The notes under the pieces: generated by a model | Databases searched by the model: none | Seen by the model: only the letters and a program-made list of their open reading frames with translations | What the model was told of the DNA's origin: nothing | Made by a program: the position numbers and the translations under genes | Shown here: positions 1 to 64,000 of the stretch, in pieces | How positions within the stretch are numbered: the first letter of the stretch is position 1 | How the letters are laid out: the number at the start of each line of letters is the position of its first letter | Source: Patescibacteria group bacterium | Lineage (GTDB): Bacteria; Patescibacteriota; Patescibacteriia; JAXHNJ01 | Length of the DNA stretch: 64,000 nucleotides | Direction of reading: 5' to 3' | NCBI GenBank assembly: GCA_034520665.1 | Contig: JAXHNJ010000002.1 | Coordinates: 416,660-480,659, forward strand

Positions 1-1145
1 TTTCTTACAAAATAGTAAAAAAGTGGTAAACAAAAAATTACTTGCCATATCCAGAATGGATAATAATCCCATTGATCCTTAATTATGCCTATCATATACA
101 AAAAATATGAAATTCCATAACCCACTACTGGTAAAACATGCGCCGATTTACCAGCGGGATATTCAATAATATCTTCAATAAAAGTTCCGTAATTCCAAAA
201 TAAAAAGGGAGTTAAAAAAATAATAAAAATTAAAAAAGTTAACCACATTTTCTTAAAAGTAATTAATGCTCTTCTAAAATAATTTTTTATTAAATTTTGA
301 CTATAAAATAAATATATAAAATAAAAAGGAAGAAACAACCAAGCTTGATGCTTGGAAACACAGGCTAGCCCTAAAAATAAACTAGACCAAATATATTTTC
401 TTTTTGTCAATAAATAGATAGATAAAATTAGCCAGAAAAAAATAAAAATATCATTATGACCATTAAAAAACCAGGGGAAAAATAAGGGATTAAAGGCAAA
501 CAATAACAAGGCTATTAACTTTTTATTTTTATTTTTGGGTATTTTATATATTAAAATAAGACTAAATATAAATATAAAAATATGGACTATTCTTTGATCA
601 AAAAACCCAAAAAAATAGTGAGACACTTTATAAAAAGGCCAGGAAAATAAAAAATAATAGGGCAAATAGACATAATGGTGCCAAACTGGGTTATCGCGTT
701 CTCTCTGGCCATATTTTTCTATAAAATAGCTGAAAGATTCCTTATAATTTTCAACATAAGGATTTTTGCCTTCATCTAAATATTTAATAGCTTGTTCGCT
801 AACTAAAATACCATCATGAACATAAATTGGATCAGCTCCTTTTTTTCTTAGTAAAATCTGATAAACTCCGGTAATAATTATAAAAACAAATATTAGTAAA
901 ATAATTATGCATAATTTTATATAATATCTTAAATTATAGTTAATCTTTTTTGATTTAGAAATAATATAATAAAAAATAAACAAAATAAAAAAAGTATAAA
1001 AAAAGATAAAATTACGCGGCAATCCAAAATTAATCGGGATAAACTTAATATAGTGCCAATTAGAAACTGTTAAAATAAAGTTTATACCTAAAACAAACAA
1101 TAAAATCATATCCAGGGAAATTTTATTTTTTATCTCTTTATGCAT
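1..1145 (-). CDS. Polytopic membrane protein, probable GT-C-fold glycosyltransferase (ArnT/PMT-like). Partial: C-terminus runs off the window start. Paralog of 1160..2476.
   Basis: Manual minus-strand translation from the ATG at 1145..1143 gives MHKEIKNKISLDMILLFVL..., then YVHDGILVSEQAIKYLDEGKNPY and NPLFFPWFFNGHNDIFIFFW. These are collinear with the 1160..2476 protein (YIHDGAVQTEEAVKFLSLGKNHY; NPLFFPYLIQGYNDIFVFFW). The ORF is absent from the track because there is no in-window stop. Confidence 0.5.
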   Translation of the reverse strand, partial: MHKEIKNKISLDMILLFVLGINFILTVSNWHYIKFIPINFGLPRNFIFFYTFFILFIFYYIISKSKKINYNLRYYIKLCIIILLIFVFIIITGVYQILLRKKGADPIYVHDGILVSEQAIKYLDEGKNPYVENYKESFSYFIEKYGQRERDNPVWHHYVYLPYYFLFSWPFYKVSHYFFGFFDQRIVHIFIFIFSLILIYKIPKNKNKKLIALLLFAFNPLFFPWFFNGHNDIFIFFWLILSIYLLTKRKYIWSSLFLGLACVSKHQAWLFLPFYFIYLFYSQNLIKNYFRRALITFKKMWLTFLIFIIFLTPFLFWNYGTFIEDIIEYPAGKSAHVLPVVGYGISYFLYMIGIIKDQWDYYPFWIWQVIFCLPLFYYFVR

Positions 1146-1159
1146 ATAAAAATTTAAAT

Positions 1160-2476
1160 TTATCTATTTTTTCCACCTAATGGTTTTTTCTCTTCTATCA
1201 AATAGCCAACTAAAAATATCATTGATAAATATGAAATATAATTATTATTAAAAAATCTTGAAAAAAACCAAAAAACCAAAAGTAAAATTCCGTAAGAAAA
1301 TATAAGATTAGACAAATTATTATTCTTTTTCTGTTTCTTTATTAAAAAATAAATTAATGGCAAACCTATTAAAGCTTGTATTAAGCCAAAAGGGAAGTAA
1401 TCAAAAGTACTTTCAACTAAGCCCATTTTATAGACTAAGCTTGAAACCCCGTAGCCAATCATAGGAAAATTTAAAGTAGCCGCCCCGGCCGGATAAAGAA
1501 AAATATCCTCTATAAAATCATTAGGCGACCAAATAAGAAAAGGTATAAAAATTAATAAACTTATTATAATAAAAGGTATAAACTTTTTAAAAACTAACCC
1601 TATTTTTTGAGTAAATATCTTTACTTTATTTTCAAGAAAATATAGATAACTAAAATAAAATGGTAAAATCAGCCAGGCTGATTGTTTGGAAGCACAGGCC
1701 AAAGCTAACAAAGCAGCCGACCAGTAAAATCTTCTTAATTTTAGCAGATAAAGAGAAGCTAAAAGCCAAAAGAAAACAAATATATCATTATAGCCTTGAA
1801 TAAGATAAGGAAAAAATAAAGGATTAAAAGCAAATATTATTAAGCCGATGAGCTTCATGTTTCTATTCTCTGGTAATTTGTAAATAATAAAAAGACTTAA
1901 TAAAAATAACAAACCATAAACTATTCTTTGATCATAAAAAGAAAATAAAGCCGATGAAATCTTGTAAAATGGTACGGAAAAAAGAGAGTAAAAAGGTAAA
2001 TAAACGTGATAATACCAAGCCGGATTAGCCCTTTCTTCCCCACTATAAAAATCGCCAAATACACCAAAAGAAGTATTTTGATAATTAACAGCGTAATGAT
2101 TTTTACCAAGGCTTAAAAATTTTACTGCCTCTTCGGTCTGTACAGCCCCGTCATGAATATATTTTGGATTATTTGTTTTTTCCCTTAAAACTATTTGATA
2201 GGCCAGCATTGAAAAAATGAAAAACAGAATTATCGAAAATAGCAAAATACTCTTATAAAAAAACTTTTTTTCTTTTTTAAAATCAGCCCAGGAAATAAAA
2301 AAATAAACCGCCAATAAAATAAAAATTATAAAAGAAAAAATGTAATTTCGGGGTGGCCCTTGCATCGGTATAAAAGTAATTTCATGCCAGCTTTCAATTG
2401 TAAAAAGATAATGAGTAAGAAAAATAAAAAGAATAATAAAATCAAGACCTATTCTTTTTTTTATTTTACTTATCAT
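1160..2476 (-). CDS. Polytopic membrane protein, probable GT-C-fold glycosyltransferase (ArnT/PMT/DUF2079-like).
   Basis: About 12 predicted hydrophobic helices and an aromatic-rich composition. It is a tandem paralog of the partial ORF at 1..1145. Family assignment is from general architecture only. Confidence 0.5.
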   Translation of the reverse strand: MISKIKKRIGLDFIILFIFLTHYLFTIESWHEITFIPMQGPPRNYIFSFIIFILLAVYFFISWADFKKEKKFFYKSILLFSIILFFIFSMLAYQIVLREKTNNPKYIHDGAVQTEEAVKFLSLGKNHYAVNYQNTSFGVFGDFYSGEERANPAWYYHVYLPFYSLFSVPFYKISSALFSFYDQRIVYGLLFLLSLFIIYKLPENRNMKLIGLIIFAFNPLFFPYLIQGYNDIFVFFWLLASLYLLKLRRFYWSAALLALACASKQSAWLILPFYFSYLYFLENKVKIFTQKIGLVFKKFIPFIIISLLIFIPFLIWSPNDFIEDIFLYPAGAATLNFPMIGYGVSSLVYKMGLVESTFDYFPFGLIQALIGLPLIYFLIKKQKKNNNLSNLIFSYGILLLVFWFFSRFFNNNYISYLSMIFLVGYLIEEKKPLGGKNR

Positions 2477-4090
2477 TTAATTAATTAGGTATAAATAAAC
2501 CTGGTTATCTTCATAAACTAAAGAAAAACCCTTGGTGGAAGAAACATGGTTATACATGCCCGTATGGTCTTTTTCAATCAATATATAGGAAGCTTTAAAT
2601 TCATTTTTAACCACTGAATACAAATCAGGCACATTTTTACCGGTGGTTAAATTAACCCATTTCCAGTATAAGTCCTTATCATATTCATACATAAAAGTTG
2701 GATCCAATCCAACAATATAATAATTATGACTATTGTGATAAAACAAAGTGGGAAAATCATCCCAGTCAGAATGAATAACAATTGAACCTTTTTTTGAATT
2801 AAATTTTAACCACTGCGAAACATAATAAAATTTATCAAAACTAATACCACTGCTTAAATCATTTTTAACTGTTTTAAAATCACGCATAACAACAGTTGGA
2901 AAAATTATTAGAATATATAAAATTAGTAAGGTAATTATAATTTTAGAAAAAATATTTTTGAAATATATTTCTTTAAACTGATTAAAAAACTTTTTTATAT
3001 TTACCCCCTTCAGAGAATCACTAATAGAAACCGCCGCAAAAAGCATACCAAAAGGCACATAGTATTCAACATAACGACGTGATTTCAAAGTAAAGGCAAA
3101 GAAAAAAATAAAAATTAAAAAAGTAGTAAAAGACAACTTTGATTGTTTTTTAAAGTATATAAAAAATAAAACTAAAGCCACTACTAATATTACAGAAAGG
3201 CTAATAGTATTAGAAATAAGTTCTATAAAGCCGTAATTATACCACTCTCCGCCAACCCCAATAATATTTTTATAATTGATAATACCAATTTTAATAAGTT
3301 GATTATAATAAAATTTTAAATTCTGAGGAAAGTAAAAATTTATAATTACTCCGCCAGTTACGCCTAAAAAGCTAGCCAGAAAGATTTTCAGATATATTTT
3401 TCTATTTTCCAAAAAACGCCGACCCCGACCAACTACTGCGTATAATCTTTCAATTAATTTATGATAATAAAGACGTTTTAAAATACGATGATAAAAAAAG
3501 TGAACCAAGAGAAAGCAAAAACTAACAAATAAAATAAGTATAAAACCACCATAAAACCAGACATACAGAAAAGATAAGAGAAAAAGCGACTTATATTTAT
3601 GGCTGAAGATAAAATAAAGACCCAAAAGTAAAATTATAATAGAAAGACCGGGCGCTTTAGCCAGGGAAATTCGAAAAACAAAAGGATTAATCGTTAAAAG
3701 CAACAAAGGGTAAATAAAAGCCCAGCGTACTCTCATACGCCGCAAAAACCAGTAAAAAACCAGAATTAATAAAGTAGCCAAAAAAACCGTAGCCAGCTTA
3801 ATACCAATTAAGGGCCGGAAAAATGTTACCCAGGGAATAAGGCTAAAATGATATAAAAAATGCTGATTAGTAAAATTTTCTTTAAGAACCGTGTATTGAA
3901 GCCAAGGAAATTCTTCCAAAACCCCCTCATCTCTCAACAAAACTGACATCTTGGCGTGATAATATGAATCCGGGTCAGCAAAAGCGGTCGAATACTGCAA
4001 ATAGGAAAAAATTAAAAAGCAAATTAGAAATAAAATTATATATGAAAACCAGGACCAGTTTTCTTTAAGCCAGTAATAGAGTTTTGTCAT
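2477..4090 (-). CDS. Membrane protein with an N-terminal multi-TM GT-C-like region and a C-terminal soluble domain; putative glycosyltransferase.
   Basis: N-terminal TM helices, then ADPDSYYHAKMSV (an acidic first-loop motif reminiscent of ArnT/PMT GT-C enzymes). The C-terminal roughly 150 aa are hydrophilic. Its stop abuts the start of the 1160..2476 gene, so the two are probably co-transcribed. Confidence 0.45.
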   Translation of the reverse strand: MTKLYYWLKENWSWFSYIILFLICFLIFSYLQYSTAFADPDSYYHAKMSVLLRDEGVLEEFPWLQYTVLKENFTNQHFLYHFSLIPWVTFFRPLIGIKLATVFLATLLILVFYWFLRRMRVRWAFIYPLLLLTINPFVFRISLAKAPGLSIIILLLGLYFIFSHKYKSLFLLSFLYVWFYGGFILILFVSFCFLLVHFFYHRILKRLYYHKLIERLYAVVGRGRRFLENRKIYLKIFLASFLGVTGGVIINFYFPQNLKFYYNQLIKIGIINYKNIIGVGGEWYNYGFIELISNTISLSVILVVALVLFFIYFKKQSKLSFTTFLIFIFFFAFTLKSRRYVEYYVPFGMLFAAVSISDSLKGVNIKKFFNQFKEIYFKNIFSKIIITLLILYILIIFPTVVMRDFKTVKNDLSSGISFDKFYYVSQWLKFNSKKGSIVIHSDWDDFPTLFYHNSHNYYIVGLDPTFMYEYDKDLYWKWVNLTTGKNVPDLYSVVKNEFKASYILIEKDHTGMYNHVSSTKGFSLVYEDNQVYLYLIN

Positions 4091-4184
4091 AATGTTTATA
4101 TTATAACATTATTTTTTATATTTAAAAAAGAGCTTTTGCCCAAGCATGGCCGACAAAAGCTCTTAGATTATAAATAAATTATTA

Positions 4185-5255
4185 CTATTTTGAAAGTTGT
4201 TTTTTAAAATAATCAACTAAAGGAATTTTTTGCGGGTCTTTCTGGTTTAAAACAGCTAAATAAAAGCTAACAAAACTACCCAAAGTGAGTAGATAAAAGG
4301 ATTGACTTAAAAAATCTTTTCCTTTTAAATCAACATTAATTGATTTTAAATTTTTTTTGCCTAGAATATTTTTAGTTATTTTAAATCTTTTTTTCAAACG
4401 AGAAGGCAGTAAATTTGAAGGCAAAAAAATGAATAAAAATTTCTTTAATAAATCTGGATGCGATAAACCCTCTATTAAGTGATGATTCATTTCCGGTAAG
4501 GCATAATAAGCGGCAAAATTCTTGGCGTTTTCCTGTAATTGATTGGCTAAAACGTGAAGGTTGCCTAAAAAATCATTACTGGACAGCAAGACCGGCACCT
4601 TCTTGTGAATTTTAGAAGCTAATTTTTTAGCCGGGTTTTTATTAAAATCTTTTTTGGCCTCAAATTTTAAACTTTCTTTTTCAACTAATGATAAAGCTTT
4701 ATTAATTTCGCTTTTTTTTAGGTCTAAAAATTGAAGACGCCGTAAAATTTGTATTAATCCTCCAATTGAATAACCCAGGCCTAAACGAGGCTGGTTTGAC
4801 GGATTAAAAGAAGGCTTAAAAATATAAGCCGGTATTTTATTTTTTTTAGCTAGTTTTCCTAATTTACCTCCACTAGTGATTATTAATATTTTTGCCTGAC
4901 GTTTTATGGCTTTTTTGGTAGTTATAATTACCTCTTCAGTATGGCCTGAATAAGAGGAGGATAAAAATAATGTTTTTTTATCAACAAACCGGGGCAAACG
5001 ATAGCCAGAGATAATAGTAATCGGTTTTTTCAACTTGTCAGCTAGAGCCTGACGTAAAAGGTCACAGCCAATTTCTGATCCTCCCATACCACTTAAAACT
5101 ATTTTATCTACTTTTTTATAATGAGCCGGTAGCTTTATCTTTAATACTTCCGACAAGGATTGTTTGACCTGATCAGTTAAGCTTTCAATCGATTCTAAAA
5201 TCTGGCCTTGGTTGTATTTTTTTATTTGTTTTTGGCTGTTTAATATTTTTTTCAT
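4185..5255 (-). CDS. pgi: SIS-domain bifunctional phosphoglucose/phosphomannose isomerase (PGI/PMI family).
   Basis: KIVLSGMGGSEIGCDLL and SSSYSGHTEEV are SIS-domain motifs typical of archaeal/bacterial bifunctional PGI-PMI. Confidence 0.7.
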   Translation of the reverse strand: MKKILNSQKQIKKYNQGQILESIESLTDQVKQSLSEVLKIKLPAHYKKVDKIVLSGMGGSEIGCDLLRQALADKLKKPITIISGYRLPRFVDKKTLFLSSSYSGHTEEVIITTKKAIKRQAKILIITSGGKLGKLAKKNKIPAYIFKPSFNPSNQPRLGLGYSIGGLIQILRRLQFLDLKKSEINKALSLVEKESLKFEAKKDFNKNPAKKLASKIHKKVPVLLSSNDFLGNLHVLANQLQENAKNFAAYYALPEMNHHLIEGLSHPDLLKKFLFIFLPSNLLPSRLKKRFKITKNILGKKNLKSINVDLKGKDFLSQSFYLLTLGSFVSFYLAVLNQKDPQKIPLVDYFKKQLSK

Positions 5256-5325
5256 TGATTTTTATTCAAGCGATTATACTTTATCACAAAACTCTTTATA
5301 AAGGCAAATTATACTTAAGTTTCTG

Positions 5326-5361
5326 GTTTACTAAAGACACAAAAAATGTTATAATTTAACT
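5326..5361 (+). promoter_or_regulatory. Sigma70-like promoter for the yebC-ruvC operon.
   Basis: TTTACT-17 nt-TATAAT (tttactaaagacacaaaaaatgttataat) lies about 20 nt upstream of the ATG at 5380. Confidence 0.45.
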
Positions 5362-5379
5362 AATAATTGATATTTTTTT

Positions 5380-6099
5380 ATGTCCGGGCATTCAAAATGG
5401 TCAAAAATTAAAAGACAAAAGCAAGCTACTGACAAAAAAAAGGGTAAAATCTTTTCTAAATTATCCAAGACTATCTCCATAGCTGTTCGCGAAAAAGGCA
5501 AAGATCCGGCAGATAATTCTGATCTGCGCCTAGCTATTGAAAAAGCCAGGGAAGCTAATATGCCTTCCACAAATATTGAAAAGGCTATAAAAAGAGGAGC
5601 TGGAGAAATTGAAGGCCGGGAAATTGAACAAGGAATTTATGAAATATACGGCCCCGGAGGCCTGGCTATTATTGTAAAAGTGCTAACTGACAATAATAAT
5701 CGCACGGTTTCCGAAATTAAAAATATTGTCTCTGAACACGGCGGCAATCTCGGACAATCCGGCTCAGTACTTTATCTTTTTAATCAAATGGGGATAATTG
5801 AAATTGAACCTGAAAATTCAGATAAAGAAAAAATGTTTTTAGAAGTGGCCGAATTAGGCGCCGAGGATATTGAAGAAAGTAATGAAGTGATTAAAATTAT
5901 TACCAAAAAAGAAAACCTGCAAGAAATTCAAAAAGGATTGGAAAAAAAATATAAAATTACTTCCGCTGGTATAGGCATGATTCCGGAAGTTTTGGTAGAA
6001 ATCGAGAATGAAAAAGAAAAAAATAAATTAAAAAAATTATTAGAAGCTCTGGAAAATCAGGAAGACGTGGAGAAAATCTTCACTAATTTAAAAAAATAA
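5380..6099 (+). CDS. yebC: YebC/PmpR family DNA-binding transcriptional regulator.
   Basis: N-terminal MSGHSKWSKIKRQKQATDKKKGKIFSKLSK...LRLAIEKAREANMP is the YebC (DUF28) signature. Confidence 0.9.
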   Translation: MSGHSKWSKIKRQKQATDKKKGKIFSKLSKTISIAVREKGKDPADNSDLRLAIEKAREANMPSTNIEKAIKRGAGEIEGREIEQGIYEIYGPGGLAIIVKVLTDNNNRTVSEIKNIVSEHGGNLGQSGSVLYLFNQMGIIEIEPENSDKEKMFLEVAELGAEDIEESNEVIKIITKKENLQEIQKGLEKKYKITSAGIGMIPEVLVEIENEKEKNKLKKLLEALENQEDVEKIFTNLKK

Positions 6100-6101
6100 A
6101 T

Positions 6102-6581
6102 ATGAAAATACTCGGTCTAGACCCAGGATTGGCTTATACTGGTTACGCTATAATTAAAAAAGAAAAAAATAATATTGAAGTTATTAAATACGGCTGTTTA
6201 AATACCCAGGCTGGAGAAAAAATAGAAAATCGGCTCAACAATATTTTTAAAAAATTAAATAAAATAATAAACCAATATAACCCTGATAAAATGGCGGCTG
6301 AAAATCTATATTTTTGCAAAAATGTTAGTTCCGCCTTTAAAGTTGGTCAGACTAAGGGCATTATTAATTTAGCCGCGGCTAAAAAAAAGATTCCTATTTT
6401 TGAATATACCCCCCTTCAGATTAAGCAAGCTATTACCGGTTATGGCCGGGCTAGTAAGAGTCAGGTTCAAAAAATGCTGAAAAGTATTTTAAAACTAAAA
6501 AAAATACCTACGCCTGATCACGCCTCAGACGCCCTGGCCGTGGCTTACTGCTGTGCCAGTACTAAAGAATATTTAAAATGA
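6102..6581 (+). CDS. ruvC: Crossover junction endodeoxyribonuclease RuvC.
   Basis: MKILGLDPGLAYTGYAII has the catalytic Asp at the start of an RNase H-like fold. Length and position after yebC are typical. Confidence 0.9.
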   Translation: MKILGLDPGLAYTGYAIIKKEKNNIEVIKYGCLNTQAGEKIENRLNNIFKKLNKIINQYNPDKMAAENLYFCKNVSSAFKVGQTKGIINLAAAKKKIPIFEYTPLQIKQAITGYGRASKSQVQKMLKSILKLKKIPTPDHASDALAVAYCCASTKEYLK

Positions 6582-7654
6582 AAAATAAGAAAAAAATTCA
6601 AAAACTTATTAAAAGTTCTAAGGCCGTTATTTCAGACTGTGCCTTGGAAAATGGGGCCATTGTCGCCGCTAATACTGATAAATCTTATTATCCTCGAGAA
6701 GCCGGAAATTACCGCTATGTCTGGCCTCGGGACGCTTCTTTTATCTGTCTGGCTGGAAAGTATTTAAATCTTTCTTTAGCAGAAAAATTTTTAGTATGGC
6801 TTTATAAAAAACCCGAGGACTTTAAAAAAGAAAAGCTGCTTTATGCTAATTATTCAACTAATGGCCGTATAGCTTCTCTTGGTTCTCAATTTGAACCAGA
6901 TCAAATGGGTATAGTCCTCTGGTTAATACATTTTTTATATAAAGATAACTTAAACAACGCTTTAAAGCACCAAGCTCTTATAAAAAGATTGGCTGAAGGA
7001 CTTTGTCAAGCTTGGAATAAAACTTATTTTCTCCCTAATACTTTGGATCTCTGGGAGGACGGTTTTAGGAAAACTTCTTCAGTTATGGAAAATAACTTCA
7101 CTTATTCTCTGGCTGCCTGCGCCCGCGGGCTCCTGTGTGCTCATGAAATTATACCAAACAAAAATTGGGAGAAAACGGCCAAGCAAATGATTTCAGAAAT
7201 TGAAGAAGCCTACAGTAAAGAATTTGGCTATTTCTTACGTAATTGCGGCCGTATCTGTGACAAAAATATTGACGCCTCTTTAGTCGGGTTGGTCTGGCCT
7301 TTTGAAATTATATCCCCAAAAGATGAAAGAATAATTAAGACAATTAAAAAAATTGAGCAGAATATTGTCGTTAGTGGCGGAGTTCACCGTTTTCAGTTTG
7401 ATTATTTTGATTCAGAAGGTACAGCTTGGGAAGGCGGTGGGGCCTGGCCTGTTTTAAACTTTTGGCTGGCTATATATTGGCACTTGGCCGGCCATAAGAA
7501 AAAGGCTGAATCTTATTATCAGTGGGTTATTGAGAGAGTAGATAAATATATCCCTGAACAAATTTTTCAGGATTTTCGCCAAGGTATCTCCCCTCTAGCC
7601 TGGAGTCACGCCATGTTTATTATAGCTAGCCATTATTTAGGATATTTAAAATAA
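6578..7654 (+). CDS. Glycoside hydrolase family 15 (glucoamylase/glucodextranase-like) catalytic (alpha/alpha)6 domain.
   Basis: YVWPRDASFI and LDLWEDG are GH15 catalytic-region motifs. The ORF overlaps the ruvC stop by 4 nt. Confidence 0.7.
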   Translation: MKNKKKIQKLIKSSKAVISDCALENGAIVAANTDKSYYPREAGNYRYVWPRDASFICLAGKYLNLSLAEKFLVWLYKKPEDFKKEKLLYANYSTNGRIASLGSQFEPDQMGIVLWLIHFLYKDNLNNALKHQALIKRLAEGLCQAWNKTYFLPNTLDLWEDGFRKTSSVMENNFTYSLAACARGLLCAHEIIPNKNWEKTAKQMISEIEEAYSKEFGYFLRNCGRICDKNIDASLVGLVWPFEIISPKDERIIKTIKKIEQNIVVSGGVHRFQFDYFDSEGTAWEGGGAWPVLNFWLAIYWHLAGHKKKAESYYQWVIERVDKYIPEQIFQDFRQGISPLAWSHAMFIIASHYLGYLK

Positions 7655-9114
7655 TGAATAAAAAATTAAAAATTTTAATAGTCAGTCCGGAAATTTCTCC
7701 CTATGCTAAAACCGGGGGGCTGGGCGACGTGGCTAACGCCCTACCAAAAGCTTTAGCTAAAATGGAAGAAGACGTTTCTCTAGTTATGCCTTACTATAGC
7801 TTCATTAAAAAACAAAAATTAAAAACTAAAAAATTAGCTGAAGAAGAAATAAAAATTGGTAAAAGTAAATATCCTGTTATTTTTTTTAGAACTTGGTTTC
7901 AGTCAAAGTGTCCGCTTTATTTAATCTATAATAAAGAATTTTTTGAGCGCCAAAAAATGTACGGAGAAAAAGATGATAACTTAAGGTTTCTCTTCTTTGA
8001 TAAAGCTGTTTTAAAAATGGTTAAGAGACTTAATCTAGAGCTTGATCTAATACATTGCCATGACTGGCAGAGTGGCCTTATTCCTAATTTTATAAAAAAA
8101 TCTAAAAATAAAAAACTCTCTAGTATAGCCACTCTCTACACTATTCATAATCTCCCTTTTCAATTCCAACAAGACTGGTGGAGAGTCTCAAAAAAAAATA
8201 AAGATCATGGTCGAGGCCGACCTAAAATTCAAGATAAAAGAAAAATAAAATACATTAATTTTGCTCATCGAGCCATTAAAAACTCTGATATTATAAACAC
8301 TGTCTCCCAGCGCTACGCCAAAGAAATATTAACTCATAAATTTGCTCAGGGACTAGACAAAATTTTAAAAGAGAGAAAAAAAGATATATATGGTATTATT
8401 AACGGTATTGATTACACAGTTTTTAACCCAGCCTTTGATAAGAATATAAACTATAATTATGATTGGAATTCCCTGGATAAAAAAAAGAAAAATAAAATAG
8501 TATTACAAAAAGAAGTCGGTCTGGAAAAAAAAGCAGAAACTCCTATTATCGGCTTAGTTCACCGCCTGACAGAGCAAAAAGGTTTTGACTTAATCTTACA
8601 AATAATTGAATATCTTTTAAAACTTAATTTACAGATCATAGTTGTCGGCTCGGGTAATAAATCTTATATAAAATCCTTTAAAAAATTATCCCGTAAAAAA
8701 CCGAAAAAAATTGCTATTTACGCTCCTTTCACCGAGAAAATGGCCTCGCGAGTTTATGCTGGCTCTGATATGTTTCTTATGCCTTCACGCTATGAACCCT
8801 GCGGTATTTCTCAGCTTATTAGTATGCGTTATGGTTCTATACCCATAGTCCATGAAACCGGTGGGCTTTCTGATACTATTACCAATTATAATCCCCGCAC
8901 AGCCAAAGGCAATGGTTTTAAATTCTCCCGCTACAGCAAAGAAGATCTTTTAATGGCTATCGTCAGAGCTTTGGAAAATTTTAAACACCGTAAATCATGG
9001 GAACATTTAACCTGGCAGGCTATGAGGCTTTCTTTTTCCTGGGAATTACCCGCTAAAAAATATTTAGCTCTTTACCGCAAAGCTGTAGATAAACATAAAA
9101 AAATAAAAAAATGA
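7654..9114 (+). CDS. glgA: Glycogen/starch synthase (GT5 family, GlgA).
   Basis: N-terminal EISPYAKTGGLGDVANALPKALA (the KxGGL motif). C-terminal GT-B domain with SRYEPCGISQL. Confidence 0.85.
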   Translation: MNKKLKILIVSPEISPYAKTGGLGDVANALPKALAKMEEDVSLVMPYYSFIKKQKLKTKKLAEEEIKIGKSKYPVIFFRTWFQSKCPLYLIYNKEFFERQKMYGEKDDNLRFLFFDKAVLKMVKRLNLELDLIHCHDWQSGLIPNFIKKSKNKKLSSIATLYTIHNLPFQFQQDWWRVSKKNKDHGRGRPKIQDKRKIKYINFAHRAIKNSDIINTVSQRYAKEILTHKFAQGLDKILKERKKDIYGIINGIDYTVFNPAFDKNINYNYDWNSLDKKKKNKIVLQKEVGLEKKAETPIIGLVHRLTEQKGFDLILQIIEYLLKLNLQIIVVGSGNKSYIKSFKKLSRKKPKKIAIYAPFTEKMASRVYAGSDMFLMPSRYEPCGISQLISMRYGSIPIVHETGGLSDTITNYNPRTAKGNGFKFSRYSKEDLLMAIVRALENFKHRKSWEHLTWQAMRLSFSWELPAKKYLALYRKAVDKHKKIKK

Positions 9115-10343
9115 TTTGGTCTAACCTGCTTCACATCTATCAGCCACCCAACTGGGATAAAAAAATTATTAAAAAAGTAGCTAAAGAAAGTTATCAGCCA
9201 ATTTTAAATATATTAGAAAAAAATCCAGCTATTAAAATTACCCTCAATATTAACGCCTCATTAACTGAACAATTAGTTGCCTGCGGTTATAAAAATATTA
9301 TTAATCAGATCAAAAATTTAGCCCAAAAAGAACAAATTGAATTCACACACAGTGCCAAATTTCATTTAATACTGCCGCTTTATTCCTTAAAAACAATTGA
9401 AAGGCAAATTCGTCTTAACCAAAAAACAAATTTAAAATATTTCGGTAAAGTTTATCAGCCTAAAGGTTTTTTCCCGCCGGAAATGGCCTGGCATAATAAG
9501 TTAATCCCTATTCTGAAAAAATTTGCTATCGAGTGGGTAGCTCTAGATGAAATTTGCGCTCGGGGAGATCTAGGGAAAATTAGCTTTGACCAGGGTTATC
9601 AATCAAAAAAGGAAAATATTAAATTTATCTTCCGCAACCGCAAGATTAGCGACTACTTTATTTTTGAACCAGAGACAAAAAATATAAATAAATTTTTCAG
9701 CAATATTAAAAAAGAAAAAAGAGGCCAAAAAATACTAATTTCAGCCATGGACGGTGAAAATCTGGGGCATCATCGGCCTGGAGCTGATAAAATCTGGCAA
9801 AAATTAATGACAAATAAAAAAGTTAAATCAATGAATTATACTTCATTACTAAAAGAATACAATCAATTTAAAAAAATAAAATCAGTTCCAGGCAGCTGGT
9901 CTTCAGAAGTAAAAGAAATTAAAAATAATATTCCTTATGCTTTATGGAAAAATCATAATAACCCGATACACAAAATACAGTGGCAGTTAAATAATAAGGT
10001 AATCTCCTTGTTTAAGTTAGCCAAAAAAAGAAAAGATAAAAATATTCACAAAACTCAAAAAATGCTTGATCGAGCCCTGGCCTCTGATAAATTTTGGTGG
10101 GCTTCTATGCGGCCTTGGTGGGACTATGAAATAATTATCAGAGAGTCAAAAGAATTATATAATGTTATTTTAGCTTTAGAAAGTTTGAAGACCGAAGAAA
10201 AAAAATCAGCTAAGAAAATATTTAAAGAATTAAAAGAAAACACAACCAAATATGAAAAACAAGGCTTAGCAAAAGAAAATATTAAAAAATATTTAAATAA
10301 AATCGGATTTATCCCTAAAATGGGAGGAGAAAAAATAATTTAA
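9111..10343 (+). CDS. Glycoside hydrolase family 57 protein (alpha-glucan branching/transferase/amylase family).
   Basis: LLHIYQPPN matches GH57 region I, KGFFPPEMAW region III and ISAMDGENLGHH region IV (catalytic Asp and DGE-FGHH). Confidence 0.7.
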   Translation: MIWSNLLHIYQPPNWDKKIIKKVAKESYQPILNILEKNPAIKITLNINASLTEQLVACGYKNIINQIKNLAQKEQIEFTHSAKFHLILPLYSLKTIERQIRLNQKTNLKYFGKVYQPKGFFPPEMAWHNKLIPILKKFAIEWVALDEICARGDLGKISFDQGYQSKKENIKFIFRNRKISDYFIFEPETKNINKFFSNIKKEKRGQKILISAMDGENLGHHRPGADKIWQKLMTNKKVKSMNYTSLLKEYNQFKKIKSVPGSWSSEVKEIKNNIPYALWKNHNNPIHKIQWQLNNKVISLFKLAKKRKDKNIHKTQKMLDRALASDKFWWASMRPWWDYEIIIRESKELYNVILALESLKTEEKKSAKKIFKELKENTTKYEKQGLAKENIKKYLNKIGFIPKMGGEKII

Positions 10344-10350
10344 AAAACAT

Positions 10351-11712
10351 ATGTATTGGGCCAATTTTTTACACATTTATCAACCACCCACTCAAAAACC
10401 TTATTGGGTAAAAAAAATCGCTAACGAAGCTTATCGCAAGATTATAGCTGGTTTAAAAGAAAACCCTGAAGCTAAATTAACTCTTAATGTTAGTGCTGTT
10501 CTTTTAGAACTTTTTGAAGAAAACAACCTCATGGATATAATCAATGATCTTAGGAAATTAATAAAAAAAGGACAAGTAGAGCTTACCGGCAGTGCTAAAT
10601 ACCATCCTCTTTTACCAAAATTGCCTGAAGATGAAATAATAAGGCAAATAGAAATTAACAAAGAAACTCATAAAAAATATTTTGGAGATTTATTTGAAGC
10701 CAAGGGTTTTTTCCCGCCGGAAATGGGTTACTCTGACAAGGTAGCTAAAGTAGCGGAGAAAATGGGTTTTGATTGGGTTATTGTTGATGAACTTTCTTTC
10801 CCGGAAAATAAAGGAGAAATTGATTATTCTAAAATATACCAGGTAAAAAATACTAAAGATTTTAAAATATTTTTTCGCGAGAGAAAAATGAGCTGGAAAA
10901 TTCTTTCTGGACAATATGGCACTGGAAATTTACTAATTAATAGCCTGGGGGAAAGGCTTAAAAAAAATGAATACTTATTAACAGCTATGGACGGCGAAAC
11001 TTTTGGTCATCACCGGCCCGGTATGGAACACCTTCTTTTTGAAATCTATGAGTCTAAAAAATTAAAAACTGTCTTAATTTCTGAACTACCCCAAATATTT
11101 AAAAAACGGGAGAAAATTAAACCCCAGCCTTCCACTTGGGCTTTGATGGAAAAAGATTTGGAAAGAAACGCGCCTTTTTCTCGTTGGGAAGACCCAGGCA
11201 ATAAAATACACCAAAAACAGTGGCAGCTACAAAACCTAGCCATAGATTCTTTTAAAAAATACTCGGGAGACGACCCGGCCGTAAAAAAAATACGACATCT
11301 GCTTGACCGGGCTTTACATTCCGATCAATTCTGGTGGGCTTCAGCCAAGCCTTGGTGGAGCCTGGAAATGATTGAAGCCGGAGCTAAAGAACTTAATGGT
11401 GTTGTCCAAAATTTAAATAAAGCCCCTGACAAGATTAAAGAAAAAGCCAAAGAACTCTATCACGAAATAGTTTTTACTGGTTTTGAATGGCAGCGAAACG
11501 GAACCGTTGAAAATCTAAGCAAACAAGAAGATGAAGAAATACGTCAGCATACTGATGATGCCCTGCCAAAAATGCCCAAAAAAGAAATTGATAAAATTAT
11601 CAACAATCTTAAAAAAGAAATAAAAGCGGTAGTAGAAAAAGAAGAATACGAAAGAGCAGCCCAGCTGCGTGATCGTATAAAAGAATTAAAAAATTATGAA
11701 AAGAAAAAATAA
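10351..11712 (+). CDS. GH57 paralog with a C-terminal UVR (UvrB/UvrC-type) motif.
   Basis: FLHIYQPP, KGFFPPEMGY and LTAMDGETFGHH are GH57 motifs. The C-terminal EKEEYERAAQLRDRIKELK is a UVR coiled-coil motif. Confidence 0.7.
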   Translation: MYWANFLHIYQPPTQKPYWVKKIANEAYRKIIAGLKENPEAKLTLNVSAVLLELFEENNLMDIINDLRKLIKKGQVELTGSAKYHPLLPKLPEDEIIRQIEINKETHKKYFGDLFEAKGFFPPEMGYSDKVAKVAEKMGFDWVIVDELSFPENKGEIDYSKIYQVKNTKDFKIFFRERKMSWKILSGQYGTGNLLINSLGERLKKNEYLLTAMDGETFGHHRPGMEHLLFEIYESKKLKTVLISELPQIFKKREKIKPQPSTWALMEKDLERNAPFSRWEDPGNKIHQKQWQLQNLAIDSFKKYSGDDPAVKKIRHLLDRALHSDQFWWASAKPWWSLEMIEAGAKELNGVVQNLNKAPDKIKEKAKELYHEIVFTGFEWQRNGTVENLSKQEDEEIRQHTDDALPKMPKKEIDKIINNLKKEIKAVVEKEEYERAAQLRDRIKELKNYEKKK

Positions 11713-13724
11713 TGAAATATTTTAAACAAACCAAAAATAAAAAAGTAATGCGCCACTTTTTCAATTTAATAACCAAACAATACTATCCACCTGGCTCTAA
11801 ACTTAAAAAAATAGAAATTCATGATCAAAGTGGCACCTCTTTTAAAAAGGCTTTGAAATATATCCTTAAAATAAAACTGCCTTCTGGAAAAGAGGTAAGG
11901 AAAATCATCCGCGGCAATGTACCCTCCCGTGACACCCGGGAAGAAAGTTATATTGCCGACCGCACAAAAAAGATGTTATTTCAAAAAGATTTTGTCTCAG
12001 AAACCTGTCAAATTCCTTTTCCTCTAGGCTACTACAAAAAATTAAATTTAGTTCTTTATGAAGAATTTCCCGGAAAACCTTTTGCCTGTTTTATAAATAA
12101 AAGAAAAAGAATTAAAGAAATAACCCGAAAATCAGCTTATTGTTTGGCCCGTCTGCATAATATGAGAATAAAAAATAGTAAAAAGAAAAAATTATCAGAA
12201 ATTAAAGATGAAATTAGTTATTTTAAAGAAGATTATAAAAATAATTACCCGGATGTTTACGCTTTTGGCGCTTCCTTGCTAGACAATCTCTTCCCATTAA
12301 TCAAAAATGAGATTTTTAAAAACAAAAAGAAATTTATTTTAACTCACGGGGATTTCAACCCTAACAACATTATAGTCTGCGGGAAAAAAACGGCTCTGAT
12401 TGACTGGGGAAGAAGTAATCTTTTTGACCCCTTGAGTGACATGGGTAATTTTTTTGCCCAGCTCAATATTTTTAACTGGTGTGAGAATATTAGCCAAGAA
12501 AAAATAAAAAAAATTAAATTAACTTTCCGACATAAATATTTACAAGAAAGAAATATTACTTATCAAGCAATAAAAAGAAAACTAATAATTCATGAACTTT
12601 GGTGGATGATGCAAATTATGGCCTACACCGTTTCTACTCGCGATCCTCATGTTTCTCAGTTATTAGTTAATAAAACCCTAGAAAAAGCCCGCAAATACGC
12701 TAATTGGCTAGGCTTGGAAATTAATGAAGACATATTAAAAACAAAAAAATACCACGATTTAAAAAAGATTTTTAAAGACAAAGAGATAATGATGAAACTC
12801 TATTGTAAGGGGCGAAGAAAAATATTTCCCCAGGCTAAAAACATTATTGACCTGGAAATTGAACACCCTAAAGCGCTTTCACAAACTAGTTTTTTAACCC
12901 GTACTAAAATTACCTATACTAATAAAAAAAATAAGCCCGAAGAAATCACTATTAGAGGTAATACCATTAACAAAAACACTTTTCAAATAATGGAGTACGT
13001 TTACAAAAAAAATAAGAAAAATTTAATTTCTCCCCGCCCCCTATATTATTTTCCTGTGGTGCCTTATCTGCTTTACGAAGAGGTTCCGGGAAAACCTTTG
13101 AGAAAAATCTCTTTTAATTCAGCTAAATTTGCCAGACTAGTAAAAAAATCCGCTTTGGCCTTAGCTAACCTGCACAAACTTAAACCCCAAGGCATAAAAA
13201 AAAGAAATTTAAAAGAAAAAGAATATTTCAAAGAACTAAGAAAAAAAATAAAAAAATACGACCCAAAAAACAAAAAAATTATTTTTAAATACGTCCGCCT
13301 CTATCATAAAAAAATCCACCCCTCATTCAGAAAATCAAAAAGAGTCCTCACCCATAATGACTTTCAGGCTTCCAATATTATTGTCACTCCAGAAAATAAA
13401 ATAGCTATTATTGATTTTACTTTATCTTCAATGTTTTACCCCTCTTTTGATTTGGCCTGCTTCATTACCCATTTGAGAATTATGTTAGCCGATAAAGTTA
13501 GCCATAAAAAAATTGAAAAATTGCAAAAAAGTTTTCTTAATACCTATTTAAAAAAAATGTCTAAAGCCCGAGTTAAACAAATTAAAAAAAATCTCGGCTT
13601 GGCTCAAGTTCGGGCCGCTTTAGATATTTGGGCTATAACTGCTACTTTGATGGGGAAAAATGACAAAAATCGCCAAAAATATGTTAATATATTAAATAGA
13701 ATAATAAAAACTAATTTAAAATAA
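11712..13724 (+). CDS. Tandem-duplicated aminoglycoside-phosphotransferase/choline-kinase-fold kinase (two APH-like domains); putative sugar kinase (maltokinase-like?).
   Basis: Domain 1 has THGDFNPNNIIV (Brenner HGDxxxxN) and IDWGRSNLFDPLSDMG. Domain 2 has THNDFQASNIIV and IDFTLSSMFYPSFDLA. The gene sits between GH57 and glgA. Confidence 0.55.
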   Translation: MKYFKQTKNKKVMRHFFNLITKQYYPPGSKLKKIEIHDQSGTSFKKALKYILKIKLPSGKEVRKIIRGNVPSRDTREESYIADRTKKMLFQKDFVSETCQIPFPLGYYKKLNLVLYEEFPGKPFACFINKRKRIKEITRKSAYCLARLHNMRIKNSKKKKLSEIKDEISYFKEDYKNNYPDVYAFGASLLDNLFPLIKNEIFKNKKKFILTHGDFNPNNIIVCGKKTALIDWGRSNLFDPLSDMGNFFAQLNIFNWCENISQEKIKKIKLTFRHKYLQERNITYQAIKRKLIIHELWWMMQIMAYTVSTRDPHVSQLLVNKTLEKARKYANWLGLEINEDILKTKKYHDLKKIFKDKEIMMKLYCKGRRKIFPQAKNIIDLEIEHPKALSQTSFLTRTKITYTNKKNKPEEITIRGNTINKNTFQIMEYVYKKNKKNLISPRPLYYFPVVPYLLYEEVPGKPLRKISFNSAKFARLVKKSALALANLHKLKPQGIKKRNLKEKEYFKELRKKIKKYDPKNKKIIFKYVRLYHKKIHPSFRKSKRVLTHNDFQASNIIVTPENKIAIIDFTLSSMFYPSFDLACFITHLRIMLADKVSHKKIEKLQKSFLNTYLKKMSKARVKQIKKNLGLAQVRAALDIWAITATLMGKNDKNRQKYVNILNRIIKTNLK

Positions 13725-15196
13725 TGAAAAAAAGCAAAATTTTACTCACCGCTGCTGAATTAACGCCTATGGCCAAGGTTGGCGGCCTGGCTGATGTTAT
13801 CGGAGCCTTACCCAAAAATCTCATTCGAAACCATGTAGATACCCGTATTATTATCCCCAAATATGGTATTATCGATGAAAAAGAATACAATCTTAAAAAA
13901 ATCGCCTCTGATATTAAAGTCCCTTTTGGGAATAAAGAAGAGCTAATCAATATTTGGCAGAGTCATTTGCCGGGCAGCGCTGTTTTGGTTTATTTTATCG
14001 ATAACCAAAAATACCTGGGACGAAATGGAGTATATTTTGAAAAAGACGCTTCGCCGGGCGGATCATCACCGGAATGCCAGCGTTTTACCTTTTTCTCGCG
14101 CAGTATTTTTGAAACCTTTAAACCGCTTAATTTCCACCCGGAGGTTATTCATCTTCATGACTGGCATGTTGGTATTATTCCTTTTTTAAAAAATTACCTC
14201 GGACAAAAAAATCCATCTATTAGAAAAATAAAAACTCTCCTGACTATTCATAATCTGGCCTACCAGGGTAATTATAACTATAGAGAGGTTTTAGATTATC
14301 TCAACATAAAAAAAGAAGAGGCAAAAAATATGAAATTCATGCCCCTTGATAAAAATAACATTAAATATCTGCGCCAGGCTATTTTACACGCTGATTCCCT
14401 TAATACTGTTAGCCCCACTTACGCCCAGGAAATAATGAACGCCGAATATGGCGCCGGATTGGAAAAAGAGCTGCAAAAAAGAAAAGAAGATTTACACGGC
14501 ATTCTTAACGGAATTGATGTAGAAAGATTTAATCCGGCACTTGATCAAGAAATAATCAAGCAATATTCAATAGACAGATTAGAAAACAAAAAAATCAATA
14601 AAAAAAATCTTCAAAAAATTTCCGGGCTAAAGCAGTCTGAAGATACTCCAGTTTTAGGTCTAGTCGGACGCCTGGCAGAACAAAAAGGCATTGATCTTAT
14701 CTTGCAAATTTTACCCAAGCTAGCTAAAAATAACTGTCAATTAGTTTTATTAGGTACCGGCAATAAGGAGCTGGAAGAAAATTTAAAAAAAGCAGCTAAA
14801 AAATATAAAAACTGGCTCTCAGCTACTATAGATTTTGACGCTTCTTTGGCTCAGAAAATATACGCTGGCTCTGATATGTTTCTTATGCCTTCACGCTACG
14901 AGCCTTGCGGCCTGGGTCAGATGATCGCTATGCGCTACGGTAATATCCCTATTGTCCGGGCCACCGGGGGACTGGCTGATACTGTACATGAATTTAATCC
15001 AGAAAATGAGGTAGGCACTGGTTTTTGCTTTGAAAAATTTGAGGCGAGTGAGTTCTATAAAGCAACAAAAAGAGCCTTAGAAGTCTATAAAAATAAAGAA
15101 AAATGGCTGAAATTAATGAAAAATGGTATGAAAAAAGATTTTTCCTGGAATAAATCAGCTAAAAAATATATTGAGCTATATCATCAACTAATATAA
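13724..15196 (+). CDS. glgA: Glycogen synthase (GT5, GlgA), second copy.
   Basis: LTPMAKVGGLADVIGALPKNL and SRYEPCGLGQM. It is a paralog of the 7654..9114 gene. Confidence 0.85.
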   Translation: MKKSKILLTAAELTPMAKVGGLADVIGALPKNLIRNHVDTRIIIPKYGIIDEKEYNLKKIASDIKVPFGNKEELINIWQSHLPGSAVLVYFIDNQKYLGRNGVYFEKDASPGGSSPECQRFTFFSRSIFETFKPLNFHPEVIHLHDWHVGIIPFLKNYLGQKNPSIRKIKTLLTIHNLAYQGNYNYREVLDYLNIKKEEAKNMKFMPLDKNNIKYLRQAILHADSLNTVSPTYAQEIMNAEYGAGLEKELQKRKEDLHGILNGIDVERFNPALDQEIIKQYSIDRLENKKINKKNLQKISGLKQSEDTPVLGLVGRLAEQKGIDLILQILPKLAKNNCQLVLLGTGNKELEENLKKAAKKYKNWLSATIDFDASLAQKIYAGSDMFLMPSRYEPCGLGQMIAMRYGNIPIVRATGGLADTVHEFNPENEVGTGFCFEKFEASEFYKATKRALEVYKNKEKWLKLMKNGMKKDFSWNKSAKKYIELYHQLI

Positions 15197-15201
15197 TCTA
15201 T

Positions 15202-16200
15202 ATGTCCAGAAAAAAAACGAAAAAAACAAAAAGAAAAAAATCTAAATCTCCTAAAAATACCAAAAAGATTAATAAAAAAAGAGCTGAAATAAGGCAGGAT
15301 TATATCCATGACCGCGCGATAGTGGTTGCCCCTAGTCGCGGTAAAAGACCGCATCATTTTGAAGAAGAGGGAAAACCTGAAGAACTACCTAAAAAAACTT
15401 GTCCTTTTTGTCCCGATAAACAAAAGGGGGTCACGGCGTTGGCTAAAAAAGGGCGAGGCAATAAATGGAAAATCAAAGTAGTCAAAAACATTTTTGCTGC
15501 TGTCACTTTGGATAATGCCAAAGCTTATGGTCAGCAAGAAGTAGTTATTGAAACACCAAAACATGATCAGGAAATGGCCGAATTACCGATTAATCATATC
15601 CAGGATATTTTAAAAATCTACCAAAAAAGAACCGTTGATATTGCCAAAAATGAAAAAATGCGCTATATCTTAATTTTTAAAAACAACGGTGGCCGAGCCG
15701 GTGCTTCGATCACCCACGCCCATTCGCAAATTTTTGCTACCTCTTTTTTACCGCCTCATATTCTTAGTAAATTAACTCGGGCCCAGGAATACAAAATACA
15801 AATGGGTCATTGTTATTACTGTGATTTAACTAAAAAAGCGCCAAAAACTCCGCGCTTTGTTTGGGAAGATGAAAATGTTTCCTGCTTTACTCCTTATGCC
15901 TCCACCTATAATTATGAAGCCTGGATTTTGCCAAAAAGACACGTGGATAATATTGCCCATCTCAACAAAAAAGAGATTAATTCCATAGCCAAAATACTAA
16001 AAAAATTACTTGACAAACTTCATAAACATAAACTACCCTATAATTATTATCTCCATCAGGCTATCCATTATGATGACGAACATTTTTATTTACGAATTTC
16101 TCCTCGTAGAAATGTATGGGCCGGGTTGGAGTTGGGTTCGCGTTTAATAGTTAATTCTATGCCGCCGGAAGAAGCAGCCAAGTTTTATCGGAAAAAATAA
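15202..16200 (+). CDS. GalT-like HIT-superfamily hexose-1-phosphate nucleotidyltransferase (galactose-1-phosphate uridylyltransferase / ADP-glucose phosphorylase-like), with a K-rich N-terminal tail.
   Basis: CPFCPDKQKG is a GalT class I zinc motif. SITHAHSQIF carries the HxHxQ active site. The N-terminal 30 residues are almost entirely Lys/Thr/Arg. Confidence 0.7.
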   Translation: MSRKKTKKTKRKKSKSPKNTKKINKKRAEIRQDYIHDRAIVVAPSRGKRPHHFEEEGKPEELPKKTCPFCPDKQKGVTALAKKGRGNKWKIKVVKNIFAAVTLDNAKAYGQQEVVIETPKHDQEMAELPINHIQDILKIYQKRTVDIAKNEKMRYILIFKNNGGRAGASITHAHSQIFATSFLPPHILSKLTRAQEYKIQMGHCYYCDLTKKAPKTPRFVWEDENVSCFTPYASTYNYEAWILPKRHVDNIAHLNKKEINSIAKILKKLLDKLHKHKLPYNYYLHQAIHYDDEHFYLRISPRRNVWAGLELGSRLIVNSMPPEEAAKFYRKK

Positions 16201-16212
16201 TTTTACTAATAT

Positions 16213-16246
16213 AAAAAGACAGACTCGAAAAGAATCTGTCTTTTAT
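16213..16246. terminator. Bidirectional rho-independent terminator between the galT-like gene (+) and tyrS (-).
   Basis: The hairpin AGACAGA-ctcgaaaagaa-TCTGTCT has A-rich sequence on the 5' side and TTTTATT on the 3' side. Confidence 0.6.
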
Positions 16247-16248
16247 TA

Positions 16249-17454
16249 TTATTTGATTTTTAAAAACTTTCTTTTGCCGACTTTGATAATATCGTTTTTC
16301 TTGAAATTTATTTCTTTTTTAGGGTCTTTTATTTTTTTATCATTCATCGAAACCCCACCTTGCTCTATAAGTCGCCTGGCTTCGCTTTTACTCGTGGCTA
16401 AATCTGACTCCACTAGTAAGTCAATAATCGGTAATTTATTCTTTGTCGGGGAAAATATCGGAATATCGGAAGGACATTCTTTATTTTTAAAAACTTTTTC
16501 AAACTCTTTCTCGGCTGCCTTGGCTTTTTCTTCTGAATGATAAAGACTAACAATTTCACGGGCTAATCTGGCCTTATAATTTCGCGGATTATCGCCGGCT
16601 TCAAGGGCTTTTTTTATTTCTTCAACTTCTGATAAAGAAATTCGGGTAGCTAAAGTAAAATAATCAATTATCAATTTATCCGGAATAGACATAACTTTGC
16701 CAAACATATCGCCTGGTTCATCCCGTAAAGCAATATAATTATTAAAGGTTTTACTCATTTTCCGTCCGTCAGTGCCCATTAAATAATTAAGGGTCAATAT
16801 ATCCTGCACCGGCTGGTCCAGAGACCCTTGAATAGTCCGGCCCATCAGTAAATTAAATTTTTGTTCAATGGCCCCCAGCTCCAGATCAGCCTTAACCGCC
16901 ACTGAATCATACCCCTGTAAAAAAGGATAAAGTATTTCATGAGTGGATAAAGGCTGGCCCTTTTCCAAGCGTTTTTTAAAAGTTTCGTGAGATAGTATTT
17001 GAGCCAAGGTAGCTTTTGAAGTCAGGTCAATCACCGTCTGTAAATCAAATTCTTCAAACCATTCACTTTGCCATCTGATCTCAGTCTTTTTTTTATCTAA
17101 TATAATACTAGCTTGTTTAACATAATCCTTGGCATTTTTTTCTACTTGCTTATCAGAAAGCGGCTGTCGGGTTTTATCAAGACCCGAGGGATCACCGATA
17201 CGAGCGGTGTAATCACCGATAATTAAAACCACCTGGTGCCCTAATTCCTGAAAAGCCTTAAGCTTTAAAAGAGGAGCCGCATGACCAATATGCAAATCAT
17301 AACCTGTGGGATCAATACCCAGCTTAACTCTCAATTTTTTACCGGCATTAAGCTTTTTCTTTAAAACTTTTTCTTCAATTATCTCAGCTACGCCACGTTT
17401 GAGAATGTTTTTAATTATGTCTTTTTTATCCATAAGTATATTGAAAGTATACAA
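16249..17454 (-). CDS. tyrS: Tyrosyl-tRNA synthetase.
   Basis: HIGHAAPL (HIGH motif), KMSKT (KMSKS motif) and a C-terminal S4-like RNA-binding domain. Confidence 0.9.
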   Translation of the reverse strand: MYTFNILMDKKDIIKNILKRGVAEIIEEKVLKKKLNAGKKLRVKLGIDPTGYDLHIGHAAPLLKLKAFQELGHQVVLIIGDYTARIGDPSGLDKTRQPLSDKQVEKNAKDYVKQASIILDKKKTEIRWQSEWFEEFDLQTVIDLTSKATLAQILSHETFKKRLEKGQPLSTHEILYPFLQGYDSVAVKADLELGAIEQKFNLLMGRTIQGSLDQPVQDILTLNYLMGTDGRKMSKTFNNYIALRDEPGDMFGKVMSIPDKLIIDYFTLATRISLSEVEEIKKALEAGDNPRNYKARLAREIVSLYHSEEKAKAAEKEFEKVFKNKECPSDIPIFSPTKNKLPIIDLLVESDLATSKSEARRLIEQGGVSMNDKKIKDPKKEINFKKNDIIKVGKRKFLKIK

Positions 17455-17469
17455 TATTTTTGCTATAAT
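17441..17469 (+). promoter_or_regulatory. Sigma70-like promoter for the ROK glucokinase gene.
   Basis: TTGAAA (17441-17446), a 17-nt spacer, then TGcTATAAT (extended -10 at 17464-17469), 21 nt before the ATG at 17491. Confidence 0.5.
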
Positions 17470-17490
17470 GAAAACACTAAAAAAGTATTT

Positions 17491-18387
17491 ATGTCTTATT
17501 CTATTGGCCTAGACATTGGCGGCACTAAGATAAATACCGGTATTGTTAAAAATAACCGGGTTTTTAAAAATCACCAAATTAAAAGTCCGAGTAAAAAAGG
17601 ACCAAAAAAATTACTTCGCGAGATTAAAAAGGCTATTAATTATTACCAGCCTGAAAAGGCCAAAAATATTGCTATTTCCTTTGCCGGACCAGTAGATAAA
17701 AAAGGTAAAATTCTACACGCCACTAATTTTTCTTCCACCCTGGAAAACTATAACTTAAAAAAAGCTTTAAGAAAAATCTTTAAAAAAGAAATTTTTATTG
17801 AACACGACGGCTTTTGCTTTGTTCTGGCCGAAAGTATATTAGGCGCCGCCAAAAATTATAAATATATTATTGGTTTAACTTTGGGCAGCGGTATTGGCGG
17901 CGGTCTAGCAGTAGATAATAAAATTTATACCGGTTATAAAAATTTAGCTGAAATCGGACATTTTAAAATTTTAGAAAAAGGCTTCCAGTGCAGCTGCGGC
18001 CGTTTCGGTCATTTTGAAGCCCAGGCTTGCGGCTTTTCTTTAGAAAAATATTATAAAAAAATTACCGGCCAAAATAGATCTGGCAAGGAAATTTACAAAT
18101 TGTCTAAAAAGGGCGACAAAAAGGCTTTGAAAGCCGCGGAAATAACCGCCAAATACTTGGGCCTTGGCCTAGCCAGCTTAACTAATGTTCTAAGTCCGGA
18201 AATAATAGTGCTCGGCGGCGGTCTGTCCAACTTTACAAAAATAATTACTCTCTCTAAAAAAAGCTTTAAACAAGAATTAGTCGACCCTAGACATAAAAAA
18301 ACAAAAATAGTAAAATCTAAACTCGGACAAAAGGCTCTACTTTTAGGCGCTTACCTGACTACTAAAAAAAGAAATTATAAACTTTAA
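17491..18387 (+). CDS. glk: ROK-family glucokinase.
   Basis: The N-terminal IGLDIGGTKI is an ATP-binding motif. The ROK zinc motif is GHFKILEKGFQCSCGRFGHFEAQAC. Confidence 0.8.
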   Translation: MSYSIGLDIGGTKINTGIVKNNRVFKNHQIKSPSKKGPKKLLREIKKAINYYQPEKAKNIAISFAGPVDKKGKILHATNFSSTLENYNLKKALRKIFKKEIFIEHDGFCFVLAESILGAAKNYKYIIGLTLGSGIGGGLAVDNKIYTGYKNLAEIGHFKILEKGFQCSCGRFGHFEAQACGFSLEKYYKKITGQNRSGKEIYKLSKKGDKKALKAAEITAKYLGLGLASLTNVLSPEIIVLGGGLSNFTKIITLSKKSFKQELVDPRHKKTKIVKSKLGQKALLLGAYLTTKKRNYKL

Positions 18388-18390
18388 ATT

Positions 18391-21240
18391 ATGCCTATAC
18401 CCCAGTTAAAACCAAAAAAGAAATTTACCCGCACTTGGCGGCAAAATACCAAACTTAAGAAAAAAAAGAAAAGAAAAAAATGGTTTGATCAGTTTTTAAA
18501 TAACTGGCTACCAATTTTGGCTATTTTAATAATACTGGGCGGTCTGGCTATGCTGGGGGTATTTGCCTGGTTTTCCCGTGATTTACCCAGTCCAGATAAA
18601 TTAATTGAGCGGTCCATTGCCCAAAGCACAAAAATCTACGCTCGAGACGCTAAAACTGTTTTGTATGAAATTCATGGTGACGAAAGAAGAACTATGATTA
18701 ATCTGGAAGAGATTTCAGAAAAGGCCAAATGGGCTCATATAGCTATTGAAGACAAAGATTTCTATGAGCATAAGGGTTTTTCCCTGCCCCGTATTTTTAA
18801 AGCTCTCTGGATAGATATTCTTAAAAGAAAAAAAGCACAAGGGGCCTCTACTATTACCCAACAATTTGTTAAAAATGCTATTTTAACCAATGAAAAAAGC
18901 TGGACCCGCAAAATAAAAGAAATAGTCTTGGCTTATCAAATAGAGAGAAAATTTTCCAAAGAAGAAATATTAAAAATGTACTTTAATGAAATTCCCTATG
19001 GTTCAAATATCTACGGTATTGAAGCAGCGGCCGAAAGTTTTTTCGGGAAAAATGCTAAGGATTTAACTATAGCTGAAGGAGCACTTTTAGCTTCTATTCC
19101 CAAGGCTACCACTTATTATTCACCTTACGGCTCACATACCGACACTTTGCTTGATCGTCAAAAACTAGTAATTGATTTGATGGCTAAGCAGGAACAGATT
19201 ACGGAAAAAGAAGCTCAAGAAGCCAAAAAAGTTGACATATTAAGTCAAGTTAAGCCACGCCAAGAAAATATTTTAGCTCCTCATTTTGTTATGTATGTTC
19301 GGGAAATTTTGGCTGAAAAATACGGGGTCCAAGAAATTGAACAGGGAGGGTTAAAGGTTGTTACCACCCTTGATTACGACCTACAAAAAATTGCTGAAGA
19401 AGAAATCGATAAAGGCATTAGTAAAATAGAACGTTATGGTGGCTCCAACGCAGCCTTAGTTTCCTTAGAGGTTAAAACCGGCGAAATACTGGCTATGGTT
19501 GGTTCTCACGATTATTTTAATACAGATATTGATGGCAATGTTAACGTAACTTTAAGAGAAAGACAGCCCGGTTCTTCTTTTAAACCAATCGTCTACACTC
19601 AAGCTCTTGAAGACGGCTATACTCCGGAAACTATGCTTTTTGATCTTGTTACTACCTTTAAAACTAGTACTAAAGATTACATACCTAAAAATTATTCTTT
19701 AAACGAACACGGACCAGTTACTATGCGCCAGGCTTTGCAGGCTTCTTTAAATATCCCGGCGGTCAAAACTCTTTATTTGACCGGCGTAGATGATGTTTTA
19801 GATTTAGCCGAAGAATTAGGATATACTACTTTATCAGATCGCAGCCGTTTTGGTCTTTCTTTAGTTTTAGGCGGAGGTGAAGTTAAATTAATCGAACATT
19901 TAAATGCTTACGCTACTCTAGCCCGGGAAGGCAAGAAAATACCTTATTACCCTATTCTTCGGATTGAAGACAATCAAGGGAAAATTCTTGAAAAACGCAC
20001 CTCACCTAAAGAAGTTGAGGTTATTGACCAACAAGTAGCCAGGCAGATGAATAAAATTTTGTCTGATAATACCACTCGGGCCAGCTTCTGGGGCTATACC
20101 CAGCTGGCTTTAAGCGGTCATCCCGTCTGCGCTAAAACTGGCACTACCAATGATTACCGCGATGCCTGGACTTTGGGCTATACCCCTTCCTTAGCTACCG
20201 GAGTCTGGGCTGGTAATAATGATAACTCTGAGATGAAGCGAGGAGCGGCTGGTTTAGTCCTAGCTACCCCCATCTGGAACGGTTTTATGAAAAGAGCTCT
20301 GGAAGGCCAAAAAGTAGAATATTTTCCTGACTTTAAGGCTATTGATACTGGCAAAGCCGTTTTAAAGGGTAAGTTGGAAGCTGACCAAACAGTCAAAATA
20401 GACAAAATCACCGGTAAAAAAATTCCTAATTCATGTTTAGAAGACTGGCCCGAAGAATTCATAGCCGAAGAAACCGTTAAAAGCGTCCATAACATTCTTC
20501 ATTATGTTAAAAAAAACGATCCTCGAGGAGATTTTCCTGAGAACCCAAAATCCGATCCTCAATACGAAACTTGGGAAGCTCCGGTACAAACTTGGGCTCA
20601 AGAAAACGACTACTTAAACCAAATGCCCCAGGAAGAAAGTTGTTCTTTAAGAGCTGAGAAAAGCCAGCCGGAAATTAATTTCTCTAACCCTGAGGACGAT
20701 GAGAGTATTACTAATTCTGAGACTACCTTTAAGGTTGAGACTGACGGAAAATATAATATTGTTAAAGTTGAATACTATATAGATGAGAATAAAATCGGCC
20801 AATCTAAAAAATCCCCTTTTTCTTATTCTCACAATCTTTCTGGTCTAAGCCAGGGCTATCATGACATTACCGCTAAAGTCTTTGATAAATACGAAAACTC
20901 AACTCAAAAAACTATTACTGTAAATATTAATCTCAGTCAAACTTCCAGTTCTCTTTATTTTATTTCCCCGAGCCAAAACTCAACTCATTATACTAAGGAT
21001 TTACCTCTTTCTATAAATGTTTTTGCTTATGATCCCGAAGATGTTTCTTCAGTTACAATCTATTACCGGGCCAATAGTCAAAATAATCAAATAGAGAAAA
21101 TAAACACACCAAAAAATAATAATCTTACTTTTTCCTGGGAAGAGCCAGAACCTGGCACTTATAAATTATTTGTTGTAATGACTAATAAAGAAGAAGAGAT
21201 CACCCAGTCAGATTATTTGACAATAAATATCAAGGAATAA
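18391..21240 (+). CDS. mrcA: Class A penicillin-binding protein (PBP1A; transglycosylase plus transpeptidase) with a C-terminal beta-sandwich extension.
   Basis: GT51 motifs (EDKDFYEH, GASTITQQFVKN), transpeptidase SSFKP (SxxK), an N-terminal K-rich tail plus TM helix, and roughly 250 extra C-terminal residues. Confidence 0.85.
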   Translation: MPIPQLKPKKKFTRTWRQNTKLKKKKKRKKWFDQFLNNWLPILAILIILGGLAMLGVFAWFSRDLPSPDKLIERSIAQSTKIYARDAKTVLYEIHGDERRTMINLEEISEKAKWAHIAIEDKDFYEHKGFSLPRIFKALWIDILKRKKAQGASTITQQFVKNAILTNEKSWTRKIKEIVLAYQIERKFSKEEILKMYFNEIPYGSNIYGIEAAAESFFGKNAKDLTIAEGALLASIPKATTYYSPYGSHTDTLLDRQKLVIDLMAKQEQITEKEAQEAKKVDILSQVKPRQENILAPHFVMYVREILAEKYGVQEIEQGGLKVVTTLDYDLQKIAEEEIDKGISKIERYGGSNAALVSLEVKTGEILAMVGSHDYFNTDIDGNVNVTLRERQPGSSFKPIVYTQALEDGYTPETMLFDLVTTFKTSTKDYIPKNYSLNEHGPVTMRQALQASLNIPAVKTLYLTGVDDVLDLAEELGYTTLSDRSRFGLSLVLGGGEVKLIEHLNAYATLAREGKKIPYYPILRIEDNQGKILEKRTSPKEVEVIDQQVARQMNKILSDNTTRASFWGYTQLALSGHPVCAKTGTTNDYRDAWTLGYTPSLATGVWAGNNDNSEMKRGAAGLVLATPIWNGFMKRALEGQKVEYFPDFKAIDTGKAVLKGKLEADQTVKIDKITGKKIPNSCLEDWPEEFIAEETVKSVHNILHYVKKNDPRGDFPENPKSDPQYETWEAPVQTWAQENDYLNQMPQEESCSLRAEKSQPEINFSNPEDDESITNSETTFKVETDGKYNIVKVEYYIDENKIGQSKKSPFSYSHNLSGLSQGYHDITAKVFDKYENSTQKTITVNINLSQTSSSLYFISPSQNSTHYTKDLPLSINVFAYDPEDVSSVTIYYRANSQNNQIEKINTPKNNNLTFSWEEPEPGTYKLFVVMTNKEEEITQSDYLTINIKE

Positions 21241-21246
21241 TATTTT

Positions 21247-21540
21247 CTAAAATAAAAACCTTAGTTTCTCTACTAAAGTTTTTTTATATTGGCTATTAAT
21301 TTCTTCTATAATTTCTTCCTGATGTAGACGTATTTCACTGGCCACTACTGAACTTAAAATCGCTACCACTAAAGTTTTATTTTTTAATGATTTGGCTTGT
21401 AATTGTTCTAGTACTTTCTGGCCAAACTTTCTTTCAATAATTTTATGAAAAGTTTTTATTACCTGGCTAGCTTTAACTTGACTTTCAATGCCTTGCCTTT
21501 TTAAAGATTTATTTAATAAACTACCAATTGACCAAATCAT
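21247..21540 (-). CDS. DUF721-domain protein (DciA-like helicase-loader family candidate), immediately downstream of dnaN.
   Basis: A 97-aa basic protein in the conserved post-dnaN position where DUF721/DciA genes occur. The sequence assignment is from memory of the family, not a computed match. Confidence 0.45.
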   Translation of the reverse strand: MIWSIGSLLNKSLKRQGIESQVKASQVIKTFHKIIERKFGQKVLEQLQAKSLKNKTLVVAILSSVVASEIRLHQEEIIEEINSQYKKTLVEKLRFLF

Positions 21541-21543
21541 AAA

Positions 21544-22638
21544 TTATTGCCGAATCGGCATTATTATATAAGTATAATTCTTAGCTTCTTTTGGCTTAAT
21601 TAATCCGGGATTATTATTATTACTTAATTCTAATATTATTTCTTCACTATCAATACTAGATAAACCATCTAAAAGATAACGGTAGTTAAAAACTATTTTA
21701 TTATCCTCCCCCTCAATCTTAGCGGCTAGACTGGAAGTATTTTCACCGAGTTGGGAATTAGAGGCTGATACAATTAATTTTTTGTCCTTTATTTCTAAAT
21801 TAATATCATTAATCCCTAGCTGGCAAAAAAGACTGGTAGTCTTAATAATTTTTACAAATTCCTGATTTGATAAAACTATTTTTGTTTTATAGTCAGAGGG
21901 TATAATTTGTTTATAATCCGGGTATTGCCCTTCAATAAGTCGGGAAACTAGCTCAATACCATCAAAAGTAAAAAGAATCTGGTTTTCATTAATATAAAAA
22001 TTCACACTCTCAATATCTTCGGTTAAAATTCGGTTTAGCTCTTGCAAAGTGCGGGTGGGGATAATTATAGCTGGACCTTCAGGACCTTCCGATTTTTTTA
22101 TCTTTTTTTCAGCTAGACGGTAGCTATCAGTAGCAGCCAGTATTATTTCTTCTTTCTCTGGTTTTAAATAAACCCCGCTTATTTCCGGTCTTGATTCGTC
22201 AGTAGCGGTGGCAAATATCACTTGAGTTATGGCTTTTTTTATTTCAGAGGTTTTAATTTCGTACCCTTTTTTTCTTTCTACTTTTGGAATTAAGGGAAAT
22301 TCCTCAGTGGAGGAAGCTTTAATTACAGTATGAGCCTTACCACACTCAATATTTAGTTTATTGTCCTTTGCTGTTAGATCCACTCTTTCGTTGGGTAAGG
22401 AATTTACATAGTCATTTAAAAGTTTAGCTTGGACAGTAATTTCACCTTCTTTTTCCACCTTACCCCTAATTTGACAATTAATCCCAATTTCCAAATTAGT
22501 GGTGGTTAATTTTATGGTGCCTTTTTCAGCTTTTAATAAAACATTATTTAAAATAGGCAAACTAACATTTTTACTAGCAATGTGACTAACATTGTTTAAG
22601 CCTTGATTTAAATTTTCTTGAGTACATGAAATTTTCAT
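21544..22638 (-). CDS. dnaN: DNA polymerase III beta sliding clamp.
   Basis: MKISCTQENLNQGLNNVSHIASKNVSLPILNNVLLKA is the canonical DnaN N-terminus. A three-domain length of 364 aa fits. Confidence 0.9.
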   Translation of the reverse strand: MKISCTQENLNQGLNNVSHIASKNVSLPILNNVLLKAEKGTIKLTTTNLEIGINCQIRGKVEKEGEITVQAKLLNDYVNSLPNERVDLTAKDNKLNIECGKAHTVIKASSTEEFPLIPKVERKKGYEIKTSEIKKAITQVIFATATDESRPEISGVYLKPEKEEIILAATDSYRLAEKKIKKSEGPEGPAIIIPTRTLQELNRILTEDIESVNFYINENQILFTFDGIELVSRLIEGQYPDYKQIIPSDYKTKIVLSNQEFVKIIKTTSLFCQLGINDINLEIKDKKLIVSASNSQLGENTSSLAAKIEGEDNKIVFNYRYLLDGLSSIDSEEIILELSNNNNPGLIKPKEAKNYTYIIMPIRQ

Positions 22639-22914
22639 ATTATTAGATCCTTTATATATTTATTTAATTAATAGACGTATTAATAGGGTTATGTGGAAAT
22701 GTGGATTAATATTTTTAAATAGGGTTTTTTCTCTTTTAAGGAGTAGTAAAGCTATTTAAGAAATTAGTCTTTTGTGAAAAAGTATGTTAGTTTATTGTGA
22801 GGTAAGTGTTGATTAAATGAGGATAAATCCACTAGCCATTTTAAGAGGGAAAGTTATTAACAAATTACCATTAGTTTTTTGACAGGTTTATCCCAAGTTT
22901 ATACCCTAAGAAAT
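22639..22914. promoter_or_regulatory. Putative oriC segment (dnaA-dnaN intergenic) with degenerate DnaA-box-like 9-mers and AT-rich stretches.
   Basis: Contains TGTGGATTA and TGTGGAAAT (consensus TGTGGATAA) and TTATCCCAA (consensus TTATCCACA). No perfect box is present. The dnaA/dnaN location is canonical. Confidence 0.4.
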
Positions 22915-24279
22915 TTAAGAATATAATCTCTGTTTAATTAATGTAATATCTTGTTTTGTTTTTTCATCTTCTTCTATCAACTTAGCTATTTTATGGCAGG
23001 CATGCATAGCTGTAGTATGATCACGGCCGCCTAAATCTTCGCCAATACTAGGGTAAGAACTTTTCAACTCTTCGCGCAAAAGATACATAGCAATTTGACG
23101 GGGATAAACTAATTCTTTTTTACGGCTGCTACCCATTAAGTTATCACTGGAAATATCATAGAATTTCATTACAATATTAATGATATTTTTACTGGTTAGG
23201 CCTCCTTTTTTAGGGTTAGCTTTTACTGAAGAAAGTAATTTTTTAGTTGATTCCAAAGTAGGTTCGTGGTTGTTTAGATGATGATAAGCAATAATACGAT
23301 TTAGGGCTCCTTCTAGTTCTCTAATATTTTTTTCTATATTACTGGCAATGTAATTTATAATTTCAGGTTTTAATTTATAATTTTTTTCCTTACATTTTTT
23401 TTCTAAAATGGCGATTCTAGTTTCCAGATCAGGCTGTCCAATATCTGCAATCATACCCCATTCAAATCGCGAAACAAGTCGGTGTTCTAAGGCGGGTATA
23501 GATTTAGGTGGCCGATCTGAAGAAACCACAATTTGCTTATTTGTTTGATGTAGAGTGTTAAAAGTATGAAAAAATTCTTCCTGAGTCCTTTCCTTATTAG
23601 CTAGAAATTGTATGTCATCAATAAGTAATATATCTACTGAACGATAGGTATTTTTAAAGTCACCGGCGTTTCCCTTAGAAACAGTTTGTATGAATTCATT
23701 GGTAAATTTTTCACAAGTAACATAAATAACCTTTTTTTTGGGGTGATTTTTAACAATATCATTGCCTATAGCCTGCATCAGATGAGTTTTACCCAAACCA
23801 ACCCCGCCATAAAGAAAAAGGGGGTTATAAACAATACCGGGTTTTTCAGCCACGGCACTACAAGCAGCTTGAGCTAATTCATTACCCTTACCCACAATAA
23901 AATTACTAAAAGTATATTTAGGGTTTAAGTTGAATTTATTAATGTGATCTTGTTTTTCTTTGGCCTCTTTGTCAGATTTATCTTCATCATTTTCTTGAGT
24001 AACTTTTTCTTTTATTTTTGTTTTAGGTTTTCTTGTTTCTACTTTATAGCTTATCTTTTCTATTTTATGGCTGGTGATATTGTGAATAGCCTTGATAATA
24101 AAATCATGGTATTTATTTTCCAGCCAGGTTTTAGTAAAAGCATTAGGGACACCAATAACAATTTTATCTTCTGAATATTCAGAGATAAAAGTATTTTTAA
24201 ACCAAGTGGTAAAATTGGCCTTACTAATAAGTAATTCAAGCTCACCCAGAGTGGCTTGCCATAATTCCTCCTTATTCAT
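22915..24279 (-). CDS. dnaA: Chromosomal replication initiator DnaA.
   Basis: N-terminal ELWQATLGELE...NFTTWFKNT. AAA+ Walker A is LFLYGGVGLGKTHLMQAIGN. The C-terminal DNA-binding domain has SSYPSIGEDLGGRDHTT. Confidence 0.95.
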   Translation of the reverse strand: MNKEELWQATLGELELLISKANFTTWFKNTFISEYSEDKIVIGVPNAFTKTWLENKYHDFIIKAIHNITSHKIEKISYKVETRKPKTKIKEKVTQENDEDKSDKEAKEKQDHINKFNLNPKYTFSNFIVGKGNELAQAACSAVAEKPGIVYNPLFLYGGVGLGKTHLMQAIGNDIVKNHPKKKVIYVTCEKFTNEFIQTVSKGNAGDFKNTYRSVDILLIDDIQFLANKERTQEEFFHTFNTLHQTNKQIVVSSDRPPKSIPALEHRLVSRFEWGMIADIGQPDLETRIAILEKKCKEKNYKLKPEIINYIASNIEKNIRELEGALNRIIAYHHLNNHEPTLESTKKLLSSVKANPKKGGLTSKNIINIVMKFYDISSDNLMGSSRKKELVYPRQIAMYLLREELKSSYPSIGEDLGGRDHTTAMHACHKIAKLIEEDEKTKQDITLIKQRLYS

Positions 24280-24481
24280 AAAAGGATGTCTTTATAATTT
24301 TTATTGAGTCTACTACTGAATATAACACAAAATCCACAGATAAAAAATAGCTTAAATTAGCCCTAGTGTTAATAAGCTGTGGAATAAATGGGGAAGACTT
24401 TTCTTTTTATTATTTGTTTAATAAAAGGTTTGACTAAAGACTTAAATTCCGGTAAACTTACCAAGTATAAAAAATAAATAA

Positions 24482-24619
24482 ATGCCTAAAAGAACTTATC
24501 AACCCAAGAAAAAAAAGAGAAAAAAAACCCACGGTTATCTAGCTCGTAAAAAAACCGCTGGTGGCCGTAAAACAATAAAAAAAAGAAGACGCAAAGGTCG
24601 AAAAAAGTTAGGTCAGTAA
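24482..24619 (+). CDS. rpmH: 50S ribosomal protein L34.
   Basis: Manual translation gives [45 protein letters not shown], 45 aa. It is missing from the ORF track, presumably below the track's length cutoff. It occupies the canonical dnaA-rpmH-rnpA-yidD-yidC position. Confidence 0.85.
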
Positions 24620-24632
24620 GGGTTAAACTTTT

Positions 24633-24977
24633 ATGTTGGCTAAAAAATTTCGTCTGTCAAAAGAAAAAGCCTTCAAAAAAGTCTATCAAAAAGGCAAATT
24701 TTTTTTCACATCAAATATAAATCTTAGATTTGCCAATAATCAAGCAAAGAATACCAGATTTGGCTTTGTCATTTCCAAGAAAATTAGCAAAAAAGCTACT
24801 GTTCGTAATAAAATCAAAAGGCAACTAAGTGAAATAATTAGAAAACATTTAAATTCTATAGTTAAAGAAAAAGATATAATAATAAAGGTAAAAAAACCTT
24901 ATATTAAAAAAAGTTTTAAAGAAAAAGAACAAATTCTAGTAAAAATTTTCAAAAAAAGTAAATTATGGATAAAATAA
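24633..24977 (+). CDS. rnpA: Ribonuclease P protein component.
   Basis: A basic 114-aa protein with a KLRLSKxxxF-like N-terminus (KFRLSKEKAFKKV) and an RNR-like motif (NKIKRQLSE), directly after rpmH. Confidence 0.85.
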   Translation: MLAKKFRLSKEKAFKKVYQKGKFFFTSNINLRFANNQAKNTRFGFVISKKISKKATVRNKIKRQLSEIIRKHLNSIVKEKDIIIKVKKPYIKKSFKEKEQILVKIFKKSKLWIK

Positions 24978-25216
24978 GATTAAATATAAAAAGAATATTA
25001 TTAAAAGTCATACGTTTTTATCAAAATAATTTTTCGCCTGATCATAGTATTTATTCAAAAAAACATTCTCATGGCTATTGCCGCTTTTATCCCACCTGTT
25101 CTGAGTATAGTTACCGGGCTATTAATAAATACGGTCCGGGAAAAGGCCTATTAAAGGCTTTGTGGCGTATTTTGCGCTGCCATCCTTTTAGTAAGGGCGG
25201 CTATGACCCTGTTTAA
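24965..25216 (+). CDS. yidD: Membrane protein insertion efficiency factor YidD.
   Basis: RFYQNNFSP...CRFYPTCSEYSYRAINKYGPGKGLLKALWRILRCHPFSKGGYDPV is the YidD signature. Confidence 0.85.
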   Translation: MDKIRLNIKRILLKVIRFYQNNFSPDHSIYSKKHSHGYCRFYPTCSEYSYRAINKYGPGKGLLKALWRILRCHPFSKGGYDPV

Positions 25217-25234
25217 TAAATAAAAAGCTAAATT

Positions 25235-26023
25235 ATGGAATTTTTTAACACAATATTAGTCCAACCTCTACTTAACGCCCTAATGTTTATATATAAAACA
25301 ATCCCTGGGCAGGATTTAGGTCTGGCTATTATTATTTTGACTATTATCATTAGGGGCATTTTATACATTCCCTCGCTTTCTTCTATAAAATCCCAGAGAA
25401 AAATGCAGGAAATCCAGCCCAAACTAAATGCGTTAAAAAAGAAATATAAAGATGATCGGGAAGAATTAGGGCGCCAGTTGATGCAGTTTTACAAAAAAAA
25501 TAAAGTTAACCCGCTTTCCTCCTGCCTACCCTTGTTAATACAGTTGCCTATACTTTTTGCTTTGTTTAGAGTATTTTACGCTGGTTTAGCTATTGACCCT
25601 GACACCGGTCTTTTGGCTCAGGAAACAGTTAATAATTTATATGAGCCCTTAAAAAATTATTATACGGCTAATGCTGTGAGCACTACTTTTTTAGGTTTTA
25701 TTGATTTAACCCAAACCGGCAACTGGTTTATGTCTATTTTAGCTGGTGGTTTACAATTTTTACAGTCAAAAATGCTTTTATCTAAAAAACCCAAGAAAAA
25801 AATTCCCGGCTCAGAGGACGAAAATATGGCCGCTCAGACTTCTCGCTCTATGACTTATTTTTTCCCTTTAATTATTGTATTTATTGGACTGCGATTGCCG
25901 ACTGGTCTATTGCTTTATTGGATAGCCGCCACTCTCTTTGCTATTACCCAGCAATTACTTTATTTTAAACGTCATCCTATAAAAAAGGAAAAACCTGAAG
26001 TAATAAATCAAGAAAGTCAATGA
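25235..26023 (+). CDS. yidC: Membrane protein insertase YidC (short form).
   Basis: KLNALKKKYKDDREEL...MQFYKKNKVNPLSSCLPLLIQLPILFALF and LLYWIAATLFAITQQ are conserved YidC/Oxa1 core motifs. Confidence 0.85.
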   Translation: MEFFNTILVQPLLNALMFIYKTIPGQDLGLAIIILTIIIRGILYIPSLSSIKSQRKMQEIQPKLNALKKKYKDDREELGRQLMQFYKKNKVNPLSSCLPLLIQLPILFALFRVFYAGLAIDPDTGLLAQETVNNLYEPLKNYYTANAVSTTFLGFIDLTQTGNWFMSILAGGLQFLQSKMLLSKKPKKKIPGSEDENMAAQTSRSMTYFFPLIIVFIGLRLPTGLLLYWIAATLFAITQQLLYFKRHPIKKEKPEVINQESQ

Positions 26024-26295
26024 TAATAAAACATAATGATTTAATTGGTCTACCTGTAGAAACAAAAAAAGGACAAAAAGTTGGTTCTGTCTCAGGTTTT
26101 GAATTGGAAGCTAATAGCCATGAAATTATTCGTTATCAAATTAAAAAACCCGGACTTTTGCCCGGGATAATGAATAAACATCTTTTAGTGCATAAAAATC
26201 AAGTTTTGCAAATAACTCCGGAAAAAATGATTGTTGAAGAAGCCTTGGTTAAAGAGAAAGAAAGAGCTGAAAGCACGGCGGCAGTTTCTGGTTAA
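26020..26295 (+). CDS. Small PRC-barrel-like protein (hypothetical).
   Basis: LIGLPVETKKGQKVGSVSGFELEAN resembles the PRC-barrel motif (RimM C-terminus/YlmC-like). Weak call. Confidence 0.35.
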   Translation: MIIKHNDLIGLPVETKKGQKVGSVSGFELEANSHEIIRYQIKKPGLLPGIMNKHLLVHKNQVLQITPEKMIVEEALVKEKERAESTAAVSG

Positions 26296-26330
26296 TTAAT
26301 TATTATAAAAAGGAATTAACCGGGCTTAAA

Positions 26331-26771
26331 TTATAAGCCTTTTATTTTTTTATCAAAATTTATCGCTCTTTTATTTTTGTCAAGATGATTAAATTTAATA
26401 AATTTTGTTTTTTTAGGCAGGTACTTTATAATTTTGTCAGCCCATTCAATCACACAGATAGAATTAGGGTCATAAAAATATTCTTCAAATTCATTATTAC
26501 TAAAATCTTTACTTGAATCTAAGCGATAAAAGTCAAAATGACATAAATAATTCTTGTTTTTTTTTAGAGGGTAAGTTTTCAACCAAACAAAAGTAGGACT
26601 GGTAATTTTGTTTTTTAAGCCAAGGCCTTTGGCTAAGCCTTTAATGAAAGTAGTTTTACCAGAACCTAAATGGCCAATAAAAGCTAAAATATCCCCTTTT
26701 TTTAATTTTTTGGCTAATTTGAGGCCTAATTTATGTGTTTCTTGGCTGTTTTTTGTAATTATCTTATTCAT
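26331..26771 (-). CDS. tsaE: tRNA threonylcarbamoyladenosine biosynthesis ATPase TsaE (YjeE).
   Basis: P-loop LAFIGHLGSGKTTFIKGLAKGLG and SPTFVWLKTYP. Confidence 0.8.
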   Translation of the reverse strand: MNKIITKNSQETHKLGLKLAKKLKKGDILAFIGHLGSGKTTFIKGLAKGLGLKNKITSPTFVWLKTYPLKKNKNYLCHFDFYRLDSSKDFSNNEFEEYFYDPNSICVIEWADKIIKYLPKKTKFIKFNHLDKNKRAINFDKKIKGL

Positions 26772-26818
26772 TTTCTTATTACTAAATATAGCAAAAAAAC
26801 AAGCAAAGGTTAATTCTC

Positions 26819-28018
26819 TTGACAGTTTTTAAAAGCTCTTGTATACTTGAATATTCTGTTTTTAAAAATACTATGAAAGAATTACCCTACAAACAAGCTC
26901 AAGATTTAGTCAATAAATCCAGTCAAATTCTGGTAGTTTTGCCGAGCAAACCCTCAACTGACGCTATTGCTTCGGGGCTGGCTTTGTTTTTGGCTTTAGA
27001 GAAAATGAAAAAAAAGGTTAAAGTGGTTTGTCATGAGTTTCATCTTTCTCCCTCACATAATTTTTTGCCCAAGAGCCAAGAAATATTTTCCGGTTTAGAC
27101 AGCTTAAAAAAGTTTATTATATCTTTGAATGTTAGAAAAACTAAAGTAGAAGAGCTTAGCTATGATATTAATGATGATAATTTAAATATTTATATAAAAC
27201 CAAAGAGCGGTTTTTTTAATGAAAAAGATGTTTCTACTTCTGTTGGCGGGTTTGATTATGATTTGATTTTTGTGCTTGATTCAACGGACTTAGATTCATT
27301 GGGTAAACTTTACGATAATAACGCTGAATTTTTCTTCAAAACCCCGATAATCAATATTGACCATGATCCAGCTAACGATTATTACGGCCAAATTAATTTG
27401 GTAGACATTACTGCTACTTCTACTTCAGAAATAATTTTTGAGTTTATAAAACAGATGGGAGTAGATATAATGAATGAACAAGTAGCCACTAATTTATTAA
27501 CTGGTATAATTTCTAAGACTAAAAGTTTTCGCACTAGTTCAGTGACCCCTCGATCTTTGGCCATATCTTCACACTTGGTAGCTTCCGGAGCCAGAAGGGA
27601 TGAAATTATTAAAAACTTATTTCAAACTAAATCAATCGCCACCTTAAAACTTTGGGGTCGGGTTTTGGCTCGTTTGAAGACTGATCATGACCAGCGCTTT
27701 ATTTGGTCTTTAATTTCTGGCCAGGATTTTGAGAAAGTTCAAGCCGCTGAAGAGGATCTTTTAGGGGTGATAGATGAATTGATAATTAATACTCCCCAAG
27801 CTGAAATAGTGGTTTTAATTTATGAAAGCAAGAATAAAGAAATTGAAGCTATTGTCTATACCGTACATCAGATTGATGGAGTAAGACTTTTCCGTGAGTT
27901 TAGACCAGAGGGCACTAAAGATTTTACTAAAATAGTAATTCCAGCTTCTGATATTGATGAAGCGGAAAATAAAATAAAAAATAAAGTTTCTGATTATTAC
28001 TGTCAGAAAAAAGCCTAA
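26819..28018 (+). CDS. DHH-family phosphoesterase (NrnA-like oligoribonuclease/pAp phosphatase).
   Basis: INIDHDPANDYYGQINLVDITATSTSEII is a DHH motif region. A DHHA1-like C-terminal domain is present. Confidence 0.6.
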   Translation: MTVFKSSCILEYSVFKNTMKELPYKQAQDLVNKSSQILVVLPSKPSTDAIASGLALFLALEKMKKKVKVVCHEFHLSPSHNFLPKSQEIFSGLDSLKKFIISLNVRKTKVEELSYDINDDNLNIYIKPKSGFFNEKDVSTSVGGFDYDLIFVLDSTDLDSLGKLYDNNAEFFFKTPIINIDHDPANDYYGQINLVDITATSTSEIIFEFIKQMGVDIMNEQVATNLLTGIISKTKSFRTSSVTPRSLAISSHLVASGARRDEIIKNLFQTKSIATLKLWGRVLARLKTDHDQRFIWSLISGQDFEKVQAAEEDLLGVIDELIINTPQAEIVVLIYESKNKEIEAIVYTVHQIDGVRLFREFRPEGTKDFTKIVIPASDIDEAENKIKNKVSDYYCQKKA

Positions 28019-28023
28019 GAAAA

Positions 28024-28058
28024 AGAAAGCTTGTTTTCTAATCAAGCTTTTTTTGCTA
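28024..28058 (+). terminator. Rho-independent terminator after the DHH gene.
   Basis: AAAGCTTG-ttttctaatc-CAAGCTTT followed by TTTTTTT. Confidence 0.55.
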
Positions 28059-28073
28059 TAATGAAAAGTAATT

Positions 28074-29834
28074 ATGGACCAAGCTACTCAAAAACAAAAA
28101 AGCAGCGGCTACCAAGTCAGCTCCGACGAGACAAAAGAAAAGTTTGAGGAAAAAATGGATGAAATTAAACTCAAAGAAAAAGAGGAGGCGGTTAAAGCTA
28201 AAGCTGAAGAATTAAGCTTAAATTATATCAATTTAGTGGGTTTTCCGATTGGACCAGAAACTCTTTCTATTATTTCTAAAGAAGAGGCTTTAAAATGTAA
28301 GACGGTCTGTTTTCTTAAATCAGGCAAAGAGATACGTTTAGGCTGCTTAAAGCCCAATACACCCGAAACCAAAGAATTAATCAAAAAGATAAGAGAAAAA
28401 TACCAGTCTCATATTGGACTTTATTTGATTTCTGAGCATAGTTTTAAGGAAGCCATCAAGCTTTATGATCGTTTGCCCAAAATTAAAAAAGAGGTAAAAG
28501 GAGTAGAAATAGCCCAGGAAGCAATTGAAAAATTTAAAAGAGAAAAGGTTGACTTTAACGAAATAGCCAAAAAAATTCATGAGGTATCCTTAACTGAAAC
28601 TTTAAACCTACTTATTGCCGGAGCTATTAACTCCAAGGCTTCCGATCTTCATATTGAAGCGGAAGAGGGTGGTATCAAGGTACGCTATCGCATAGACGGT
28701 GTACTTCATACAGTAGCCGAATTGCCTAAAGACATCTGGAAACGCATTATTAGTCGTATAAAGCTACTCTCTGGTATGAAAATAAATATCACTAACGCTC
28801 CCCAGGACGGCCGCATAAATTTGATACTAGAGGATGGTAAAATTGATGTTCGTGTTTCTACTATTCCCACTTCCTTTGGTGAAAGTGTGGTGATGCGTCT
28901 TTTAATGCAGGGAGCCGAAAATTTAACTTTTGATCAGCTGGGACTGCGTGGTAAAGCCTTTGAACAGCTGGAAAAAGAAATTACCCGGCCTAATGGTATG
29001 GTGATTACTTCCGGTCCGACTGGCAGTGGCAAAACCACAGCTTTATACGCTATATTGAATAAACTTAATAGCTCTGAGACTAAAACTATTACCTTAGAAG
29101 ATCCGGTTGAGTATCAATTGCCAGGTATTAGTCAGAGCCAGGTTGAACACGAAGAAGATGAACAACAAGAGCAGGTAGTTACTAAAGGCGGGCAGACTAC
29201 CGTAAAAAGGGGCCGTAAACGCTATACTTATGCTAATGGTTTGAAATCCATTCTGCGCCAGGATCCGGATATAGTTATGGTGGGGGAGATTAGAGATTTA
29301 GAAACCGCTGAAATTTCTATTCAAGCGGCTTTGACTGGTCACTTGCTTTTAACCACCATTCACTCTAATGACGCCGCCGGTGTAATCCCCCGCTTTTTAG
29401 CTATGGGCACCAAACCCTTTCTTTTGGCGCCGGCCTTAAACGCTATTATGGCCCAGCGCTTAGTGAGAAAAATTTGCCCCAAATGCAAAACAGAAGATCA
29501 TCTTGACGATGAAACGCGTGAAAAAGTAAAGAAAGTATTATCTGAAATTCCAGAAAGTTTCGGCAAAAAGCCAAATTTAGATAATATAAAATTTTACCGC
29601 GGTGAAGGCTGTGAAGAATGTGGTCAAAGTGGCTTTCAAGGCCGGATTGGTATTTTTGAAATATTTATTATGAACGCTGAAATTGAAAAAATTATATTAT
29701 CCGGTAAAGTTTCTGAATATGAAATGAAAGACGTGGCTGTAAAAAACGGCATGGTCACTATGGTCCAGGACGGGCTTTTAAAGGCTTTAGACGGTATAAC
29801 TTCAGTTTCCGAAGTCTTTAGAGTGGCCGAATAA
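28074..29834 (+). CDS. pilB: Type IV pilus / type II secretion assembly ATPase (PilB/GspE family).
   Basis: Walker A VITSGPTGSGKTT, Asp box ILRQDPDIVMVGEIRD, His box and C-terminal tetracysteine motif CPKC...CEEC. An unusual acidic/basic insert (HEEDEQQEQVVTKGGQTTVKRGRKRYTY) lies between the Walker A and Asp boxes. Confidence 0.85.
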   Translation: MDQATQKQKSSGYQVSSDETKEKFEEKMDEIKLKEKEEAVKAKAEELSLNYINLVGFPIGPETLSIISKEEALKCKTVCFLKSGKEIRLGCLKPNTPETKELIKKIREKYQSHIGLYLISEHSFKEAIKLYDRLPKIKKEVKGVEIAQEAIEKFKREKVDFNEIAKKIHEVSLTETLNLLIAGAINSKASDLHIEAEEGGIKVRYRIDGVLHTVAELPKDIWKRIISRIKLLSGMKINITNAPQDGRINLILEDGKIDVRVSTIPTSFGESVVMRLLMQGAENLTFDQLGLRGKAFEQLEKEITRPNGMVITSGPTGSGKTTALYAILNKLNSSETKTITLEDPVEYQLPGISQSQVEHEEDEQQEQVVTKGGQTTVKRGRKRYTYANGLKSILRQDPDIVMVGEIRDLETAEISIQAALTGHLLLTTIHSNDAAGVIPRFLAMGTKPFLLAPALNAIMAQRLVRKICPKCKTEDHLDDETREKVKKVLSEIPESFGKKPNLDNIKFYRGEGCEECGQSGFQGRIGIFEIFIMNAEIEKIILSGKVSEYEMKDVAVKNGMVTMVQDGLLKALDGITSVSEVFRVAE

Positions 29835-29900
29835 TTTTTTATTATAATCAATGACCACTTATAAATTTATTATCCTATTTTAGGTGGTTTTTTTAGTAAA

Positions 29901-30437
29901 ATGTTAAAAAGCAAAGAAAATTTTCAGGAGATATACCAAGAGTATTATAAGAAAGTATATAATTATTTTTATTATCGTACTGGATTAAACGGTCAGATCT
30001 CAGAAGACTTAATGCAAGAAACTTTTCTTAAAGCTTATAATAAATGGTCAGAATATCAAGATCGCGGGTACTCTTATTTGACTTATTTATTGAAAATAGC
30101 CCATAATCTTTTAGTCAATTACTACCGTGATTTAAGACCGACTGGTCAGCTTCAGGAAATCCCCTTTAATTTTATAGAAAAGCTACAAAATGATTATGAT
30201 ATTAAAATACTCTGGCAGGAAATTAAAAAGTTGTCTTTGATTGAAAAGGAAGTTATGCTTTTGAGATACAGGTCAGAACTTCCGATAAAAAAAATTGCCC
30301 AAATATGCCATAAGTCAGAAAATGCCGTCAAATTGATCATCTCAAGAGCGAAAAAGAAATTAAAGCAAAAAAATCTAGAAAAATTTTCAAAATTACCCCA
30401 AGTAGATAAAATTAAAACCAAGATAAATTTTAAATGA
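29901..30437 (+). CDS. ECF-type RNA polymerase sigma factor (sigma-70 family).
   Basis: Region 2 has LMQETFLKAYNKW...YRDLRP. Region 4 HTH has LLRYRSELPIKKIAQICHKSENAVKLIISRAKKKLK. Confidence 0.8.
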   Translation: MLKSKENFQEIYQEYYKKVYNYFYYRTGLNGQISEDLMQETFLKAYNKWSEYQDRGYSYLTYLLKIAHNLLVNYYRDLRPTGQLQEIPFNFIEKLQNDYDIKILWQEIKKLSLIEKEVMLLRYRSELPIKKIAQICHKSENAVKLIISRAKKKLKQKNLEKFSKLPQVDKIKTKINFK

Positions 30438-30638
30438 CACCTTTTCTTGTTTTTGGTGTTTTATTATTTGAGGGATGAAAAAGCGCCAATAAGGTTTTTT
30501 TATTCTCTGCTTTATTTAGCCTTCTAATCCCTCTTTTAGGGAGTAGACGTCGGCTCCCAATTTAATAAAAAGTATTCTAGAAAAGAAAAAAAATGGCAAA
30601 GAAAAAAGGTGGAAAGAAATAGACTCTTTTCATAAGTA

Positions 30639-30670
30639 AAAAGGCGCCTCTCTTAAGAGAGGCGCCTTTG
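30639..30670. terminator. Strong bidirectional terminator between the sigma-factor gene (+) and valS (-).
   Basis: Perfect 13-bp-stem palindrome AAAGGCGCCTCTC-TTAA-GAGAGGCGCCTTT flanked by A-run and T-run sequence. Confidence 0.65.
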
Positions 30671-30680
30671 CTATATTGAT

Positions 30681-33368
30681 TTATTTGATTTTCAGTTTAG
30701 AGCGGCTAAGCCATTCAATTACTTTCTTGTTTTTAGATAGTAAGATATTTTTTTTCTTTTTAACTACAAACTCATCAGAGGGCTTTAAGTCTTTTTCTTT
30801 TTTCTTATTTCTAATATTATTAACTAGATTTTGTATTTTTTGAAAATCCTGAACCGATTTTTTATTAATTAATTTAGTCTCGACTTTGGGCCACTTGGTA
30901 ATCATGAGCATTTTCTTTGGATTTAACTTTTGCCAAACCTCTTCAGTAATAAAGGGAATAAACGGATGCCAGAGTTTCAAAATTTCTTCAAGTACATAAT
31001 AAGTAATGGCATGATTTTTTTCTAGCTTGGAAATTTCCAAATACCAATCAGCAAATTTATGCCAGGTAAATTCATAAAGTTTTTCGGTGGCTTGAGAAAA
31101 ATGAAATTTTTCAAAATCCTCATCTACTTCCTTAATTAAAGTATTTAGCTCGGAAAGAATCCATTGATCAGTTAAGCTTTTAGCCTTTATTTTTGTTTTT
31201 GGCCGTTTATTCATAAAGGTAAAACGGGCGATATTCCAGAGTTTATTGCAAAAATTTCTAGCCCCGGCAATTTTTTGCTCATACATTTTCATATCTTGCC
31301 CAGGGGTCGTGCCTAAAATAAGGCTAAGGCGGATAGCGTCGGTGCCGTATTTTTCTGTCATGAGCAGAGGGTCAACCCCAGTGCCTTTAGATTTAGACAT
31401 TTTCTTACCCTGTTTATCCAAGATTAAGCCATGCAGATAAACCGTTTTAAAGGGGATTTCTTTGAGATGATAAAGGCTCATCATAATCATGCGGGCTACC
31501 CAAAAGAAAAGAATATCCCAGCCGGTTTCCATGACGTCGGTCGGATGAAACTTAGCTAAATCGTTTTTTTTTGTTGGCTGGTCGGCCGTAGTTTTAGCAA
31601 AGGCGGGCCAACCGAGAGTGGAAAAGGTCCAGAGCGAGGAAGAAAACCAGGTATCCAGAGTATCTGGATCCTGTTTTAAATCAGTAGAACCGCAATAAGG
31701 ACATTTCTTTGGCTTTTTAATAGAGGCCATAACCTGAGCGCAACCCTTTTCTTCTAAAGGATAGAATTTATAAGTGTAAATATAAGTTTTAGTGCCGGGG
31801 CTAACTTTTTTCTTAGAGTAATGTTTTTTAAAAGCTTTAATAAGTTGCTTTACACTCTCGTAGGTAGTGTGATGCTCTTTATCTTTAAGGTCTATGTCAG
31901 AAATTTTCTTTTCTTCAATATTAATAATCACGCCCTGGCCAAATATTTTTTTGGTCTGAGAATTTTCAAAGACAAATTTTTCTCCGATTTTCAAGTCATG
32001 TTTTCTCAGGCGGTAGGTTTTAGTTTTACCTTTTTTGACTGGGGATACAACCTTAGAAGCAAAGCCCATTCTTTTTTCGTGAGCTAAGTTTTTATCCCCG
32101 CAATACCAAACCGGAATTTGATGGCCCCACCAAAGCTGGCGAGAAATGCACCAATCTCTAATGTTTTTTAGAAAGTGAAAATAAACTTTTTTAAAACGCG
32201 CCGGAATAATTTTTACCTTTTCTTTTTTAACTACCTCAAGGGCTTCTTTAGCCAGATTATCCATTTTAATAAACCATTGCTTAGTGGCTATCGGCTCAAT
32301 TACGGCTTGACAGCGCTGGCAATAGGCCATGGATTTTTGGTAATCTTCAGTTTTATAGAGAAAGCCGTGCTGTTTTAATTTAGCTAAAACTTTATGGCGA
32401 GCTTCCTTTACTTTAAGCCCAAAAAAACCTTCAGTAGCTTGTTTAGTCATGCGTCCGTCCAGGCCAATGACTCTAATTATGGACAAATCACTTCGTTTAG
32501 CAATCTGAAAATCCAAATCATCATGAGCCGGAGTAACCTTAACGGCGCCGGTGCCAAATTCCTGATCCACATTTTTATCAGCCACGATAGGCACTTGTCG
32601 GTTTATTAGAGGAATTAATACTTTTTTACCGACTAATTTTTTATAACGCTTATCATGGGGGTTAACCGCCACAGCTGTATCGCCGAGCATAGTCTCGGGC
32701 CGGGTGGTGGCTACTTTTATAAACTGGCAAGAGGTGCCGACAATCGGATATTTTATATACCAGAGCTGGCTTTCCTTTTCTTTATAATTTACTTCTAGAT
32801 TGGAAAGAGCGGTCTGGCAACGGGGACACCAGTTAGTAATGCGTAAATCGCGGTAAATAAGTCTGTCATTAAACATCTCTATAAAAGCGGTTTGTACGGC
32901 CTGAGTTAAGTCTTTATCCATAGTAAAGTGCTGCCTAGACCAGTCGCAGGAAGCGCCCATGCTTTTGTATTGCTCTAAAATTTTTCCGCCATATTTTTCT
33001 TTCCAGCTCCAGACATGCTCTAAAAATTTTTTCCGGCCAATCTGATGGCGGTTAATGCCCTCTTTTTTTAATAATCTCTCGACCATCACTTGAGTAGAGA
33101 TACCAGCGTGATCAGTACCCGGCAACCAAAGAGTTTTTTCCTGTTTCAGGCGGTGATAGCGGGTTATAATATCCTGCAGGGTTAAATACCGAGCATGACC
33201 AATATGAAGATCACCAGTGACATTAGCCGGCGGCATAGCCATAGAAAATCTTTTTTTGGTTTTAAAAGGCAGTTTATCCGGATTAAAAAAACCGCTCTTT
33301 TGCCATAGCTTGTAGATATTTTTTTCTGTTAATTTGGCGTCGTAGACCTTAGGGAGTTCTTTTGACAT
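30681..33368 (-). CDS. valS: Valyl-tRNA synthetase.
   Basis: PPANVTGDLHIGHA (HIGH motif), KMSKSKGT (KMSKS motif) and editing domain GTGAVKVTPAHD. A lineage-specific insert lies around SPVKKGKTKTYRLRKHDLKIGEKFVFE. Confidence 0.9.
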   Translation of the reverse strand: MSKELPKVYDAKLTEKNIYKLWQKSGFFNPDKLPFKTKKRFSMAMPPANVTGDLHIGHARYLTLQDIITRYHRLKQEKTLWLPGTDHAGISTQVMVERLLKKEGINRHQIGRKKFLEHVWSWKEKYGGKILEQYKSMGASCDWSRQHFTMDKDLTQAVQTAFIEMFNDRLIYRDLRITNWCPRCQTALSNLEVNYKEKESQLWYIKYPIVGTSCQFIKVATTRPETMLGDTAVAVNPHDKRYKKLVGKKVLIPLINRQVPIVADKNVDQEFGTGAVKVTPAHDDLDFQIAKRSDLSIIRVIGLDGRMTKQATEGFFGLKVKEARHKVLAKLKQHGFLYKTEDYQKSMAYCQRCQAVIEPIATKQWFIKMDNLAKEALEVVKKEKVKIIPARFKKVYFHFLKNIRDWCISRQLWWGHQIPVWYCGDKNLAHEKRMGFASKVVSPVKKGKTKTYRLRKHDLKIGEKFVFENSQTKKIFGQGVIINIEEKKISDIDLKDKEHHTTYESVKQLIKAFKKHYSKKKVSPGTKTYIYTYKFYPLEEKGCAQVMASIKKPKKCPYCGSTDLKQDPDTLDTWFSSSLWTFSTLGWPAFAKTTADQPTKKNDLAKFHPTDVMETGWDILFFWVARMIMMSLYHLKEIPFKTVYLHGLILDKQGKKMSKSKGTGVDPLLMTEKYGTDAIRLSLILGTTPGQDMKMYEQKIAGARNFCNKLWNIARFTFMNKRPKTKIKAKSLTDQWILSELNTLIKEVDEDFEKFHFSQATEKLYEFTWHKFADWYLEISKLEKNHAITYYVLEEILKLWHPFIPFITEEVWQKLNPKKMLMITKWPKVETKLINKKSVQDFQKIQNLVNNIRNKKKEKDLKPSDEFVVKKKKNILLSKNKKVIEWLSRSKLKIK

Positions 33369-33560
33369 ATTTATTTTATCGTTTTAGGTGATACGGTGTC
33401 GATACCCCCGCCATAGGCGGGCAGGCGTATTATTTTGCGTCTGACGTGGTATGGTCCGTATAACGAAAACTGTATGAGGTTACGGGCGTTGAAACCGTAA
33501 AACGTATTACTATTAGTTAAAGTTTACCTTTTTTCAGGCATATTTTCAACCTTTAGTTAT
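33369..33560 (-). promoter_or_regulatory. GC-rich structured 5' leader of valS (candidate cis-regulatory RNA; type unresolved).
   Basis: About 120 nt at roughly 50% GC in a roughly 30% GC genome. Several hairpins are present (CCCGCC-tatg-GCGGG; TACGG-gcgttgaaa-CCGTA). It lies directly upstream of the valS ATG at 33368. Confidence 0.3.
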
Positions 33561-33633
33561 TCGTATTTAGATAAAATTGACTTATTAGTCTTAAAAGACT
33601 AAAATTAATTAGAGACAATTAATAAAAAATTAT

Positions 33634-34335
33634 ATGATGGAAAATCAAGAAAAAAACTTACCAGGAGGGGAATTTGATGAAGACGGAAATCTTATTGAAA
33701 GAGAGAATATTAAAAAAGAAGCCTTTGAGGAGGAAGACCAGGGCGGATTTTTAATTGAGGGTGAAAGAAAAATTGATCAGGAAACTGGCCACATAATTCA
33801 TGAACATAAGGTAGCCTATGAAAGCGAAGAAGATAAAAAAGAAGGTAAAATTAAATGGGGTAATGAAAACGATTATAGCTTTGATGAAAAAGGCCGAGTG
33901 GTATTTAGCCGTAAGCAAGGCTTTAGTGATCAGGAAAAGTTTAAAGAAGAAGGAGAAATTGACTGGGGCCAGGAAAGAGAATATGAGTATGATGATGATA
34001 GCCACAAAATTATTGAGCAGGGTAATAACTTGGAAAATGATACCGCCTGGAAGATTGAAACCCAGCTTGATAATCAGGGTCGTAAAAAATTAACTATTCA
34101 CGAAACCACCAGTGGTCCGGAAAAGGGCCGAAAACTAGAAACCAAATATTCTTATGAAAAAGGTAAAATTGAACATGACGGTCAAGAATACGAGGGAATG
34201 ATCAGAACTGAAGACGGTCGGGTTTTAGAACAAGGTGATGATGACACAAAAAAAGCCAAGGGTGAAACCTGGCAGAAAATTGTAGTTTTTGATGAAGAAG
34301 ATAATTACTTAGCGCACTGGCGGACTAAAGAATAA
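33634..34335 (+). CDS. Hypothetical acidic protein with about five degenerate 25-30-aa W/E/D-rich repeats.
   Basis: Repeats GKIKWGNENDYSFDEKGRVV, GEIDWGQEREYEYDDDSHKI, WKIETQLDNQGRKKL, GKIEHDGQEYEGMIRTEDGRVL and GETWQKIVVFDEEDNYLAHW. No signal peptide. No family recognised. Confidence 0.4.
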   Translation: MMENQEKNLPGGEFDEDGNLIERENIKKEAFEEEDQGGFLIEGERKIDQETGHIIHEHKVAYESEEDKKEGKIKWGNENDYSFDEKGRVVFSRKQGFSDQEKFKEEGEIDWGQEREYEYDDDSHKIIEQGNNLENDTAWKIETQLDNQGRKKLTIHETTSGPEKGRKLETKYSYEKGKIEHDGQEYEGMIRTEDGRVLEQGDDDTKKAKGETWQKIVVFDEEDNYLAHWRTKE

Positions 34336-34355
34336 ATAGCAGTTAAAAAATTAAT

Positions 34356-35405
34356 TTACTTAAGCTCCCAGTTGGGATCAGCTTTGATTTTTTCTATTTT
34401 GGTAAAGTTTTTTTTCTGAGCCTGAAACCAACCAGCCAGGGCGATCATAGCCGCGTTATCAGTACAAAATTTTAAAGGAGGTATATAGAGCTTAATATTT
34501 TTAGTTCTCTTTTTAAACTGTTTAGCCAAGGTTTGATTAGCGGCCACTCCCCCGCTTACCATAATCGTGTTTACTTTATATTCTTTAGCCGCCTTTAAGG
34601 TTTTTCCGATTAGAACATCAAAACAGGCTTTTTGAAATGAAGCAGCTAAGTCTTTTTTAAATTTTAAATTAATGTTTTTTTGGTCTTTGACCAAATATAA
34701 AACAGCTGTTTTCAAACCCGAGAAACTAAAATCATAGTTTTTTTTATCCATCATTGGGCGGGGTAAATTATATTTATCAGAATTCCCCTCTTTGGCCATT
34801 TTTTCAATAATCGGACCGCCCGGATAACCTAAGCCCAATAATTTAGCCACTTTATCAAAAGCCTCGCCAGCCGCGTCATCCAGAGTCTGGCCGATTTTTT
34901 TGTAATGATATTCATTTTTCATCAGAATAATTTCAGTATGGCCGCCGGAAATAATTAAACAAATAGCCGGGAATTTAATTTTAGGGAGTTTGAAATTTAA
35001 AACGTGTGATTTGTGATTTGCGATTTGCGAATGGCGATCTGAAGGCAGCCAGTTGGCGTAAAGGTGCCCCGCCATATGATTAACAGCCACTAAAGGCTTA
35101 TTAAGAGCAAAGGCTAGTGTTTTAGCCGTTTCTACGCCAATGATTAAGGAGGTTACAAGACCAGGCCCGGCTGTGACGGCCAGTATATCTATTTTCTTTA
35201 AATCTTTAACGGCTTCTTTAATAACGGGAATTATTTTAGTGGTATGCTCTCTGGCCGCCACTTCCGGGACTATACCGCCGGTTTTAGCGTGAAGATCAAT
35301 TTGTGAAGCCACTATGTTTGAGTGTAATTTAAAATTATTGCCTTTGGCTTCTAATAAAGCGGCCGCGGTTTCATCACATGATGTTTCTATGGCTAAAATT
35401 TTCAT
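34356..35405 (-). CDS. tsaD: tRNA N6-adenosine threonylcarbamoyltransferase TsaD (Kae1/YgjD).
   Basis: MKILAIETSCDETAAALL, HMAGHL and GGVAANQ motifs. Confidence 0.9.
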   Translation of the reverse strand: MKILAIETSCDETAAALLEAKGNNFKLHSNIVASQIDLHAKTGGIVPEVAAREHTTKIIPVIKEAVKDLKKIDILAVTAGPGLVTSLIIGVETAKTLAFALNKPLVAVNHMAGHLYANWLPSDRHSQIANHKSHVLNFKLPKIKFPAICLIISGGHTEIILMKNEYHYKKIGQTLDDAAGEAFDKVAKLLGLGYPGGPIIEKMAKEGNSDKYNLPRPMMDKKNYDFSFSGLKTAVLYLVKDQKNINLKFKKDLAASFQKACFDVLIGKTLKAAKEYKVNTIMVSGGVAANQTLAKQFKKRTKNIKLYIPPLKFCTDNAAMIALAGWFQAQKKNFTKIEKIKADPNWELK

Positions 35406-35495
35406 AGGTTTATTTTAACATATTTTAAAAAATTTTATTTATTAATTTAGTAGATGTCAGCCGCGACTGATGGCTACCGGTTAATTAAAAATTAT

Positions 35496-35524
35496 TCTTG
35501 ACATTATTTAAATATTTAGCTATT
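35496..35524 (+). promoter_or_regulatory. Sigma70-like promoter driving the tRNA-Glu array.
   Basis: TTGACA-17 nt-TATTAT (cttgacattatttaaatatttagctattat). Confidence 0.5.
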
Positions 35525-35562
35525 ATGCTATTACTTTTTGGAAAATTTAAAAAATAAATTAT

Positions 35563-35835
35563 AAAGAGGTTAAATGATCAAGGCGTGAGTCGTCTAGTTT
35601 GGTCTAGCTTTCCGGCGGTCATCCCTACGGGAGATGTCCCGAAGGAACAAAGATCACCCGTAGGGTGAGACACCAGCCTGAATTAAATTTCAATACCTCT
35701 TTGATAAAAAGGTTAAATGATTATGGCCCTGTCGTCTAGTTTGGTCTAGCCTCCCTTCGGGAGATCACCCGTCGGGTGAGACACCAGCCTGAATTAAATT
35801 TCAATACCTCTTTGATAAAAAGGTTAAATGATTAT
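35563..35835 (+). repeat. Two tandem partial copies of the tRNA-Glu leader plus 5' portion (pseudo-tRNA 5' fragments with structured inserts).
   Basis: Copy A (35582-35677) and copy B (35725-35789) each start with the tRNA acceptor 5' strand plus D-arm (GGCCCTGTCGTCTAGTTTGGTCTAG; in A it is diverged to GGCGTGAGTCG...). Both then carry a GC-rich hairpin insert, then GACACCAGCC, then the shared 46-nt tail tgaattaaatttcaatacctctttgataaaaaggttaaatgattat. Confidence 0.7.
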
Positions 35836-35910
35836 GGCCCTGTCGTCTAGTTTGGTCTAGGACACCAGGTTTTCATCCTGGCAACAGGGGTTCAAATCCC
35901 CTCGGGGTCA
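35836..35910 (+). tRNA. tRNA-Glu (anticodon UUC).
   Basis: Acceptor GGCCCUG/CGGGGUC with two G-U pairs. Anticodon stem CCAGG/CCTGG with loop TTTTCAT (UUC). T-arm AGGGG-TTCAAAT-CCCCT. Strongly resembles E. coli tRNA-Glu (TCGTCTAG...GGACACC...AACAGGGGTTCGAATCCCCT). No CCA is encoded. Confidence 0.85.
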
Positions 35911-35996
35911 TTTAACCTTTTTTGATATTAAAGGTTAATATATGGAAAAAGCGGGATTTCCTTTGATAAGTAACCCCGCTTTAAATCCCCTCTTGG

Positions 35997-36575
35997 CTAG
36001 AACCTGATAAGTTCATTGCTTATCACTCCTTCTGATTTAAGATCCGTTAACTTATTGCTTGTTCTTCTGAGTTTTATTTTTTTCCAGCGGCGAAATTTTT
36101 TGATTAACCACGGGCCCAGAAAAAGAGTCAAAGTGTAACCTTTAAGAAACTTCTTATTTTTCTTTTTCCAGCGGATGATAATTTTAGCCAAGTTACGACT
36201 GGAAAAAACAGTTAAGATATAGATCAGGTTTTCCCAAGCCTTGAAAGGAATTTTATACCTTCCCTGACTAACATAACTGGTTAGCATTAAGATGAGCATA
36301 AAAATTATCCAAACAAGAACAAAGAGATGACCTTTTTTGCGTTTTATAATTTTGCCCTTTAATCGGCCAAAGAGATTCTTAATCCAGTAAAAGAGTAAGA
36401 GCAGGCCGAATATAAGAGCCCGACTTATAAAACGCTGACCATTTATCTCAACCTTAAAAAACTGAGTAAGAACAAGAGCGAACTGGAAGAAAAACCAAGC
36501 CGCACAAACCAGATAAAGAATATCAAGTTCTCTCTTGGCTTTCTTTTTGTCGGGTGAAGCTCGTGAACGTTTCAT
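35997..36575 (-). CDS. Hypothetical membrane protein (3-4 TM) with basic termini.
   Basis: Hydrophobic helices with K/R-rich N- and C-termini. A terminator hairpin (AAAGCGGGG...CCCCGCTTT plus T-run on the minus strand) lies at about 35950-35990. Confidence 0.4.
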   Translation of the reverse strand: MKRSRASPDKKKAKRELDILYLVCAAWFFFQFALVLTQFFKVEINGQRFISRALIFGLLLLFYWIKNLFGRLKGKIIKRKKGHLFVLVWIIFMLILMLTSYVSQGRYKIPFKAWENLIYILTVFSSRNLAKIIIRWKKKNKKFLKGYTLTLFLGPWLIKKFRRWKKIKLRRTSNKLTDLKSEGVISNELIRF

Positions 36576-36874
36576 AACAATCCTCCTTTTAGGGATTTAA
36601 AAAGTGAAAAGAACTACATACTTAAAAAAACCAATACATTTTTCTAAACCACCCTCATTAAGCTATATTATCTTGTCAAAGGACAAGTTTTTGCTTTTTG
36701 GTTTTGTATTGATTAAAAACTAATTATATTCTTTTTTTAGCTCCTAAGTATATATTTTATGCCCAAGACAGTCAAGGGTATGATTAGTGCATAAAATGTG
36801 TATAAATCAATTATTTTCTTAAAATTGCCATAATAAGCAATATAGTCTATAATTAGAGCATTAAACAAAAATAT

Positions 36875-37312
36875 ATGGCTAAAAAGAAAAATAATGAAAA
36901 AGCAAATAATTCTCAAAACAAGGCTGAAAAGATAGAAATTGAAGAGGAGAAAAATACTGACTGGCTGGGTGAAAATTTTGAAGGACAACTCTCAGTTGAT
37001 GTTTATCAAACTGAGCAGGAAATTATTGTTAAATCGACCATTGCCGGCGTAAACACAGAAGAATTGGATATCTCGCTGCATAACGATATGTTGACTATAA
37101 AGGGCATGCGGCATAAAGACTTTGAAGCGGATGATGATGACTATTTTTACCAGGAGTGTTACTGGGGTGGTTTTTCTCGTTCTATTATTTTGCCGGTTGA
37201 GGTTAAAGAAGACGAAATCTCAGCTACTTTAAAAAATGGTATATTAACCATTACTCTACCCAAGGCGGAAAAATCAAAGCTGAAAATTGTCAAAGTAAAA
37301 GAAGAAGAATAA
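36875..37312 (+). CDS. Hsp20/alpha-crystallin family small heat-shock protein.
   Basis: Alpha-crystallin domain with LSVDVYQTEQEIIVKSTIAGV...LTIKG...RSIILPVEV...GILTITLPK. Confidence 0.85.
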   Translation: MAKKKNNEKANNSQNKAEKIEIEEEKNTDWLGENFEGQLSVDVYQTEQEIIVKSTIAGVNTEELDISLHNDMLTIKGMRHKDFEADDDDYFYQECYWGGFSRSIILPVEVKEDEISATLKNGILTITLPKAEKSKLKIVKVKEEE

Positions 37313-37536
37313 TGGAAAATAGAGAAAATTCTGTTTTAGCTCGCCTGGCGTCTTTTCAGGAGAAAGAGGCTATTTTTAAGACTAAAGAGGGCCGTAAGTA
37401 TTTCTGGCCAATTAAAGATTTACCCGAAGACTTGAAAATTGGCGATGAAATAAGACTTTCACTTTCAACAGCTAAGACGGCTGAAGAAGAAAGAGAAAAA
37501 ATAGCCAAGGAAGTTTTAAACCAGCTGTTAAAATGA
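37312..37536 (+). CDS. Small hypothetical protein co-transcribed with hsp20.
   Basis: 74-aa ORF whose start overlaps the hsp20 stop (ATGA). No family recognised. Confidence 0.35.
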   Translation: MENRENSVLARLASFQEKEAIFKTKEGRKYFWPIKDLPEDLKIGDEIRLSLSTAKTAEEEREKIAKEVLNQLLK

Positions 37537-39344
37537 AAAAGAAAAAAAAGAAAAAGGCACAAAAACATTTTTATAACAAAAGATGGTGGAAATATTTGAT
37601 AGCCATCTTTTTTGGGCTAGTGCTTTTATTTTTTGCCTATACTTATATTTATTATATTTATTACGCTGATAAATTTTATCCTGGCTTTGAAATAGGTAAT
37701 TATAGTCTTGAAGGTCAGAGTTATAACCAAGTCTTATCAAGGCTTAATCAATTTGAAGAAGTAATTAATGAACAAGGCTTAAAATATAAGTACAATGAAA
37801 AAGAGATAGCGGTCAGGCCCAATATTTCTTCCACGGAAGATCCTGATTTTGTTTATAAAATAATTGATTTTGAGAATAAAAAAACAGTAAATGAGGTCTA
37901 CGAATTCGCCCGTGGAGAAAATTATCTTGATAATTTTCTAAAGCATTTAGCGGCCTTTTTTAACGGCCTTGAGATAAAAATAGCTTATGAATTAAATGAA
38001 GAGGAGTTAATTAGTATTTTAGAAAATAATTTCTCTGAATTTGAAACACCGGCCCAAAAGGCACAGCTTAAATTAAATGAAGAGGATAGTTTTGAAAAAA
38101 TACCGGAAAAGGAAGGAGATATTTTTTCTTACTCTTTATTAGTAAAGCAAACCAAAAAATCTATAGAAAATCTTAAAAATGAAATTCACTATCTTTATTT
38201 AAAAAAAGATACCCCGGATATAAAGCTTAACCAGACTGACCAGGCTTTTAATGATATAGAAGATGTTTTGAATTTATTCCCGGCTAGTTTAACTTATCAA
38301 GATAAAAAATGGGAAATAAAAAAAGAGGATGTAAAAAAGTATCTTGATTTTGATATTAGAGAAGATCAAGTGAAATTAGGTTTAAAAAAAGAGTTTAAAA
38401 ACTATCTAAAAGATAATATCACTGATGAGGTTAATCAGGCCGTCAAAGAAGGGAAATTTAACATGGAAAACGGTAAGGTGTCAGAATTTCAGGCCAGTCA
38501 AAAGGGTTTATCTTTAAATAATGAAAAAACTATTGAAAAAATTGAAAAGGAAATAATTGACAGTCAAAAAAGGCAGACGGCTCTAGTGGTTGATATTACC
38601 CGGCCGAAAGTAACTACACAATCTATTAATGATTTAGGTATTACTGAATTAGTGGGAAGAGGCCAGTCAAACTTTGCTGGCAGTCCCCGTAATCGCCGCC
38701 ATAATATTGCTGTCGGGGCTGATACTCTCCATGGTCTTTTAATTAAGCCCGATGAAGAATTTTCTTTAGTTGGGGCTTTGGGTGAAATTGACGCGGCTCA
38801 TGGTTATTTACCCGAGCTGGTCATTAAAGGCAATAAAACCGTGCCCGAATACGGCGGCGGTTTATGTCAAATTGGCACCACGGCTTTTAGAGTGGCCTTA
38901 AATACCGGTCTGCCCATTACTGAACGCCGGCCTCATTCTTACCGAGTTTCTTATTATGAACCAGCCGGCACTGACGCTACTATTTATAATCCTAGTCCGG
39001 ATTTAAAATTTATAAACGATACCGGTCATTATCTGCTTTGGCAAACTCATATTGAGGGCAATGATTTAATTTTTGAATTCTACGGCACAGATGACGGCCG
39101 GCAAGTAAAAACGACAGAACCGACTTTATCAAATTATATATCACCGCCCCCGACTAAGATTATTGAAACCGAAGACTTAAATCCCGGGACCAGAAAGTGT
39201 ACGGAAAGAGCTCACACCGGAGCCACCGCTGTTTTTTATCGGACCATTACTAAGCCAGGAGAGGAACCGGAAAAAGAAACCTGGACTTCGGTTTATCAGC
39301 CCTGGCAGGAGGTTTGTTTAATCGGAGTAGAATCAGAAGAATAG
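37533..39344 (+). CDS. VanW-domain protein with an N-terminal TM anchor.
   Basis: The C-terminal VPEYGGGLCQIGTTAFRVALNTGLPITERRPHSYRVSYY matches the VanW core. N-terminal K-rich tail plus one TM helix. Confidence 0.75.
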   Translation: MKKKKKKKAQKHFYNKRWWKYLIAIFFGLVLLFFAYTYIYYIYYADKFYPGFEIGNYSLEGQSYNQVLSRLNQFEEVINEQGLKYKYNEKEIAVRPNISSTEDPDFVYKIIDFENKKTVNEVYEFARGENYLDNFLKHLAAFFNGLEIKIAYELNEEELISILENNFSEFETPAQKAQLKLNEEDSFEKIPEKEGDIFSYSLLVKQTKKSIENLKNEIHYLYLKKDTPDIKLNQTDQAFNDIEDVLNLFPASLTYQDKKWEIKKEDVKKYLDFDIREDQVKLGLKKEFKNYLKDNITDEVNQAVKEGKFNMENGKVSEFQASQKGLSLNNEKTIEKIEKEIIDSQKRQTALVVDITRPKVTTQSINDLGITELVGRGQSNFAGSPRNRRHNIAVGADTLHGLLIKPDEEFSLVGALGEIDAAHGYLPELVIKGNKTVPEYGGGLCQIGTTAFRVALNTGLPITERRPHSYRVSYYEPAGTDATIYNPSPDLKFINDTGHYLLWQTHIEGNDLIFEFYGTDDGRQVKTTEPTLSNYISPPPTKIIETEDLNPGTRKCTERAHTGATAVFYRTITKPGEEPEKETWTSVYQPWQEVCLIGVESEE

Positions 39345-39475
39345 ACTATTTGTCATGAATTATTTATAAAATATATTGTTTATAAAAGTAGCTGTCAGTC
39401 GAGACTGACAGCTACGCCTTTAATTTAAATATTTTTTTAAAAAAACAGATGTTATATTTATTTTTAAAAATAAAA

Positions 39476-39499
39476 ACTCCCTCGAAATTTCGAGGGAGT
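39476..39499 (-). terminator. Rho-independent terminator of the minus-strand gene 39516..39851.
   Basis: Perfect palindrome ACTCCCTCGAAA/TTTCGAGGGAGT. The minus-strand reading is followed by TTTTTATTTTT. Confidence 0.6.
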
Positions 39500-39515
39500 G
39501 GCGAGAAGCAAGAAA

Positions 39516-39851
39516 TTAAAAAATTTTATACACCTCGTTTAAATCAAGCCATAGCTCATAAAGAGCTTTTTTTATTGACTTAAAAGGTGTTCTTAAGGCC
39601 GGATACTGATGCAGAAGATACCAAGGGCAAACCTTTCTTTGAGCCAGCCTTATCTGATAAATCCCAGAGACCAAGAGTAAAATAGCCAATAAGCCACCGG
39701 GAAAGGTGATTGTTAGGCCATCAAACCCGTTACTGGCTATATAATTTATAGCCAAGTAGACTCCGAAGAAAAGAAAAATAATTCCTCGAATAATACGTCT
39801 CTGATTTACTTGGTGCACCCTCTCTTTAGTATAAGCCATAGGCAGTCTCAT
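39516..39851 (-). CDS. Small hypothetical membrane protein.
   Basis: 111 aa with two or three hydrophobic helices. Carries its own terminator. Confidence 0.4.
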   Translation of the reverse strand: MRLPMAYTKERVHQVNQRRIIRGIIFLFFGVYLAINYIASNGFDGLTITFPGGLLAILLLVSGIYQIRLAQRKVCPWYLLHQYPALRTPFKSIKKALYELWLDLNEVYKIF

Positions 39852-40192
39852 AATTGACTCCTTTCTGCGATTTTATCTTAAAAGAACTTAATTGATTATA
39901 CCTAATAAAAAAGTGATAATCAATATACTGTGGACAAGAAGACTGATTTAAGGAAAAAGTAAGCTAAAAGCCCACTTAGCCATAAAACAGCCCCCATGCT
40001 TGTCGTGTCCACAGAATACTGTTTACCACTCGTTTTCTCCCCTCCTGAATTATTTGTTAAAAAACTTTAAATTTATAACTTTTCAGCCGAACAGGACATA
40101 TTATCATAGATTTAAAACCTTGTCAAGAGGGGCTTAAAATGATAGAATTTTAATACTTAAAGAATTTAAAAATTATTAATCCAAATATAAAA

Positions 40193-41221
40193 ATGACTAT
40201 TAATCAGATTTATAAATTAGCGGTAGACCTAGGTATTAAAAATGATCCGCGTGGCCAAAAAACAGTTAAAAAAAGATTAAAAAAAGTTAGACAAGAATAC
40301 AATAAACTCTCAGAAGAAAAAAAGAAGTGCTTTGATCAGGAGAAATTAAAGAATCCTTATTCTGATACCCGCATTTATTACGGAGATCCCAGAAAAAAAG
40401 TAAAAAGAGTTTTAACCGGCATTGATATGGAGACGTCGGAATTATTATTAGCTGAGAAAATTTCCCAAGAAAAACCAATTGATTTAATAATCAGTCATCA
40501 CCCTCTGGGCATTGGCTTAGCCGCTTTGCACGAGGTAATGAAAATGCAGGCCGAAATACTTTCTTTATACGGCGTGCCCATATCTTCGGCTCAAGGCCTG
40601 CTTCATATTAGAATTGATGAAGTTTCGCGCAGTGTGAACTCGGCCAATCATAACCGCACTATTGATGCCGCTCGTATACTTGATTTACCTATTATGTCTA
40701 CTCACACAGCGGCTGATAATATGGTCGCTAATTTTCTTTCCAAATATATTAAAAGAAACAAAAAAAATATAGAAACTGTTGAGGATTTACTAAAGTCTTT
40801 GGAAAAATTACCGGAATATAAAGAGGCTATGAAAAATAAATGCGGCCCCAGACTTTTTGCCGGTAAAAAAAGTAACTTTGCCGGTAAGATTGCCTTGACT
40901 GAATTAACCGGCGGCACTGAAGGCTCCAAAGACATCTATGAAAAAATGGCTCAGGCTGGCATTGATACCGTGGTTGGCATGCACATGTCTGAAGAGCATA
41001 AAAAAGCGGCCGAAAAAAGCCATCTTAACGTAGTTATTGCCGGTCATATTTCTTCGGACTCGATTGGTATGAATTTATTTTTAGACGAGCTGGAGAAAAA
41101 GGGCGTGGAAGTAATACCCTGCTCCGGATTAATTCGAGTAAAGCGTTTTAAAAAGAAAAAATCCCATAAAAGAAAAACTAATAAGAAAAAAAGTAGCCAA
41201 AAAAGAGGAAAAAAGAAGTAA
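40193..41221 (+). CDS. Nif3-family dinuclear metal-centre protein (YqfO/YbgI-like) with a K-rich C-terminal tail.
   Basis: DLIISHHPLGIG and MSTHTAADN (HHP...THT metal ligands). The C-terminus is KKKKSHKRKTNKKKSSQKRGKKK. Confidence 0.7.
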   Translation: MTINQIYKLAVDLGIKNDPRGQKTVKKRLKKVRQEYNKLSEEKKKCFDQEKLKNPYSDTRIYYGDPRKKVKRVLTGIDMETSELLLAEKISQEKPIDLIISHHPLGIGLAALHEVMKMQAEILSLYGVPISSAQGLLHIRIDEVSRSVNSANHNRTIDAARILDLPIMSTHTAADNMVANFLSKYIKRNKKNIETVEDLLKSLEKLPEYKEAMKNKCGPRLFAGKKSNFAGKIALTELTGGTEGSKDIYEKMAQAGIDTVVGMHMSEEHKKAAEKSHLNVVIAGHISSDSIGMNLFLDELEKKGVEVIPCSGLIRVKRFKKKKSHKRKTNKKKSSQKRGKKK

Positions 41222-41246
41222 TTAATTTTTTGATTTTTAAAATATT

Positions 41247-42269
41247 ATGCCCAAAGAAAGAATAATTAATGCTGATGAAAAAGGTGAAGACCGCACTCTT
41301 GATTTAACTTTGCGTCCGCATGATATTAAGGAATTTGTCGGTCAAGAAAAGGTTAAAGAAAACCTTAATATTTTTGTTAGTGCAGCCAAGCAAAGAAAAG
41401 AACCGATTGAACACGTCTTGTTGCATGGAGCTCCGGGTTTAGGTAAAACCACCTTAGCTCATATTATCGCTCGTGAAATGGGCACTAATTTAAAAGTGAC
41501 TTCTGGTCCGGCTATTGAAAAAGCGGGGGACTTGGCGGCTATCTTAACTAATTTGGGTGACGGAGACGTGCTTTTTATTGATGAGATTCACCGGCTTAAC
41601 CGCGTTATTGAAGAAGTTTTATACCCGGCCATGGAGGATTATTTTATTGATATTGTGGTGGGCAAGGGGCCTTCAGCGCGCACGCTTAAACTTGATTTGC
41701 CCAAGTTTACTTTAGTCGGAGCCACTACCCGATTAAGTTTATTATCTTCACCTTTACGGGACCGTTTTGGTATGACTTATCGCCTGGGTTTTTATTCAGA
41801 CGAAGAGATTGGTCAAATAATCAAGCGTTCAGCCAAGATTTTAGGCGTTACTTTAGATAAAGAATCTTCCGAACTGCTAGCTAAAAGAGCTCGCAAAACC
41901 CCGCGCGTGGCTAATCGTCTTTTAAAACGGGTCCGAGATTATGCTCAGGTAAAATCTGACGGGAAAATTACCCAGTCATTATGTGAATCGGCTTTAGGTA
42001 TGCTGGATATTGATGAAATGGGACTGGATGAAACTGATCGTAAAATTTTAGAAATAATTATTGAAAAATTTAAAGGTGGGCCGGTTGGTTTAAACGCCAT
42101 TGCGGCCGCTATACAGGAAGAAATGGAAACCCTGGAGGATGTTTATGAGCCCTATTTAATGCAAATTGGCTATTTAGTACGCACACCGCGAGGTCGATCA
42201 GTGACCGAAGAAGCTTATAAGCATTTAAGTAAAAGACCGCCGAAAGATATTCAGAAGAAGTTGGTATGA
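41247..42269 (+). CDS. ruvB: Holliday junction ATP-dependent DNA helicase RuvB.
   Basis: [19 protein letters not shown]...[20 protein letters not shown] and a winged-helix C-terminal domain. Confidence 0.95.
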
Positions 42270-42384
42270 TGTTTTTAGATATTGAGTGAGCAAGATATTG
42301 AGATATTTATGATTGAAATTTGACTAAAAAATAATTTATAAATAAAACATAGTCTAGACAAAAAGGTGGCCGGAAAGGAAAAAT

Positions 42385-42690
42385 ATGACTGGCGCTTTTT
42401 TTGATTTACGAATTTGGCAAAAAGCACAAAAATTAGCCAAAGAAATTTATAAAATAACAAAGCTATTTTCCAAAGATGAACTTTTTGGATTAACTAATCA
42501 ACTTAGAAGGTCGGCCGTTTCAGTGGCGGCTAATATTGCGGAAAGCCAGGGAAGATATTATTATAGGGATAAAATCAGAGTTCTTTATATTAGTCGTGGT
42601 GAAATATATGAAATACAAAGTCATTTAAGAATTACTTCAAGCCAAAATTATTTACCAAATAAAAAATTAGAAAATCCTTTTATTGCCTAG
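42385..42690 (+). CDS. Four-helix-bundle protein (23S rRNA intervening-sequence protein family).
   Basis: WQKAQKLAKEIYKIT...ELFGLTNQLRRSAVSVAANIAESQGR...EIYEIQSHL matches this family's pattern. Confidence 0.65.
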   Translation: MTGAFFDLRIWQKAQKLAKEIYKITKLFSKDELFGLTNQLRRSAVSVAANIAESQGRYYYRDKIRVLYISRGEIYEIQSHLRITSSQNYLPNKKLENPFIA

Positions 42691-42693
42691 TTT

Positions 42694-42727
42694 ACCGGAC
42701 CCCTGCTTAGGCGGGGGTTTTTTCTTT
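42694..42727 (+). terminator. Rho-independent terminator.
   Basis: ACCCCTGC-ttag-GCGGGGG followed by TTTTTT. Confidence 0.6.
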
Positions 42728-42753
42728 GAGTAAAATAATTTATAATAAAATCT

Positions 42754-43824
42754 ATGAAACTCTCAAAATTTGACTATCATTTACCCAAAGAATTAATCGC
42801 TCAAAAGCCAGTGCGCCCGCGGCATAATTCCCGGCTAATGGTTTTGGATAAAAAAAAGAAGACAATTAAGCATGATTATTTTTATAACTTACCAAAATAT
42901 TTAAAGACTGGTGATGTTTTAGTCTTTAATGACTCAAAGGTTTTTCCGGCTCGTTTGCCGGCTCGCAAGATCACCGGCGGTAAGCTGGAAGTTTTTCTGC
43001 TACGCCAAGAAAAGAATCTTTGGCAGTGTTTAATTGGCGGTAAGGTGAGAAGGGAAGGCATGGAGTTTGTTGTGGGAGGTAGGGATATAGGGACAATAGA
43101 CAAGGGACATAGGGACAAGAAGAAAGAAAAAATATTAAGCGGTAAAATCGTTAAAAAATTAGGAAACGGAATTTGGCTGGTTAAGTTTAATAAAAAAGAA
43201 AATGAATTTTGGCATTTAGTCAATCAATACGGCCAAGCACCAACCCCGCCTTATATTAAAAAGAAATCAAACTTAAAAGAATACCAAACCGCTTTTGCCA
43301 AAAACAAAGGCTCGGTAGCCGCTCCGACGGCCGGTTTTCATTTTAGCCAAAAATTATTAAACCATTTAAAAAAGAAAGGAATTAAAACAGAATTCATAAC
43401 TTTACATGTGGGTTATGGTACTTTTCAGCCGGTTAAAGAAGAAAACATTGAAAAACACAAAATGCATTTTGAATACTTAGAAGTTAAAAAATCAGTAATA
43501 AAACGTTTGTTGAAATATAAAAAAGAAAATAGAAGAATTATTCCTGTGGGCACTACTTCTGGCCGGGTTCTTGAAGGAGTAGTTTCCCATTATAAAAAAA
43601 CGCCAAAAAAAGATTTTTTTGGCAAAACAAACTTATTTATTTACCCGGGCTATAAATTTAAGTTTATTAACGGATTAATTACTAATTTTCACTTACCTAA
43701 GAGTACTCTTTTAATGCTAGTCAGTGCTTGGGCCGGGTTGCCTTTTATTAAAAAAGCTTATCAAAAAGCGATTAAAAAGAAATACCGCTTTTATTCTTTT
43801 GGGGATGGCATGCTGATTGATTAA
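42754..43824 (+). CDS. queA: S-adenosylmethionine:tRNA ribosyltransferase-isomerase.
   Basis: MKLSKFDYHLPKELIAQKPVRPR...SRLMVL is the canonical QueA N-terminus. C-terminal YSFGDGMLID. Confidence 0.9.
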   Translation: MKLSKFDYHLPKELIAQKPVRPRHNSRLMVLDKKKKTIKHDYFYNLPKYLKTGDVLVFNDSKVFPARLPARKITGGKLEVFLLRQEKNLWQCLIGGKVRREGMEFVVGGRDIGTIDKGHRDKKKEKILSGKIVKKLGNGIWLVKFNKKENEFWHLVNQYGQAPTPPYIKKKSNLKEYQTAFAKNKGSVAAPTAGFHFSQKLLNHLKKKGIKTEFITLHVGYGTFQPVKEENIEKHKMHFEYLEVKKSVIKRLLKYKKENRRIIPVGTTSGRVLEGVVSHYKKTPKKDFFGKTNLFIYPGYKFKFINGLITNFHLPKSTLLMLVSAWAGLPFIKKAYQKAIKKKYRFYSFGDGMLID

Positions 43825-43826
43825 AT
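43780..43826 (+). repeat. Direct repeat copy 1 (the native queA 3' terminus), flanking the purL segment.
   Basis: aaataccgcttttattcttttggggatggcatgctgattgattaaat. It recurs at 47915-47961 with 2 mismatches. Confidence 0.8.
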
Positions 43827-43837
43827 AAAAAAGACCC

Positions 43838-43866
43838 GTGGTAATGAATTTATCACGGGTCAGATT
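43838..43866. terminator. Hairpin shared by the convergent queA and purL genes.
   Basis: GACCCGTG-gtaatgaatttat-CACGGGTC, an 8-bp stem between the two stop codons. Confidence 0.5.
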
Positions 43867-43882
43867 AAAGTAAAAAAAGTGT

Positions 43883-46800
43883 TTAACTGCAATCACACCA
43901 TTTTCTAGCATTTTGGAACATCTGGAGCCAGGGAGATGCCTTAAGTTTATATCTCCAGTCTTTGGGCATCCAGGGCCATTGCCACTTAAGAAAAACGCGT
44001 TCTGGATGCGGCATCATGGCCAGGTGCCGACCGTCTGGTGAACAGAGAGCCGTGATTCCCTTGGGAGAGCCATTAGGATTTAAGGGATAACTTTCTGTCG
44101 CTCTTCCTGTTTCATCGGTATATACTAATGGTGTCAAGTTTTGGAAAACTATATCTTTTAGGATTTCTGAATCAGGACAATGAAGTTGTCCCTCACCATG
44201 AGCGACCCAAATTCCTAAAACAGAATTAGCCATGTCGCCCAACATAATGGAAGGACTTGGCATAATTTTAGTAGTTACCCAACGGGATTCAAAGAGCCCC
44301 GAAGTGTTTTGGATGAAACGAGGTTGTTTATCTTCATCAATGCCTTTCCAAGGTACCCAACCAAGTAGAGCCATCAACTGACAGCCATTACAGACACCAA
44401 GCGAGAAAGTGTCTTCACGCCGGTAAAAACGTTCAAACATTTTTCGCAGTTTGGGATTGAAAAGGATGATTCCGGCCCAACCCTTTGCGCTATCCAGTAC
44501 GTCAGCGTAGGAGAAGCCACCGACAAATACTATGCCACGACATGAATCAAGATCATATTCACCGTTCAGGAGATCAGTCATGGTCACATCAACCGGAGTG
44601 AATCCAGCTGCGAAAAATGCTGAAATCATTTCTCGATCACCATTACTACCTTCTTCGCGGATGATAGCCACTTTGGGCTTGCTAGTTCGGTTCAGAACCT
44701 CCGGAGGAGTTGCTTGCGGATTAAAGGATAGCGAGTAAACTGGACTAATACGCGTTCGGTGCCTTTTAGCCTGTTGCCAGGCCAGATCGGGATCAATTTG
44801 GTGGAGCTCTAGCTGATCACTAGTAGATTCCCACCATTCAAGCAGTTTGCTCGTTGATTCACCAAAGACTAACTCTTCTTGGTGATAAATGAAAACCATA
44901 TGTTCCTGGCAGGAATTTCCCAAAGTTAGACACGGTGAAACACCATACTCTTTAAGAATACTGGCAACTTCAAATTCGTTTTTAGGCAGAACCTCAAGTA
45001 CTAGACCCAGTTCTTCCGAGAACAGGTATTCAAGGGTAGTGACGTTGTCAGGCACCTTCACTTTTATCCCACAGTTGCCGGACATGGACATCTCCACCAG
45101 TGTGGTAATAAGCCCGCCATCACTGATGTCGTGGCCAGCCAAGACGAGATCGTGGTCGATCATTGCCTGAATAGCTAAAAAGACATTTTTCAGAAGTTCG
45201 GGATTATCGACATCCGGAGATTCGTTACCAATCTGCTTGTTGATCTGAGCTAGAGCCGAGCCACCCAGACGGTGCTTACCCGGCGCCATAGGAATATAAA
45301 GCAGAGAGCTATTCCCTGGTTGTTTGATATCCGGAGTTAAGATTTGAGTGATGTCAGGCATAGTAGCGTAGGCCGAAATAACCAACTGCCCTGGTGCTTT
45401 GACAGTTTCGTCGCCTACCTTAGCAGCCATGGACAAACTATCCTTACCGCCATCCACGGCGATACCTAATGCAATCATCAGATCTCGCATAGCTAGGGCA
45501 GCATCATGCAGTTTAGCCCCTTCACCGGGAAGCTTGGCCGCCCACATCCAGTTAGCTGAACACTTGATGTGTTTCAAGTCACTGATGCGAGCGAAGACCA
45601 TATTGGTCAAGGCTTCAGCTACGGCCATCCTAGCGCCAGCAGATGAATTGACTAACATCTTGATCGGTTGTTCACCGATAGATATGGCACTGCCTGTCAG
45701 TCCGAAATGACTCTGAGCCACTGCGGATACATCAGATACTGGTAGTTGCAGCGGACCACAGCATTGTTGTCTGGCGATTAAACCAGTGACACTTCGGTCT
45801 ACCTTTCGAACTAGATAACCTTTAGAGCATACTGATGGTAACCGGAAGACTTGACGTAAAGCCTCTTTAACGCTTATGTCAGGTAAATCTAGCGGAGCCA
45901 GTTCTTCTGGCACCTCATCAATCTTAAAACTCTTCTGCGGCATATCACAGAGAATCTTACCGAGATCAAGGTCTACAGGATAGGAGTCGTCCTGGTTATC
46001 ATAAACTACGATACGACCATTACCAGTGATATTTCCCAACACCTCACAGTTGATCTTTTCGCGTCTGCAGATGGCCTTAAATTTTTCTAATTGATTTGGA
46101 TAAATCAGGAAAGCGTCGCGCTCCTGGTATTCAGCGCCCCAAATCTCGAGAACAGACATAGTGGCATCTCCAACTTGGATTTGCCGTATGTCTATTCTAC
46201 CGCCAGCCGGTTCCACTAATTCCGTCAGAACATTACACGGTCCGCCAGCTCCTTGGTCATGGATGCTCAAAATAGGATTATTACTCCCCATCTCAATACA
46301 GGCACGAATGACACGATTAACTTTCTGTTCCATTTCAGCGTCTCCGCGTTGAACAGCATTGAAGTCCAGCTCAGCCGTGTTAGCCCCTTGAATCATACTG
46401 GAGGCAGAACCACCTCCCATACCAATGCGATAGGCAGGACCTCCAACCTGGATAATTACCATGCCGGGTTCAGGAGTTTTCTTTTTGGTGTGTTGATTAT
46501 CAATCTGACCGACACCACCAGTGAACATGATCGGCTTAATCCATTCGCGTCGCTCACCATTGGGAAGCCTCAGACCGAATGTTCGAACAAAACCCTGTAT
46601 AATAGGTTCGCCGAACTTGTTGCCGTAGTCGGAAGCACCATTGCTTTCCTCAATCATGATTTTGAGGGGAGTAGCCAGGTTGCCCGGATAAGCAAAATCT
46701 GGGTTTTCACCTTTAATGTGCAGAGCACTAGGCATACCGTTGTCAGCAATCAGGAGATTACCAGTGCAATAACCAGCTGTACCAGCAACCACCAGTCCGC

Positions 46801-47737
46801 CTTGGCCCACTCCTTGTCCGTCACGGATACGCCCACCAGTTCCGGTTTCAGCACCAGGAAAAGGAGCTACTCCGCTGGGGAAGTTGTGTGTTTCGGCATT
46901 GAAGGTGATATGATACTCACGTTGCTGGAGAGCAAAAGGTGAACAGATACCAGAATTTTTTGGGATCAAGGTTTGGATCTTGTATCCTGTGATAGCACTG
47001 GCATTATCACTGAAAGCAATCAGGCTGTTGGCCGAGTTGATCTGAAGCGGAGTCTGCACGATCTGGAGTAGCGTCTCGGGAAGTACCTGTCCGTTCCGGA
47101 CAAGTTTTCCCTTGAAGAACCAGTGACGGGAATGCTCACTGTTAGCTTGACCAAGCTGGAAACATTCCACATCTGTGGGATCGCGACCGATCTCGCTGAC
47201 GAAGAGGTTGTGATAGAAGTTGAGGTCCCAGTCGTCCATTCCTAAGCCCATTTTCTGGTTGATACGCCGAAGCGCTTTTACCCCCTCGTTCATTAGAGGA
47301 ATAATACGTACGGCTTTCGGTTGGATGCCGGTAGCGAAAGTTTTCAGGGGGCGAGGATAGTGACATTCAGTCATGCGATCATGATGATTAGCTAAAAAAG
47401 TATCTATATTATCTTCCTGTGGTAAGACATGTCGTCTGGAAATTTCCAAGCGAGTTATTTTATTTAGTCCACAAGCATGACAAATTGCTACGGCATTAGT
47501 TGAAAATGCAGTGGCGAAATTCATGCGTGGTCCAACTTCAATAACAGATTTTTTTTTGGACTGAAACAAGGAATCTTTACTAAAACAATTAGGATCAAAA
47601 GTTTCAGCCAGGAGCCAAGTTAATATATTTAACTCCTGAGTAGTTAATGGTTCGGATGTTTCTACATTAAAACAGTATTCAAATGTAGAACTAGCTTCAC
47701 GGTAAAAATGTAAAACTTTATTAGTATTCATCTCCAA
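43883..47737 (-). CDS. purL: Phosphoribosylformylglycinamidine (FGAM) synthase, long single-chain PurL form with fused N-terminal, synthetase and glutaminase domains.
   Basis: 1284 aa with QANSEHSRHWFF, ETHNFPSGVAPFPGAETGTGGRIRD, EWIKPIMFTGGVGQI, glutaminase LGVCNGCQLMALLGW and a C-terminal MMPHPER motif. Markedly GC-richer than its flanks. The track start at 47737 is a TTG; the ATG at 47731, with AAGGAGG 8 nt upstream, is the more likely start. Confidence 0.9.
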   Translation of the reverse strand: MEMNTNKVLHFYREASSTFEYCFNVETSEPLTTQELNILTWLLAETFDPNCFSKDSLFQSKKKSVIEVGPRMNFATAFSTNAVAICHACGLNKITRLEISRRHVLPQEDNIDTFLANHHDRMTECHYPRPLKTFATGIQPKAVRIIPLMNEGVKALRRINQKMGLGMDDWDLNFYHNLFVSEIGRDPTDVECFQLGQANSEHSRHWFFKGKLVRNGQVLPETLLQIVQTPLQINSANSLIAFSDNASAITGYKIQTLIPKNSGICSPFALQQREYHITFNAETHNFPSGVAPFPGAETGTGGRIRDGQGVGQGGLVVAGTAGYCTGNLLIADNGMPSALHIKGENPDFAYPGNLATPLKIMIEESNGASDYGNKFGEPIIQGFVRTFGLRLPNGERREWIKPIMFTGGVGQIDNQHTKKKTPEPGMVIIQVGGPAYRIGMGGGSASSMIQGANTAELDFNAVQRGDAEMEQKVNRVIRACIEMGSNNPILSIHDQGAGGPCNVLTELVEPAGGRIDIRQIQVGDATMSVLEIWGAEYQERDAFLIYPNQLEKFKAICRREKINCEVLGNITGNGRIVVYDNQDDSYPVDLDLGKILCDMPQKSFKIDEVPEELAPLDLPDISVKEALRQVFRLPSVCSKGYLVRKVDRSVTGLIARQQCCGPLQLPVSDVSAVAQSHFGLTGSAISIGEQPIKMLVNSSAGARMAVAEALTNMVFARISDLKHIKCSANWMWAAKLPGEGAKLHDAALAMRDLMIALGIAVDGGKDSLSMAAKVGDETVKAPGQLVISAYATMPDITQILTPDIKQPGNSSLLYIPMAPGKHRLGGSALAQINKQIGNESPDVDNPELLKNVFLAIQAMIDHDLVLAGHDISDGGLITTLVEMSMSGNCGIKVKVPDNVTTLEYLFSEELGLVLEVLPKNEFEVASILKEYGVSPCLTLGNSCQEHMVFIYHQEELVFGESTSKLLEWWESTSDQLELHQIDPDLAWQQAKRHRTRISPVYSLSFNPQATPPEVLNRTSKPKVAIIREEGSNGDREMISAFFAAGFTPVDVTMTDLLNGEYDLDSCRGIVFVGGFSYADVLDSAKGWAGIILFNPKLRKMFERFYRREDTFSLGVCNGCQLMALLGWVPWKGIDEDKQPRFIQNTSGLFESRWVTTKIMPSPSIMLGDMANSVLGIWVAHGEGQLHCPDSEILKDIVFQNLTPLVYTDETGRATESYPLNPNGSPKGITALCSPDGRHLAMMPHPERVFLKWQWPWMPKDWRYKLKASPWLQMFQNARKWCDCS

Positions 47738-47914
47738 AACCTCCTTTTAGCTTCATTACAAGCTATTTTACAATTAAACTAATATTGATTTAGTTAAACA
47801 CTATTGTCAAAGGACACAATTTAATTAATAAAAAATAATCCCTCCTATGGATTAGTTTTTTGTATAGAAAGCTTACTATAATACTATATAATTATCAAGA
47901 AAGTTTGATTTTTA

Positions 47915-47961
47915 AAATACCGCTTTTATTCTTTTGAGGATGGCATGTTGATTGATTAAAT
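47915..47961 (+). repeat. Direct repeat copy 2 (orphan duplicate of the queA 3' terminus).
   Basis: aaataccgcttttattcttttgaggatggcatgttgattgattaaat. 45 of 47 positions are identical to 43780-43826. It encodes ...YRFYSFEDGMLID* with no gene body. Confidence 0.8.
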
Positions 47962-47962
47962 C

Positions 47963-48165
47963 TTGACAAAAATTAATGGATATTATAAGCTGTCTAAGCT
48001 CATTAAAGACAATATTTGATTTCCTTCCCACCCAATCCCTATCTCTTTCTAGAGATGAACCTTTTATCTATTCTAGGAAATCAGTGTCCCTTCGGGGACA
48101 TAAGCCTTTTGGCTTGATGTTGTCTTTGGCCGGGAGAATTTTGAAACCCTCCCGGCTTTTTATTT
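47963..48165 (+). ncRNA. Candidate small RNA: a promoter-like element, about 170 nt of structured sequence and a strong intrinsic terminator.
   Basis: TTGACA (47963-47968) with a 15-nt spacer to TATAAG. Hairpins GTCCC-ttcg-GGGAC and GCCGGGAG-aattttgaaacc-CTCCCGGC, then TTTTTATTT (48129-48165). No plausible CDS; the 63-aa ORF is low-complexity. The neighbouring genes are on the opposite strand. Confidence 0.3.
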
Positions 48166-48234
48166 AAAGTTTTTTAATAAAAAAGACATAGGCTAAAAAA
48201 GTCTGGGCCTACTTAGAATTTATAAAATTAATTA

Positions 48235-50928
48235 TTAATTAAAACCAGCTACATTAATTCCACCAGAAAAACCGGGAAAAAGATAAAAATTACTGATAAA
48301 TGATCCGTCCATTTCAAATATTTTTACTTCCGGCTTTAAACCAGATTTTACAGCGGTAATAATTTCATAAGTACCGTCATTATCATAATCACCTGTGGAT
48401 AGATTAAGGCCACCGCGAAAATCTGAAGAATAAACAAAGAATTGATCCTCTAAATCACCCTGCTCATTAAATATTCTGACATGAGGCCCGCCATTAGATA
48501 AGGGAGCCGTAATTATTTCTTCAGAGCCGTCTGAGTCTAAATCGCCGGTGGTCAAATTTACGCCACCGCGAAAATTTTCAGCGTAAGCCATAAACCATTC
48601 TTTAACATTTCCCTGATAATCAAATACTTTGACATGGGGCCCGCCGCTTGAACCAGCTCCGGTAATTATTTCAGAGATACCATCTCCGTCTGTATCCCCG
48701 CAGGCAATTTGAACCCCACCACGAAAATTTTCCGCGTAAGCAAAGAACTGTGATTTTAAATGGCCTTGATAATCAAAAACTCTTATATGCGGTCCGCCTC
48801 CGGGACCAGCGGCCGTAATAATTTCTGTTTGCCCGTCACCATCAACATCGCCGGCGGCCAGATTAACCCCGCCGCGAAATGAATTAAGATAAGCCATAAA
48901 CCAGGAGATTTCCTGAGCCCGACTGTTTAAAACTCTGACATGAGGACCACCACCTGACCCAGGAGCGGTAATGATTTCTTCAGAGCCGTCATTGTTAATA
49001 TCAGCCGCTATAATATTAACCCCGCCTTGCAAGGCTGAAGTATAAGGTAAAAAAGCGCCGGTTAATTGATTATCAGAGTCGTAGCCTTGTACTAAAGGCA
49101 AATCCCCTTTCTCTTTACCAATAAGAATATTATTTTTTTTATAGGAAAATACAGATCGTTGAATAGTGGTGTTATGTCCGGCACGATCTTTCAGAATAAA
49201 AGTTAGGTTATTTTTACCTTTACTTAAAGAAATATTTTCCGAATAATTAGCTGAATCAGTAGAAAAAGACTGATTATTAACACTAAAGTTTAAAACACCG
49301 GAAGTTTGGTCAGTAATTTGACCGGAAGAGATTAAAAAACTGCCATTAACTTTCTGATTATTAAAGGGGCGACTTAGACTTAATGAGGGAGCCGTAAGAT
49401 CAACATAAATATTAGTACTTTTTGTAATTTCTGAATTATTAATATTATCTTTAGCGTAGTATTCAATTAAATGTTTGCCTTCACTTAAAGAAAAAGATGA
49501 GGTATAAGTTTGCCAAGAGCCGGAATTAAGACGGTAATATATATTTTTAATGCCGTTTTCGTCACTGGCAGTTAAAGAAATTCTTGGCTGGCTGACATAA
49601 TAACCGTTTTCGCCGTCTGGCTCAGAAGGCGAAACATTTAAACTGGTAGTTGGTTTACCCGAGTCACTTTGAGCTAAAGCCAAAGCTGCTTCAATATCTA
49701 AAAGGCCATAGCCGTAGCTAGTATCATAGCCAGAAGCGCCTAAATCCTGAGTTGAAGAAGTCAGTAGGGCTTTAATTTGATTTGAGCTTGAGCCATAGGA
49801 GAATAAAAGCCCGGCTGCGGCGCTAATATGAGGCACGGCCTGCGAAGTGCCCGAAGCAGAGACCAGATTGTGATCTGAACAATTATTGTTACAGTATTCC
49901 GCTAAAATATTTGTGCCCGGGGCTACTAAATCTATACCCTGTCCATAGTTGGAAAAAGAAGCCAAGGTATTACTGCTATTACTGGCTCCGATCGCGATAA
50001 CTTCGGGATAGGCCGCTGGATAATAAATACGGTTAACACCGTCATTGCCGGTTGAGCTAAGCAAAATAACTTCATTATTCTGGGCGTATTTAACGGCATC
50101 ATAGAGTGTTTCTGAATAAAATTCTTCTTCACCAGTGCCAATACTCATATTAATAATATCAGCTCCGTGATTTACGGCCCATTCAATACCAGAAGCGACA
50201 TGAATAATACTGCCTTCACCATTACCATCCATCACCTTTACTGGCATAATGGAAACATTAAAAGCAATGCCAGCAATGCCTTTAGCGTTATTAGTGGAAG
50301 CGGCAATTATTTCCGTGATATTAGTACCATGACCATTATCATCATTAGCATGATTATCGTTATTAACAAAGTCATAGCCGGAAACAAAATTGGTATTAGC
50401 TAAGTCCGGAGCCTGAACATAAGTCTCATAATTTTCATAAGAAACCCCGGTATCTAAAACAGCGATTTTAACCGAAGAATCGCCGCCGTAGGGGTTAGAA
50501 TCAGAATCATAATCCCAAGCCTCAGGTGTATTGATTTTTGATAAATTCCATTGCTCACTGTAATAAGTGTCGTTAGGAGAAAAAAGATGAGTAGAAAGAT
50601 GATACTTAGGCTCAGCGTATTCAATATATAAATTATTTTGATATTGTCTGGCCAGGGCTTTAATATCTTTATTATTGGAAAAATTAATTTCATAAGCTCC
50701 ATAAAGAAGGGAGTTTTTATTATGACTCAAAGCACTAATAGTAGTAACTTGGTTATTTTTGTTAAGCTTGTCCAGGGAATAAAGTTTATTTAGATTAAGA
50801 TACTGAAATTCTTTTTTTACTTTTATTATTATTGAATCGGCTTTAATTTCTTGGGCCCGAGCTCCATTAACCAAAAAAGCTGTTATTAGACAGCTCATTA
50901 TAAAAATGTAAGTCAGATATTTTTTCAT
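48235..50928 (-). CDS. Secreted subtilisin-like serine protease (peptidase S8) with a C-terminal FG-GAP/VCBS beta-propeller repeat domain.
   Basis: Signal peptide. Catalytic triad contexts VAVLDTGV, HGTNITEII and SGTSQAVPHISAAAGLL. Five or more repeats of GDxDxDGxxEIITAxGxGGGPHVxVF with about a 55-aa period. Confidence 0.8.
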   Translation of the reverse strand: MKKYLTYIFIMSCLITAFLVNGARAQEIKADSIIIKVKKEFQYLNLNKLYSLDKLNKNNQVTTISALSHNKNSLLYGAYEINFSNNKDIKALARQYQNNLYIEYAEPKYHLSTHLFSPNDTYYSEQWNLSKINTPEAWDYDSDSNPYGGDSSVKIAVLDTGVSYENYETYVQAPDLANTNFVSGYDFVNNDNHANDDNGHGTNITEIIAASTNNAKGIAGIAFNVSIMPVKVMDGNGEGSIIHVASGIEWAVNHGADIINMSIGTGEEEFYSETLYDAVKYAQNNEVILLSSTGNDGVNRIYYPAAYPEVIAIGASNSSNTLASFSNYGQGIDLVAPGTNILAEYCNNNCSDHNLVSASGTSQAVPHISAAAGLLFSYGSSSNQIKALLTSSTQDLGASGYDTSYGYGLLDIEAALALAQSDSGKPTTSLNVSPSEPDGENGYYVSQPRISLTASDENGIKNIYYRLNSGSWQTYTSSFSLSEGKHLIEYYAKDNINNSEITKSTNIYVDLTAPSLSLSRPFNNQKVNGSFLISSGQITDQTSGVLNFSVNNQSFSTDSANYSENISLSKGKNNLTFILKDRAGHNTTIQRSVFSYKKNNILIGKEKGDLPLVQGYDSDNQLTGAFLPYTSALQGGVNIIAADINNDGSEEIITAPGSGGGPHVRVLNSRAQEISWFMAYLNSFRGGVNLAAGDVDGDGQTEIITAAGPGGGPHIRVFDYQGHLKSQFFAYAENFRGGVQIACGDTDGDGISEIITGAGSSGGPHVKVFDYQGNVKEWFMAYAENFRGGVNLTTGDLDSDGSEEIITAPLSNGGPHVRIFNEQGDLEDQFFVYSSDFRGGLNLSTGDYDNDGTYEIITAVKSGLKPEVKIFEMDGSFISNFYLFPGFSGGINVAGFN

Positions 50929-50969
50929 GCGATAAAATATAATAATCTACCCAATTATTATATCAAAGA

Positions 50970-52871
50970 TTAGTAAATTTTAGTAATCTCAACGTTAGTA
51001 TAGTAATATTTTAAGATTTGGTTCCACGTGGAACCGTTTTTAGCCATACCGCGAGCACCAGTGCCGGACAGGCCCACGCCATGACCCCAAAGCTCCATAC
51101 CTTCACAGTGAGGATCATCTTTTGAAACTAGCCACTCTTTTTCGCCACGCCAAACCTCTGACCAGCTGCGAGTACGACCGTCTGAGCGGGAAAAATAAGG
51201 AGTGACCACAATTTCATTATTATAAGTGACGGCCTGGCCGGCCGTAGCTTGAGTGGCCTCGGTAATGCCGGGTGAGCGAATTTCCATATTGTACCCGCGA
51301 TAAACCTGATCATTGGCGGAATCATCCAAAGTAAAATTATCGTCCCGATGTTTGGTATTGACTTCAAGGTTATACAAAGCATAAGTGCGAGCGGCTGTGA
51401 CTAAGGCCTTTAAATATTCACTATGCTCAGTGCCGGAAGCTTCACCTAGTCCCCTTAAATAACTTTCTAAAGGCAATTCATTAATCACCCAAAGTTTTCG
51501 GGAAGCCGTAGAATAACGCACCTCAATATCACCTCGGAATTTATTGTCATTAATAGAAGAGTCCCAAGCTGGGCGGTTTTCAAAAGAGGTAATTTCCATG
51601 ATAATCTCATTATTTTTAGGCACAAATATGGGATAAAGAGCCGTTGATTGATTTAAATGAGGAGTTTTTATAATGTATTGGCCCTTAACAAATTCAACTG
51701 AAGAACTAGTCCCATTTATTTCATCCAATACCTGTCCTTGACTGTTTTTTAAGTAATAAGCGCCGTTGGCCTTAATAGTTACTTTTTCTGAAGTATTATA
51801 AAGTCCAATGCGGATATTTGGCTCTTCTGATAGTGTTTCTACGGCTTGAATTTGATTAGGATCAAAAACCGTAATTGGGATGGTTATCTCTCCGCCGGTT
51901 ATCCATTCCAAGTTTTCGGCTACTAAACCAAAATGTTCGGTAAATTGTCCGGTTTCATTTGGAGCTTGTAAAGCAAATTTAAAACGACCGACTTGCCCGG
52001 GTTTAACCTCATTATTCATTAAGCGGCTGGGCCGGTAATAATATTCAGACCAAAACTCATGCTGAAAAGCACTTTCTCTTCCGGCTGGCTTGGCTACATT
52101 CAAGGCAATAAAATTTTCACCCGTATTGTACCAAGTTTTAGTGCCCCGGTTTTTAAAATCAACCCAGAAAGTCAGAGATTCACCTTTTTCAATTTCTATT
52201 TTTGAAGCCTTGGCCCCAACTAACTCAGCCTGGTATTCCGGTACCACTTCAATGGTTATATCAAATTTCCCGCCAGTAATCCACTCCAAATTTTCGGCTA
52301 CCAAACCAAAACTTTCTGAATAATTACCCGGTTTTTCCGGAGCTTTTAAAGCAAAAGTAAAACGACCGACTTCTCCGGGCTTAACTTCACTGTTAGAAAG
52401 CCGTCCGGGCCGATAATAATATTCAGACCAAAATTCATGCTGAAAAAGGCTCTGCCGGCCGGCTGGATCCGATACATTCAAAGCAATAAAATTTTCTCCT
52501 GAATTGTGCCAAGTTTTAGAGCCAGTGTTTTTGAAATCAACCCAGAAAGTTAAAGACTTGCCCGGATAAATTCTAATAGAATCATAAGCTTTATTAATTA
52601 ATTCGGCTTGATAGTCTTTGCTAGTAGTTTTTAAACCTAAAACCTGGCCATTAGTTAAATAACCTTTTCTAAAATTATAACTAGCCGATTGTAAGGAGTT
52701 AGGTTTTTCTTCCTGGGCTTGGACTTCATTTTTATTAATAATTTTTTCTTCAATTAGACGCAAGCCAAAAGCGCTTAAACTAATAATGACAATCATAAAA
52801 ACCGCCGGAAATAATATTTCCCTGAACTTTATACGGCCGTATTTAATTTTTGTTTTGCTTTTCATAACCAA
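50970..52871 (-). CDS. SpoIID/LytB-domain protein (peptidoglycan lytic) with an N-terminal TM anchor and two roughly 115-aa repeat domains.
   Basis: The C-terminal LESYLRGLGEASGTEHSEYLKALVTAARTYAL...TPYFSRSDGRTRS is a SpoIID/LytB signature. Two near-identical internal repeats: LTFWVDFKN[TR]G[ST]KTW[HY]N[ST]GENFIALNV...FQHEFWSEYYYRP. Confidence 0.7.
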   Translation of the reverse strand: MVMKSKTKIKYGRIKFREILFPAVFMIVIISLSAFGLRLIEEKIINKNEVQAQEEKPNSLQSASYNFRKGYLTNGQVLGLKTTSKDYQAELINKAYDSIRIYPGKSLTFWVDFKNTGSKTWHNSGENFIALNVSDPAGRQSLFQHEFWSEYYYRPGRLSNSEVKPGEVGRFTFALKAPEKPGNYSESFGLVAENLEWITGGKFDITIEVVPEYQAELVGAKASKIEIEKGESLTFWVDFKNRGTKTWYNTGENFIALNVAKPAGRESAFQHEFWSEYYYRPSRLMNNEVKPGQVGRFKFALQAPNETGQFTEHFGLVAENLEWITGGEITIPITVFDPNQIQAVETLSEEPNIRIGLYNTSEKVTIKANGAYYLKNSQGQVLDEINGTSSSVEFVKGQYIIKTPHLNQSTALYPIFVPKNNEIIMEITSFENRPAWDSSINDNKFRGDIEVRYSTASRKLWVINELPLESYLRGLGEASGTEHSEYLKALVTAARTYALYNLEVNTKHRDDNFTLDDSANDQVYRGYNMEIRSPGITEATQATAGQAVTYNNEIVVTPYFSRSDGRTRSWSEVWRGEKEWLVSKDDPHCEGMELWGHGVGLSGTGARGMAKNGSTWNQILKYYYTNVEITKIY

Positions 52872-52929
52872 TAAAAAAAATGGCCAAAGCTTTTTGGCAC
52901 ACTTTATATTTATTCACCTAAGTGTTGGC

Positions 52930-52965
52930 TCTTTATTTCTAATCTAATTGTAGCATAGATTTTAC
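52930..52965 (-). promoter_or_regulatory. Sigma70-like promoter for the SpoIID-like gene.
   Basis: The minus strand reads TTGACT-17 nt-TACAAT (ttgactttttgtaaaatctatgctacaat). The hairpin GTCTCCC-tta-GGGAGAC lies just upstream. Confidence 0.45.
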
Positions 52966-53104
52966 AAAAAGTCAACCCCTCGTCTCCCTAAGGGAGACTT
53001 CGGCTTACCAGCAAGCTGATGTTAAAAAAGCAACTGTTAAATAATTTAAAATATTTTTTGTTACTTTTGAAACAATATAATTACATTGACCAGGGACCTT
53101 TAAA

Positions 53105-54583
53105 ATGATAATATCAAGAAGTAAAATTAATTTTTTTATACTGGAAAATATGTCATTAACTGGCCGAGTGGCCCGCAATACAATTATACAAGTGATCGGC
53201 AAAATACTGGGTACAGTTTTGGGTTTGATCGTAGTTGGCTTGTTAACTCGCTATTTAGGCACCGCTGGATATGGTCACTACACTACCATTATTGCTTATC
53301 TTGGTTTTTTCTCAGTCATTGCTGATCTAGGGCTGTATTTAATTGTGGTGCGGGAGATTTCTAAAAAAGAGGCCGACCCTCAAAAAGTTCTGGGCAATGT
53401 TTTTAGTATCCGTATAATTTTTGCCGGAGTTATTTTGGCTCTGGCTGCTTTTATAGCTTTCTTTTTGAATTATCCTCTGATTGTTAAACAGGGTATATTA
53501 CTAGGGACACTTTCCTTTCTCTTTGTCGCCTTAAATCAGGTTATGGTTGGTATTTTCCAAAAAAAATTGGCCATGTATAAAGTGGCTCTAGGTGAATTAA
53601 TTGGTCGGATAGTGCTACTGGCATTAGTGGCCTGGTTTATTTCTCTTAATTACAGTCTATTATTTATTATATTGGCGGTAGTTTGCGGCAGCTTAGCCAA
53701 TTTTATAGTAGTTTATATTTTGGCTCAAAAATATGTTAAGATTAAGTTTCGTTTTAATTTTGAATACTGGAAATATATTTTAAAGGAAACCTGGCCTTTA
53801 GCTATTTCTGTAGTTTTAAATTTATTATATTTTCGCCTGGATACGGTTTTTTTATCTTTGATAAAACCAGCTTCAGATGTTGGTCTTTATGGCGCTTGTT
53901 ATAAAATTTTAGAAGTTTTGGTAACTTTACCTAATTTGTTTGTTGGCTTGGTTTTGCCGATATTAAGTTATTGGGCTTTTTTAAATCGTGATAAGTTTAT
54001 CGAAATATTTCGCCGTTCCTTTGATTTTATTATTTTAATCACCATTCCTTTGGTGACTGGTGGTTTTATTTTAGCCCGGCCATTAATTATTCTTATTGGT
54101 GGCCAAGAATTCGCCGCCGCGGCTCCGATATTTCAAATATTAATTTTTGGTGTTGGTTTTCTCTTTTTGGGCAGTCTTTCCGGGCATACTATTGTGGCTA
54201 TAAATAAACAAAGAAAAATGGTTTGGGGGTATTTATCAGTGGCTGTTTTGGGCATAATATTATATTTAACTTTAATCCCCTTTCTTTCTTATTATGGCGC
54301 CGCCATTGGCACGGTCGTGACTGAGTTTAGTATTATGATTATCGGTTATTATATTATTATAAAAACTATGCGCTTTAAACTACCCTGGCGAGTTTTTGTA
54401 AAATCTCTGGCGGCCAGTTTTGCTATGGCTGGCTTTCTTTACGCGGCCCGGGATTTTAATTTATTTATTCAGCTAACTGTTGGTTTAGTCATTTACTTGG
54501 CTGTTTCTTATTTATTAAAAAGTTTTACCAGAAAAGAGGTTTTGGAGGTAATAAAAATTGGAAAGGAAAAGAAAAATGGCTAA
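53105..54583 (+). CDS. wzx: Polysaccharide/O-unit flippase (Wzx, MOP superfamily).
   Basis: 12-14 TM helices, 492 aa, with the characteristic N-terminal basic region and loop pattern of Wzx/RfbX. Confidence 0.65.
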   Translation: MIISRSKINFFILENMSLTGRVARNTIIQVIGKILGTVLGLIVVGLLTRYLGTAGYGHYTTIIAYLGFFSVIADLGLYLIVVREISKKEADPQKVLGNVFSIRIIFAGVILALAAFIAFFLNYPLIVKQGILLGTLSFLFVALNQVMVGIFQKKLAMYKVALGELIGRIVLLALVAWFISLNYSLLFIILAVVCGSLANFIVVYILAQKYVKIKFRFNFEYWKYILKETWPLAISVVLNLLYFRLDTVFLSLIKPASDVGLYGACYKILEVLVTLPNLFVGLVLPILSYWAFLNRDKFIEIFRRSFDFIILITIPLVTGGFILARPLIILIGGQEFAAAAPIFQILIFGVGFLFLGSLSGHTIVAINKQRKMVWGYLSVAVLGIILYLTLIPFLSYYGAAIGTVVTEFSIMIIGYYIIIKTMRFKLPWRVFVKSLAASFAMAGFLYAARDFNLFIQLTVGLVIYLAVSYLLKSFTRKEVLEVIKIGKEKKNG

Positions 54584-55475
54584 AGATATTTTAGTTTCAG
54601 TGATAATACCGACTCTGGAAAGACCGCAAGTGGTCTATAATTTAATTGAAGATTTATTAAAACAATCTTATGAAGATTTTGAGGTTTTAATTATTGACCA
54701 GAGCCATGAAGAAAATAAAAAAGTTAAAGATTTAGCCATCGGCTCATCTGACCAAGTAAGGTATTATCGCATTGATACAGAAGGTACTTGTCCGGCTAAA
54801 AATTTTGGCATTAATAAAGCCCAGGGCGGAATATTGCTTTTTTTGGATGATGATGTGGAAATAAAAGAAAGAGATTTTCTTAAATACCACGTGGCTAATT
54901 ATCTGGATCCCAAAATTGGCGGCGTCGGTGGCCGGGTCATTGACCGTAATTTAAAACTTAATAAAGAACAATCCGGACCGGTTTGCCGGGTATCTAAAAC
55001 TGGCCGAGTCTATCCTAACGCTGATTCAAAGAAAAAGCAGGAAATTAACGCTCCTAGAGGCGGTAATGTCTCCTATAAAAAAGAAATTGTCATGGAAATT
55101 GGCGGTTTTGACGAGAGATTCATTGGTAATGCTATGCGTGAAGAAACTGACTTTTCTTTAAGGATTTTTGAAAAAGGCTATAAAATTATATTTGAGCCAC
55201 GAGCTAAATTAGTGCATCTGGCCTTAGAAAGAGGAGGAACGCGTAGAAAGGGCCGTATTGACTGGTATTTTGATTTTTTCTATAATGAAACACTTTTCTT
55301 TTTAAAACATTTTCCCAAGATTTACTTGCCGATTTTATTTTTTAGGAAAACACGGCCAATAATAGCTTGTATGGCTTGGTATGGCCGTTTTAAACCAAAA
55401 GCTCTAGCCACACCCTGGCAGGCCTTTCGGGCCGGTTGGCACGCCCATAAAAAAGATATTGATAATTGGCTTTAA
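54558..55475 (+). CDS. Family 2 glycosyltransferase (GT-A fold).
   Basis: VSVIIPTLERPQ...LLKQSYEDFEVLIIDQS and DxD motif LFLDDDVE. Confidence 0.75.
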   Translation: MERKRKMAKDILVSVIIPTLERPQVVYNLIEDLLKQSYEDFEVLIIDQSHEENKKVKDLAIGSSDQVRYYRIDTEGTCPAKNFGINKAQGGILLFLDDDVEIKERDFLKYHVANYLDPKIGGVGGRVIDRNLKLNKEQSGPVCRVSKTGRVYPNADSKKKQEINAPRGGNVSYKKEIVMEIGGFDERFIGNAMREETDFSLRIFEKGYKIIFEPRAKLVHLALERGGTRRKGRIDWYFDFFYNETLFFLKHFPKIYLPILFFRKTRPIIACMAWYGRFKPKALATPWQAFRAGWHAHKKDIDNWL

Positions 55476-56911
55476 AAATGCTGATAAAAAATAAAACTTT
55501 ATTAATAATAGCTTTAGCTTTTCTTACCTTAGCTAGCGGTTTATTAATTTCATATTTTAATATATTAGCTTTAGGCATAATTTTTGCTTTATGTTTTTTT
55601 ATTTTTGGAGTTTTGTTAATTTTTAAAAATCCTTTTTACGGAGTTTTATTAATTACCTTTTTTCTGCCCTTTGAGCACCTAGGCACCTTGGAAGTCGGCC
55701 GCTTTACTTTGAAAATAAATCATATTTTTGGTCTGATTACTATTTTAGCCTGGACACTGACTATGTTAATTAGGAAAAAAGTAAAATTTGAGAAATTACC
55801 CATAGCGGTGCCTTTACTGATTTTTATAGTCATTAATATTTTATCTTTTACTCAAGCGGTTAACTTTTTCCGAGCCGTGACGGTTTTTATTTTTACGCTT
55901 TTTAGCCTCTTAATTTCTTTAGCCGTAGTTAATTTAGTCAGAAATCAAAAACATCTGGATAAATTAATCAAGGTTTTGTTTATTAGCGCTTTTATTGTTA
56001 GCCTCTTTGGTCTTTTTCAGTTTGTCGGTGATTTAATCGGTCTGCCCGAGTCAATTACTGGTTTAAGAGATTTATATACTAAAGAAGTTTTTGGTTTTCC
56101 GCGGGTACATTCCACCGCCTTGGAGCCGCTTTATTTTGCCAATTACTTAATTATTCCGATTATGCTATGTTTGGCTTTCCTATTAAGTAAGAAAAGAAAA
56201 ATAAAATGGTACTGGCTTTTGATTCTTTTAGTCTTAATGCTGACAAATTTTGTTTTGGCTTTGTCTCGGGCCGCTTATATTGCCTTGGCTTTTGCTTTTA
56301 TTTTTATTTTAATAATTTATTTTAAAAGATTTTTTTCTTTAAAAAGACTAATTATTATTTTACTAGTTTTGTTGGCGGTTTATGGTATTTTTACCCGAGT
56401 TTTTGGTTTGACCGAAGATTTTCCGCTTTATGTCGATCGTTTTGCCACTCAAGCTACTAATTTATTTAGTGGCGCCTCTTTTTCTGATCGCGCCCAAACA
56501 TTTGAAAAAGCCTGGCAAATGTTTAAAGAGCGTCCCTGGCTGGGAGTAGGTACTGGTAATTTTGGCCCTAATGTGGCTTGGTATCCTTTAGTCACTCCAC
56601 CTAGAGGTTGGTTGATTGTCAATAATATATTTTTAGAAATAATGGCGGAAACCGGCATATTTGGTTTTCTTAGTTTTATCTCTATTTTAGTTATCTTATT
56701 TTTACGCTCAATCAAGGCTTTAGTAAAAACAAAAAACAGCTATTTAAAAGCAATCATGGCCGGTCTTTTAGCCGCTTTTGTCGGGGTGATAGTTCAATAC
56801 CAGACTTTTTCTATACTTTATATTATTCACATCTGGTTTTTATTTGGCTTAATGATAGCGGTGCAGAATATAATTTTAAAAAATTCACAAAAAAATAAAG
56901 AAAGTTTATAA
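55466..56911 (+). CDS. O-antigen ligase/polymerase-like membrane protein (Wzy/WaaL family).
   Basis: About 12 TM helices with a large periplasmic loop. Length and topology fit the O-antigen ligase family. Weakly supported. Confidence 0.55.
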   Translation: MALKMLIKNKTLLIIALAFLTLASGLLISYFNILALGIIFALCFFIFGVLLIFKNPFYGVLLITFFLPFEHLGTLEVGRFTLKINHIFGLITILAWTLTMLIRKKVKFEKLPIAVPLLIFIVINILSFTQAVNFFRAVTVFIFTLFSLLISLAVVNLVRNQKHLDKLIKVLFISAFIVSLFGLFQFVGDLIGLPESITGLRDLYTKEVFGFPRVHSTALEPLYFANYLIIPIMLCLAFLLSKKRKIKWYWLLILLVLMLTNFVLALSRAAYIALAFAFIFILIIYFKRFFSLKRLIIILLVLLAVYGIFTRVFGLTEDFPLYVDRFATQATNLFSGASFSDRAQTFEKAWQMFKERPWLGVGTGNFGPNVAWYPLVTPPRGWLIVNNIFLEIMAETGIFGFLSFISILVILFLRSIKALVKTKNSYLKAIMAGLLAAFVGVIVQYQTFSILYIIHIWFLFGLMIAVQNIILKNSQKNKESL

Positions 56912-56918
56912 TTAAACT

Positions 56919-58214
56919 ATGGATTTAACAATATTAACAGTTATAGCTTTAGTTTTTTTTCTGATGATTAGTTTTAAAAGACTGAATTTTTGTTTGGGCT
57001 TTATTTTAATATTTTTACCGACTTATTTAATTAGATTTAAAATTGGCTTTGTTCCTTTTACTTTTTTGGAAATGATGATACTAATTGTCACCGCAGTTTG
57101 GTTAATAAAAATTTTAGTAAAAAAAGAGAAAGTTGATTTGGGCGGTTTTTTTCTAGTGAGTGCTTTTTTTATTTTATCGGCTTTAGTGGCTGCTTTAGTT
57201 TCCCCGGATATAGAGTCGGCTTTAGGTATATTCAAAGCTTATTTTTTGGAAGCAATTCTGTTTTTTATAGTTATGGTAAATGTGGTGAAAACGCGTAAGC
57301 AAATGAAATTTATAATTTTTTCTATGGGTGTTTCTGCTCTTTTTGTGGCTATTTTTGCTGTTTGGCAGTATTTTGGTATATTTCCTGGCCTGGAGCCCTA
57401 TATTTCTGAGAATCCCCGCCGGGCTACCTCACTTTTTGAATTTCCAACGGCTGTCGGTAAATTTCTTGGGCCGATTTTAAGTTTTTTTCTGGCTTTAATT
57501 TTTGTTAAACTACCGCGTGATTACCAAAGGCCTTTGAGTCATAAAATATATCTTTGGGGGGTAGCTTTATTTTCTGTTTTGGGTATATTATTTTCAGTCA
57601 CTCGCGGGGCTATACTGGGCCTTTTTATCGCTTTGTTATTTATCAGCTTTTTTAGTCGGCACCGCAAAAAAATATGGACTGGGCTTATAGTTTTACTTTT
57701 ATTTTTTCTAGTTTTACCCCAGGGGCGGCAAGAAATAACCAGTATTGTTTCCGGCCAGGACACTTCCACTGATGTACATATGATTATGTGGCAGGGTACC
57801 TGGCGTTTGCTTAAAGATAATCCCATAACCGGAGCTGGCTTAGCTGGCTTTCCGCAAGTTTATAATATTTACCGAGACGCGGCCCATACCGAACTTTTTC
57901 CCTATCCAGATAATTTCTTTTTAGCTGTTTGGGTTGAACTGGGTTTAGCCGGTTTGTTTGTTTTCGGCTGGCTTTTTTATAAATATATTAGAAGGTCGGT
58001 TATATTATTAAAAAGTAAAATTAGTAATTTTGATCGGCAAGTAGTAGTGGGTTTATTGTCAGTGTTTATTTATATGATGTTTCACGGACTGGTAGATACG
58101 CCATATTTTAAAAATGATTTGTCAGTGATGTTCTGGGCCTTTGTTGGTTTGTTGGTTATAACCAGTCGATTAAATTTTAATTTAACTGGACAAAAAGAGA
58201 AAAATAGTGTATAA
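56919..58214 (+). CDS. O-antigen ligase-like (Wzy_C/WaaL) membrane protein.
   Basis: TM-rich, with a periplasmic loop HMIMWQGTWRLLKDNPITGAGLAGFPQVY...AHTELF...FFLAVWVELGLAGL resembling the WaaL/Wzy_C conserved His/Arg loop. Confidence 0.6.
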   Translation: MDLTILTVIALVFFLMISFKRLNFCLGFILIFLPTYLIRFKIGFVPFTFLEMMILIVTAVWLIKILVKKEKVDLGGFFLVSAFFILSALVAALVSPDIESALGIFKAYFLEAILFFIVMVNVVKTRKQMKFIIFSMGVSALFVAIFAVWQYFGIFPGLEPYISENPRRATSLFEFPTAVGKFLGPILSFFLALIFVKLPRDYQRPLSHKIYLWGVALFSVLGILFSVTRGAILGLFIALLFISFFSRHRKKIWTGLIVLLLFFLVLPQGRQEITSIVSGQDTSTDVHMIMWQGTWRLLKDNPITGAGLAGFPQVYNIYRDAAHTELFPYPDNFFLAVWVELGLAGLFVFGWLFYKYIRRSVILLKSKISNFDRQVVVGLLSVFIYMMFHGLVDTPYFKNDLSVMFWAFVGLLVITSRLNFNLTGQKEKNSV

Positions 58215-58292
58215 TAATAGATAGCTAAACAGTGTTTTTGGGAATTCCAAAGTCAAACGGAATTCCTTTTAAATCACTTTAAAGAATAAAAA

Positions 58293-60824
58293 GTGAAAAC
58301 AAAAACAAAAAAAATTAAAATAATTATTAGTTTAGCCATTACTTTTTTGCTAACGGCTTTTTTGTTTATGGATATTGGCCAGGCTGAGGAGCCAATAGAA
58401 ACAAAAGCGGCTACTTTAAGCTTAAATAATATTAACAGTCAATCAGAATATATTTCTTCGGTTTATCAGCCCTCTTTTGATTTTAATATGCTGGGCTTTA
58501 AATGGACTGGCCAAGCTCAAATTCAGGTTAGAGCCTATCAGGACGAATGGTCAGATTGGTATTGGCTGGAAGAAATGGAACCAGGCCGGCCAGAGACAAC
58601 CAAATGGCATTTTTCTGACCCAATCTTTTTCGACCAGTCAGACTATTTTCAATTTAAAATTACGAAAGCTCAAAATATTGATTTAGAAGTAACCGCTTTA
58701 AATACTTTAAAAGAGAAGAAATTAAATTTTTTATCATTATTCTTTAAAAGTGAAAAAGCCAAAGCTGATGATATTAATTTAGACATTATTTCTAGAAGCC
58801 AGTGGGAGGAGGCTGACGAGAAATATCGTTTTGAGGGGGATACCGAGGTCTGGCCGGCAGAATATGAAAAGGTAACCAAGTTTATTATCCATCATACCGC
58901 TGGTTCAACTGGTGAGGATGACCCCAAGGCGGTAATTCGGGGAATTTATTATTGGCATGCCATTGGCCGCGACTGGGGAGATATTGGCTATAATTATTTA
59001 ATTGATACTCAGGGTAATATCTACGAAGGCCGCTTTGGCGGCGATGGAGTGATTGCTGGTCATGCTTTGGGGTATAATGATGGCACGGTCGGAATTTCTA
59101 TTTTAGGGGATTATCAGCATGGGGATGAATTAACTAATGCTTCAAAAGAAGCACTCACAAATTTAATGGCTAAAAAAGCTCAGTTTTTCGGGTTTAATCC
59201 TTCTGGCAGCAGCGAATACAAAGGAGAAAAATTAGATAATATTCTCGGCCACCGGGATGTCGGAGCGACTAGCTGTCCGGGTGATAATATTTATAACCAA
59301 TTTGATGAAATAATTAGCCAAACACAAACTAAATATGATAATCTGCCCAGCTTACCGACTCCTCAAAAGGCCGCTTCCTATCATAATCAAAGTGATGAAA
59401 GTATTGAGATTGATGTTGGAGAAGAAAAAGAAGTTTGGGTAGACTTTAAAAACCAAGGCAATACCACCTGGAAAAGCTATGTTGAAGACCAACCAAAATT
59501 AATTGTTAAAAATAATCAAGGTTTGCAGGCTTCTGACTGGCTGTCAGACGAAATAGTTACGGCTATGGATACGGCTAATGTGGCTCCGGGCCGTGTCGGG
59601 CGCTTTAAATTTAAAATTAAAGGGCCAACAGATACCATTCGGCTGGACCAGACTTTTTATTTAAAGTGGGGTGATAATGAATTAGCTTCGGCTTCAATAC
59701 ATCTGGAAGTCAGAGGTTTTGACTACGCCGCTAATAGTTTTAGCCATAATATTTTACCGGCTACTTTTCCGGGTACTGTGCGCGAAGTAACTTTATTCTA
59801 TAAAAATATCGGGCTGAAAACTTGGGAGAAAGATGATATTTATTTAAAAATAACTGATGAGAACGGTAATCAAAATCAGTATAATTATAACTGGCCGGAT
59901 AAAATCAGATTTAATCAGGACACTGTGACTAGTCAGGCTACCGCTAGTTTTACTTTTCAAATGAAAAGCCCTTCGGTCAGCCAGTATCGGCATGTTTTTA
60001 AATTATATCGTGAAAACGGAGATTTATTGGCCGGCAGCCGTCATTCAGTCAAAACCCGGGTAGACTCTACTTATCAGGCTGAGATAGTTGATCATAATGT
60101 ATCGGTAGCCATGCTTAACAGCTGGCACGTGCCAGTCACTTTAAAGTTTAAAAATATTGGTCTTCAAACTTGGGATAAAAATGTGGTTTTAAAGGTCTAT
60201 GATGGTGACTGGCGCAACAGCGCTTTTTCTCATCAGTCTTGGCCTTCTGACTGGGGAAATTTTAGTTTTCAGGAAAATAGAGTTAGATCCGGGGAAGTAG
60301 CCACTTTTAATTTAACTCTCTTCCCGCCGCCTTTAAACGGCACTTATTACACCATTTTTAAACTGGAAAAGAAAAATGACCCGAGTATAGCTATTCAGGG
60401 CGAGTTCCGGCCTTTGATCAGAGTTGATGAAAGCGGCTTAAATCTAGATAGTGGCTACAGGGCTGAGTTTCAGTCAGTTTCTGCTCCGCCGGCTTTGCTA
60501 CAATTACAGAGATTGACCACCGAAGTTAAAATAAAAAATACGGGCACGGTTACCTGGGGCTCAAACGTAGTTTTAAATATTTATGATGCGGATTATCGGG
60601 AAACTTATTTCCGCGACCAGACCTGGAATGCTTTTGAAGGGGCCATTCACGCCCAAGAGTCTTATGTTCGTCCCGGAGAAACGGCTACTTTTCGCTTTGT
60701 TTACCGAGCGCCCTGGAAAACCGGACTTTACCGCAACCGTTTTAAATTAAGTATTGAAGGCAAGGAGTATTTAGTTATTCCCGGCTCAGAAGATTCAGCT
60801 TTGACAAGGGTTGATGTGAGGTAA
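58293..60824 (+). CDS. Secreted N-acetylmuramoyl-L-alanine amidase (amidase_2/PGRP domain) followed by four roughly 120-aa beta-sandwich repeats.
   Basis: IIHHTAGSTGED...IYYWHAIGRDWGDIGYNYLIDTQGNIYEGRFGG...GHALGYNDGTVGISILGDY (amidase_2). Repeats carry FKNxGxxTW (VDFKNQGNTTW, LFYKNIGLKTW, LKFKNIGLQTW, VKIKNTGTVTW), the same repeat type as in the 50970..52871 protein. Confidence 0.75.
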   Translation: MKTKTKKIKIIISLAITFLLTAFLFMDIGQAEEPIETKAATLSLNNINSQSEYISSVYQPSFDFNMLGFKWTGQAQIQVRAYQDEWSDWYWLEEMEPGRPETTKWHFSDPIFFDQSDYFQFKITKAQNIDLEVTALNTLKEKKLNFLSLFFKSEKAKADDINLDIISRSQWEEADEKYRFEGDTEVWPAEYEKVTKFIIHHTAGSTGEDDPKAVIRGIYYWHAIGRDWGDIGYNYLIDTQGNIYEGRFGGDGVIAGHALGYNDGTVGISILGDYQHGDELTNASKEALTNLMAKKAQFFGFNPSGSSEYKGEKLDNILGHRDVGATSCPGDNIYNQFDEIISQTQTKYDNLPSLPTPQKAASYHNQSDESIEIDVGEEKEVWVDFKNQGNTTWKSYVEDQPKLIVKNNQGLQASDWLSDEIVTAMDTANVAPGRVGRFKFKIKGPTDTIRLDQTFYLKWGDNELASASIHLEVRGFDYAANSFSHNILPATFPGTVREVTLFYKNIGLKTWEKDDIYLKITDENGNQNQYNYNWPDKIRFNQDTVTSQATASFTFQMKSPSVSQYRHVFKLYRENGDLLAGSRHSVKTRVDSTYQAEIVDHNVSVAMLNSWHVPVTLKFKNIGLQTWDKNVVLKVYDGDWRNSAFSHQSWPSDWGNFSFQENRVRSGEVATFNLTLFPPPLNGTYYTIFKLEKKNDPSIAIQGEFRPLIRVDESGLNLDSGYRAEFQSVSAPPALLQLQRLTTEVKIKNTGTVTWGSNVVLNIYDADYRETYFRDQTWNAFEGAIHAQESYVRPGETATFRFVYRAPWKTGLYRNRFKLSIEGKEYLVIPGSEDSALTRVDVR

Positions 60825-60970
60825 GTTGACCGAGTTAATTAAAAGAATTAAGTTAATTGAGTTATTAGGTTTTTTTTGTTAATAAGTTATTGAAGTATCA
60901 GGTATTGAGCGATCAAGTTATTTAGATATCAGATATCTAGTGATCAAGATATTAAATTCTTTAATATAAA

Positions 60971-61000
60971 AAGCTAGCCAAATGAAAGGCTAGTTTTTTG
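60971..61000 (+). terminator. Rho-independent terminator after the amidase gene.
   Basis: AGCTAGCC-aaatgaaa-GGCTAGTT followed by TTTTTTGG. Confidence 0.55.
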
Positions 61001-61098
61001 GTAGTGTTTGTTGGACGAAATCCGAACATACTTTGAGCAAAACCCGACTAATTAAGCAGAAAATAAAAATTTGACAAATAATTGTATATTATATAACA

Positions 61099-61482
61099 TT
61101 GTTATATATGAAGAAAAAAATTATTTTAAAATCAAAGTGTGGTTATCCCGAAAGAAGATGGGTACAATTTTTGCTTTTAAGAGTTATTTATGAAAAACCG
61201 TCTTACGGCTACGAGATTATTAAAAAGACTGAAAAAATTACCGATAATTATCATAAAATTAAAACTGGCACAGCGTATACACTTTTACGAAGAATGGAAA
61301 AGGAAGGATTGCTAAAATCTGACTGGAAAAAAAATAAACAAGGGCCAAATAAGCGAATTTATACGGTTACCCCTAAAGGAAAAGGACATTTAAAAGCTTG
61401 GCTTAAAATGATTATTCAAAGAAAAAAAATGATTAATAAAATGGTTAGCTTTTATAAAAAACATTTTAGAGATAAAAATTAA
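61099..61482 (+). CDS. PadR-family transcriptional regulator.
   Basis: LLRVIYEKPSYGYEIIKKTEKITDNYHKIKTGTAYTLLRRMEKEGLLKSDW is a winged-helix PadR signature. Confidence 0.8.
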   Translation: MLYMKKKIILKSKCGYPERRWVQFLLLRVIYEKPSYGYEIIKKTEKITDNYHKIKTGTAYTLLRRMEKEGLLKSDWKKNKQGPNKRIYTVTPKGKGHLKAWLKMIIQRKKMINKMVSFYKKHFRDKN

Positions 61483-61503
61483 TTAACATTAACCAACAAA
61501 ACT

Positions 61504-61815
61504 ATGAAAAACTACAATCTAAACGAAAAAATTATTTTCTCCGATGAAAAACCGATTAAAAGGGATTTTCTTAATGCTAAAGGATTTCACGCCGCTTTGA
61601 TTTGCTTAAAATCAAGCGTGGAAATACCGCCTCATCCGGAAGATTACGGCGTGCTCTTAACCGTTCTTGAAGGTCAGGGAATTTTTACCGACATTAACGG
61701 AAAAAAGACCTTAACCAAAAATCAAAGCATTTATATGAAAAAGGACGAAATCAGAGGCATAAAGGCAATGGAAGATTTGGTCGTTTTAGGAATTCAAGAC
61801 AGGCCAAAAAATTAA
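61504..61815 (+). CDS. Small cupin-domain protein.
   Basis: 103 aa with a beta-barrel-like pattern and PPHPEDYGVLLTVLEG. Weak. Confidence 0.4.
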   Translation: MKNYNLNEKIIFSDEKPIKRDFLNAKGFHAALICLKSSVEIPPHPEDYGVLLTVLEGQGIFTDINGKKTLTKNQSIYMKKDEIRGIKAMEDLVVLGIQDRPKN

Positions 61816-61836
61816 AAATTATATTAGGTATTTAAT

Positions 61837-62787
61837 ATGAGTGCTAAAAGTAAAAACCAGAAAGCAATCGAAGTTTCTAATCTTACTAAACGATTTGAGA
61901 AACTAATAGCTGTTGATCATATCTCTTTTACAGTTGAAAAGGGAGAGATTTTTGGTTTTTTGGGTCCTAACGGGGCCGGTAAAACCACTACAATAAGGAT
62001 GTTGACCGGTTTGACAAAACCGACTGGCGGCCAAGCAAAAATTTTCGGTTTTGATATTCAAACAGAGACAATTAAGGCAAAAAGAAAAATGGGTATTGTG
62101 CCGGAAACCTCCAATGTTTACGATGACTTGTCAGCTTGGGATAATTTGATTTTTACTGCGCAACTTTACGGAATGAGAAGAAACGCGACCAACAAAAAAG
62201 CCGAGGAACTCTTAAAAATATTCGGGCTTTTTAATCGCAGAAATTACAAAGTCAAAGATTTTTCCAAGGGAATGAAAAGAAAGTTAACAATTGCCATGGG
62301 ATTGGTCAATGATCCTCAATTATTGTTTTTAGACGAACCAACTTCAGGATTGGATGTTGAAAGCGCTTTAATAATAAAAAAAACCATTAATGATTTAAGT
62401 GAGCAAGGAATTACAATTTTTTTAACCACTCATGATATTGAAGAAGCCAATAAAAATTGTGACCGGGTGGCAATCATCAATCACGGCAGGATTGCGGCTA
62501 TTGATACACCGGAAAAATTGAAAAACACCATCAAAAGTGTTCAGTCGGTAGAAGCGGCTTTTGACAAAACTATCTCTTTTAGGGATATATCTTCTTTAAA
62601 AGAGCTTCCTTTCATTGGTAAAATTGAAAAACTGGGCGATAAATACAAGATTTTCACCGACAAACCCGAAAAGACCTTATCTATTTTATGTGATTGGAGT
62701 CGAAAAAATAAATTAGAGATCATTAGCTTAAATACTTTCGGACCTAACTTGGAAGAAGTTTTTATTAAATTGACCAAAAATAAATGA
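61837..62787 (+). CDS. ABC transporter ATP-binding protein (ABC-2 exporter type).
   Basis: Walker A GPNGAGKTTT, signature FSKGMKRKL, Walker B LLFLDEPTSGLD and H-loop TTHD. Confidence 0.85.
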   Translation: MSAKSKNQKAIEVSNLTKRFEKLIAVDHISFTVEKGEIFGFLGPNGAGKTTTIRMLTGLTKPTGGQAKIFGFDIQTETIKAKRKMGIVPETSNVYDDLSAWDNLIFTAQLYGMRRNATNKKAEELLKIFGLFNRRNYKVKDFSKGMKRKLTIAMGLVNDPQLLFLDEPTSGLDVESALIIKKTINDLSEQGITIFLTTHDIEEANKNCDRVAIINHGRIAAIDTPEKLKNTIKSVQSVEAAFDKTISFRDISSLKELPFIGKIEKLGDKYKIFTDKPEKTLSILCDWSRKNKLEIISLNTFGPNLEEVFIKLTKNK

Positions 62788-63530
62788 GGAAAAAAAACAT
62801 TAAAGACAACCTTCTGGTCGCTTGGGCGATAAGTAAAAAGGACATCAAGATATATTATTTTAAGCCCGGGACGTTGATGTTCGGGATAATGTTCCCGCTG
62901 TTTATGTTTTTTGCTTTTGCTGTGGGTAGAAGCATGACGCCAGCCATCTTGATCCCAGGGTTACTTTCGTTAACGGTTTTGTTTTCCGCTTCATCAGTTG
63001 GACCAGTAGCTATTCCTACCGAGAGACGAGTTAAAACTTTTGAACGGCTTGTTTCAGCTCCAATTTCTTTATATGCCATAATTTTAGGCAAGGCTTTGGG
63101 CGGAGTTTTGTTCAGTTTGTTTGTTAGTCTGGTTACCTTATTGGGCGCTTGGGCGTTTTTGGGTGTAGTGATTGCCAATCCTCTAATTTTAGCTTTAGGC
63201 TTGGCTTTAGCTTCTTTGTGTTTTTCTTTATTGGGGATTATGTTTGCCATGTTTCCGACAGAAAATCCAGGTAATGTTATGATGGTGCTGAACTTTATTC
63301 GTCTCCCCTTGATGTTTATCAGTGGTATTTTTATTCCGATAGAAACCTTGCCTTCTTGGGGTAAGCTGGTCTCTTTTTTATCGCCTTTAACCTACGCAAA
63401 CGACTTGTTTAGATTTGGAATAGAAGGAAAAGCCCAATTGGATTTAGTCGTTAATTTTATAATTTTGCTTATTTTTGCCGGGATATTTCTTTTTATCGGT
63501 ATCCGGCTGGACAAAAAATTTCGCCAATAA
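62784..63530 (+). CDS. ABC-2 family transporter permease.
   Basis: Six TM helices. Its start overlaps the ATPase stop (ATGA). This is a PadR-ABC2 efflux/immunity-type arrangement. Confidence 0.75.
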   Translation: MRKKNIKDNLLVAWAISKKDIKIYYFKPGTLMFGIMFPLFMFFAFAVGRSMTPAILIPGLLSLTVLFSASSVGPVAIPTERRVKTFERLVSAPISLYAIILGKALGGVLFSLFVSLVTLLGAWAFLGVVIANPLILALGLALASLCFSLLGIMFAMFPTENPGNVMMVLNFIRLPLMFISGIFIPIETLPSWGKLVSFLSPLTYANDLFRFGIEGKAQLDLVVNFIILLIFAGIFLFIGIRLDKKFRQ

Positions 63531-64000
63531 ATTTTTAGTATAAACAATGAAATATCCAAGCCAATAAAAATTTTGTGTATTATAAGTTTTGTCGTGCTTG
63601 CCCTTACTTCTATTCCTTTATTAATTGTGTATCTGAAAGGAGGCACTTCAAAATATTCTTTTATCGTGGATTTGCATGTCTGGGTAGGAGTGGTTTTTAT
63701 TGTTTGCGCTTTAATCAGAATAATACTGAATATGAAAATTCGTTTAAAAAATAAAATATGAAAAAATTTCATTATTTAAATTGAATAATGCGTGCATTTT
63801 TTATTATTTTACCGTATCAACATATTTATATAAATCCTTAGTCAGAGCCCACCAGAGAGAGGTTTTAGTTACCGAGGGTTCCAAGCCAGGAGTATCAGCA
63901 GGAATGGTTAAGACGCCATTATCAACTTTAGTATAAATATATTTTCCCGAAGAGAATAAAGCCACATAATAGGGAAGATCTGGTTTGAGATTAGACAAAA

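Follow-up and report, generated by a model that had tools for sequence, protein, structure and literature searches.

A conserved alpha-glucan gene cluster of Patescibacteria with a possible alternative route of ADP-glucose supply

Introduction

The sequence evidence supports the description of seven consecutive genes of a Patescibacteria (CPR) genome as an operon-like alpha-glucan cluster, in which the gene of a glycogen synthase, GlgA2, is followed by that of a HIT-family nucleotidyltransferase. It is proposed here, tentatively, that the cluster represents a conserved operon of Patescibacteria that is equipped with an alternative supply route for ADP-glucose through the HIT enzyme. The cluster suggests that glycogen may be fed or drained differently in this bacterium with a tiny genome. 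The observation of the cluster in an earlier note on this DNA is confirmed, and the interpretation given there is partly supported.

Results and discussion

Organization of the cluster

The window, which is the whole stretch of 64,000 nucleotides that was analysed, contains the seven-gene run at positions 6578–16200 of the plus strand. According to the ORF coordinates, neighbouring genes overlap by 1–4 bp or are separated by 5–7 bp, exactly as claimed earlier for consecutive, co-oriented genes with overlapping or abutting boundaries. The catalytic motifs are intact in all seven genes. The features of the cluster and its surroundings are:

4185..5255, minus strand: bacterial-type phosphoglucose isomerase (PGI; PF10432, 120 bits), a divergent, conserved neighbour
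5380..6099, plus strand: YebC/TACO1-family gene (Pfam PF01709/PF20772), which opens the co-oriented run
6102..6581, plus strand: RuvC (PF02075, 180.7 bits)
6578..7654, plus strand: GH15 exo-glucosidase, glucoamylase/isomaltose-glucohydrolase-like (PF00723, 56.5 bits; 358 aa)
7654..9114, plus strand: GlgA1, GT5 glycogen/starch synthase (TIGR02095, 517 bits, cut-off 328; PF08323)
9111..10343, plus strand: GH57a, short (410 aa), of an uncharacterised GH57 subfamily (PF03065, 106.6 bits)
10351..11712, plus strand: GH57b with a C-terminal UvrB/UvrC (UVR) motif (PF03065, 126.6 bits; PF02151, residues 414–448)
11712..13724, plus strand: fused pair of paralogous APH-fold (eukaryotic-like) small-molecule kinases (PF01636, twice; 670 aa)
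13724..15196, plus strand: GlgA2, GT5 glycogen/starch synthase, partner of the HIT gene (TIGR02095, 542 bits, cut-off 328)
15202..16200, plus strand: class-I GalT-family HIT nucleotidyltransferase of an ADP-glucose-phosphorylase-like clade (PF01087, DUF4931_N; TIGR00209, 106.8 bits, cut-off 102.1)
17491..18387, plus strand: ROK-family (gluco)kinase (PF00480, 204 bits), a frequent downstream neighbour

Because the start of the GH15 gene overlaps the stop of ruvC by 4 bp, yebC and ruvC are probably part of the transcription unit of the glucan genes. Upstream of yebC, at 5327–5355, the sequence resembles a promoter with an extended -10 element (10/12 match, with TG); such sites are no more numerous than expected by chance. 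PGI and the ROK kinase flank the cluster, as the earlier note had stated; PGI occupies the equivalent position in many CPR loci, and the ROK kinase gene lies between tyrS and a PBP1 gene in about 20. The homologues of the window proteins carry Patescibacteria (CPR) labels, and therefore the designation of the genome as reduced was correct. The host genome has 698 kb.

The GH15 enzyme consists of the catalytic (alpha/alpha)6 domain and lacks the N-terminal beta-sandwich domain, so that TIGR01577 covers it over model positions 253–609 of 616 only. Its top PDB sequence match is the single-domain isomaltose glucohydrolase 5z3a. The presence of two glgA copies is borne out by the TIGR02095 scores of both proteins, which share 41% identity. 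The KTGGL, HDW, SRYEPCG, and TGGL motifs are intact in GlgA1, and those of GlgA2 are likewise intact. Conservation within the cluster is highest for GH57b, with homologues that are 59–100% identical, all named ones being from CPR; its E124 and D214 are invariant among 25 homologues. GH57a is a paralogue of GH57b (37% identical) that has retained PPEM (Glu) and MDGE (Asp). The AF2 model of GH57b (pLDDT 86.6) shows about the same similarity (TM about 0.6) to 4-alpha-glucanotransferase, branching enzymes, and amylopullulanases of family GH57, and an NCBIfam search of GH57a gave no match. Both proteins thus belong to the GH57 family but could not be placed in its branching-enzyme subfamily, and the branching or transfer proposed earlier is a putative role.

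Conservation of the cluster in Patescibacteria

The gene arrangement is conserved far above chance, because it is repeated in dozens of species-level genomes with HIT proteins 51–75% identical to that of the window. A lack of neighbourhood conservation had been named beforehand as a possible refutation; the conservation is very strong, with GlgA2 encoded directly upstream of the HIT enzyme in 49 of 71 evaluable CPR species loci, with a median of 4 bp between the two genes. This distance is at most 10 bp in 48 of 62 GlgA2–HIT pairs, and HIT enzymes of the CPR type are encoded in at least 344 species genomes. Among 46 complete CPR clusters, yebC and ruvC precede the glucan genes in 43, and phmmer finds the kinase between GlgA1 and GlgA2 in 42, to which Pfam adds a 43rd (L040). 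The second GH57 enzyme, GH57a, is present in 22 of these clusters, and GH15 is an optional member found upstream of GlgA1 in 12.

The HIT gene has additional contexts. In some CPR genomes it is the last gene of a GT4 glycosyltransferase cluster, whether accompanied by the kinase or not (L066, L078, L069), which fits the role of a supplier of sugar nucleotides. The kinase accompanies it in GT4 clusters that contain neither GlgA nor GH57 (L066, L078, L056). In five CPR loci, the HIT gene directly follows ruvC, with neither glgA nor the kinase in the locus DNA examined (L072, L073, L075, L081, L082).

HIT enzyme

The CPFC and HxHxQ motifs described earlier are present as CPFC (C67–C70) and HAHSQ (H172–Q176), with His174 as the predicted nucleophile. 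The enzyme has a zinc site formed by Cys67-x-x-Cys70/His121/His172 and a second site at Cys204-x-x-Cys207. The N-terminal segment of about 25 residues is rich in lysine and not conserved. The enzyme belongs to class I of the GalT family, and profile scores and a neighbour-joining tree group it with At5g18200 of Arabidopsis. The best PDB match is 1z84/2h39, the structure of At5g18200, with 164 bits for a single sequence and 211 bits for the profile; the profile scores are 151 bits for GalT of P. aerophilum and 99 bits for that of E. coli. In neighbour-joining trees, the CPR HIT clade is the sister of a clade of At5g18200 and bacterial proteins, and the P. aerophilum and E. coli GalTs are placed outside. 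A role as a Leloir GalT is disfavoured by these scores and trees, the nearest solved relative being At5g18200, and no galK or galE gene is present near the HIT gene in the window. At5g18200 has been reported to be an ADP-glucose phosphorylase and not a GalT (PMC6329318; bioRxiv 10.64898/2026.09.13.751320). The transfer of this activity to the HIT enzyme is uncertain, since it is 30% identical to At5g18200 and also 30% identical to the genuine GalT of P. aerophilum.

Tandem kinase

The APH-fold protein noted earlier between GH57 and the second glgA contains two PF01636 domains, encoded at about 11712–12716 (N-terminal half) and 12717–13724 (C-terminal half). Both halves have kept the H-x-D-x4-N and I-D-x motifs, as HGDFNPNN/LIDWG and HNDFQASN/IIDFT. 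The fusion is limited to about nine close relatives, and elsewhere the kinase is encoded by one or two separate genes of 300–377 aa. The folds nearest to the AF2 model (pLDDT 80) are APH(2''), PsiK, choline kinase, and MTR kinase, and profile searches match the ACAD11 kinase domain and APH enzymes. Judged from sequence and model, the protein is a generic APH-fold small-molecule kinase. Comparisons of sequence, fold, and profile found no specific similarity to maltokinase or other anomeric sugar kinases; of the earlier suggestion that it makes a hexose- or maltose-1-phosphate, the APH fold stands and the specific likeness does not. Clusters L054 and L058 seem to be without a kinase.

It is possible, if doubtful, that the kinase or kinases do not feed the pathway but add phosphate to the glucan or to maltooligosaccharides, with a function like that of the plant glucan dikinases, or phosphorylate a protein and thereby control synthesis; this would be compatible with any role of the HIT enzyme. 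The nearest relatives, APH(2''), APH(3'), choline kinase, and the ACAD11 kinase domain, phosphorylate hydroxyls of sugars and small molecules, and in several CPR loci the kinase gene is followed by one for a PHP phosphoesterase. The very rapid evolution of the kinase and the seemingly kinase-free clusters also fit this possibility, as do copies without canonical catalytic residues: a CPR subgroup has the motif H[QY]E...[HA], in which HQE or HYE replaces HGD and His or Ala replaces Asn, and in one fused kinase one of the halves is degenerate. However, D215, N220, and D233 do not vary among 32 canonical members, the kinase–HIT pair is retained in GT4 clusters without GlgA and GH57, and the PHP protein, with scores below the cut-offs, is more like nucleotide bisphosphate phosphatases than like protein or glucan phosphatases.

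Pyrophosphorylases and operons of other bacteria

The absence of glgC, glgB (GH13), and glgP from the window is corroborated by a Pfam scan of 46 of its 52 ORFs of at least 100 aa, which detected no NTP_transferase/GlgC, GH13, GT35, or PGM; the remaining six are opposite-strand ORFs that are contained in, or overlap, longer annotated ones. A search with E. coli GlgC found no GlgC-like gene among 2325 ORFs of 85 CPR loci, covering about 10 kb on either side of the HIT gene, whereas the same query gave 378-bit matches in non-CPR loci. The motif GGxGxR[L] is present neither in these 2325 ORFs nor in the window.

At5g18200-like HIT genes adjoin glgA in non-CPR bacteria too, in 14 of the 44 loci for which both flanks are available, in genomes of 40–71% GC and in both gene orders, and the GlgA-linked members are basal in the neighbour-joining tree. 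The link between the HIT enzyme and GlgA is real and widespread. Some non-CPR HIT–GlgA operons contain GlgC (L118), an NTP_transferase/PGM fusion (L123), or a TIGR03991 nucleotidyltransferase (L093, L119, L121, L106, L159, L162). Because of this coexistence with GlgC or another sugar-1-phosphate nucleotidyltransferase, the HIT enzyme does not inherently stand in for GlgC, and its ancestral role is not the replacement of a pyrophosphorylase.

Proposed pathway and alternatives

In the pathway that we infer, which presumes the substrates of the HIT enzyme and the kinase, a flux direction, a GH57 activity, and a genome-wide absence of GlgC, the product of the operon would be an intracellular glycogen-like alpha-1,4/1,6-glucan. 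GlgA1 and GlgA2 (GT5) would polymerise glucose from ADP-glucose, and one or two minimal GH57 enzymes would remodel or branch the chains. For mobilisation, GH15 would free glucose, and the ROK kinase and PGI would feed it into glycolysis. The HIT enzyme would catalyse Glc-1-P + ADP <-> ADP-glucose + Pi via adenylyl-His174, as the Arabidopsis ADP-glucose phosphorylase, and since there is no GlgC in the neighbourhood, it would run chiefly in the direction of ADP-glucose, with the synthase pulling the reaction. Together, GlgA2 and the HIT enzyme could thus constitute a system, glucan + Pi <-> Glc-1-P, that is ADP-catalysed, independent of PPi, and reversible in principle. The APH-fold kinase or kinases may supply the sugar-1-phosphate (glucose + ATP -> Glc-1-P + ADP), comparable to Leloir-type kinase–GalT pairs. 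The alternative NDP-glucose route suggested in the earlier note is strengthened by the proximity of the HIT enzyme to At5g18200, its conserved pairing with GlgA2, and the local lack of GlgC, and weakened by the generic nature of the kinase, by the CPR loci in which the HIT gene follows ruvC without glgA, by the coexistence with GlgC outside CPR, and by a published "glycogen biosynthesis ability" of pooled CPR genes (PMC12114108).

A possible but less than probable alternative is that the HIT enzyme runs in the direction assigned to At5g18200, ADP-glucose + Pi -> ADP + Glc-1-P, and that a GlgC or a different NDP-sugar pyrophosphorylase, with its gene elsewhere in the genome, makes the ADP-glucose for synthesis. 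The enzyme could then be an energy-conserving valve on surplus ADP-glucose or, with reversal of GlgA2, a GlgP-independent phosphorolytic exit from the glucan. McCoy et al. reportedly found in 2006 that the equilibrium of At5g18200 lies about 5- to 40-fold towards ADP + Glc-1-P, the degradative direction. The non-CPR operons in which HIT–GlgA occurs alongside GlgC or nucleotidyltransferases, the missing GT35 phosphorylase of the window, and the specific pairing of the HIT enzyme with one of the two synthases point the same way. However, flanks of about 10 kb in 80 CPR species are without a pyrophosphorylase, though other glucan genes cluster there, and a hydrolytic exit (GH15 and ROK kinase) is already encoded; we know of no documented reversal of a GT5 synthase in vivo.

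A genuine exchange reaction of the GalT type (NDP-hexose + hexose-1-P <-> hexose-1-P + NDP-hexose, with UDP as the likely nucleotide) is improbable for the HIT enzyme. In this reading, the enzyme would form with the APH kinase a Leloir-like hexose salvage module that activates scavenged hexoses for upstream GT-B enzymes, GlgA here and GT4 elsewhere, and the synthases would use UDP-glucose. The equal identities to P. aerophilum GalT and At5g18200, the GT4 clusters that end in the HIT gene, and the NahK–GalT2 precedent agree with exchange, and the galT model TIGR00209 is matched barely above its cut-off. By contrast, profile scores and trees favour the side of At5g18200, galE and galK are missing from the window, and both synthases score well over the cut-off as ADP-glucose-type GlgA. 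Exchange also requires a pre-existing NDP-sugar pool, and therefore would not by itself solve the supply problem. That the HIT gene serves housekeeping salvage of nucleotides or NDP-sugars from a fixed place near oriC, next to glgA2 by inherited order and with no functional link, is very improbable: the entire region (PGI, yebC, ruvC, tyrS, PBP1, dnaN, dnaA) is syntenic in CPR and ruvC–HIT is kept where the glucan genes are missing, but HIT–glgA adjacency is found independently in non-CPR bacteria, the 4-bp gaps and overlaps are typical of translational coupling, and other glycosyltransferase clusters also contain the HIT gene.

Comparison with known systems

The tentatively preferred supply route through the HIT enzyme relates to two known arrangements. 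In Bifidobacterium, NahK, an anomeric kinase with the APH fold, is encoded adjacent to GalT2, a GalT-family HIT enzyme, which provides a precedent for the pairing found here. Related non-CPR operons have a pyrophosphorylase in the slot that is occupied by the APH-fold kinase or kinases in the CPR cluster.

Gene organization of the glucan cluster

Seven genes on the plus strand, extending from 6578 to 16200, form a locus that is nearly certainly a glycogen-type alpha-glucan operon. ORF calling together with Pfam and NCBIfam searches reproduced the arrangement described in the earlier note, in which co-oriented, overlapping or abutting genes encode a GH15 protein, two GlgA synthases, two GH57 proteins, a kinase, and a GalT-type nucleotidyltransferase of the HIT superfamily; the coordinates agree exactly with those of the first reading. 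Consecutive genes overlap by 1-4 bp (at 7654, 9111-9114, 11712, and 13724) or are separated by gaps of 5-7 bp. The start of the GH15 gene overlaps the stop codon of ruvC (6102-6581) by 4 bp, and ruvC begins 2 bp after yebC (5380-6099); therefore, the co-oriented run starts at yebC. An extended -10 promoter-like site is positioned at 5327-5355. Promoter-like and terminator-like matches between 5000 and 17600 are no more numerous than in shuffled sequence, and no internal terminator stands out among them. The only Rfam match in the window is one tRNA, with no regulatory RNA near the cluster.

Proteins encoded by the cluster at 6578-16200, plus strand, in gene order
GH15: 358 aa, catalytic domain only (Pfam/NCBIfam)
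GlgA1: GT5 synthase, TIGR02095 517.1 bits (cut-off 328.45)
GH57a: 410 aa, PF03065 106.6 bits
GH57b: 453 aa, PF03065 126.6 bits, C-terminal UVR motif
Tandem kinase: 670 aa, two APH domains (PF01636)
GlgA2: GT5 synthase, TIGR02095 541.9 bits (cut-off 328.45)
HIT (15202-16200): 332 aa, GalT family

In the GH15 protein, PF00723 recognizes the catalytic (alpha/alpha)6 domain with 56.5 bits (cut-off 22). The N-terminal beta-sandwich domain that glucoamylases of bacteria and archaea possess is lacking, as TIGR01577 is matched at positions 253-609 of 616 only. Its nearest solved protein is a single-domain isomaltose glucohydrolase. The two GlgA proteins, which are 41% identical to each other, both keep the motifs K-x-G-G-L, HDW, SRYEPCG, and TGGL; the N-terminal motif reads AKTGGLGDV in one and AKVGGLADV in the other, and SRYEPCG includes the catalytic Glu in both. 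GlgA1 and GlgA2 are GT5 glycogen/starch synthases of the ADP-glucose type, with the donor predicted at the family level.

The genes flanking the cluster, as identified by Pfam, include the PGI and ROK kinase genes that had been reported nearby. That of the bacterial-type PGI is upstream on the opposite strand; on the downstream side come tyrS, the genes of the ROK kinase and of a class-A PBP, and then dnaN and dnaA. Because of the position of dnaN and dnaA, the cluster is ~5 kb from replication-origin genes; dnaN, from which this distance is measured, dnaA, rnpA, and yidC occupy 21544-26023. The origin-proximal placement together with PGI, yebC, ruvC, tyrS, and the class-A PBP is syntenic in many Patescibacteria.

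The NCBI names of four proteins of the window, MDZ7798831-MDZ7798834, are UvrB/UvrC motif-containing protein, phosphotransferase, glycogen/starch synthase, and galactose-1-phosphate uridylyltransferase. The first of these names is given to GH57b (10351-11712, MDZ7798831.1), the GH57 domain of which was missed, and HIT is routinely annotated as galactose-1-phosphate uridylyltransferase or DUF4931 protein. Such misleading gene names cause automated metabolic reconstructions to miss or misread the cluster.

Conservation of the cluster in Patescibacteria

The same gene order is present in three long contigs, including the complete Nomurabacteria genome CP060223.1, and homologues of HIT, the kinase, and GH57b carry Patescibacteria/CPR labels. 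When one genome of each GTDB species was searched with a HIT alignment, 344 genomes contained a relative; the best 80 loci from among them were examined and annotated by phmmer with the window proteins as queries (numbers preceded by L denote loci from this search or from that of non-CPR DNA). GlgA1, GlgA2, and HIT occur together in 46 distinct CPR loci among these best 80. The cluster is preceded by ruvC in 43 of the 46, and a kinase lies between the synthases in 42 according to phmmer, with one more recognized by Pfam. Two GH57 genes are present in 22 of the 46 clusters and one in 23, whereas GH15 is found in 12. GlgA2 is immediately upstream of HIT in 49 of the 71 evaluable CPR loci, with a median gap of 4 bp (10 bp or less in 48 of 62 pairs). 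Conservation of the neighborhood had been set beforehand as a test of the proposed pathway, and both the 46 complete clusters and the GlgA2-HIT adjacency show such conservation. The most conserved protein of the cluster is GH57b, with 59-70% identity across the CPR radiation, and HIT is intermediate (51-56%).

Lineage-specific insertions into the cluster encode a PHP phosphoesterase, a ~190-aa protein, a GDE_C/GH100-like protein, GT4 enzymes, and ATP-grasp enzymes. The PHP phosphoesterase gene lies between the kinase and GlgA2 genes (L025:7653-8537, L003:7600-8544), and the nearest NCBIfam model of its product is 3',5'-nucleoside bisphosphate phosphatase, at a score below the cut-off. The same position is occupied by the gene of the ~190-aa protein, which has no Pfam or NCBIfam match, in L030 (7887-8465) and about ten similar loci.

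In five CPR loci, HIT directly follows ruvC and the glucan genes are absent from the locus DNA examined. Elsewhere the glucan genes are substituted: five GT4 genes, a DUF218 gene, and a 606-aa ORF without a Pfam match replace them between ruvC and HIT in L069 (1873-9922), and the order in L066 (253-5320) and L078 (5759-10912) is GT4-kinase-GT4-GT4-HIT. Therefore, HIT, often accompanied by the kinase, travels with GT-B glycosyltransferases generally and can persist alone. This suggests that the interval between ruvC and HIT holds an exchangeable cassette for glycan synthesis, which always ends in the HIT gene.

Identity of the HIT enzyme

The window HIT is a member of the class-I GalT family of the HIT superfamily, with His174 as the predicted nucleophile. 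The CPFC and HxHxQ motifs that had been read from the sequence are both present: C67-P-F-C70, H121, H172-A-H174-S-Q176, C204/C207, and E310 are invariant or nearly so among the CPR homologues. The HxHxQ motif and the Cys-x-x-Cys/His zinc site are shared with At5g18200 from Arabidopsis and with the GalT of P. aerophilum. The best PDB match of HIT, over its full length, is At5g18200 (1Z84/2H39), and the pairwise identities are modest, at 30% with both At5g18200 and P. aerophilum GalT compared to 27% with E. coli GalT.

Scores of characterized relatives against the window HIT sequence and the CPR profile
At5g18200 (1Z84/2H39): 164 bits single sequence, 211 bits CPR profile
P. aerophilum GalT: 114 bits single sequence, 151 bits CPR profile
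E. coli GalT: 70 bits single sequence, 99 bits CPR profile

The neighbor-joining topology, obtained from distance trees with few reference sequences, is (E. coli, (P. aerophilum, (CPR clade, At5g18200 + bacterial clade))). The scores and the topology indicate that HIT is clearly not a Leloir GalT, and they favor the side of At5g18200, to which the identity is no higher than to P. aerophilum GalT. The models of the E. coli-type enzyme do not support such an assignment, as PRK11720 gives 124 bits against a cut-off of 448 and TIGR00209 is only marginally above its cut-off (106.8 against 102.1). Pfam identified neither a GHMP galactokinase nor an epimerase among the scanned window ORFs. Among the three characterized relatives, E. 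coli GalT gives the poorest match, and together with the missing galK/galE context in the scanned ORFs this speaks against an identity as Leloir GalT.

At5g18200 is reported to be an ADP-glucose phosphorylase and not a GalT (PMC6329318; bioRxiv 10.64898/2026.09.13.751320). Judging by the sequence relationships, HIT is a putative ADP-glucose phosphorylase. The plant enzyme, studied by McCoy et al. in 2006, is said to use a ping-pong mechanism via adenylyl-His186, with a Keq reportedly of 5-40 towards ADP and Glc-1-P. We know of no physiological role of the At5g18200 family, even in plants.

Linkage of HIT and glgA outside Patescibacteria

Metagenomes were searched with an alignment in which At5g18200 was the first sequence, and 80 loci were obtained, one of which (L087) is Arabidopsis DNA, whereas the other 79 are prokaryotic with GC contents of 34-72%. 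The non-CPR HIT proteins are 38-43% identical to At5g18200 and 26-34% identical to the window HIT. Of 76 loci, 20 have a GT5 GlgA gene directly next to HIT; when only the 44 loci with 1.5 kb or more of DNA on each side are counted, there are 14. HIT mostly precedes glgA, and the reverse is also found. In the neighbor-joining tree, the GlgA-linked non-CPR members are basal, beside At5g18200 and the CPR clade. The tight, repeated, and phylogenetically independent adjacency makes a functional coupling of HIT to GlgA2 well supported. An adjacency of HIT and glgA that has no functional link could account for the CPR loci in which HIT stands without glucan genes, and is very improbable in view of the same recurrence. 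No description of the recurrent adjacency, of the cluster, or of any GalT-like enzyme in a bacterial glycogen operon was found in the full-text literature searched, and neither "GalT" nor "histidine triad" occurs in the searched text of a 2024 Chem Rev review of alpha-glucan enzymes.

Several of the non-CPR loci also encode a nucleotidyltransferase. The gene order in L118 (2362-8317) is GlgC-GH57-HIT-GlgA, and L123 (696-12914) encodes a GH57 protein, a GH57 4-alpha-glucanotransferase, HIT, a DUF4912 protein, a GH57 branching enzyme, an NTP_transferase/PGM fusion, and GlgA. A TIGR03991-type nucleotidyltransferase is encoded immediately upstream of HIT-GlgA in six loci (e.g. L093:1072-5070), and GlgC is 4-5 kb away in L113 and L151. 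Phmmer detected no APH kinase in the non-CPR HIT loci that bear a nucleotidyltransferase.

The APH-fold kinase

Both halves of the tandem kinase carry the H-x-D-x4-N and I-D-x motifs, and D215, N220, and D233 are invariant in 32 sequences. The APH fold was confirmed by an AF2 model with a pLDDT of 80. The model and a 32-sequence profile match APH(2''), APH(3'), PsiK, the choline/ethanolamine, MTR, and homoserine kinases, and the kinase domain of ACAD11, while a phmmer search of the PDB with the single sequence gave no match. The protein is an active-looking APH-fold (eukaryotic-like) small-molecule kinase, its activity being predicted from sequence and model. A maltokinase or NahK-like kinase was considered and rejected, because neither is among the top profile matches or the 50 Foldseek matches listed, which include only generic APH-type relatives; the NCBIfam match to AmgK is faint (E = 0.0014). 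The APH fold named in the earlier note is confirmed; the proposal that the kinase makes a hexose- or maltose-1-phosphate finds no support in any specific likeness to sugar-1-kinases.

The kinase is extremely divergent, with 15-31% identity to the C half of the window protein in the canonical set and a Kin* subgroup that is barely detectable. The tandem form is a lineage-specific fusion that occurs in about nine relatives; elsewhere in CPR there is a single kinase gene, or a pair of neighboring genes in which the N-type kinase likewise precedes the C-type one. In one subgroup, H[QY]EPYAS[HA]...IDWE replaces HGDxxxxN, with Asp changed to Glu and Asn to His or Ala. Kinases of this H[QY]E type are encoded at L003:6669-7655, L004:7541-8530, and in 14 similar CPR loci, and are the sole kinase type in ten complete clusters. 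The fused kinase of L068 (6523 onwards) has a degenerate C half. The H[QY]E-type kinases and the L068 protein may be pseudokinases or have altered chemistry.

The GH57 proteins

GH57a and GH57b are 37% identical to each other, and both contain the Glu of FFPPEM and the Asp of MDGE; E124 and D214 of GH57b are invariant in 25 homologues. An AF2 model of GH57b with a pLDDT of 86.6 confirmed the GH57 fold. Its Foldseek matches to the 4-alpha-glucanotransferase of T. litoralis, three GH57 branching enzymes, and amylopullulanases are about equal, with TM scores of ~0.6. The NCBIfam models of branching enzymes score only 22-27 bits with the GH57 proteins against cut-offs of 920-1000. Pfam did not find the C-terminal domain PF09210 (BE_C) in either protein, and their lengths of 410 and 453 aa compare with ~520 aa or more for branching enzymes. 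Membership in GH57, on which the suggested branching or transfer was based, is confirmed. The scores, the missing PF09210, and the length do not support placing the two proteins in the branching-enzyme subfamily, and the Foldseek results do not favor branching enzymes over 4-alpha-glucanotransferase or amylopullulanase. They are considered to form a separate minimal GH57 subfamily, with branching, chain transfer, and hydrolysis as candidate activities.

Supply of NDP-glucose

Of the 52 window ORFs with 100 aa or more, 46 were scanned with Pfam; the remaining six run antisense to longer annotated ORFs that contain or overlap them. In agreement with the claim that glgC, glgB, and glgP are absent from the window, the scan identified no GlgC/NTP_transferase, GH13, GT35, or phosphoglucomutase. 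An E. coli GlgC query was validated by matches of 363-379 bits in L118, L113, and L151. The same query had no match at E <= 1e-3 among 2325 ORFs of 85 CPR loci, which cover the ~10-kb flanks of HIT, and the motif GGxG[TSEKQ]R[LFMI] does not occur in these 85 loci. Pooled CPR genes have been stated to include "glycogen biosynthesis ability" (PMC12114108), and hence some CPR may well have glgC.

It is possible, at somewhat less than an even chance, that the kinase and HIT together make NDP-glucose in place of GlgC, as the earlier note had proposed. The kinase would phosphorylate glucose (or maltose) at C1, HIT would operate as an ADP-glucose phosphorylase in reverse (Glc-1-P + ADP -> ADP-glucose + Pi), and GlgA2, coupled to HIT, would polymerize the ADP-glucose. 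Three observations favor this scheme: no pyrophosphorylase was found in the CPR neighborhoods, the kinase occupies the slot of the nucleotidyltransferase in the non-CPR operons, and the kinase and HIT accompany GT4 clusters. By contrast, HIT coexists with GlgC-type enzymes elsewhere and persists without glgA in some CPR. The scheme is also weakened by the equilibrium presumed for the characterized homologue At5g18200, which is said to oppose the direction of supply. The more general claim, that many Patescibacteria build storage glucan without any NDP-glucose pyrophosphorylase by means of the kinase, the reversed HIT phosphorylase, and GlgA2, is doubtful.

The reactions of HIT and GlgA sum to glucan(n) + Glc-1-P <-> glucan(n+1) + Pi, which is the equilibrium of glycogen phosphorylase with ADP as a catalytic carrier. 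Therefore, synthesis would be possible at high Glc-1-P and phosphorolysis at high Pi. A bidirectional "ADP-glucose shunt" is regarded as the most economical reading, and net synthesis would be the necessary function of the HIT-GlgA shunt here if GlgC is truly absent. Alternatively, HIT could serve as a valve or in phosphorolysis, with GlgC encoded elsewhere in the genome; the co-occurrence with GlgC outside CPR and the reported equilibrium are consistent with this explanation, the empty GlgC searches around the CPR HIT genes run counter to it, and we regard it as somewhat less likely than the supply route. A role of HIT as a GalT-type exchanger would suit its family, and is improbable given the low scores with E. 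coli GalT and the gene context.

If the kinase and HIT do replace GlgC, the cluster would add a third bacterial alpha-glucan route to GlgC-GlgA and GlgE. This route would consume one ATP per glucose, be reversible into a phosphorolytic exit, and provide the first physiological role for the orphan ADP-glucose phosphorylase family, the plant enzyme included. A cluster that is widespread in the very large Patescibacteria radiation, combines a synthase with a HIT enzyme resembling ADP-glucose phosphorylase and with novel kinases, and has no visible GlgC, GlgB, or GlgP points to either a different, cheaper activation of glucose or a new phosphorolytic exit. Whichever way the enzyme runs, its repeated pairing with glgA within and outside CPR is a concrete lead.

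Other features of the window

Features outside the operon
1160-4090, minus strand: two large ORFs of 438 and 537 aa, no Pfam match, very AT-rich (GC 0.25-0.29)
42385-42690: isolated ORF matching PF05635 with 108.8 bits ("23S rRNA intervening sequence protein" family); no rRNA in the window by Rfam
43883-47737, minus strand: fused 1284-aa FGAM synthase, PurL and glutamine amidotransferase domain
48235-50928, minus strand: 897-aa subtilase with FG-GAP repeats and a glucodextranase domain-B-like module

The stretch with the FGAM synthase gene is the only one in the window that is GC-rich (0.43-0.47 compared to 0.25-0.39 elsewhere), and on the basis of its GC content it may have been horizontally acquired. 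The 897-aa subtilase, which has no relation to the operon, is probably located at the cell surface.

Comparison with known glucan pathways

Bacterial glycogen synthesis is taught as two routes, GlgC-GlgA-GlgB and GlgE. The window cluster shares with the classical GlgC-GlgA-GlgB pathway the GT5 synthases and an operon that includes degradative enzymes. However, GlgC, GH13 GlgB, and GT35 GlgP are absent from the window and the CPR neighborhoods searched, the synthase is present as two paralogues, GH57 takes the place of GH13, and HIT and APH kinases are added. The GlgE pathway (TreS-Pep2/Mak maltokinase, GlgE, and GlgB) is independent of the classical GlgC step and, like the window cluster, associates an APH-fold kinase with alpha-glucan synthesis. 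The window differs from it in having no GlgE or TreS (GH13) and no maltokinase among the sequence matches or the 50 Foldseek matches listed, and in polymerization by GT5 synthases.

A sugar kinase gene close to a GalT-family HIT gene, as in the window, is also characteristic of GalK-GalT and of NahK-GalT2 in the GNB/LNB operon of Bifidobacterium. NahK has the APH fold and phosphorylates the anomeric position. However, Bifidobacterium GalT2 belongs to class II and the window HIT to class I, the Leloir-type kinase-GalT pathways are catabolic and include GalE, and no likeness specific to NahK was detected in the CPR kinase.

The archaeal-type glg cluster of Sulfolobus acidocaldarius has the order glgX-gaa-glgC-amyA-glgA, with gaa encoding a GH15 protein and amyA annotated as alpha-amylase (PMC8158581). 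It resembles the window cluster in combining a GH15 glucoamylase, an alpha-amylase gene, and GlgA with no recognizable GlgB, but it contains GlgC and neither HIT nor an APH kinase. The amyA product is presumably a GH57 member; the CPR GH57 proteins are much shorter, and the CPR GH15 is without the N-terminal domain.

HIT shares with At5g18200 the HxHSQ nucleophile motif, the CxxC/His Zn site, a second CxxC, and a C-terminal sugar-binding-like motif G-x-E-x-G, although the identity is ~30% and the CPR proteins constitute their own clade. No pathway context is known for the plant enzyme, in contrast to the HIT gene described here, which abuts a glycogen synthase gene. In the non-CPR "galT"-glgA operons, as in the CPR cluster, a HIT of the same broad clade adjoins a GT5 synthase, often together with GH57; these operons differ in having a sugar-1-P nucleotidyltransferase and no APH kinase. 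The components of the window cluster belong to known superfamilies and to uncharacterized subfamilies, and what is new is the presence of HIT and one or more APH kinases in a glycogen operon at the place where GlgC, GlgB, and GlgP would be expected.

Follow-up and report, generated by a model that had tools for sequence, protein, structure and literature searches.

Truncated tRNA-Glu copies interrupted by a hairpin module in a Patescibacteria genome: probable relics of a tRNA-gene-invading cassette

Homing-nuclease genes are usually held to enter essential genes only within introns or inteins, or else to lie between genes. The phage GIY-YIG nuclease SegB, encoded in the T4/T6 tRNA gene cluster, cuts within tRNA genes at the T-loop motif RAWTSGAAC and drives a recombination-dependent, segmental tandem amplification of the tRNA together with segB (PMC13096335), and is enriched beside tRNAs of many isotypes (PMC13096335; PMC2330249). 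Group I introns at position 35/36 are common in Patescibacteria tRNAs, and a nuclease gene may be associated with them (PMC13011429). Here we compare with these systems a tRNA-Glu locus from a 64,000-nucleotide stretch of Patescibacteria DNA (the window), where two truncated tRNA copies (units A and B) precede the intact gene (unit C). Our results favor, with some reservation, the view that a cassette which invades tRNA genes left units A and B behind as displaced and truncated 5' copies of tRNA-Glu, each of them interrupted between nucleotides (nt) 23 and 24 by a small hairpin module that we call M.

The tRNA-Glu array and its counterpart in relatives

Three units stand behind one promoter, all on the forward (+) strand, and have in common a leader and tRNA-Glu nt 1-23, whereas only the last contains a complete tRNA-Glu(UUC) (35836-35910). 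ARAGORN and Rfam agree on this single tRNA-Glu(UUC), at 35835/6-35910/1, with unit C scoring 59.2 bits against the tRNA (RF00005) threshold of 29; units A and B, 143 and 111 nt of tRNA-derived sequence, give no RF00005 match even at E <= 10. Across the array region and seven M-bearing loci, Rfam returned nothing but tRNA, both at the gathering threshold and at E <= 10. The D-arm string GTCGTCTAGTTTGGTCTAG occurs exactly three times (35589, 35731 and 35842; expected 0), and AAAGGTTAA is found at 35708, 35819 and 35930, at intervals of 111 and 111 nt. Tandem Repeats Finder reports a repeat of period 111 at 35651-35860 (1.9 copies, 98% matches), within which a 99-nt stretch (35651-35749) recurs at 35762-35860 with one mismatch, a recent repeat.

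A previous reading made from the sequence alone (the sequence-only reading) had described a promoter-driven array of three leader-plus-tRNA units with only the last complete, hairpin inserts in the first two, and a 9-bp hairpin after the tRNA, and all of these features are indeed present. Some of its boundaries have to be moved: unit B starts at 35706 rather than 35701 and unit C at 35817 rather than 35821, and the inserts given as about 60 and 31 nt measure 61 nt (35608-35668) and 30 nt (35750-35779). The differences between the two inserts, which were said to fall in the hairpin loops, do include two loop substitutions (TAC/TTC and GTA/GTC), but there are two indels besides. The same reading was right that the locus is not a CRISPR array, since repeats and spacers do not alternate.

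The sigma-70-type promoter, TTGACA-17-TATTAT at 35498-35526, matches the consensus at 11/12 positions. A consensus match alone is weak evidence (6 found against 3.6 expected); the promoter is also kept base for base in the closest relative that was found, L070, and we read 35498-35526 as the ancestral tRNA-Glu promoter, now predicted to drive the whole array. The ancestral leader (35527-35581), which aligns with the L070 leader, ends in AAAGAGGTTAAATGATCAA. Downstream of it unit A (35582-35607), corresponding to tRNA nt 1-23 and interpreted as the orphaned 5' part of the resident tRNA-Glu, has a mutated acceptor strand (GGCGTGA against GGCCCTG) and an intact D arm. Its insert is an expanded module, M_A (35608-35668, 61 nt), which is supported by our covariance model R1 and by its repeats: 12 nt are followed by CATCCCTACGGGAGA, TGTCCCGAAGGAACA, AAGA and TCACCCGTAGGGTGA, and R1 matches at 35637-35668 (23.9 bits, E = 6e-6) with a further half-module at 35620-35634. 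The pseudo-tRNA then continues at 35669-35724 with nt 24-31 (GACACCAG) and nt 40-43 (CCTG), lacking anticodon loop and T arm, and passes through an AT-rich tail into the second leader (AAAAAGGTTAAATGATTAT). An SRP-RNA-like reading of unit A (GUCCCGAAGGAAC) found no matching model and was dropped.

Unit B (35725-35749) also corresponds to nt 1-23 and shows 26/26 identity to the working tRNA. Exactly between nt 23 and 24 it is interrupted by M_B (35750-35779), a canonical 30-nt module of two hairpins, CCTCCCTTCGGGAGA and TCACCCGTCGGGTGA, which fits the search pattern of the family exactly, scores 43.6 bits with R1 (E = 2e-12) and is predicted to form its two hairpins in DNA as well as in RNA. 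Its second loop, GTC, is a rare variant (2/109 among the M copies listed). The continuation at 35780-35835 again comprises nt 24-31, nt 40-43, the tail and a leader, the third, so that the order nt 1-23, M, nt 24-31 is encountered twice ahead of the intact tRNA-Glu. Behind the tRNA, the trailer TCATTTAACCTTTTT and a fourth, partial leader copy (AAAGGTTAA at 35930-35938) occupy 35908-35938. Leader and trailer can pair around the tRNA over a perfect 15 bp (35817-31 with 35908-22), and the 9-bp hairpin (35912-20 with 35930-38) joins the trailer to the AAAGGTTAA copy; L070 keeps the trailer, but not this copy. A candidate further relic, tentatively assigned, lies at 35946-35998, where a hairpin AAAGCGGGATT/AACCCCGCTTT with a third CTTTGATAA in its loop is followed by CTTTAAATCCCCTCTTGGCTA, whose likeness to tRNA nt 54-76 (16/20) should likewise be taken as tentative; the region does not align with L070.

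Repeats of this kind call for caution regarding the assembly. The 111-nt repeat is 99% identical, and the independent short-read Logan contigs of SRR26473340 end within it, at 35692 and 35864. These are, however, the positions at which a real repeat would break a de Bruijn (31-mer) graph. Moreover, the junction sequence of unit B is unique, and assembly from A and C alone is therefore impossible; A and B carry unique junctions and M variants that cannot be derived from other copies, and an equal architecture recurs in many independent assemblies. A repeat-induced misassembly that created the extra tRNA 5' copies is consequently very improbable.

In L070, whose TsaD is 81% identical, the promoter, leader, tRNA (identical in sequence) and trailer are as in the window and there are no extra units. 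The window promoter with unit A aligns with the L070 promoter with tRNA nt 1-23, and the window accordingly has 253 extra nt that fall precisely between tRNA nt 23 and 24. A plain tRNA-Glu is also found in L073, L007 and L010, which are more distantly related. At the tRNA-Glu locus the array is present in the window, L071, L074 and L195 and absent from L070 and L073, with two tandem copies in the window, two in L071 and three in L074; its presence is thus patchy among close relatives and is accompanied by tandem amplification. A nuclease-gene version occupies the tRNA-Glu of three relatives, and a fourth has an M-interrupted 3'-half array. L195 shares the Hsp20/DUF3006/VanW neighbours of the window. 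The break lies at 23|24 in the window as against 35|36 in the nearest ORF-bearing relatives; a break at 23|24 recurs only in L190, which is not a close relative, and the exact array of the window was seen in one genome only.

As tRNA genes are classical integration sites, and given the group I introns at 35/36 in this phylum, the 253-nt block might have been left by one of the classical elements that target tRNA genes, whether an island with an integrase or a group I intron that has since degraded. We regard this as extremely improbable. The part duplicated is the 5' end and not the 3' end, the block is 253 nt only, and the neighbours of the array (TsaD, LeuRS, Hsp20, VanW) include no integrase, all of which bears out the earlier rejection of an integrase att scar. 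Group I intron models give no match even at E <= 10, and M, at 30 nt, does not restore a tRNA when it is removed. The statement that units A and B are not ordinary tRNA pseudogenes is also upheld.

The M family and its nuclease cassettes

We define the M family as 30-nt sequences in which two GC-rich hairpins of 6 bp each follow directly on one another, the first with a TNC and the second with a GNA loop of 3 nt. The search pattern CCCNNNGGGNNNTCACCCNNNGGGTGA is matched in at least 120 metagenome stretches, and M is scattered over metagenome contigs; within the 64-kb window an R1 scan finds it at the tRNA-Glu array only. When 92 distinct M sequences are compared, the fold into two hairpins reaches 95.7% pairing, and the double-change cells number 81 against 26.6 in shuffles (0/500 shuffles reach 81). 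A single long hairpin is the MFE fold of some copies, yet it is 79.7% paired and the covariation favors two. Among 2.9 M viral contigs (IMG/VR) M had a single match; it lies in a GC-rich sequence that has no tRNA close by, and looks like a chance occurrence. M is found in both orientations and is dyad-symmetric, including the unpaired letters at the loop ends, properties that fit a DNA-level feature better than an RNA.

The last point bears on the proposal, raised by the sequence-only reading, that the units give rise to co-transcribed functional small RNAs. Units A and B could be cut out of the tRNA precursor as stable small RNAs, tRNA-derived or structured, and act for example as decoys for tRNA-binding enzymes or as regulators of tRNA-Glu maturation through leader/trailer pairing. 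Covariation in M would also suit an RNA role, such as that of a structured 5'-UTR in the nuclease mRNA, but the occurrence of M in both orientations and its symmetry do not favor one, and its flanks in other genomes are decaying tRNA pieces of varying length. A strong promoter lies ahead of the units and co-transcription is predicted; the nearest relative, however, does without them and has an identical tRNA. Similarly, the hairpin stems are kept while A and B differ in the loops, and a four-way junction fold is possible for unit B, but the folding z-scores of -1.3 (unit B) and -2.2 (unit A) are unremarkable in comparison with shuffled sequence, and neither the units nor the M-bearing loci examined match an Rfam family. 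Taken together, a functional RNA is a distinctly improbable explanation, and A and B are most probably by-products transcribed along with the tRNA. The suggestion of a novel structured module holds in part, for the hairpin inserts as members of a covarying 30-nt family.

Among the matches listed, 39/141 M copies have tRNA-derived flanks. In these, which come from many Patescibacteria-like contigs, M interrupts truncated tRNA copies that adjoin an intact tRNA of the same isotype, a gene for an ~82-aa GIY-YIG protein often standing between the two, and the tRNA numbering runs on across M at 11-12|13, 23|24, 35|36 or 55|56. Position -2 is T in 81% and position +2 is A in 76% of the flanks of the matches listed, and the sites that M interrupts most often are TT|CAA sequences of T loops and of the Glu anticodon loop. 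M is not a tRNA intron, a detectable tRNA appearing after its removal in 1/141 copies listed. Around 10% of the non-tRNA copies are flanked by direct repeats of 6-14 nt (12 observed against 1.2 expected).

A GIY-YIG gene lies near M in 20/137 of the pattern matches listed. The order elsewhere is promoter, tRNA fragment, M, GIY-YIG ORF (~82 aa) and intact tRNA, a layout found in L071/L072 (a relative with 73% TsaD identity and two tandem 360-nt units), L008, L086, L092, L098, L153, L161, L167, L184, L190 and L191. When homologues of the nuclease were picked by protein similarity alone, 3/4 (L195, L196 and L198) again had the cassette layout, with variant M sequences, while the fourth (P0128; L199/L200) belongs to an efflux operon that has no tRNA. 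In L161, L174, L135 and L071 the stranded fragment and the intact tRNA represent different alleles, and to judge from this mismatch the intact tRNA can be imported. There are also arrangements that lack the ORF (L135, L074, and cases at tRNA-Pro and tRNA-Thr), and since few M copies lie near a nuclease gene as well, M may move or arise without the nuclease. The leader string AAAAGGTTAAAT is also present at the end of the GIY-YIG ORF in L071 and L195, a likeness that is only suggestive (p = 0.0005-0.06).

The cassette nuclease consists of a GIY-YIG domain alone, essentially the bare catalytic domain, of the UPF0213 type, and its profile has its best matches in PDB entries 1ZG2 and 1YWL (UPF0213/YhbQ-type; E = 9e-13 and 4e-8). 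NCBIfam contains no specific family for it, and BLAST against phages and plasmids yielded nothing beyond distant GIY-YIG genes or matches to tRNA-Glu. In the window itself, tblastn found no GIY-YIG gene, and a search of six-frame translations with the family profile found no significant relic of the ORF. The GIY-YIG ORF that a SegB-like cassette should contain is accordingly missing from the element in the window; the homologous cassettes of L071, L195, L196, L198, L008 and others do have it. Our literature search, which was incomplete in coverage, found no description of the M/GIY-YIG/tRNA arrangement, and an earlier description is possible.

Origin of units A and B

Several observations support that units A and B derive from a tRNA-gene-invading cassette. 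By sequence comparison the M copies of the window are homologous to a widespread family, and they are inserted at a precise point. The nearest relative is without the units, and other relatives have an equal architecture that includes the GIY-YIG gene. Such cassettes appear to have invaded tRNA genes of ultra-small Patescibacteria repeatedly, leaving an intact copy beside the broken one, and the instance in the window seems to be a relic of a family that is as yet undescribed.

According to the mechanism that we propose, a cassette would consist, in this order, of M, a few tRNA nucleotides from past the break, a small GIY-YIG nuclease gene, the leader, and tRNA nt 1..X. Insertion at X|X+1 would strand the resident 5' part upstream, and because nt 1..X of the cassette would join the resident 3' part, an intact tRNA would be rebuilt downstream, with the whole array read from the resident tRNA promoter. 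The window would then contain two tandem cassettes, E_A (35608-35749) and E_B (35750-35860), from which the nuclease gene was lost or in which it was never present. Like phage SegB, the nuclease may cut tRNA genes, as that analogy and the TT|CAA/T-loop preference of M suggest, and it might drive invasion or amplification through recombinational repair. M could render the stranded copy uncuttable, or could be the cis site of the nuclease. Units A and B would be non-functional by-products, and the tRNA would be freed from the long transcript by normal end-processing.

A different course of events can be imagined, in which unequal recombination duplicated the leader and the 5' part of the tRNA, and M is a separate mobile element, a REP/MITE-like pair of hairpins with a preference for TT|CAA-like or tRNA-like DNA. 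The GIY-YIG gene would be uninvolved at the window locus, and M would persist only in redundant copies because its insertion into a working gene would be lethal. This would agree with the lack of a nuclease gene or its relic in the window, and most M copies are distant from any GIY-YIG gene or tRNA; the permuted order in the window (M, nt X+1 onward, tail, leader, nt 1..X) is, however, that of the ORF-bearing cassettes of close relatives. An independently mobile M would likewise be in keeping with its target preference at -2 and +2, with the excess of direct-repeat flanks and with the ORF-less, M-bearing pseudo-tRNAs of L135 and L074. Yet the array has the only M copies of the 64-kb window, and a high background rate of insertion is thus not evident in this genome. 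M-bearing partial tRNA duplicates are moreover found at one tRNA in at least four clade members (L071, L074, L195 and the window), a recurrence that makes chance duplication hard to accept, and in several loci the intact tRNA is the foreign allele. We consider this course of events unlikely, and plain local duplication does not account for units A and B. The sequence-only reading had named a neutral duplication as the simplest explanation should relatives have a plain tRNA-Glu and the units no structure or covariation: the nearest relative does have the plain gene, but the insert is strongly structured and covarying. The idea, from the same source, that serial recombination at the 5' half of the tRNA left this remnant holds in part.

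Beyond the origin of the two units, M and the ~82-aa UPF0213-type GIY-YIG gene could together form a class of selfish elements, as yet undescribed, that invade the tRNA genes of Patescibacteria, an extension of the cassette hypothesis that we put forward tentatively. Such an element would need no self-splicing intron, since it would carry the replacement for part (or the whole) of the tRNA that it breaks, and its nuclease gene would be placed between the host tRNA promoter and the sole working tRNA copy. As for M, it would represent a new kind of DNA module, very small and dyad-symmetric, that is mobile or binds a protein; the nuclease would mobilise or recognise it, and it would enter TT|CAA-like sites precisely and without target duplication. 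The array in the window would belong to this class as a decayed member, amplified in tandem. If this is true, breaking a single-copy tRNA gene and rebuilding it from the element's own copy would be a third strategy of invasion, and the poorly understood UPF0213 mini-nucleases would gain a concrete biological role. To our knowledge, the UPF0213 family has not been connected with tRNA genes or with any hairpin module. The cassettes may help to account for rearranged tRNA loci, for orphan fragments of tRNAs and for contig breaks in the very small genomes of Patescibacteria. M, being compact, strongly covarying and without an Rfam match, offers a ready annotation marker, and units A and B of the window should be annotated as element scars, not as genes.

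Comparison with known systems

The cassettes resemble the SegB system in that a GIY-YIG nuclease gene adjoins tRNA genes in both. They differ from it insofar that their proteins are bare domains of ~82 aa encoded on bacterial chromosomes, with cleavage only predicted, and that the cassette is nested in the tRNA gene and leaves an orphan fragment that is always marked by M; the window, in addition, has no nuclease gene. With the islands and prophages of tyrosine integrases they share the principle that a carried tRNA part rebuilds the gene while a partial copy remains at the other end. Integrase elements, however, duplicate the 3' part, span kilobases and encode an integrase, whereas the cassettes usually duplicate the 5' part, measure 111-360 nt, have no integrase, and leave a tRNA copy that is interrupted by M.

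M itself is reminiscent of REP/REPIN-RAYT and MITE-like sequences, being a short, GC-rich, dispersed, inverted pair of hairpins with compensatory changes in the stems, and its non-autonomous copies are, as in REP/REPIN systems, far more numerous than the associated enzyme gene. In contrast to REP/REPIN sequences, M is 30 nt with no spacer and has TNC/GNA triloops in place of the GTAG head; it enters tRNA-derived DNA precisely, and the sole recurrent protein partner observed is a GIY-YIG nuclease and not an IS200-like Y1 transposase.

The group I introns at the 35/36 site of Patescibacteria tRNAs have in common with the cassettes the host phylum and the break 35|36 that is favored in most ORF-bearing relatives. 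The cassettes contain no ribozyme, judging from the lack of an Rfam match, and their interrupted tRNA copy is truncated and unspliceable, so that function is kept by a second intact copy and not by splicing. Archaeal split or permuted tRNAs and non-canonical introns likewise show several non-canonical break points, with GC-rich helices at the break, but the archaeal pieces are joined or spliced by the splicing endonuclease, whereas the M-bearing pieces have no partner and an intact gene stands alongside. Finally, the UPF0213/YhbQ-type proteins, which are annotated as hypothetical in their PDB entries, resemble the cassette nuclease in consisting of the GIY-YIG domain only, and they are its best profile matches.

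The tRNA-Glu array and its counterparts in relatives

The sequence-only reading described a promoter followed by three units, each repeating a leader and the 5' part of tRNA-Glu and only the last completing the tRNA, and this description matches the sequence. The promoter (TTGACA-17-TATTAT) lies at 35498-35526, and both ARAGORN and Rfam (59.2 bits) place the only tRNA of the three units, an intact tRNA-Glu(UUC), in the third unit, C, at 35836-35910, where leader and trailer pair perfectly over 15 bp (35817-31/35908-22). The 19-nt string GTCGTCTAGTTTGGTCTAG (tRNA-Glu nt 8-23) is expected zero times and occurs three times, at 35589, 35731 and 35842. Copies of AAAGGTTAA at 35708, 35819 and 35930 are spaced exactly 111 nt apart, and 35651-35749 differs from 35762-35860 by one mismatch. 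In unit A the acceptor strand is heavily changed and the D arm untouched; its insert (35608-35668, 61 nt) is a module like that of unit B (CCTCCCTTCGGGAGATCACCCGTCGGGTGA, 35750-35779, 30 nt) with a third hairpin at its centre.

An assembly artefact is unlikely, since the unit B junction is unique sequence and the independent Logan contigs of run SRR26473340 that hold TsaD and the adjoining 192-aa gene (L001, L002) both stop within the array, the behaviour expected of a real repeat. One breaks at 35692, precisely where units A and B, having differed in the loop at 35662, come to share 31-mers. The other break, at 35864, lies a few bases right of the position predicted from the repeat alone, a hint that another strain or tRNA variant co-occurs.

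The array is bordered by TsaD (34356-35405, minus strand; NCBI MDZ7798852.1, Patescibacteria MAG, 698-kb contig) and by the 192-aa ORF (35997-36575, minus strand), which has no match in a Pfam search and whose position is held by other genes in the relatives L070 and L195; LeuRS, Hsp20, DUF3006 and VanW are also neighbours. The divergent TsaD/tRNA-Glu pairing is kept down to ~50% TsaD identity in Patescibacteria (L007, L010 at 3823-3897, L070 and the window). Elsewhere in the window, a large-type PurL (FGAR amidotransferase, 1284 aa; 43883-47737, minus strand, within 44001-48000) stands out with a GC content of 43-47% against ~33% for the rest, and may have been horizontally acquired.

In the closest relative recovered, L070 (TsaD 81% identical), promoter, leader and trailer are as in the window, the tRNA-Glu is identical at every base, and the extra units are absent from the locus; the long leader/trailer stem is common to these two only. 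The window promoter plus unit A aligns with the L070 promoter plus tRNA nt 1-23, and from nt 24 through the trailer the two are identical. Consequently, the window has an addition of 253 nt (35608-35860), placed exactly at the junction of tRNA nt 23 and 24. This block consists of two tandem elements of 142 nt (E_A) and 111 nt (E_B), each running from hairpin insert through nt 24-31, nt 40-43, an AT-rich tail and the leader to nt 1-23. Judged by these alignments, unit A represents the stranded resident 5' part of tRNA-Glu. A single plain tRNA-Glu in related genomes, a possibility raised by the earlier reading, was indeed found without the units in L070 and, beside TsaD, in the more distant L073, L007 and L010. 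Within the clade the gene is plain in L070 and L073, invaded between nt 35 and 36 (35|36) in L071, L074 and L195, and at 23|24 in the window, a pattern that looks like recurrent independent events at one gene.

A two-hairpin module at broken tRNA genes

The inserts belong to a 30-nt module, M, built of two adjoining 6-bp hairpins with 3-nt loops, TNC then GNA. Scanning metagenome stretches with the pattern CCCNNNGGGNNNTCACCCNNNGGGTGA gave at least 120 matches, several of which, in GC-rich DNA, look like chance; the single match among 2.9 million viral contigs, which lies in GC-rich DNA away from any tRNA, is apparently chance as well. Over the 92 distinct copies among the matches listed, the two-hairpin fold is 95.7% paired (slid controls ~45%), and double-change cells number 81 against 26.6 in shuffles, a value reached by 0 of 500. 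A single long hairpin, the minimum-energy fold for some copies, was rejected: it is 79.7% paired and leaves the middle loop letters unpaired in 60 of the 92. No Rfam family matched M. The module is dyad-symmetric, its reverse complement having the same layout, and its loop end letters switch together in one sub-family; this symmetry and loop pattern would fit an RNA feature no better than a DNA-level one (cruciform, dimer-binding site).

Within the window M is found at the array locus only. An isolated hairpin at 52976-52998, GTCTCCC-TAA-GGGAGAC, in the intergenic region between divergent genes, has a half-module score of 12 bits (E = 0.04) under R1, the covariance model of M. Among other loci, L198 (1075-1145) has a variant whose hairpin loops are expanded, long and rich in AT, and tandem copies occur in L120, L121 and L095. 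In L108 (5440-5570) M forms the centre of a long, perfect palindrome where the contig ends, which is probably an assembly fold-back.

Among the matches listed, M lies within 700 nt of a tRNA in 43 of 137 pattern matches, with a GIY-YIG ORF between the two in 20, and tRNA-derived flanks accompany 39 of 141 generic copies. The tRNAs involved include Glu, Asp, Pro, Ser, Thr, Ile, Arg and Cys, and in every readable case the tRNA numbering runs on across M. Breaks fall at nt 11-12|13, at 23|24 (window, L190), at 35|36 (most Glu cases) and in the T loop at 55|56. Group I introns are known at 35/36 in Patescibacteria tRNAs (PMC13011429). That M is an intron of working genes is ruled out, since its deletion in silico restored a detectable tRNA in 1 of 141 cases; pseudo-tRNA copies nearly always carry it. 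Insertion is precise and without target duplication, and the flanks favor TT|CAA or its complement (T at -2 in 81%, A at +2 in 76%). Non-tRNA copies have flanking direct repeats of 6-14 nt in ~10% (12 against 1.2 expected), which could reflect duplication of the target or a bias towards such repeats. Many stand-alone copies (e.g. L078, L081, L102, L128, L144, L168) lie in AT-rich DNA of 7-10-nt tandem repeats.

A mirror-image layout, with M and a 3' part downstream of an intact tRNA, occurs in L190, L092, L100, L085 and L074. In L074 (TsaD 64%) three tandem 102-nt units of CGCTTT, M and tRNA-Glu nt 36-76 open a 262-kb contig (1-300); the last has a differing acceptor 3' strand and the contig end lacks an intact tRNA-Glu, so that the assembly probably broke within the array. 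In the window, a hairpin 3' of the tRNA (AAAGCGGGATT/AACCCCGCTTT, 35946-35998), whose loop contains a third copy of CTTTGATAA, is followed by CTTTAAATCCCCTCTTGGCTA, resembling tRNA nt 54-76 (16/20); this region may be the degraded remnant of a 3' orphan, as found in L190, L092 and L100.

In L161, L174, L135 and L071 stranded fragment and intact tRNA are different alleles. L135 (2100-2345), like L141, has a resident tRNA-Ile(UAU) split into nt 1-12|M|13-35 and 36-55|M|56-76, with a different intact tRNA-Ile nested between the halves and no nuclease ORF. The acceptor strands of the L135 halves are complementary to each other and unlike the intact gene's. Together these mismatches argue that the intact gene was imported, at least in part, at the four loci.

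Cassettes carrying a GIY-YIG gene

L071/L072 (TsaD 73% identical) follow the design of the window with a gene inside: promoter, tRNA-Glu nt 1-35, a 30-nt two-hairpin insert (TGACCCTGCGGGTCATCACCCGGAGGGTGA), nt 36-47 plus a relic of the 3' acceptor strand without T arm, an 82-aa GIY-YIG ORF, and nt 1-35 again. The 360-nt unit occurs twice before a complete tRNA, and the promoter-proximal fragment departs from later ones at nt 26 and within the D loop. In L008 a 30-nt insert follows nt 1-12 and leads to a GIY-YIG ORF, after which comes an intact tRNA-Glu. By comparison of the inserts, that of unit B in the window is clearly the same module as those of L071/L072 and L008, its first stem differing by compensatory changes.

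To avoid selection on M, L071 nuclease homologues were also chosen by protein similarity alone, and the contigs of four were read. Three (L195, L196, L198) display promoter, tRNA-Glu nt 1-35, an M variant outside the reach of the search pattern, nt 36 onwards, ORF and intact tRNA-Glu, and L195 shares the window's neighbours Hsp20, DUF3006 and VanW; the fourth, P0128 (L199/L200), is part of an efflux operon and has no tRNA beside it. The ORFs (~80-87 aa) comprise the GIY-YIG catalytic domain alone (Pfam PF01541), with Tyr, Gly, Arg, His and Glu positions invariant across 17 sequences; among solved structures the UPF0213 proteins 1ZG2 and 1YWL come nearest, SLX1 and I-TevI being more distant. 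The ATG follows M by 7-36 nt, which leaves little room for a separate promoter, so transcription of the ORF would have to start at the tRNA promoter and pass through the orphan fragment and M. Neither tblastn nor a profile search found a GIY-YIG gene or relic in the window; the leader AAAAGGTTAAAT shows weak similarity to the 3' end of the ORF in L071 and L195.

Proposed mechanism and known systems

We rate the window array as an ORF-less member of a family that joins a palindromic mini-element to free-standing homing-nuclease cassettes at tRNA genes. According to this hypothesis a nuclease would break the tRNA gene, and repair would copy in the cassette from a cassette-bearing donor. The working gene would be rebuilt from the tRNA part that the cassette carries, leaving the resident part stranded upstream, and tandem copies would arise by unequal repair. 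Placed exactly at the break, M could render the stranded copy uncuttable, or be a cis-acting site of the nuclease. Units A and B are most simply co-transcribed by-products, since the folding of unit B is no better than that of shuffled sequence and both units are absent from the closest relative.

We found no description of M, or of a UPF0213-type nuclease nested in tRNA genes, in a literature search of partial coverage, which is absence of evidence only. The significance lies in the family that the array exposes, not in the window's relic itself. The best experimental precedent for the cassette mechanism, by analogy, would be phage SegB, a GIY-YIG nuclease statistically associated with tRNA genes, which cuts inside them at a T-loop motif and drives recombination-dependent tandem amplification of tRNA and segB (PMC13096335). 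Non-autonomous copies of M exceed the nuclease gene in number, as MITEs do their parent elements.

Follow-up and report, generated by a model that had tools for sequence, protein, structure and literature searches.

A self-contained purL unit inserted behind queA in a Patescibacterium genome, between 47-bp repeats of the queA terminus

How did a complete purL gene come to stand directly behind queA, with the last bases of queA present on both sides of it? Patescibacteria (CPR) have very small genomes, from which most nucleotide biosynthesis is generally regarded as missing, and the routes by which they gain metabolic genes are poorly documented. We considered this question in a window of 64 kb (the whole stretch of DNA analysed) of a 698-kb genome; the same window was the search space for recombinases. 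In it, a 4,088-bp block lies between two 47-bp repeats and holds one transcription unit, consisting of a promoter-like TTGACA site, a GGAGG motif, an intact purL of the large type and an intrinsic terminator (Table 1). We hold with high confidence that this block is a real, recent and lineage-specific insertion of purL 3' of queA, accompanied by a 47-bp target duplication.

Table 1. Features of the queA/purL locus (positions in the 64-kb window)
Feature	Position	Strand	Remarks
queA (356 aa), intact	42754..43824	+	Pfam PF02547 at 3.8e-123
Direct repeat copy 1 (attL-like)	43780..43826	+	Functional queA 3' end, TAA stop and 2 nt
Inserted block, 4,088 bp	43827..47914		Missing at the same site in L038, L045, L046 and L040
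purL intrinsic terminator	43827..43861	-	Hairpin 43833-43861; U-tract 43827-43832 abuts copy 1
purL, large single-chain FGAM synthase, 1282 aa	43883..47731	-	ATG at 47731
purL expression signals	47740..47810	-	GGAGG 47740-47744; -10 AATATT 47781-47786; -35 TTGACA 47805-47810
Right end of insert, 104 nt, AT-rich	47811..47914		A-run/hairpin/T-run at 47836-47854
Direct repeat copy 2 (attR-like)	47915..47961	+	Displaced non-coding queA terminus, still joined to the native downstream neighbour
sRNA gene, native neighbour	47963..48172	+	-35 TTGACA 47963-47968; structured RNA from ~47990; terminator 48129-48161
S8 peptidase gene	48235..50928	-	Conserved right-hand anchor of the locus in relatives

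An earlier note on this DNA, made from the letters alone, had claimed that the 47-nt end of queA recurs about 4.1 kb downstream with two substitutions, and this proved correct. Copy 1 (AAATACCGCTTTTATTCTTTTGGGGATGGCATGCTGATTGATTAAAT) consists of the queA terminus, 45 nt that end in the TAA stop (43822-43824), and 2 further nt; copy 2 is the same sequence with G23A and C34T, so that 45 of the 47 positions are identical and the two mismatches leave exact runs of 22, 10 and 13 nt. The 64 kb contain no other match to the repeat at three mismatches or fewer, and a second match is not expected by chance (0.00 expected; 0 of 100 dinucleotide shuffles gave one). By inspection, no dyad symmetry of the recombinase type is obvious in the 47-bp sequence.

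The left copy leaves queA intact; the right one encodes nothing and persists as a relic joined to the sRNA promoter. The QueA protein is full-length and above the curated cut-offs, with 425 bits against the NCBIfam equivalog NF001140 (cut-off 324) and 392 bits against TIGR00113 (cut-off 267). Copy 1 retains an invariant Gly codon (GGG) that is present in all relatives; in copy 2 this codon is GAG, the second change is CTG to TTG, and an in-frame TGA lies 9 nt upstream. Copy 2 is thus a dead relic, its invariant Gly codon now encoding Glu. The claim that no queA body lies 5' of it also held up: when 47738-47914 was aligned by Smith-Waterman with the 300 nt of queA that precede copy 1, the score was 18, below the shuffle mean of 21.8, and blastx upstream of and at copy 2 matched queA only in the 14 residues encoded by the repeat. 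A longer decayed queA homology upstream of copy 2, hinted at by MAFFT, was rejected because neither method found anything beyond the 47 bp.

Within the block, the layout described in the earlier note (a convergent hairpin, purL on the strand opposite to queA, then its promoter and ribosome-binding site) was found as listed in Table 1. PurL is full-length and scores 1570 bits against TIGR01735 (large-type FGAM synthase, cut-off 1123) with five Pfam domains, and its glutaminase motifs GVCNGCQ and MPHPER (HPE) are conserved relative to human PFAS (9n9w), with the triad intact; a TTG at 47737 is an alternative start. The -35 and -10 sites are spaced by 18 nt, and the terminator hairpin (-14.7 kcal/mol, z -4.4) is followed by UUUUUUAUUU. 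The gene and its signals occupy the whole insert save the 104 nt at its right end, which match nothing in any relative locus compared and in which 47914-47894 (21 nt, minus strand) form an open frame ending in TGA.

The description of the block as compositionally foreign stands only in part. With 46.2% GC and 42.6% GC3, purL is the highest of the 46 ORFs of the window, but the excess is modest, GC3 being 2.3 sd above the ORF mean (composition z 2.3-2.9) and barely above that of the runner-up (41.4%), and about 0.04 of the GC excess is typical of purL in any genome. The GC of purL exceeds that of its flanks by 0.12-0.17 in all three Patescibacteria genomes, as against roughly 0.01-0.05 in most others. 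Moreover, PurL groups with other Patescibacteria PurLs and not with a distant donor.

The earlier note had proposed to look in relatives for an empty site, and the closest relative, L038 (RuvB 97.6% identical), supplies one. There, queA is followed by a 17-nt spacer, a TTGACA promoter, a homologous structured sRNA and the S8 peptidase gene, without purL, and the window segment 47915-48161 (queA end plus sRNA) is colinear with L038 6402-6662, which supports the reading of the block as an insertion. At the queA locus purL is also missing from L045 and L046, and in L040 the site downstream of queA is taken up by three other genes. The sRNA itself (fold z -6.6) has no match in Rfam; nhmmer found its relatives in L038, L046 and L045, and the L038 sRNA folds in the same way, both sides of the stem being different at some positions. 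The insertion of the self-contained purL unit at the queA/sRNA gene boundary postdates the split from the L038 lineage. Judged from divergence, the event is recent, because the copies differ at 2 of 47 positions (about 4%) while dS between the window and L038 is about 0.9 (0.8-1.0 for the flanking genes).

QueA is oddly diverged from that of L038 (82% identity, against 91% for NIF3 and 98% for RuvB), and we considered whether queA had been imported along with purL by allele replacement; this was rejected, since a queA dS of 1.16 beside 0.8-1.0 for the neighbouring genes does not support a separate history. A recurrent att site at the queA terminus was likewise rejected, as none of 15 relatives has a repeated queA end or a second element downstream of queA. 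Direct repeats were also sought at other indels between the window and L038, and none flanks the fabD-like gene, the 99-aa ORF or the 444-aa ORF.

The source is a metagenome-assembled genome, for which a chimeric join at a short repeat or a binning error might be suspected, but we regard such an artefact as extremely improbable. Over 17,961 bp that include both junctions (window 35864-53824), a separate Logan assembly of SRR26473340 is 100% identical, and the exact runs within the repeat are all shorter than the Logan k of 31, so that the repeat gives no assembly-graph ambiguity. The NCBI protein numbers of QueA and PurL run consecutively (MDZ7798861.1 and MDZ7798862.1), and each copy has a clean junction, with the purL terminator U-tract next to one and the sRNA promoter next to the other. 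Another history would make purL the ancestral neighbour of queA and the empty sites secondary, the relatives having lost purL by precise deletion between the 47-bp repeats. Recombination between direct repeats would restore exactly the single-copy arrangement of L038, and the identity of PurL to that of the GCA_043812155.1 relative (73%) lies in the range of QueA (70%) and NIF3 (72%), so purL may be old in this family. However, the GCA_043812155.1 purL is at an unrelated locus, precise losses would have to have occurred independently at least twice (in L038 and in the clade of L040, L045 and L046), and a duplication older than the split (dS about 0.9) predicts some 15-20 changes among the 47 positions of the non-coding copy 2, where one or two are seen. 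Ancestral linkage with secondary loss is already disfavoured, and we consider it very unlikely.

Given the insertion, where did purL come from? PurL belongs to a small clade of Patescibacteria proteins, 73-77% identical, whose genes change locus from one genome to another. The promoter/5'UTR has a homologue in front of the L042 purL, and the terminator has homologues behind the purL genes of L043 and L042, both of which have the gene at other loci; together these observations argue against a distant import. The gene likely came from another locus or from a related Patescibacterium rather than from a distant phylum, and the locus shows that purL travels within the clade together with all its expression signals. 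Protein searches, a JGI metagenome scan and a viral scan returned no donor or sibling above 77% PurL identity, the viral matches being giant-virus homologues at 37-46%. A search for a second purL copy found the protein on only one Logan contig, and neither a circular form of the insert nor a donor sequence was detected (best PurL match 77%). L043 and L047 come from one MAG; in L047 the contig continues for 858 bp past queA, and this stretch holds a 129-aa gene on the opposite strand and no purL. Repeats flanking purL in L042 and L043 were examined as possible target duplications and rejected, as they belong to dispersed intergenic repeat families only.

As to mechanism, we infer an att-type, Campbell-like integration catalysed in trans as the most likely, and give it about an even chance. 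A single reciprocal crossover would have joined the chromosomal queA terminus (attB) to a matching sequence of about 47 bp on a circular purL-carrying DNA, and the copies left behind would correspond to attL and attR. The catalyst is not encoded on the insert; it would be a tyrosine-type site-specific recombinase acting in trans or lost from the element, once larger (leaving a cargo-only islet like a CIME or the MccH47 island), or else RecA acting on the short homology. In favour of this model, the repeat ends 2 nt after the queA stop, as in elements that rebuild the 3' end of the gene into which they insert; the repeat is far beyond chance, three relatives (L038, L045 and L046) have empty sites, and copy 2 alone has lost the Gly codon. 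The insert is also a complete unit, with 5'UTR and terminator homologues at other loci (L042 and L043). At the two differing positions L038 has G...T, so that one difference falls in each copy; this fits hybrid att sites and equally one mutation per copy, and counts against the model to the extent that two mismatches cannot separate hybrid sites from later mutation.

The earlier note had seen no integrase, transposase or terminal inverted repeat, and our searches agree. Pfam scans of the 46 window ORFs found no transposase, and no integrase, excisionase or pseudogene of either in the insert or in the 64 kb; the ends of the insert score 17 as inverted repeats (shuffle mean 16.2). No cognate autonomous element or recombinase for the same att site was found in the window or downstream of queA in relatives. 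Since purL and its signals fill all but 104 nt of the block, a decayed larger island would need very tidy deletions. Xer/dif (IMEX) integration was rejected: dnaA, dnaN, rnpA and yidC (21544-26023) are about 20 kb away, placing the locus near the origin, whereas dif lies in the terminus region of the chromosome, and no dif-like context was found at the insert.

The main rival to att-type integration is duplication by break repair or template switching, in which the 47 bp would resemble a target-site duplication and the incoming DNA would have no homology to the site; we consider it possible, though on balance unlikely. In one version, a linear purL fragment, either external or a copy of another locus, was ligated into a staggered break with single-strand ends 47 nt apart, and fill-in duplicated the 47 bp; in the other, MMBIR-like copying re-entered the chromosome 47 nt upstream of its exit point. 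Either would suit an insert of exactly one transcription unit with neither recombinase gene nor terminal inverted repeats, and copies that look like one sequence duplicated in place, being 96% identical to each other while the queA end of L038 is 85% identical to them. The purL GC3 (0.43), between that of the host (0.31) and those of the relatives' purL genes (0.54-0.62), would suit a source about as AT-rich, possibly the same genome. The queA stop and the sRNA -35 are 3 nt apart, and both genes survive an insertion only if it duplicates the end of queA or falls in this gap, so that selection alone could explain a repeat that ends just past the stop. Against this, a random stagger should seldom place the boundary within 2 nt of the stop codon (a few per cent at a rough estimate), no donor copy has come to light, the other window/L038 indels have no flanking duplications, and 47 bp is beyond transposase staggers, all of which are, to our knowledge, far shorter. 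We retain integration at an att-like queA terminus as the preferred mechanism.

The locus is a clean, recent and well-delimited example: the insert boundaries are exact, a close relative has the matching empty site, and the scar measures 47 bp. It also gives concrete attL and attR sequences, with predicted attB and attP, that can be used to seek excision or a trans-acting recombinase in reads. A broader and rather improbable suggestion is that Patescibacteria may move self-contained transcription units between loci or genomes without an element-encoded recombinase, leaving target duplications of about 47 bp. If true, reduced, DNA-scavenging genomes would have a way of acquiring genes that has not been described, and its trace would be the purL unit found in three related genomes, each time at an unrelated locus.

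Among known systems, transposons also leave a direct duplication of the target on both sides of an inserted block, but the known target-site duplications measure about 2-15 bp, and a transposon carries a transposase between defined ends. With a 47-bp duplication, no transposase and no terminal inverted repeats, the purL insert was rejected as a transposon. Integrative elements and genomic islands share with it the target-derived flanking repeats and the empty target site in relatives; unlike them, it has no integrase inside. We found no literature report of queA as an att site, its sole mention concerning a neighbouring tRNA-Leu. The closest geometry is that of e14 at icd (163-bp pseudo-icd') and DLP12 at argU (47-bp copy) (PMC6379469), where the 3' terminus of the target is repeated at both ends of the insert, the proximal copy keeps the gene intact and a pseudo-terminus stands at the far end. 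Those are prophages, at least 15-20 kb long, that carry an integrase of their own beside the att site, whereas the present insert is a single metabolic gene in 4.1 kb without integrase or phage genes, in a Patescibacterium and at queA. Streptococcal CIMEs (cis-mobilizable elements) measure 1.2-13 kb and consist of cargo only; they retain attL and attR at the 3' terminus of a housekeeping gene (fda, rpsI, rpmG or rplL), have no recombination or transfer genes, and in many cases carry metabolic cargo (PMC7563491); the purL insert likewise retains att-like repeats and has no such genes inside. CIMEs are deletion derivatives of ICEs or IMEs, usually in tandem with one (PMC7563491); by contrast, there is no ICE, IME or second queA-end element in the window or the relatives, and conjugative elements are not known from this lineage. 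The microcin H47 island of E. coli is flanked by extensive imperfect direct repeats and excises and integrates site-specifically by means of a recombinase encoded elsewhere, hence "parasitic" (PMC3191183). That island is larger (13 kb, several genes) and its excision was shown experimentally, whereas the purL insert is known only from its scar; both are small inserts with imperfect direct repeats at their flanks and no recombinase gene of their own. The architecture of the queA locus is a known kind of integrated islet, reduced to one gene, and overturns nothing.

A 47-nt sequence at the end of queA (copy 1 of the repeat) recurs downstream as copy 2 with two substitutions, G23A and C34T; a search of the whole window at up to 3 mismatches recovers only these two copies, and 100 dinucleotide shuffles give none. 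The repeat boundary falls 2 nt past the queA stop codon. Neither DNA nor protein comparison found further queA homology 5' of copy 2, which is preceded by an in-frame TGA at 9 nt. One substitution changes GGG to GAG at a glycine codon that is invariant in 8/8 relatives examined, a loss expected of a relic that is not translated; at the other, copy 1 has C and copy 2 has T, the closest relative (L038) having T and the other relatives C, so that its polarity is ambiguous.

Given its content of a promoter-like site, a GGAGG motif, purL and an intrinsic terminator, the 4,088-bp block between the copies is a single complete transcription unit and holds nothing else (see the table). The PurL glutaminase motifs GVCNGCQ and MPHPER are intact. 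The insert has no terminal inverted repeats. Neither it nor the rest of the 64 kb contains an integrase, a transposase or a further pur gene. The earlier note on this DNA had described a 47-nt repeat with 2 substitutions, no queA body before copy 2, a hairpin followed by purL on the opposite strand with its promoter and RBS, and an absence of integrase, transposase and terminal inverted repeats, and all of this holds.

In NCBI, QueA (MDZ7798861.1) and PurL (MDZ7798862.1) are consecutive proteins on a 698-kb contig of a Patescibacteria MAG. Run SRR26473340 yields a Logan contig that matches window positions 35864-53824, both junctions included, at 100% identity. The Logan assembly graph has k = 31, and the exact runs within the repeat between mismatches (22, 10 and 13 nt) are shorter than this and would not confuse it; a chimeric assembly is therefore an unlikely explanation.

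Features of the queA/purL locus, of the wider window and of related loci
Feature	Locus	Position	Strand	Remarks
queA	window	42754-43824		QueA equivalog match above cut-off; TAA stop 43822-43824
Low-complexity insertion in queA	window	about 43066-43140		lineage-specific; GGRDIGTIDKGHRDKKKEK...
Repeat copy 1	window	43780-43826		queA end
Intrinsic terminator	window	43861-43833	minus	U-tract continues directly into copy 1
purL	window		minus	full-length, large-type; TIGR01735 1570 bits (cut-off 1123); five Pfam domains
GGAGG	window	47744-47740	minus	8 nt before ATG at 47731
Promoter-like site	window	47810-47781	minus	TTGACA-18-AATATT
AT-rich sequence	window		minus	104 nt, first part of block on this strand; A-run/hairpin/T-run 47836-47854
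Repeat copy 2	window	47915-47961		
Structured sRNA	window	47963-48172		
Structured sRNA	L038	6463-6905		
Structured sRNA	L046	8327-8975		
Structured sRNA	L045	2820-3532		
FG-GAP repeats in S8 peptidase gene	window	48353-49056		five tandem 153-nt (51-codon) repeats, 62-71% identity
FabD-like acyltransferase gene	L038	4313-5387		between 23S-rRNA-IVP four-helix-bundle gene and queA
Site lacking FabD-like gene	window	42669-42713		terminator and queA leader 3' of the gene's position conserved
tRNA-Glu(UUC) with extra units	window	35542-35911		tRNA at 35835-35911
dnaN, dnaA, rnpA, yidC cluster	window	21544-26023		about 20 kb from queA locus
Glycogen/starch-type gene cluster	window	6578-16200		paralogous pairs
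GT5 starch synthases (two)	window	7654-9114; 13724-15196		
GH57 genes (two)	window	9111-10343; 10351-11712		
Region of closest purL relative	L042	3990-9336		PurM-like gene TIGR00878 61 bits, below cut-off
52-nt intergenic repeat (...GGGGTCCCTTATGGGAGGAGTT...)	L042	2744-2795; 9456-9507; 11201-11252; 11776-11827		dispersed, four copies in 9 kb

In a species-representative genome set, the best QueA identity was 58% and purL lay within 10 kb of queA in 0/36 loci. Closer relatives were taken from a large protein database and their contigs retrieved for comparison. In L038 (JGI 3300022700; RuvB 97.6%, NIF3 93% and S8 peptidase 83.5% identical, dS about 0.8-1.0 against the window), queA is followed by a 17-nt spacer, a TTGACA promoter, a homologous structured sRNA, a second sRNA-like unit, the S8 peptidase gene and SpoIID, with no purL: the empty site that the earlier note had suggested looking for. 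Tandem promoter/sRNA/terminator units also follow queA in two Logan loci, leading to the S8 peptidase gene in L046 (QueA 71%) and up to the contig end in L045 (QueA 74%), and in L040 (QueA 73%) three unrelated genes precede the S8 peptidase gene. The most telling comparison is with L038: by blastn, window 47915-48161 is colinear with L038 6402-6662, which comprises its queA end and sRNA. Copy 2 is therefore the original queA terminus, and it remains joined to the native sRNA neighbour. The interval from queA to the S8 peptidase gene is a variable spot, with purL there only in the window's lineage.

On the phylogeny ((window, L038), L039, (L040, L045, L046, L047)), one insertion in the window lineage accounts for the data. 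Had purL instead stood ancestrally beside queA and been lost by the relatives, at least two precise losses would be demanded. A duplication older than the window/L038 split should also have left non-coding copy 2 changed at about dS/2, or 0.4-0.5 per site, but the copies differ at only 2/47 positions; the clock is rough, yet the gap is large. The insertion is recent.

The sRNA next to the site measures about 150-180 nt and has a TTGACA promoter and an intrinsic terminator of its own. Its fold consists of a long closing stem, three small hairpins and an internal loop rich in C (CCUUCCCACCC), with z-scores of -6.6 in the window and -5.9 in L038, and some stem positions have changed on both sides between these two. 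Across the clade, 1-3 diverged units stand in tandem in the stretch from queA to the S8 peptidase gene, and no Rfam family matches the sRNA. QueA itself is unusually divergent from L038 (82% identity, vs 91% for NIF3 and 98% for RuvB); since queA dS is not clearly elevated (1.16 vs 0.8-1.0 for neighbours), allele replacement is a less likely cause than relaxed constraint. The FabD-like gene of L038, which in L039 lies immediately 5' of queA and in L046 sits between ruvB and queA, is absent from the window, a second lineage-specific rearrangement beside queA, at which no flanking repeats were found. Elsewhere in the window, two extra units 5' of tRNA-Glu(UUC) begin with the same tRNA 5' portion (GTCGTCTAGTTTGGTCTAG) and diverge afterwards, and a 99-nt segment recurs at a spacing of 111 nt, its copies being 99% identical. 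Only one tRNA is called by ARAGORN and Rfam, and the extra units may represent repeats derived from a tRNA, or else tRNA-like genes that are odd or split. The dnaN/dnaA/rnpA/yidC cluster makes it probable that the replication origin region falls within the window. Direct-repeat families D3 and D7 are explained by the GT5 and GH57 paralogous pairs.

The window PurL forms a clade with P0122 (77% identical; locus L042) and P0123 (73%; locus L043, Patescibacteria MAG GCA_043812155.1), with P0124 and P0132 (69-70%) as sister; below these come numerous homologues, about 65-68% identical, of which some bear the label Actinobacteria or Hydromicrobium. As L043 and L047 (QueA 70%) belong to one MAG, purL occupies a different locus in that relative, and L042 offers a third context, where purL comes after a divergent PurM-like gene. 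These two L042 genes, with GC3 of 0.54 each against 0.22-0.35 in flanking genes, form a compositional islet, and two copies of a 52-nt repeat flank the methyltransferase/PurM-like/purL block. Homology of the purL promoter/5'UTR can be recognised between the window and L042, and the terminator is homologous among the window, L042 and L043; purL has therefore been inherited or moved as a unit. Its GC exceeds that of its surroundings by 0.12 in the window, 0.17 in L042 and 0.13 in L043, compared with 0.01 to 0.05 at most other purL loci, and the window purL has an intermediate GC3 of 0.43. Such a value is compatible with a source of comparable AT-richness, in the same genome or a near relative; purL is no fresh import from a distant phylum, and the foreign composition that the earlier note ascribed to the block is a modest signal.

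The data establish that one transcription unit was inserted recently and that 47 bp of the target were duplicated; any mechanism beyond this we infer. The repeat is a gene terminus ending 2 nt past the stop, its proximal copy is functional and its distal copy is a displaced pseudo-terminus. This att-like geometry, together with known 3'-end elements and known recombinase-less islets, leads us to favour, at about an even chance, a single crossover of the att type, with catalysis either in trans or by RecA acting on short homology: a Campbell-type integration in which the element would restore the 3' end of its target gene and the repeats would be attL and attR. Against it, no recombinase is visible in the insert or the 64 kb, the insert has no room for recombinase remnants, recurrent use of the queA-end site was not seen in relatives, and neither a circular form nor a donor was found. 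The main rival, duplication through staggered-break repair or replicative template switching, requires no recombinase and fits both the near-identical copies and the single-unit content, but a stagger of 47 nt has no known precedent and the repeat boundary coincides with the queA stop codon. Selection could account for that boundary, because only 3 nt separate the stop from the sRNA -35, and this route is possible if rather doubtful.

Parallels to the att-type crossover at a target gene's 3' end are e14 at icd (163 bp) and DLP12 at argU (47 bp), elements that restore the gene end (PMC6379469) and whose geometry the queA/purL locus shares. The CIMEs of streptococci, which sit at the 3' termini of fda, rpsI and rpmG, are cargo-only, keeping att sites but no recombinase of their own (PMC7563491), and the microcin H47 island, which also lacks its own recombinase, is mobilised in trans (PMC3191183). 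Our locus is CIME-like by architecture only, and the insert lacks the integrase that defines an autonomous integrative element. Novelty lies in queA as the target, in the host phylum, in a cargo of one housekeeping-type gene and in the absence of mobility genes; the result is real, tidy and of moderate interest. In its look and its putative working, the locus resembles a minimal islet integrated at a housekeeping gene's 3' end.
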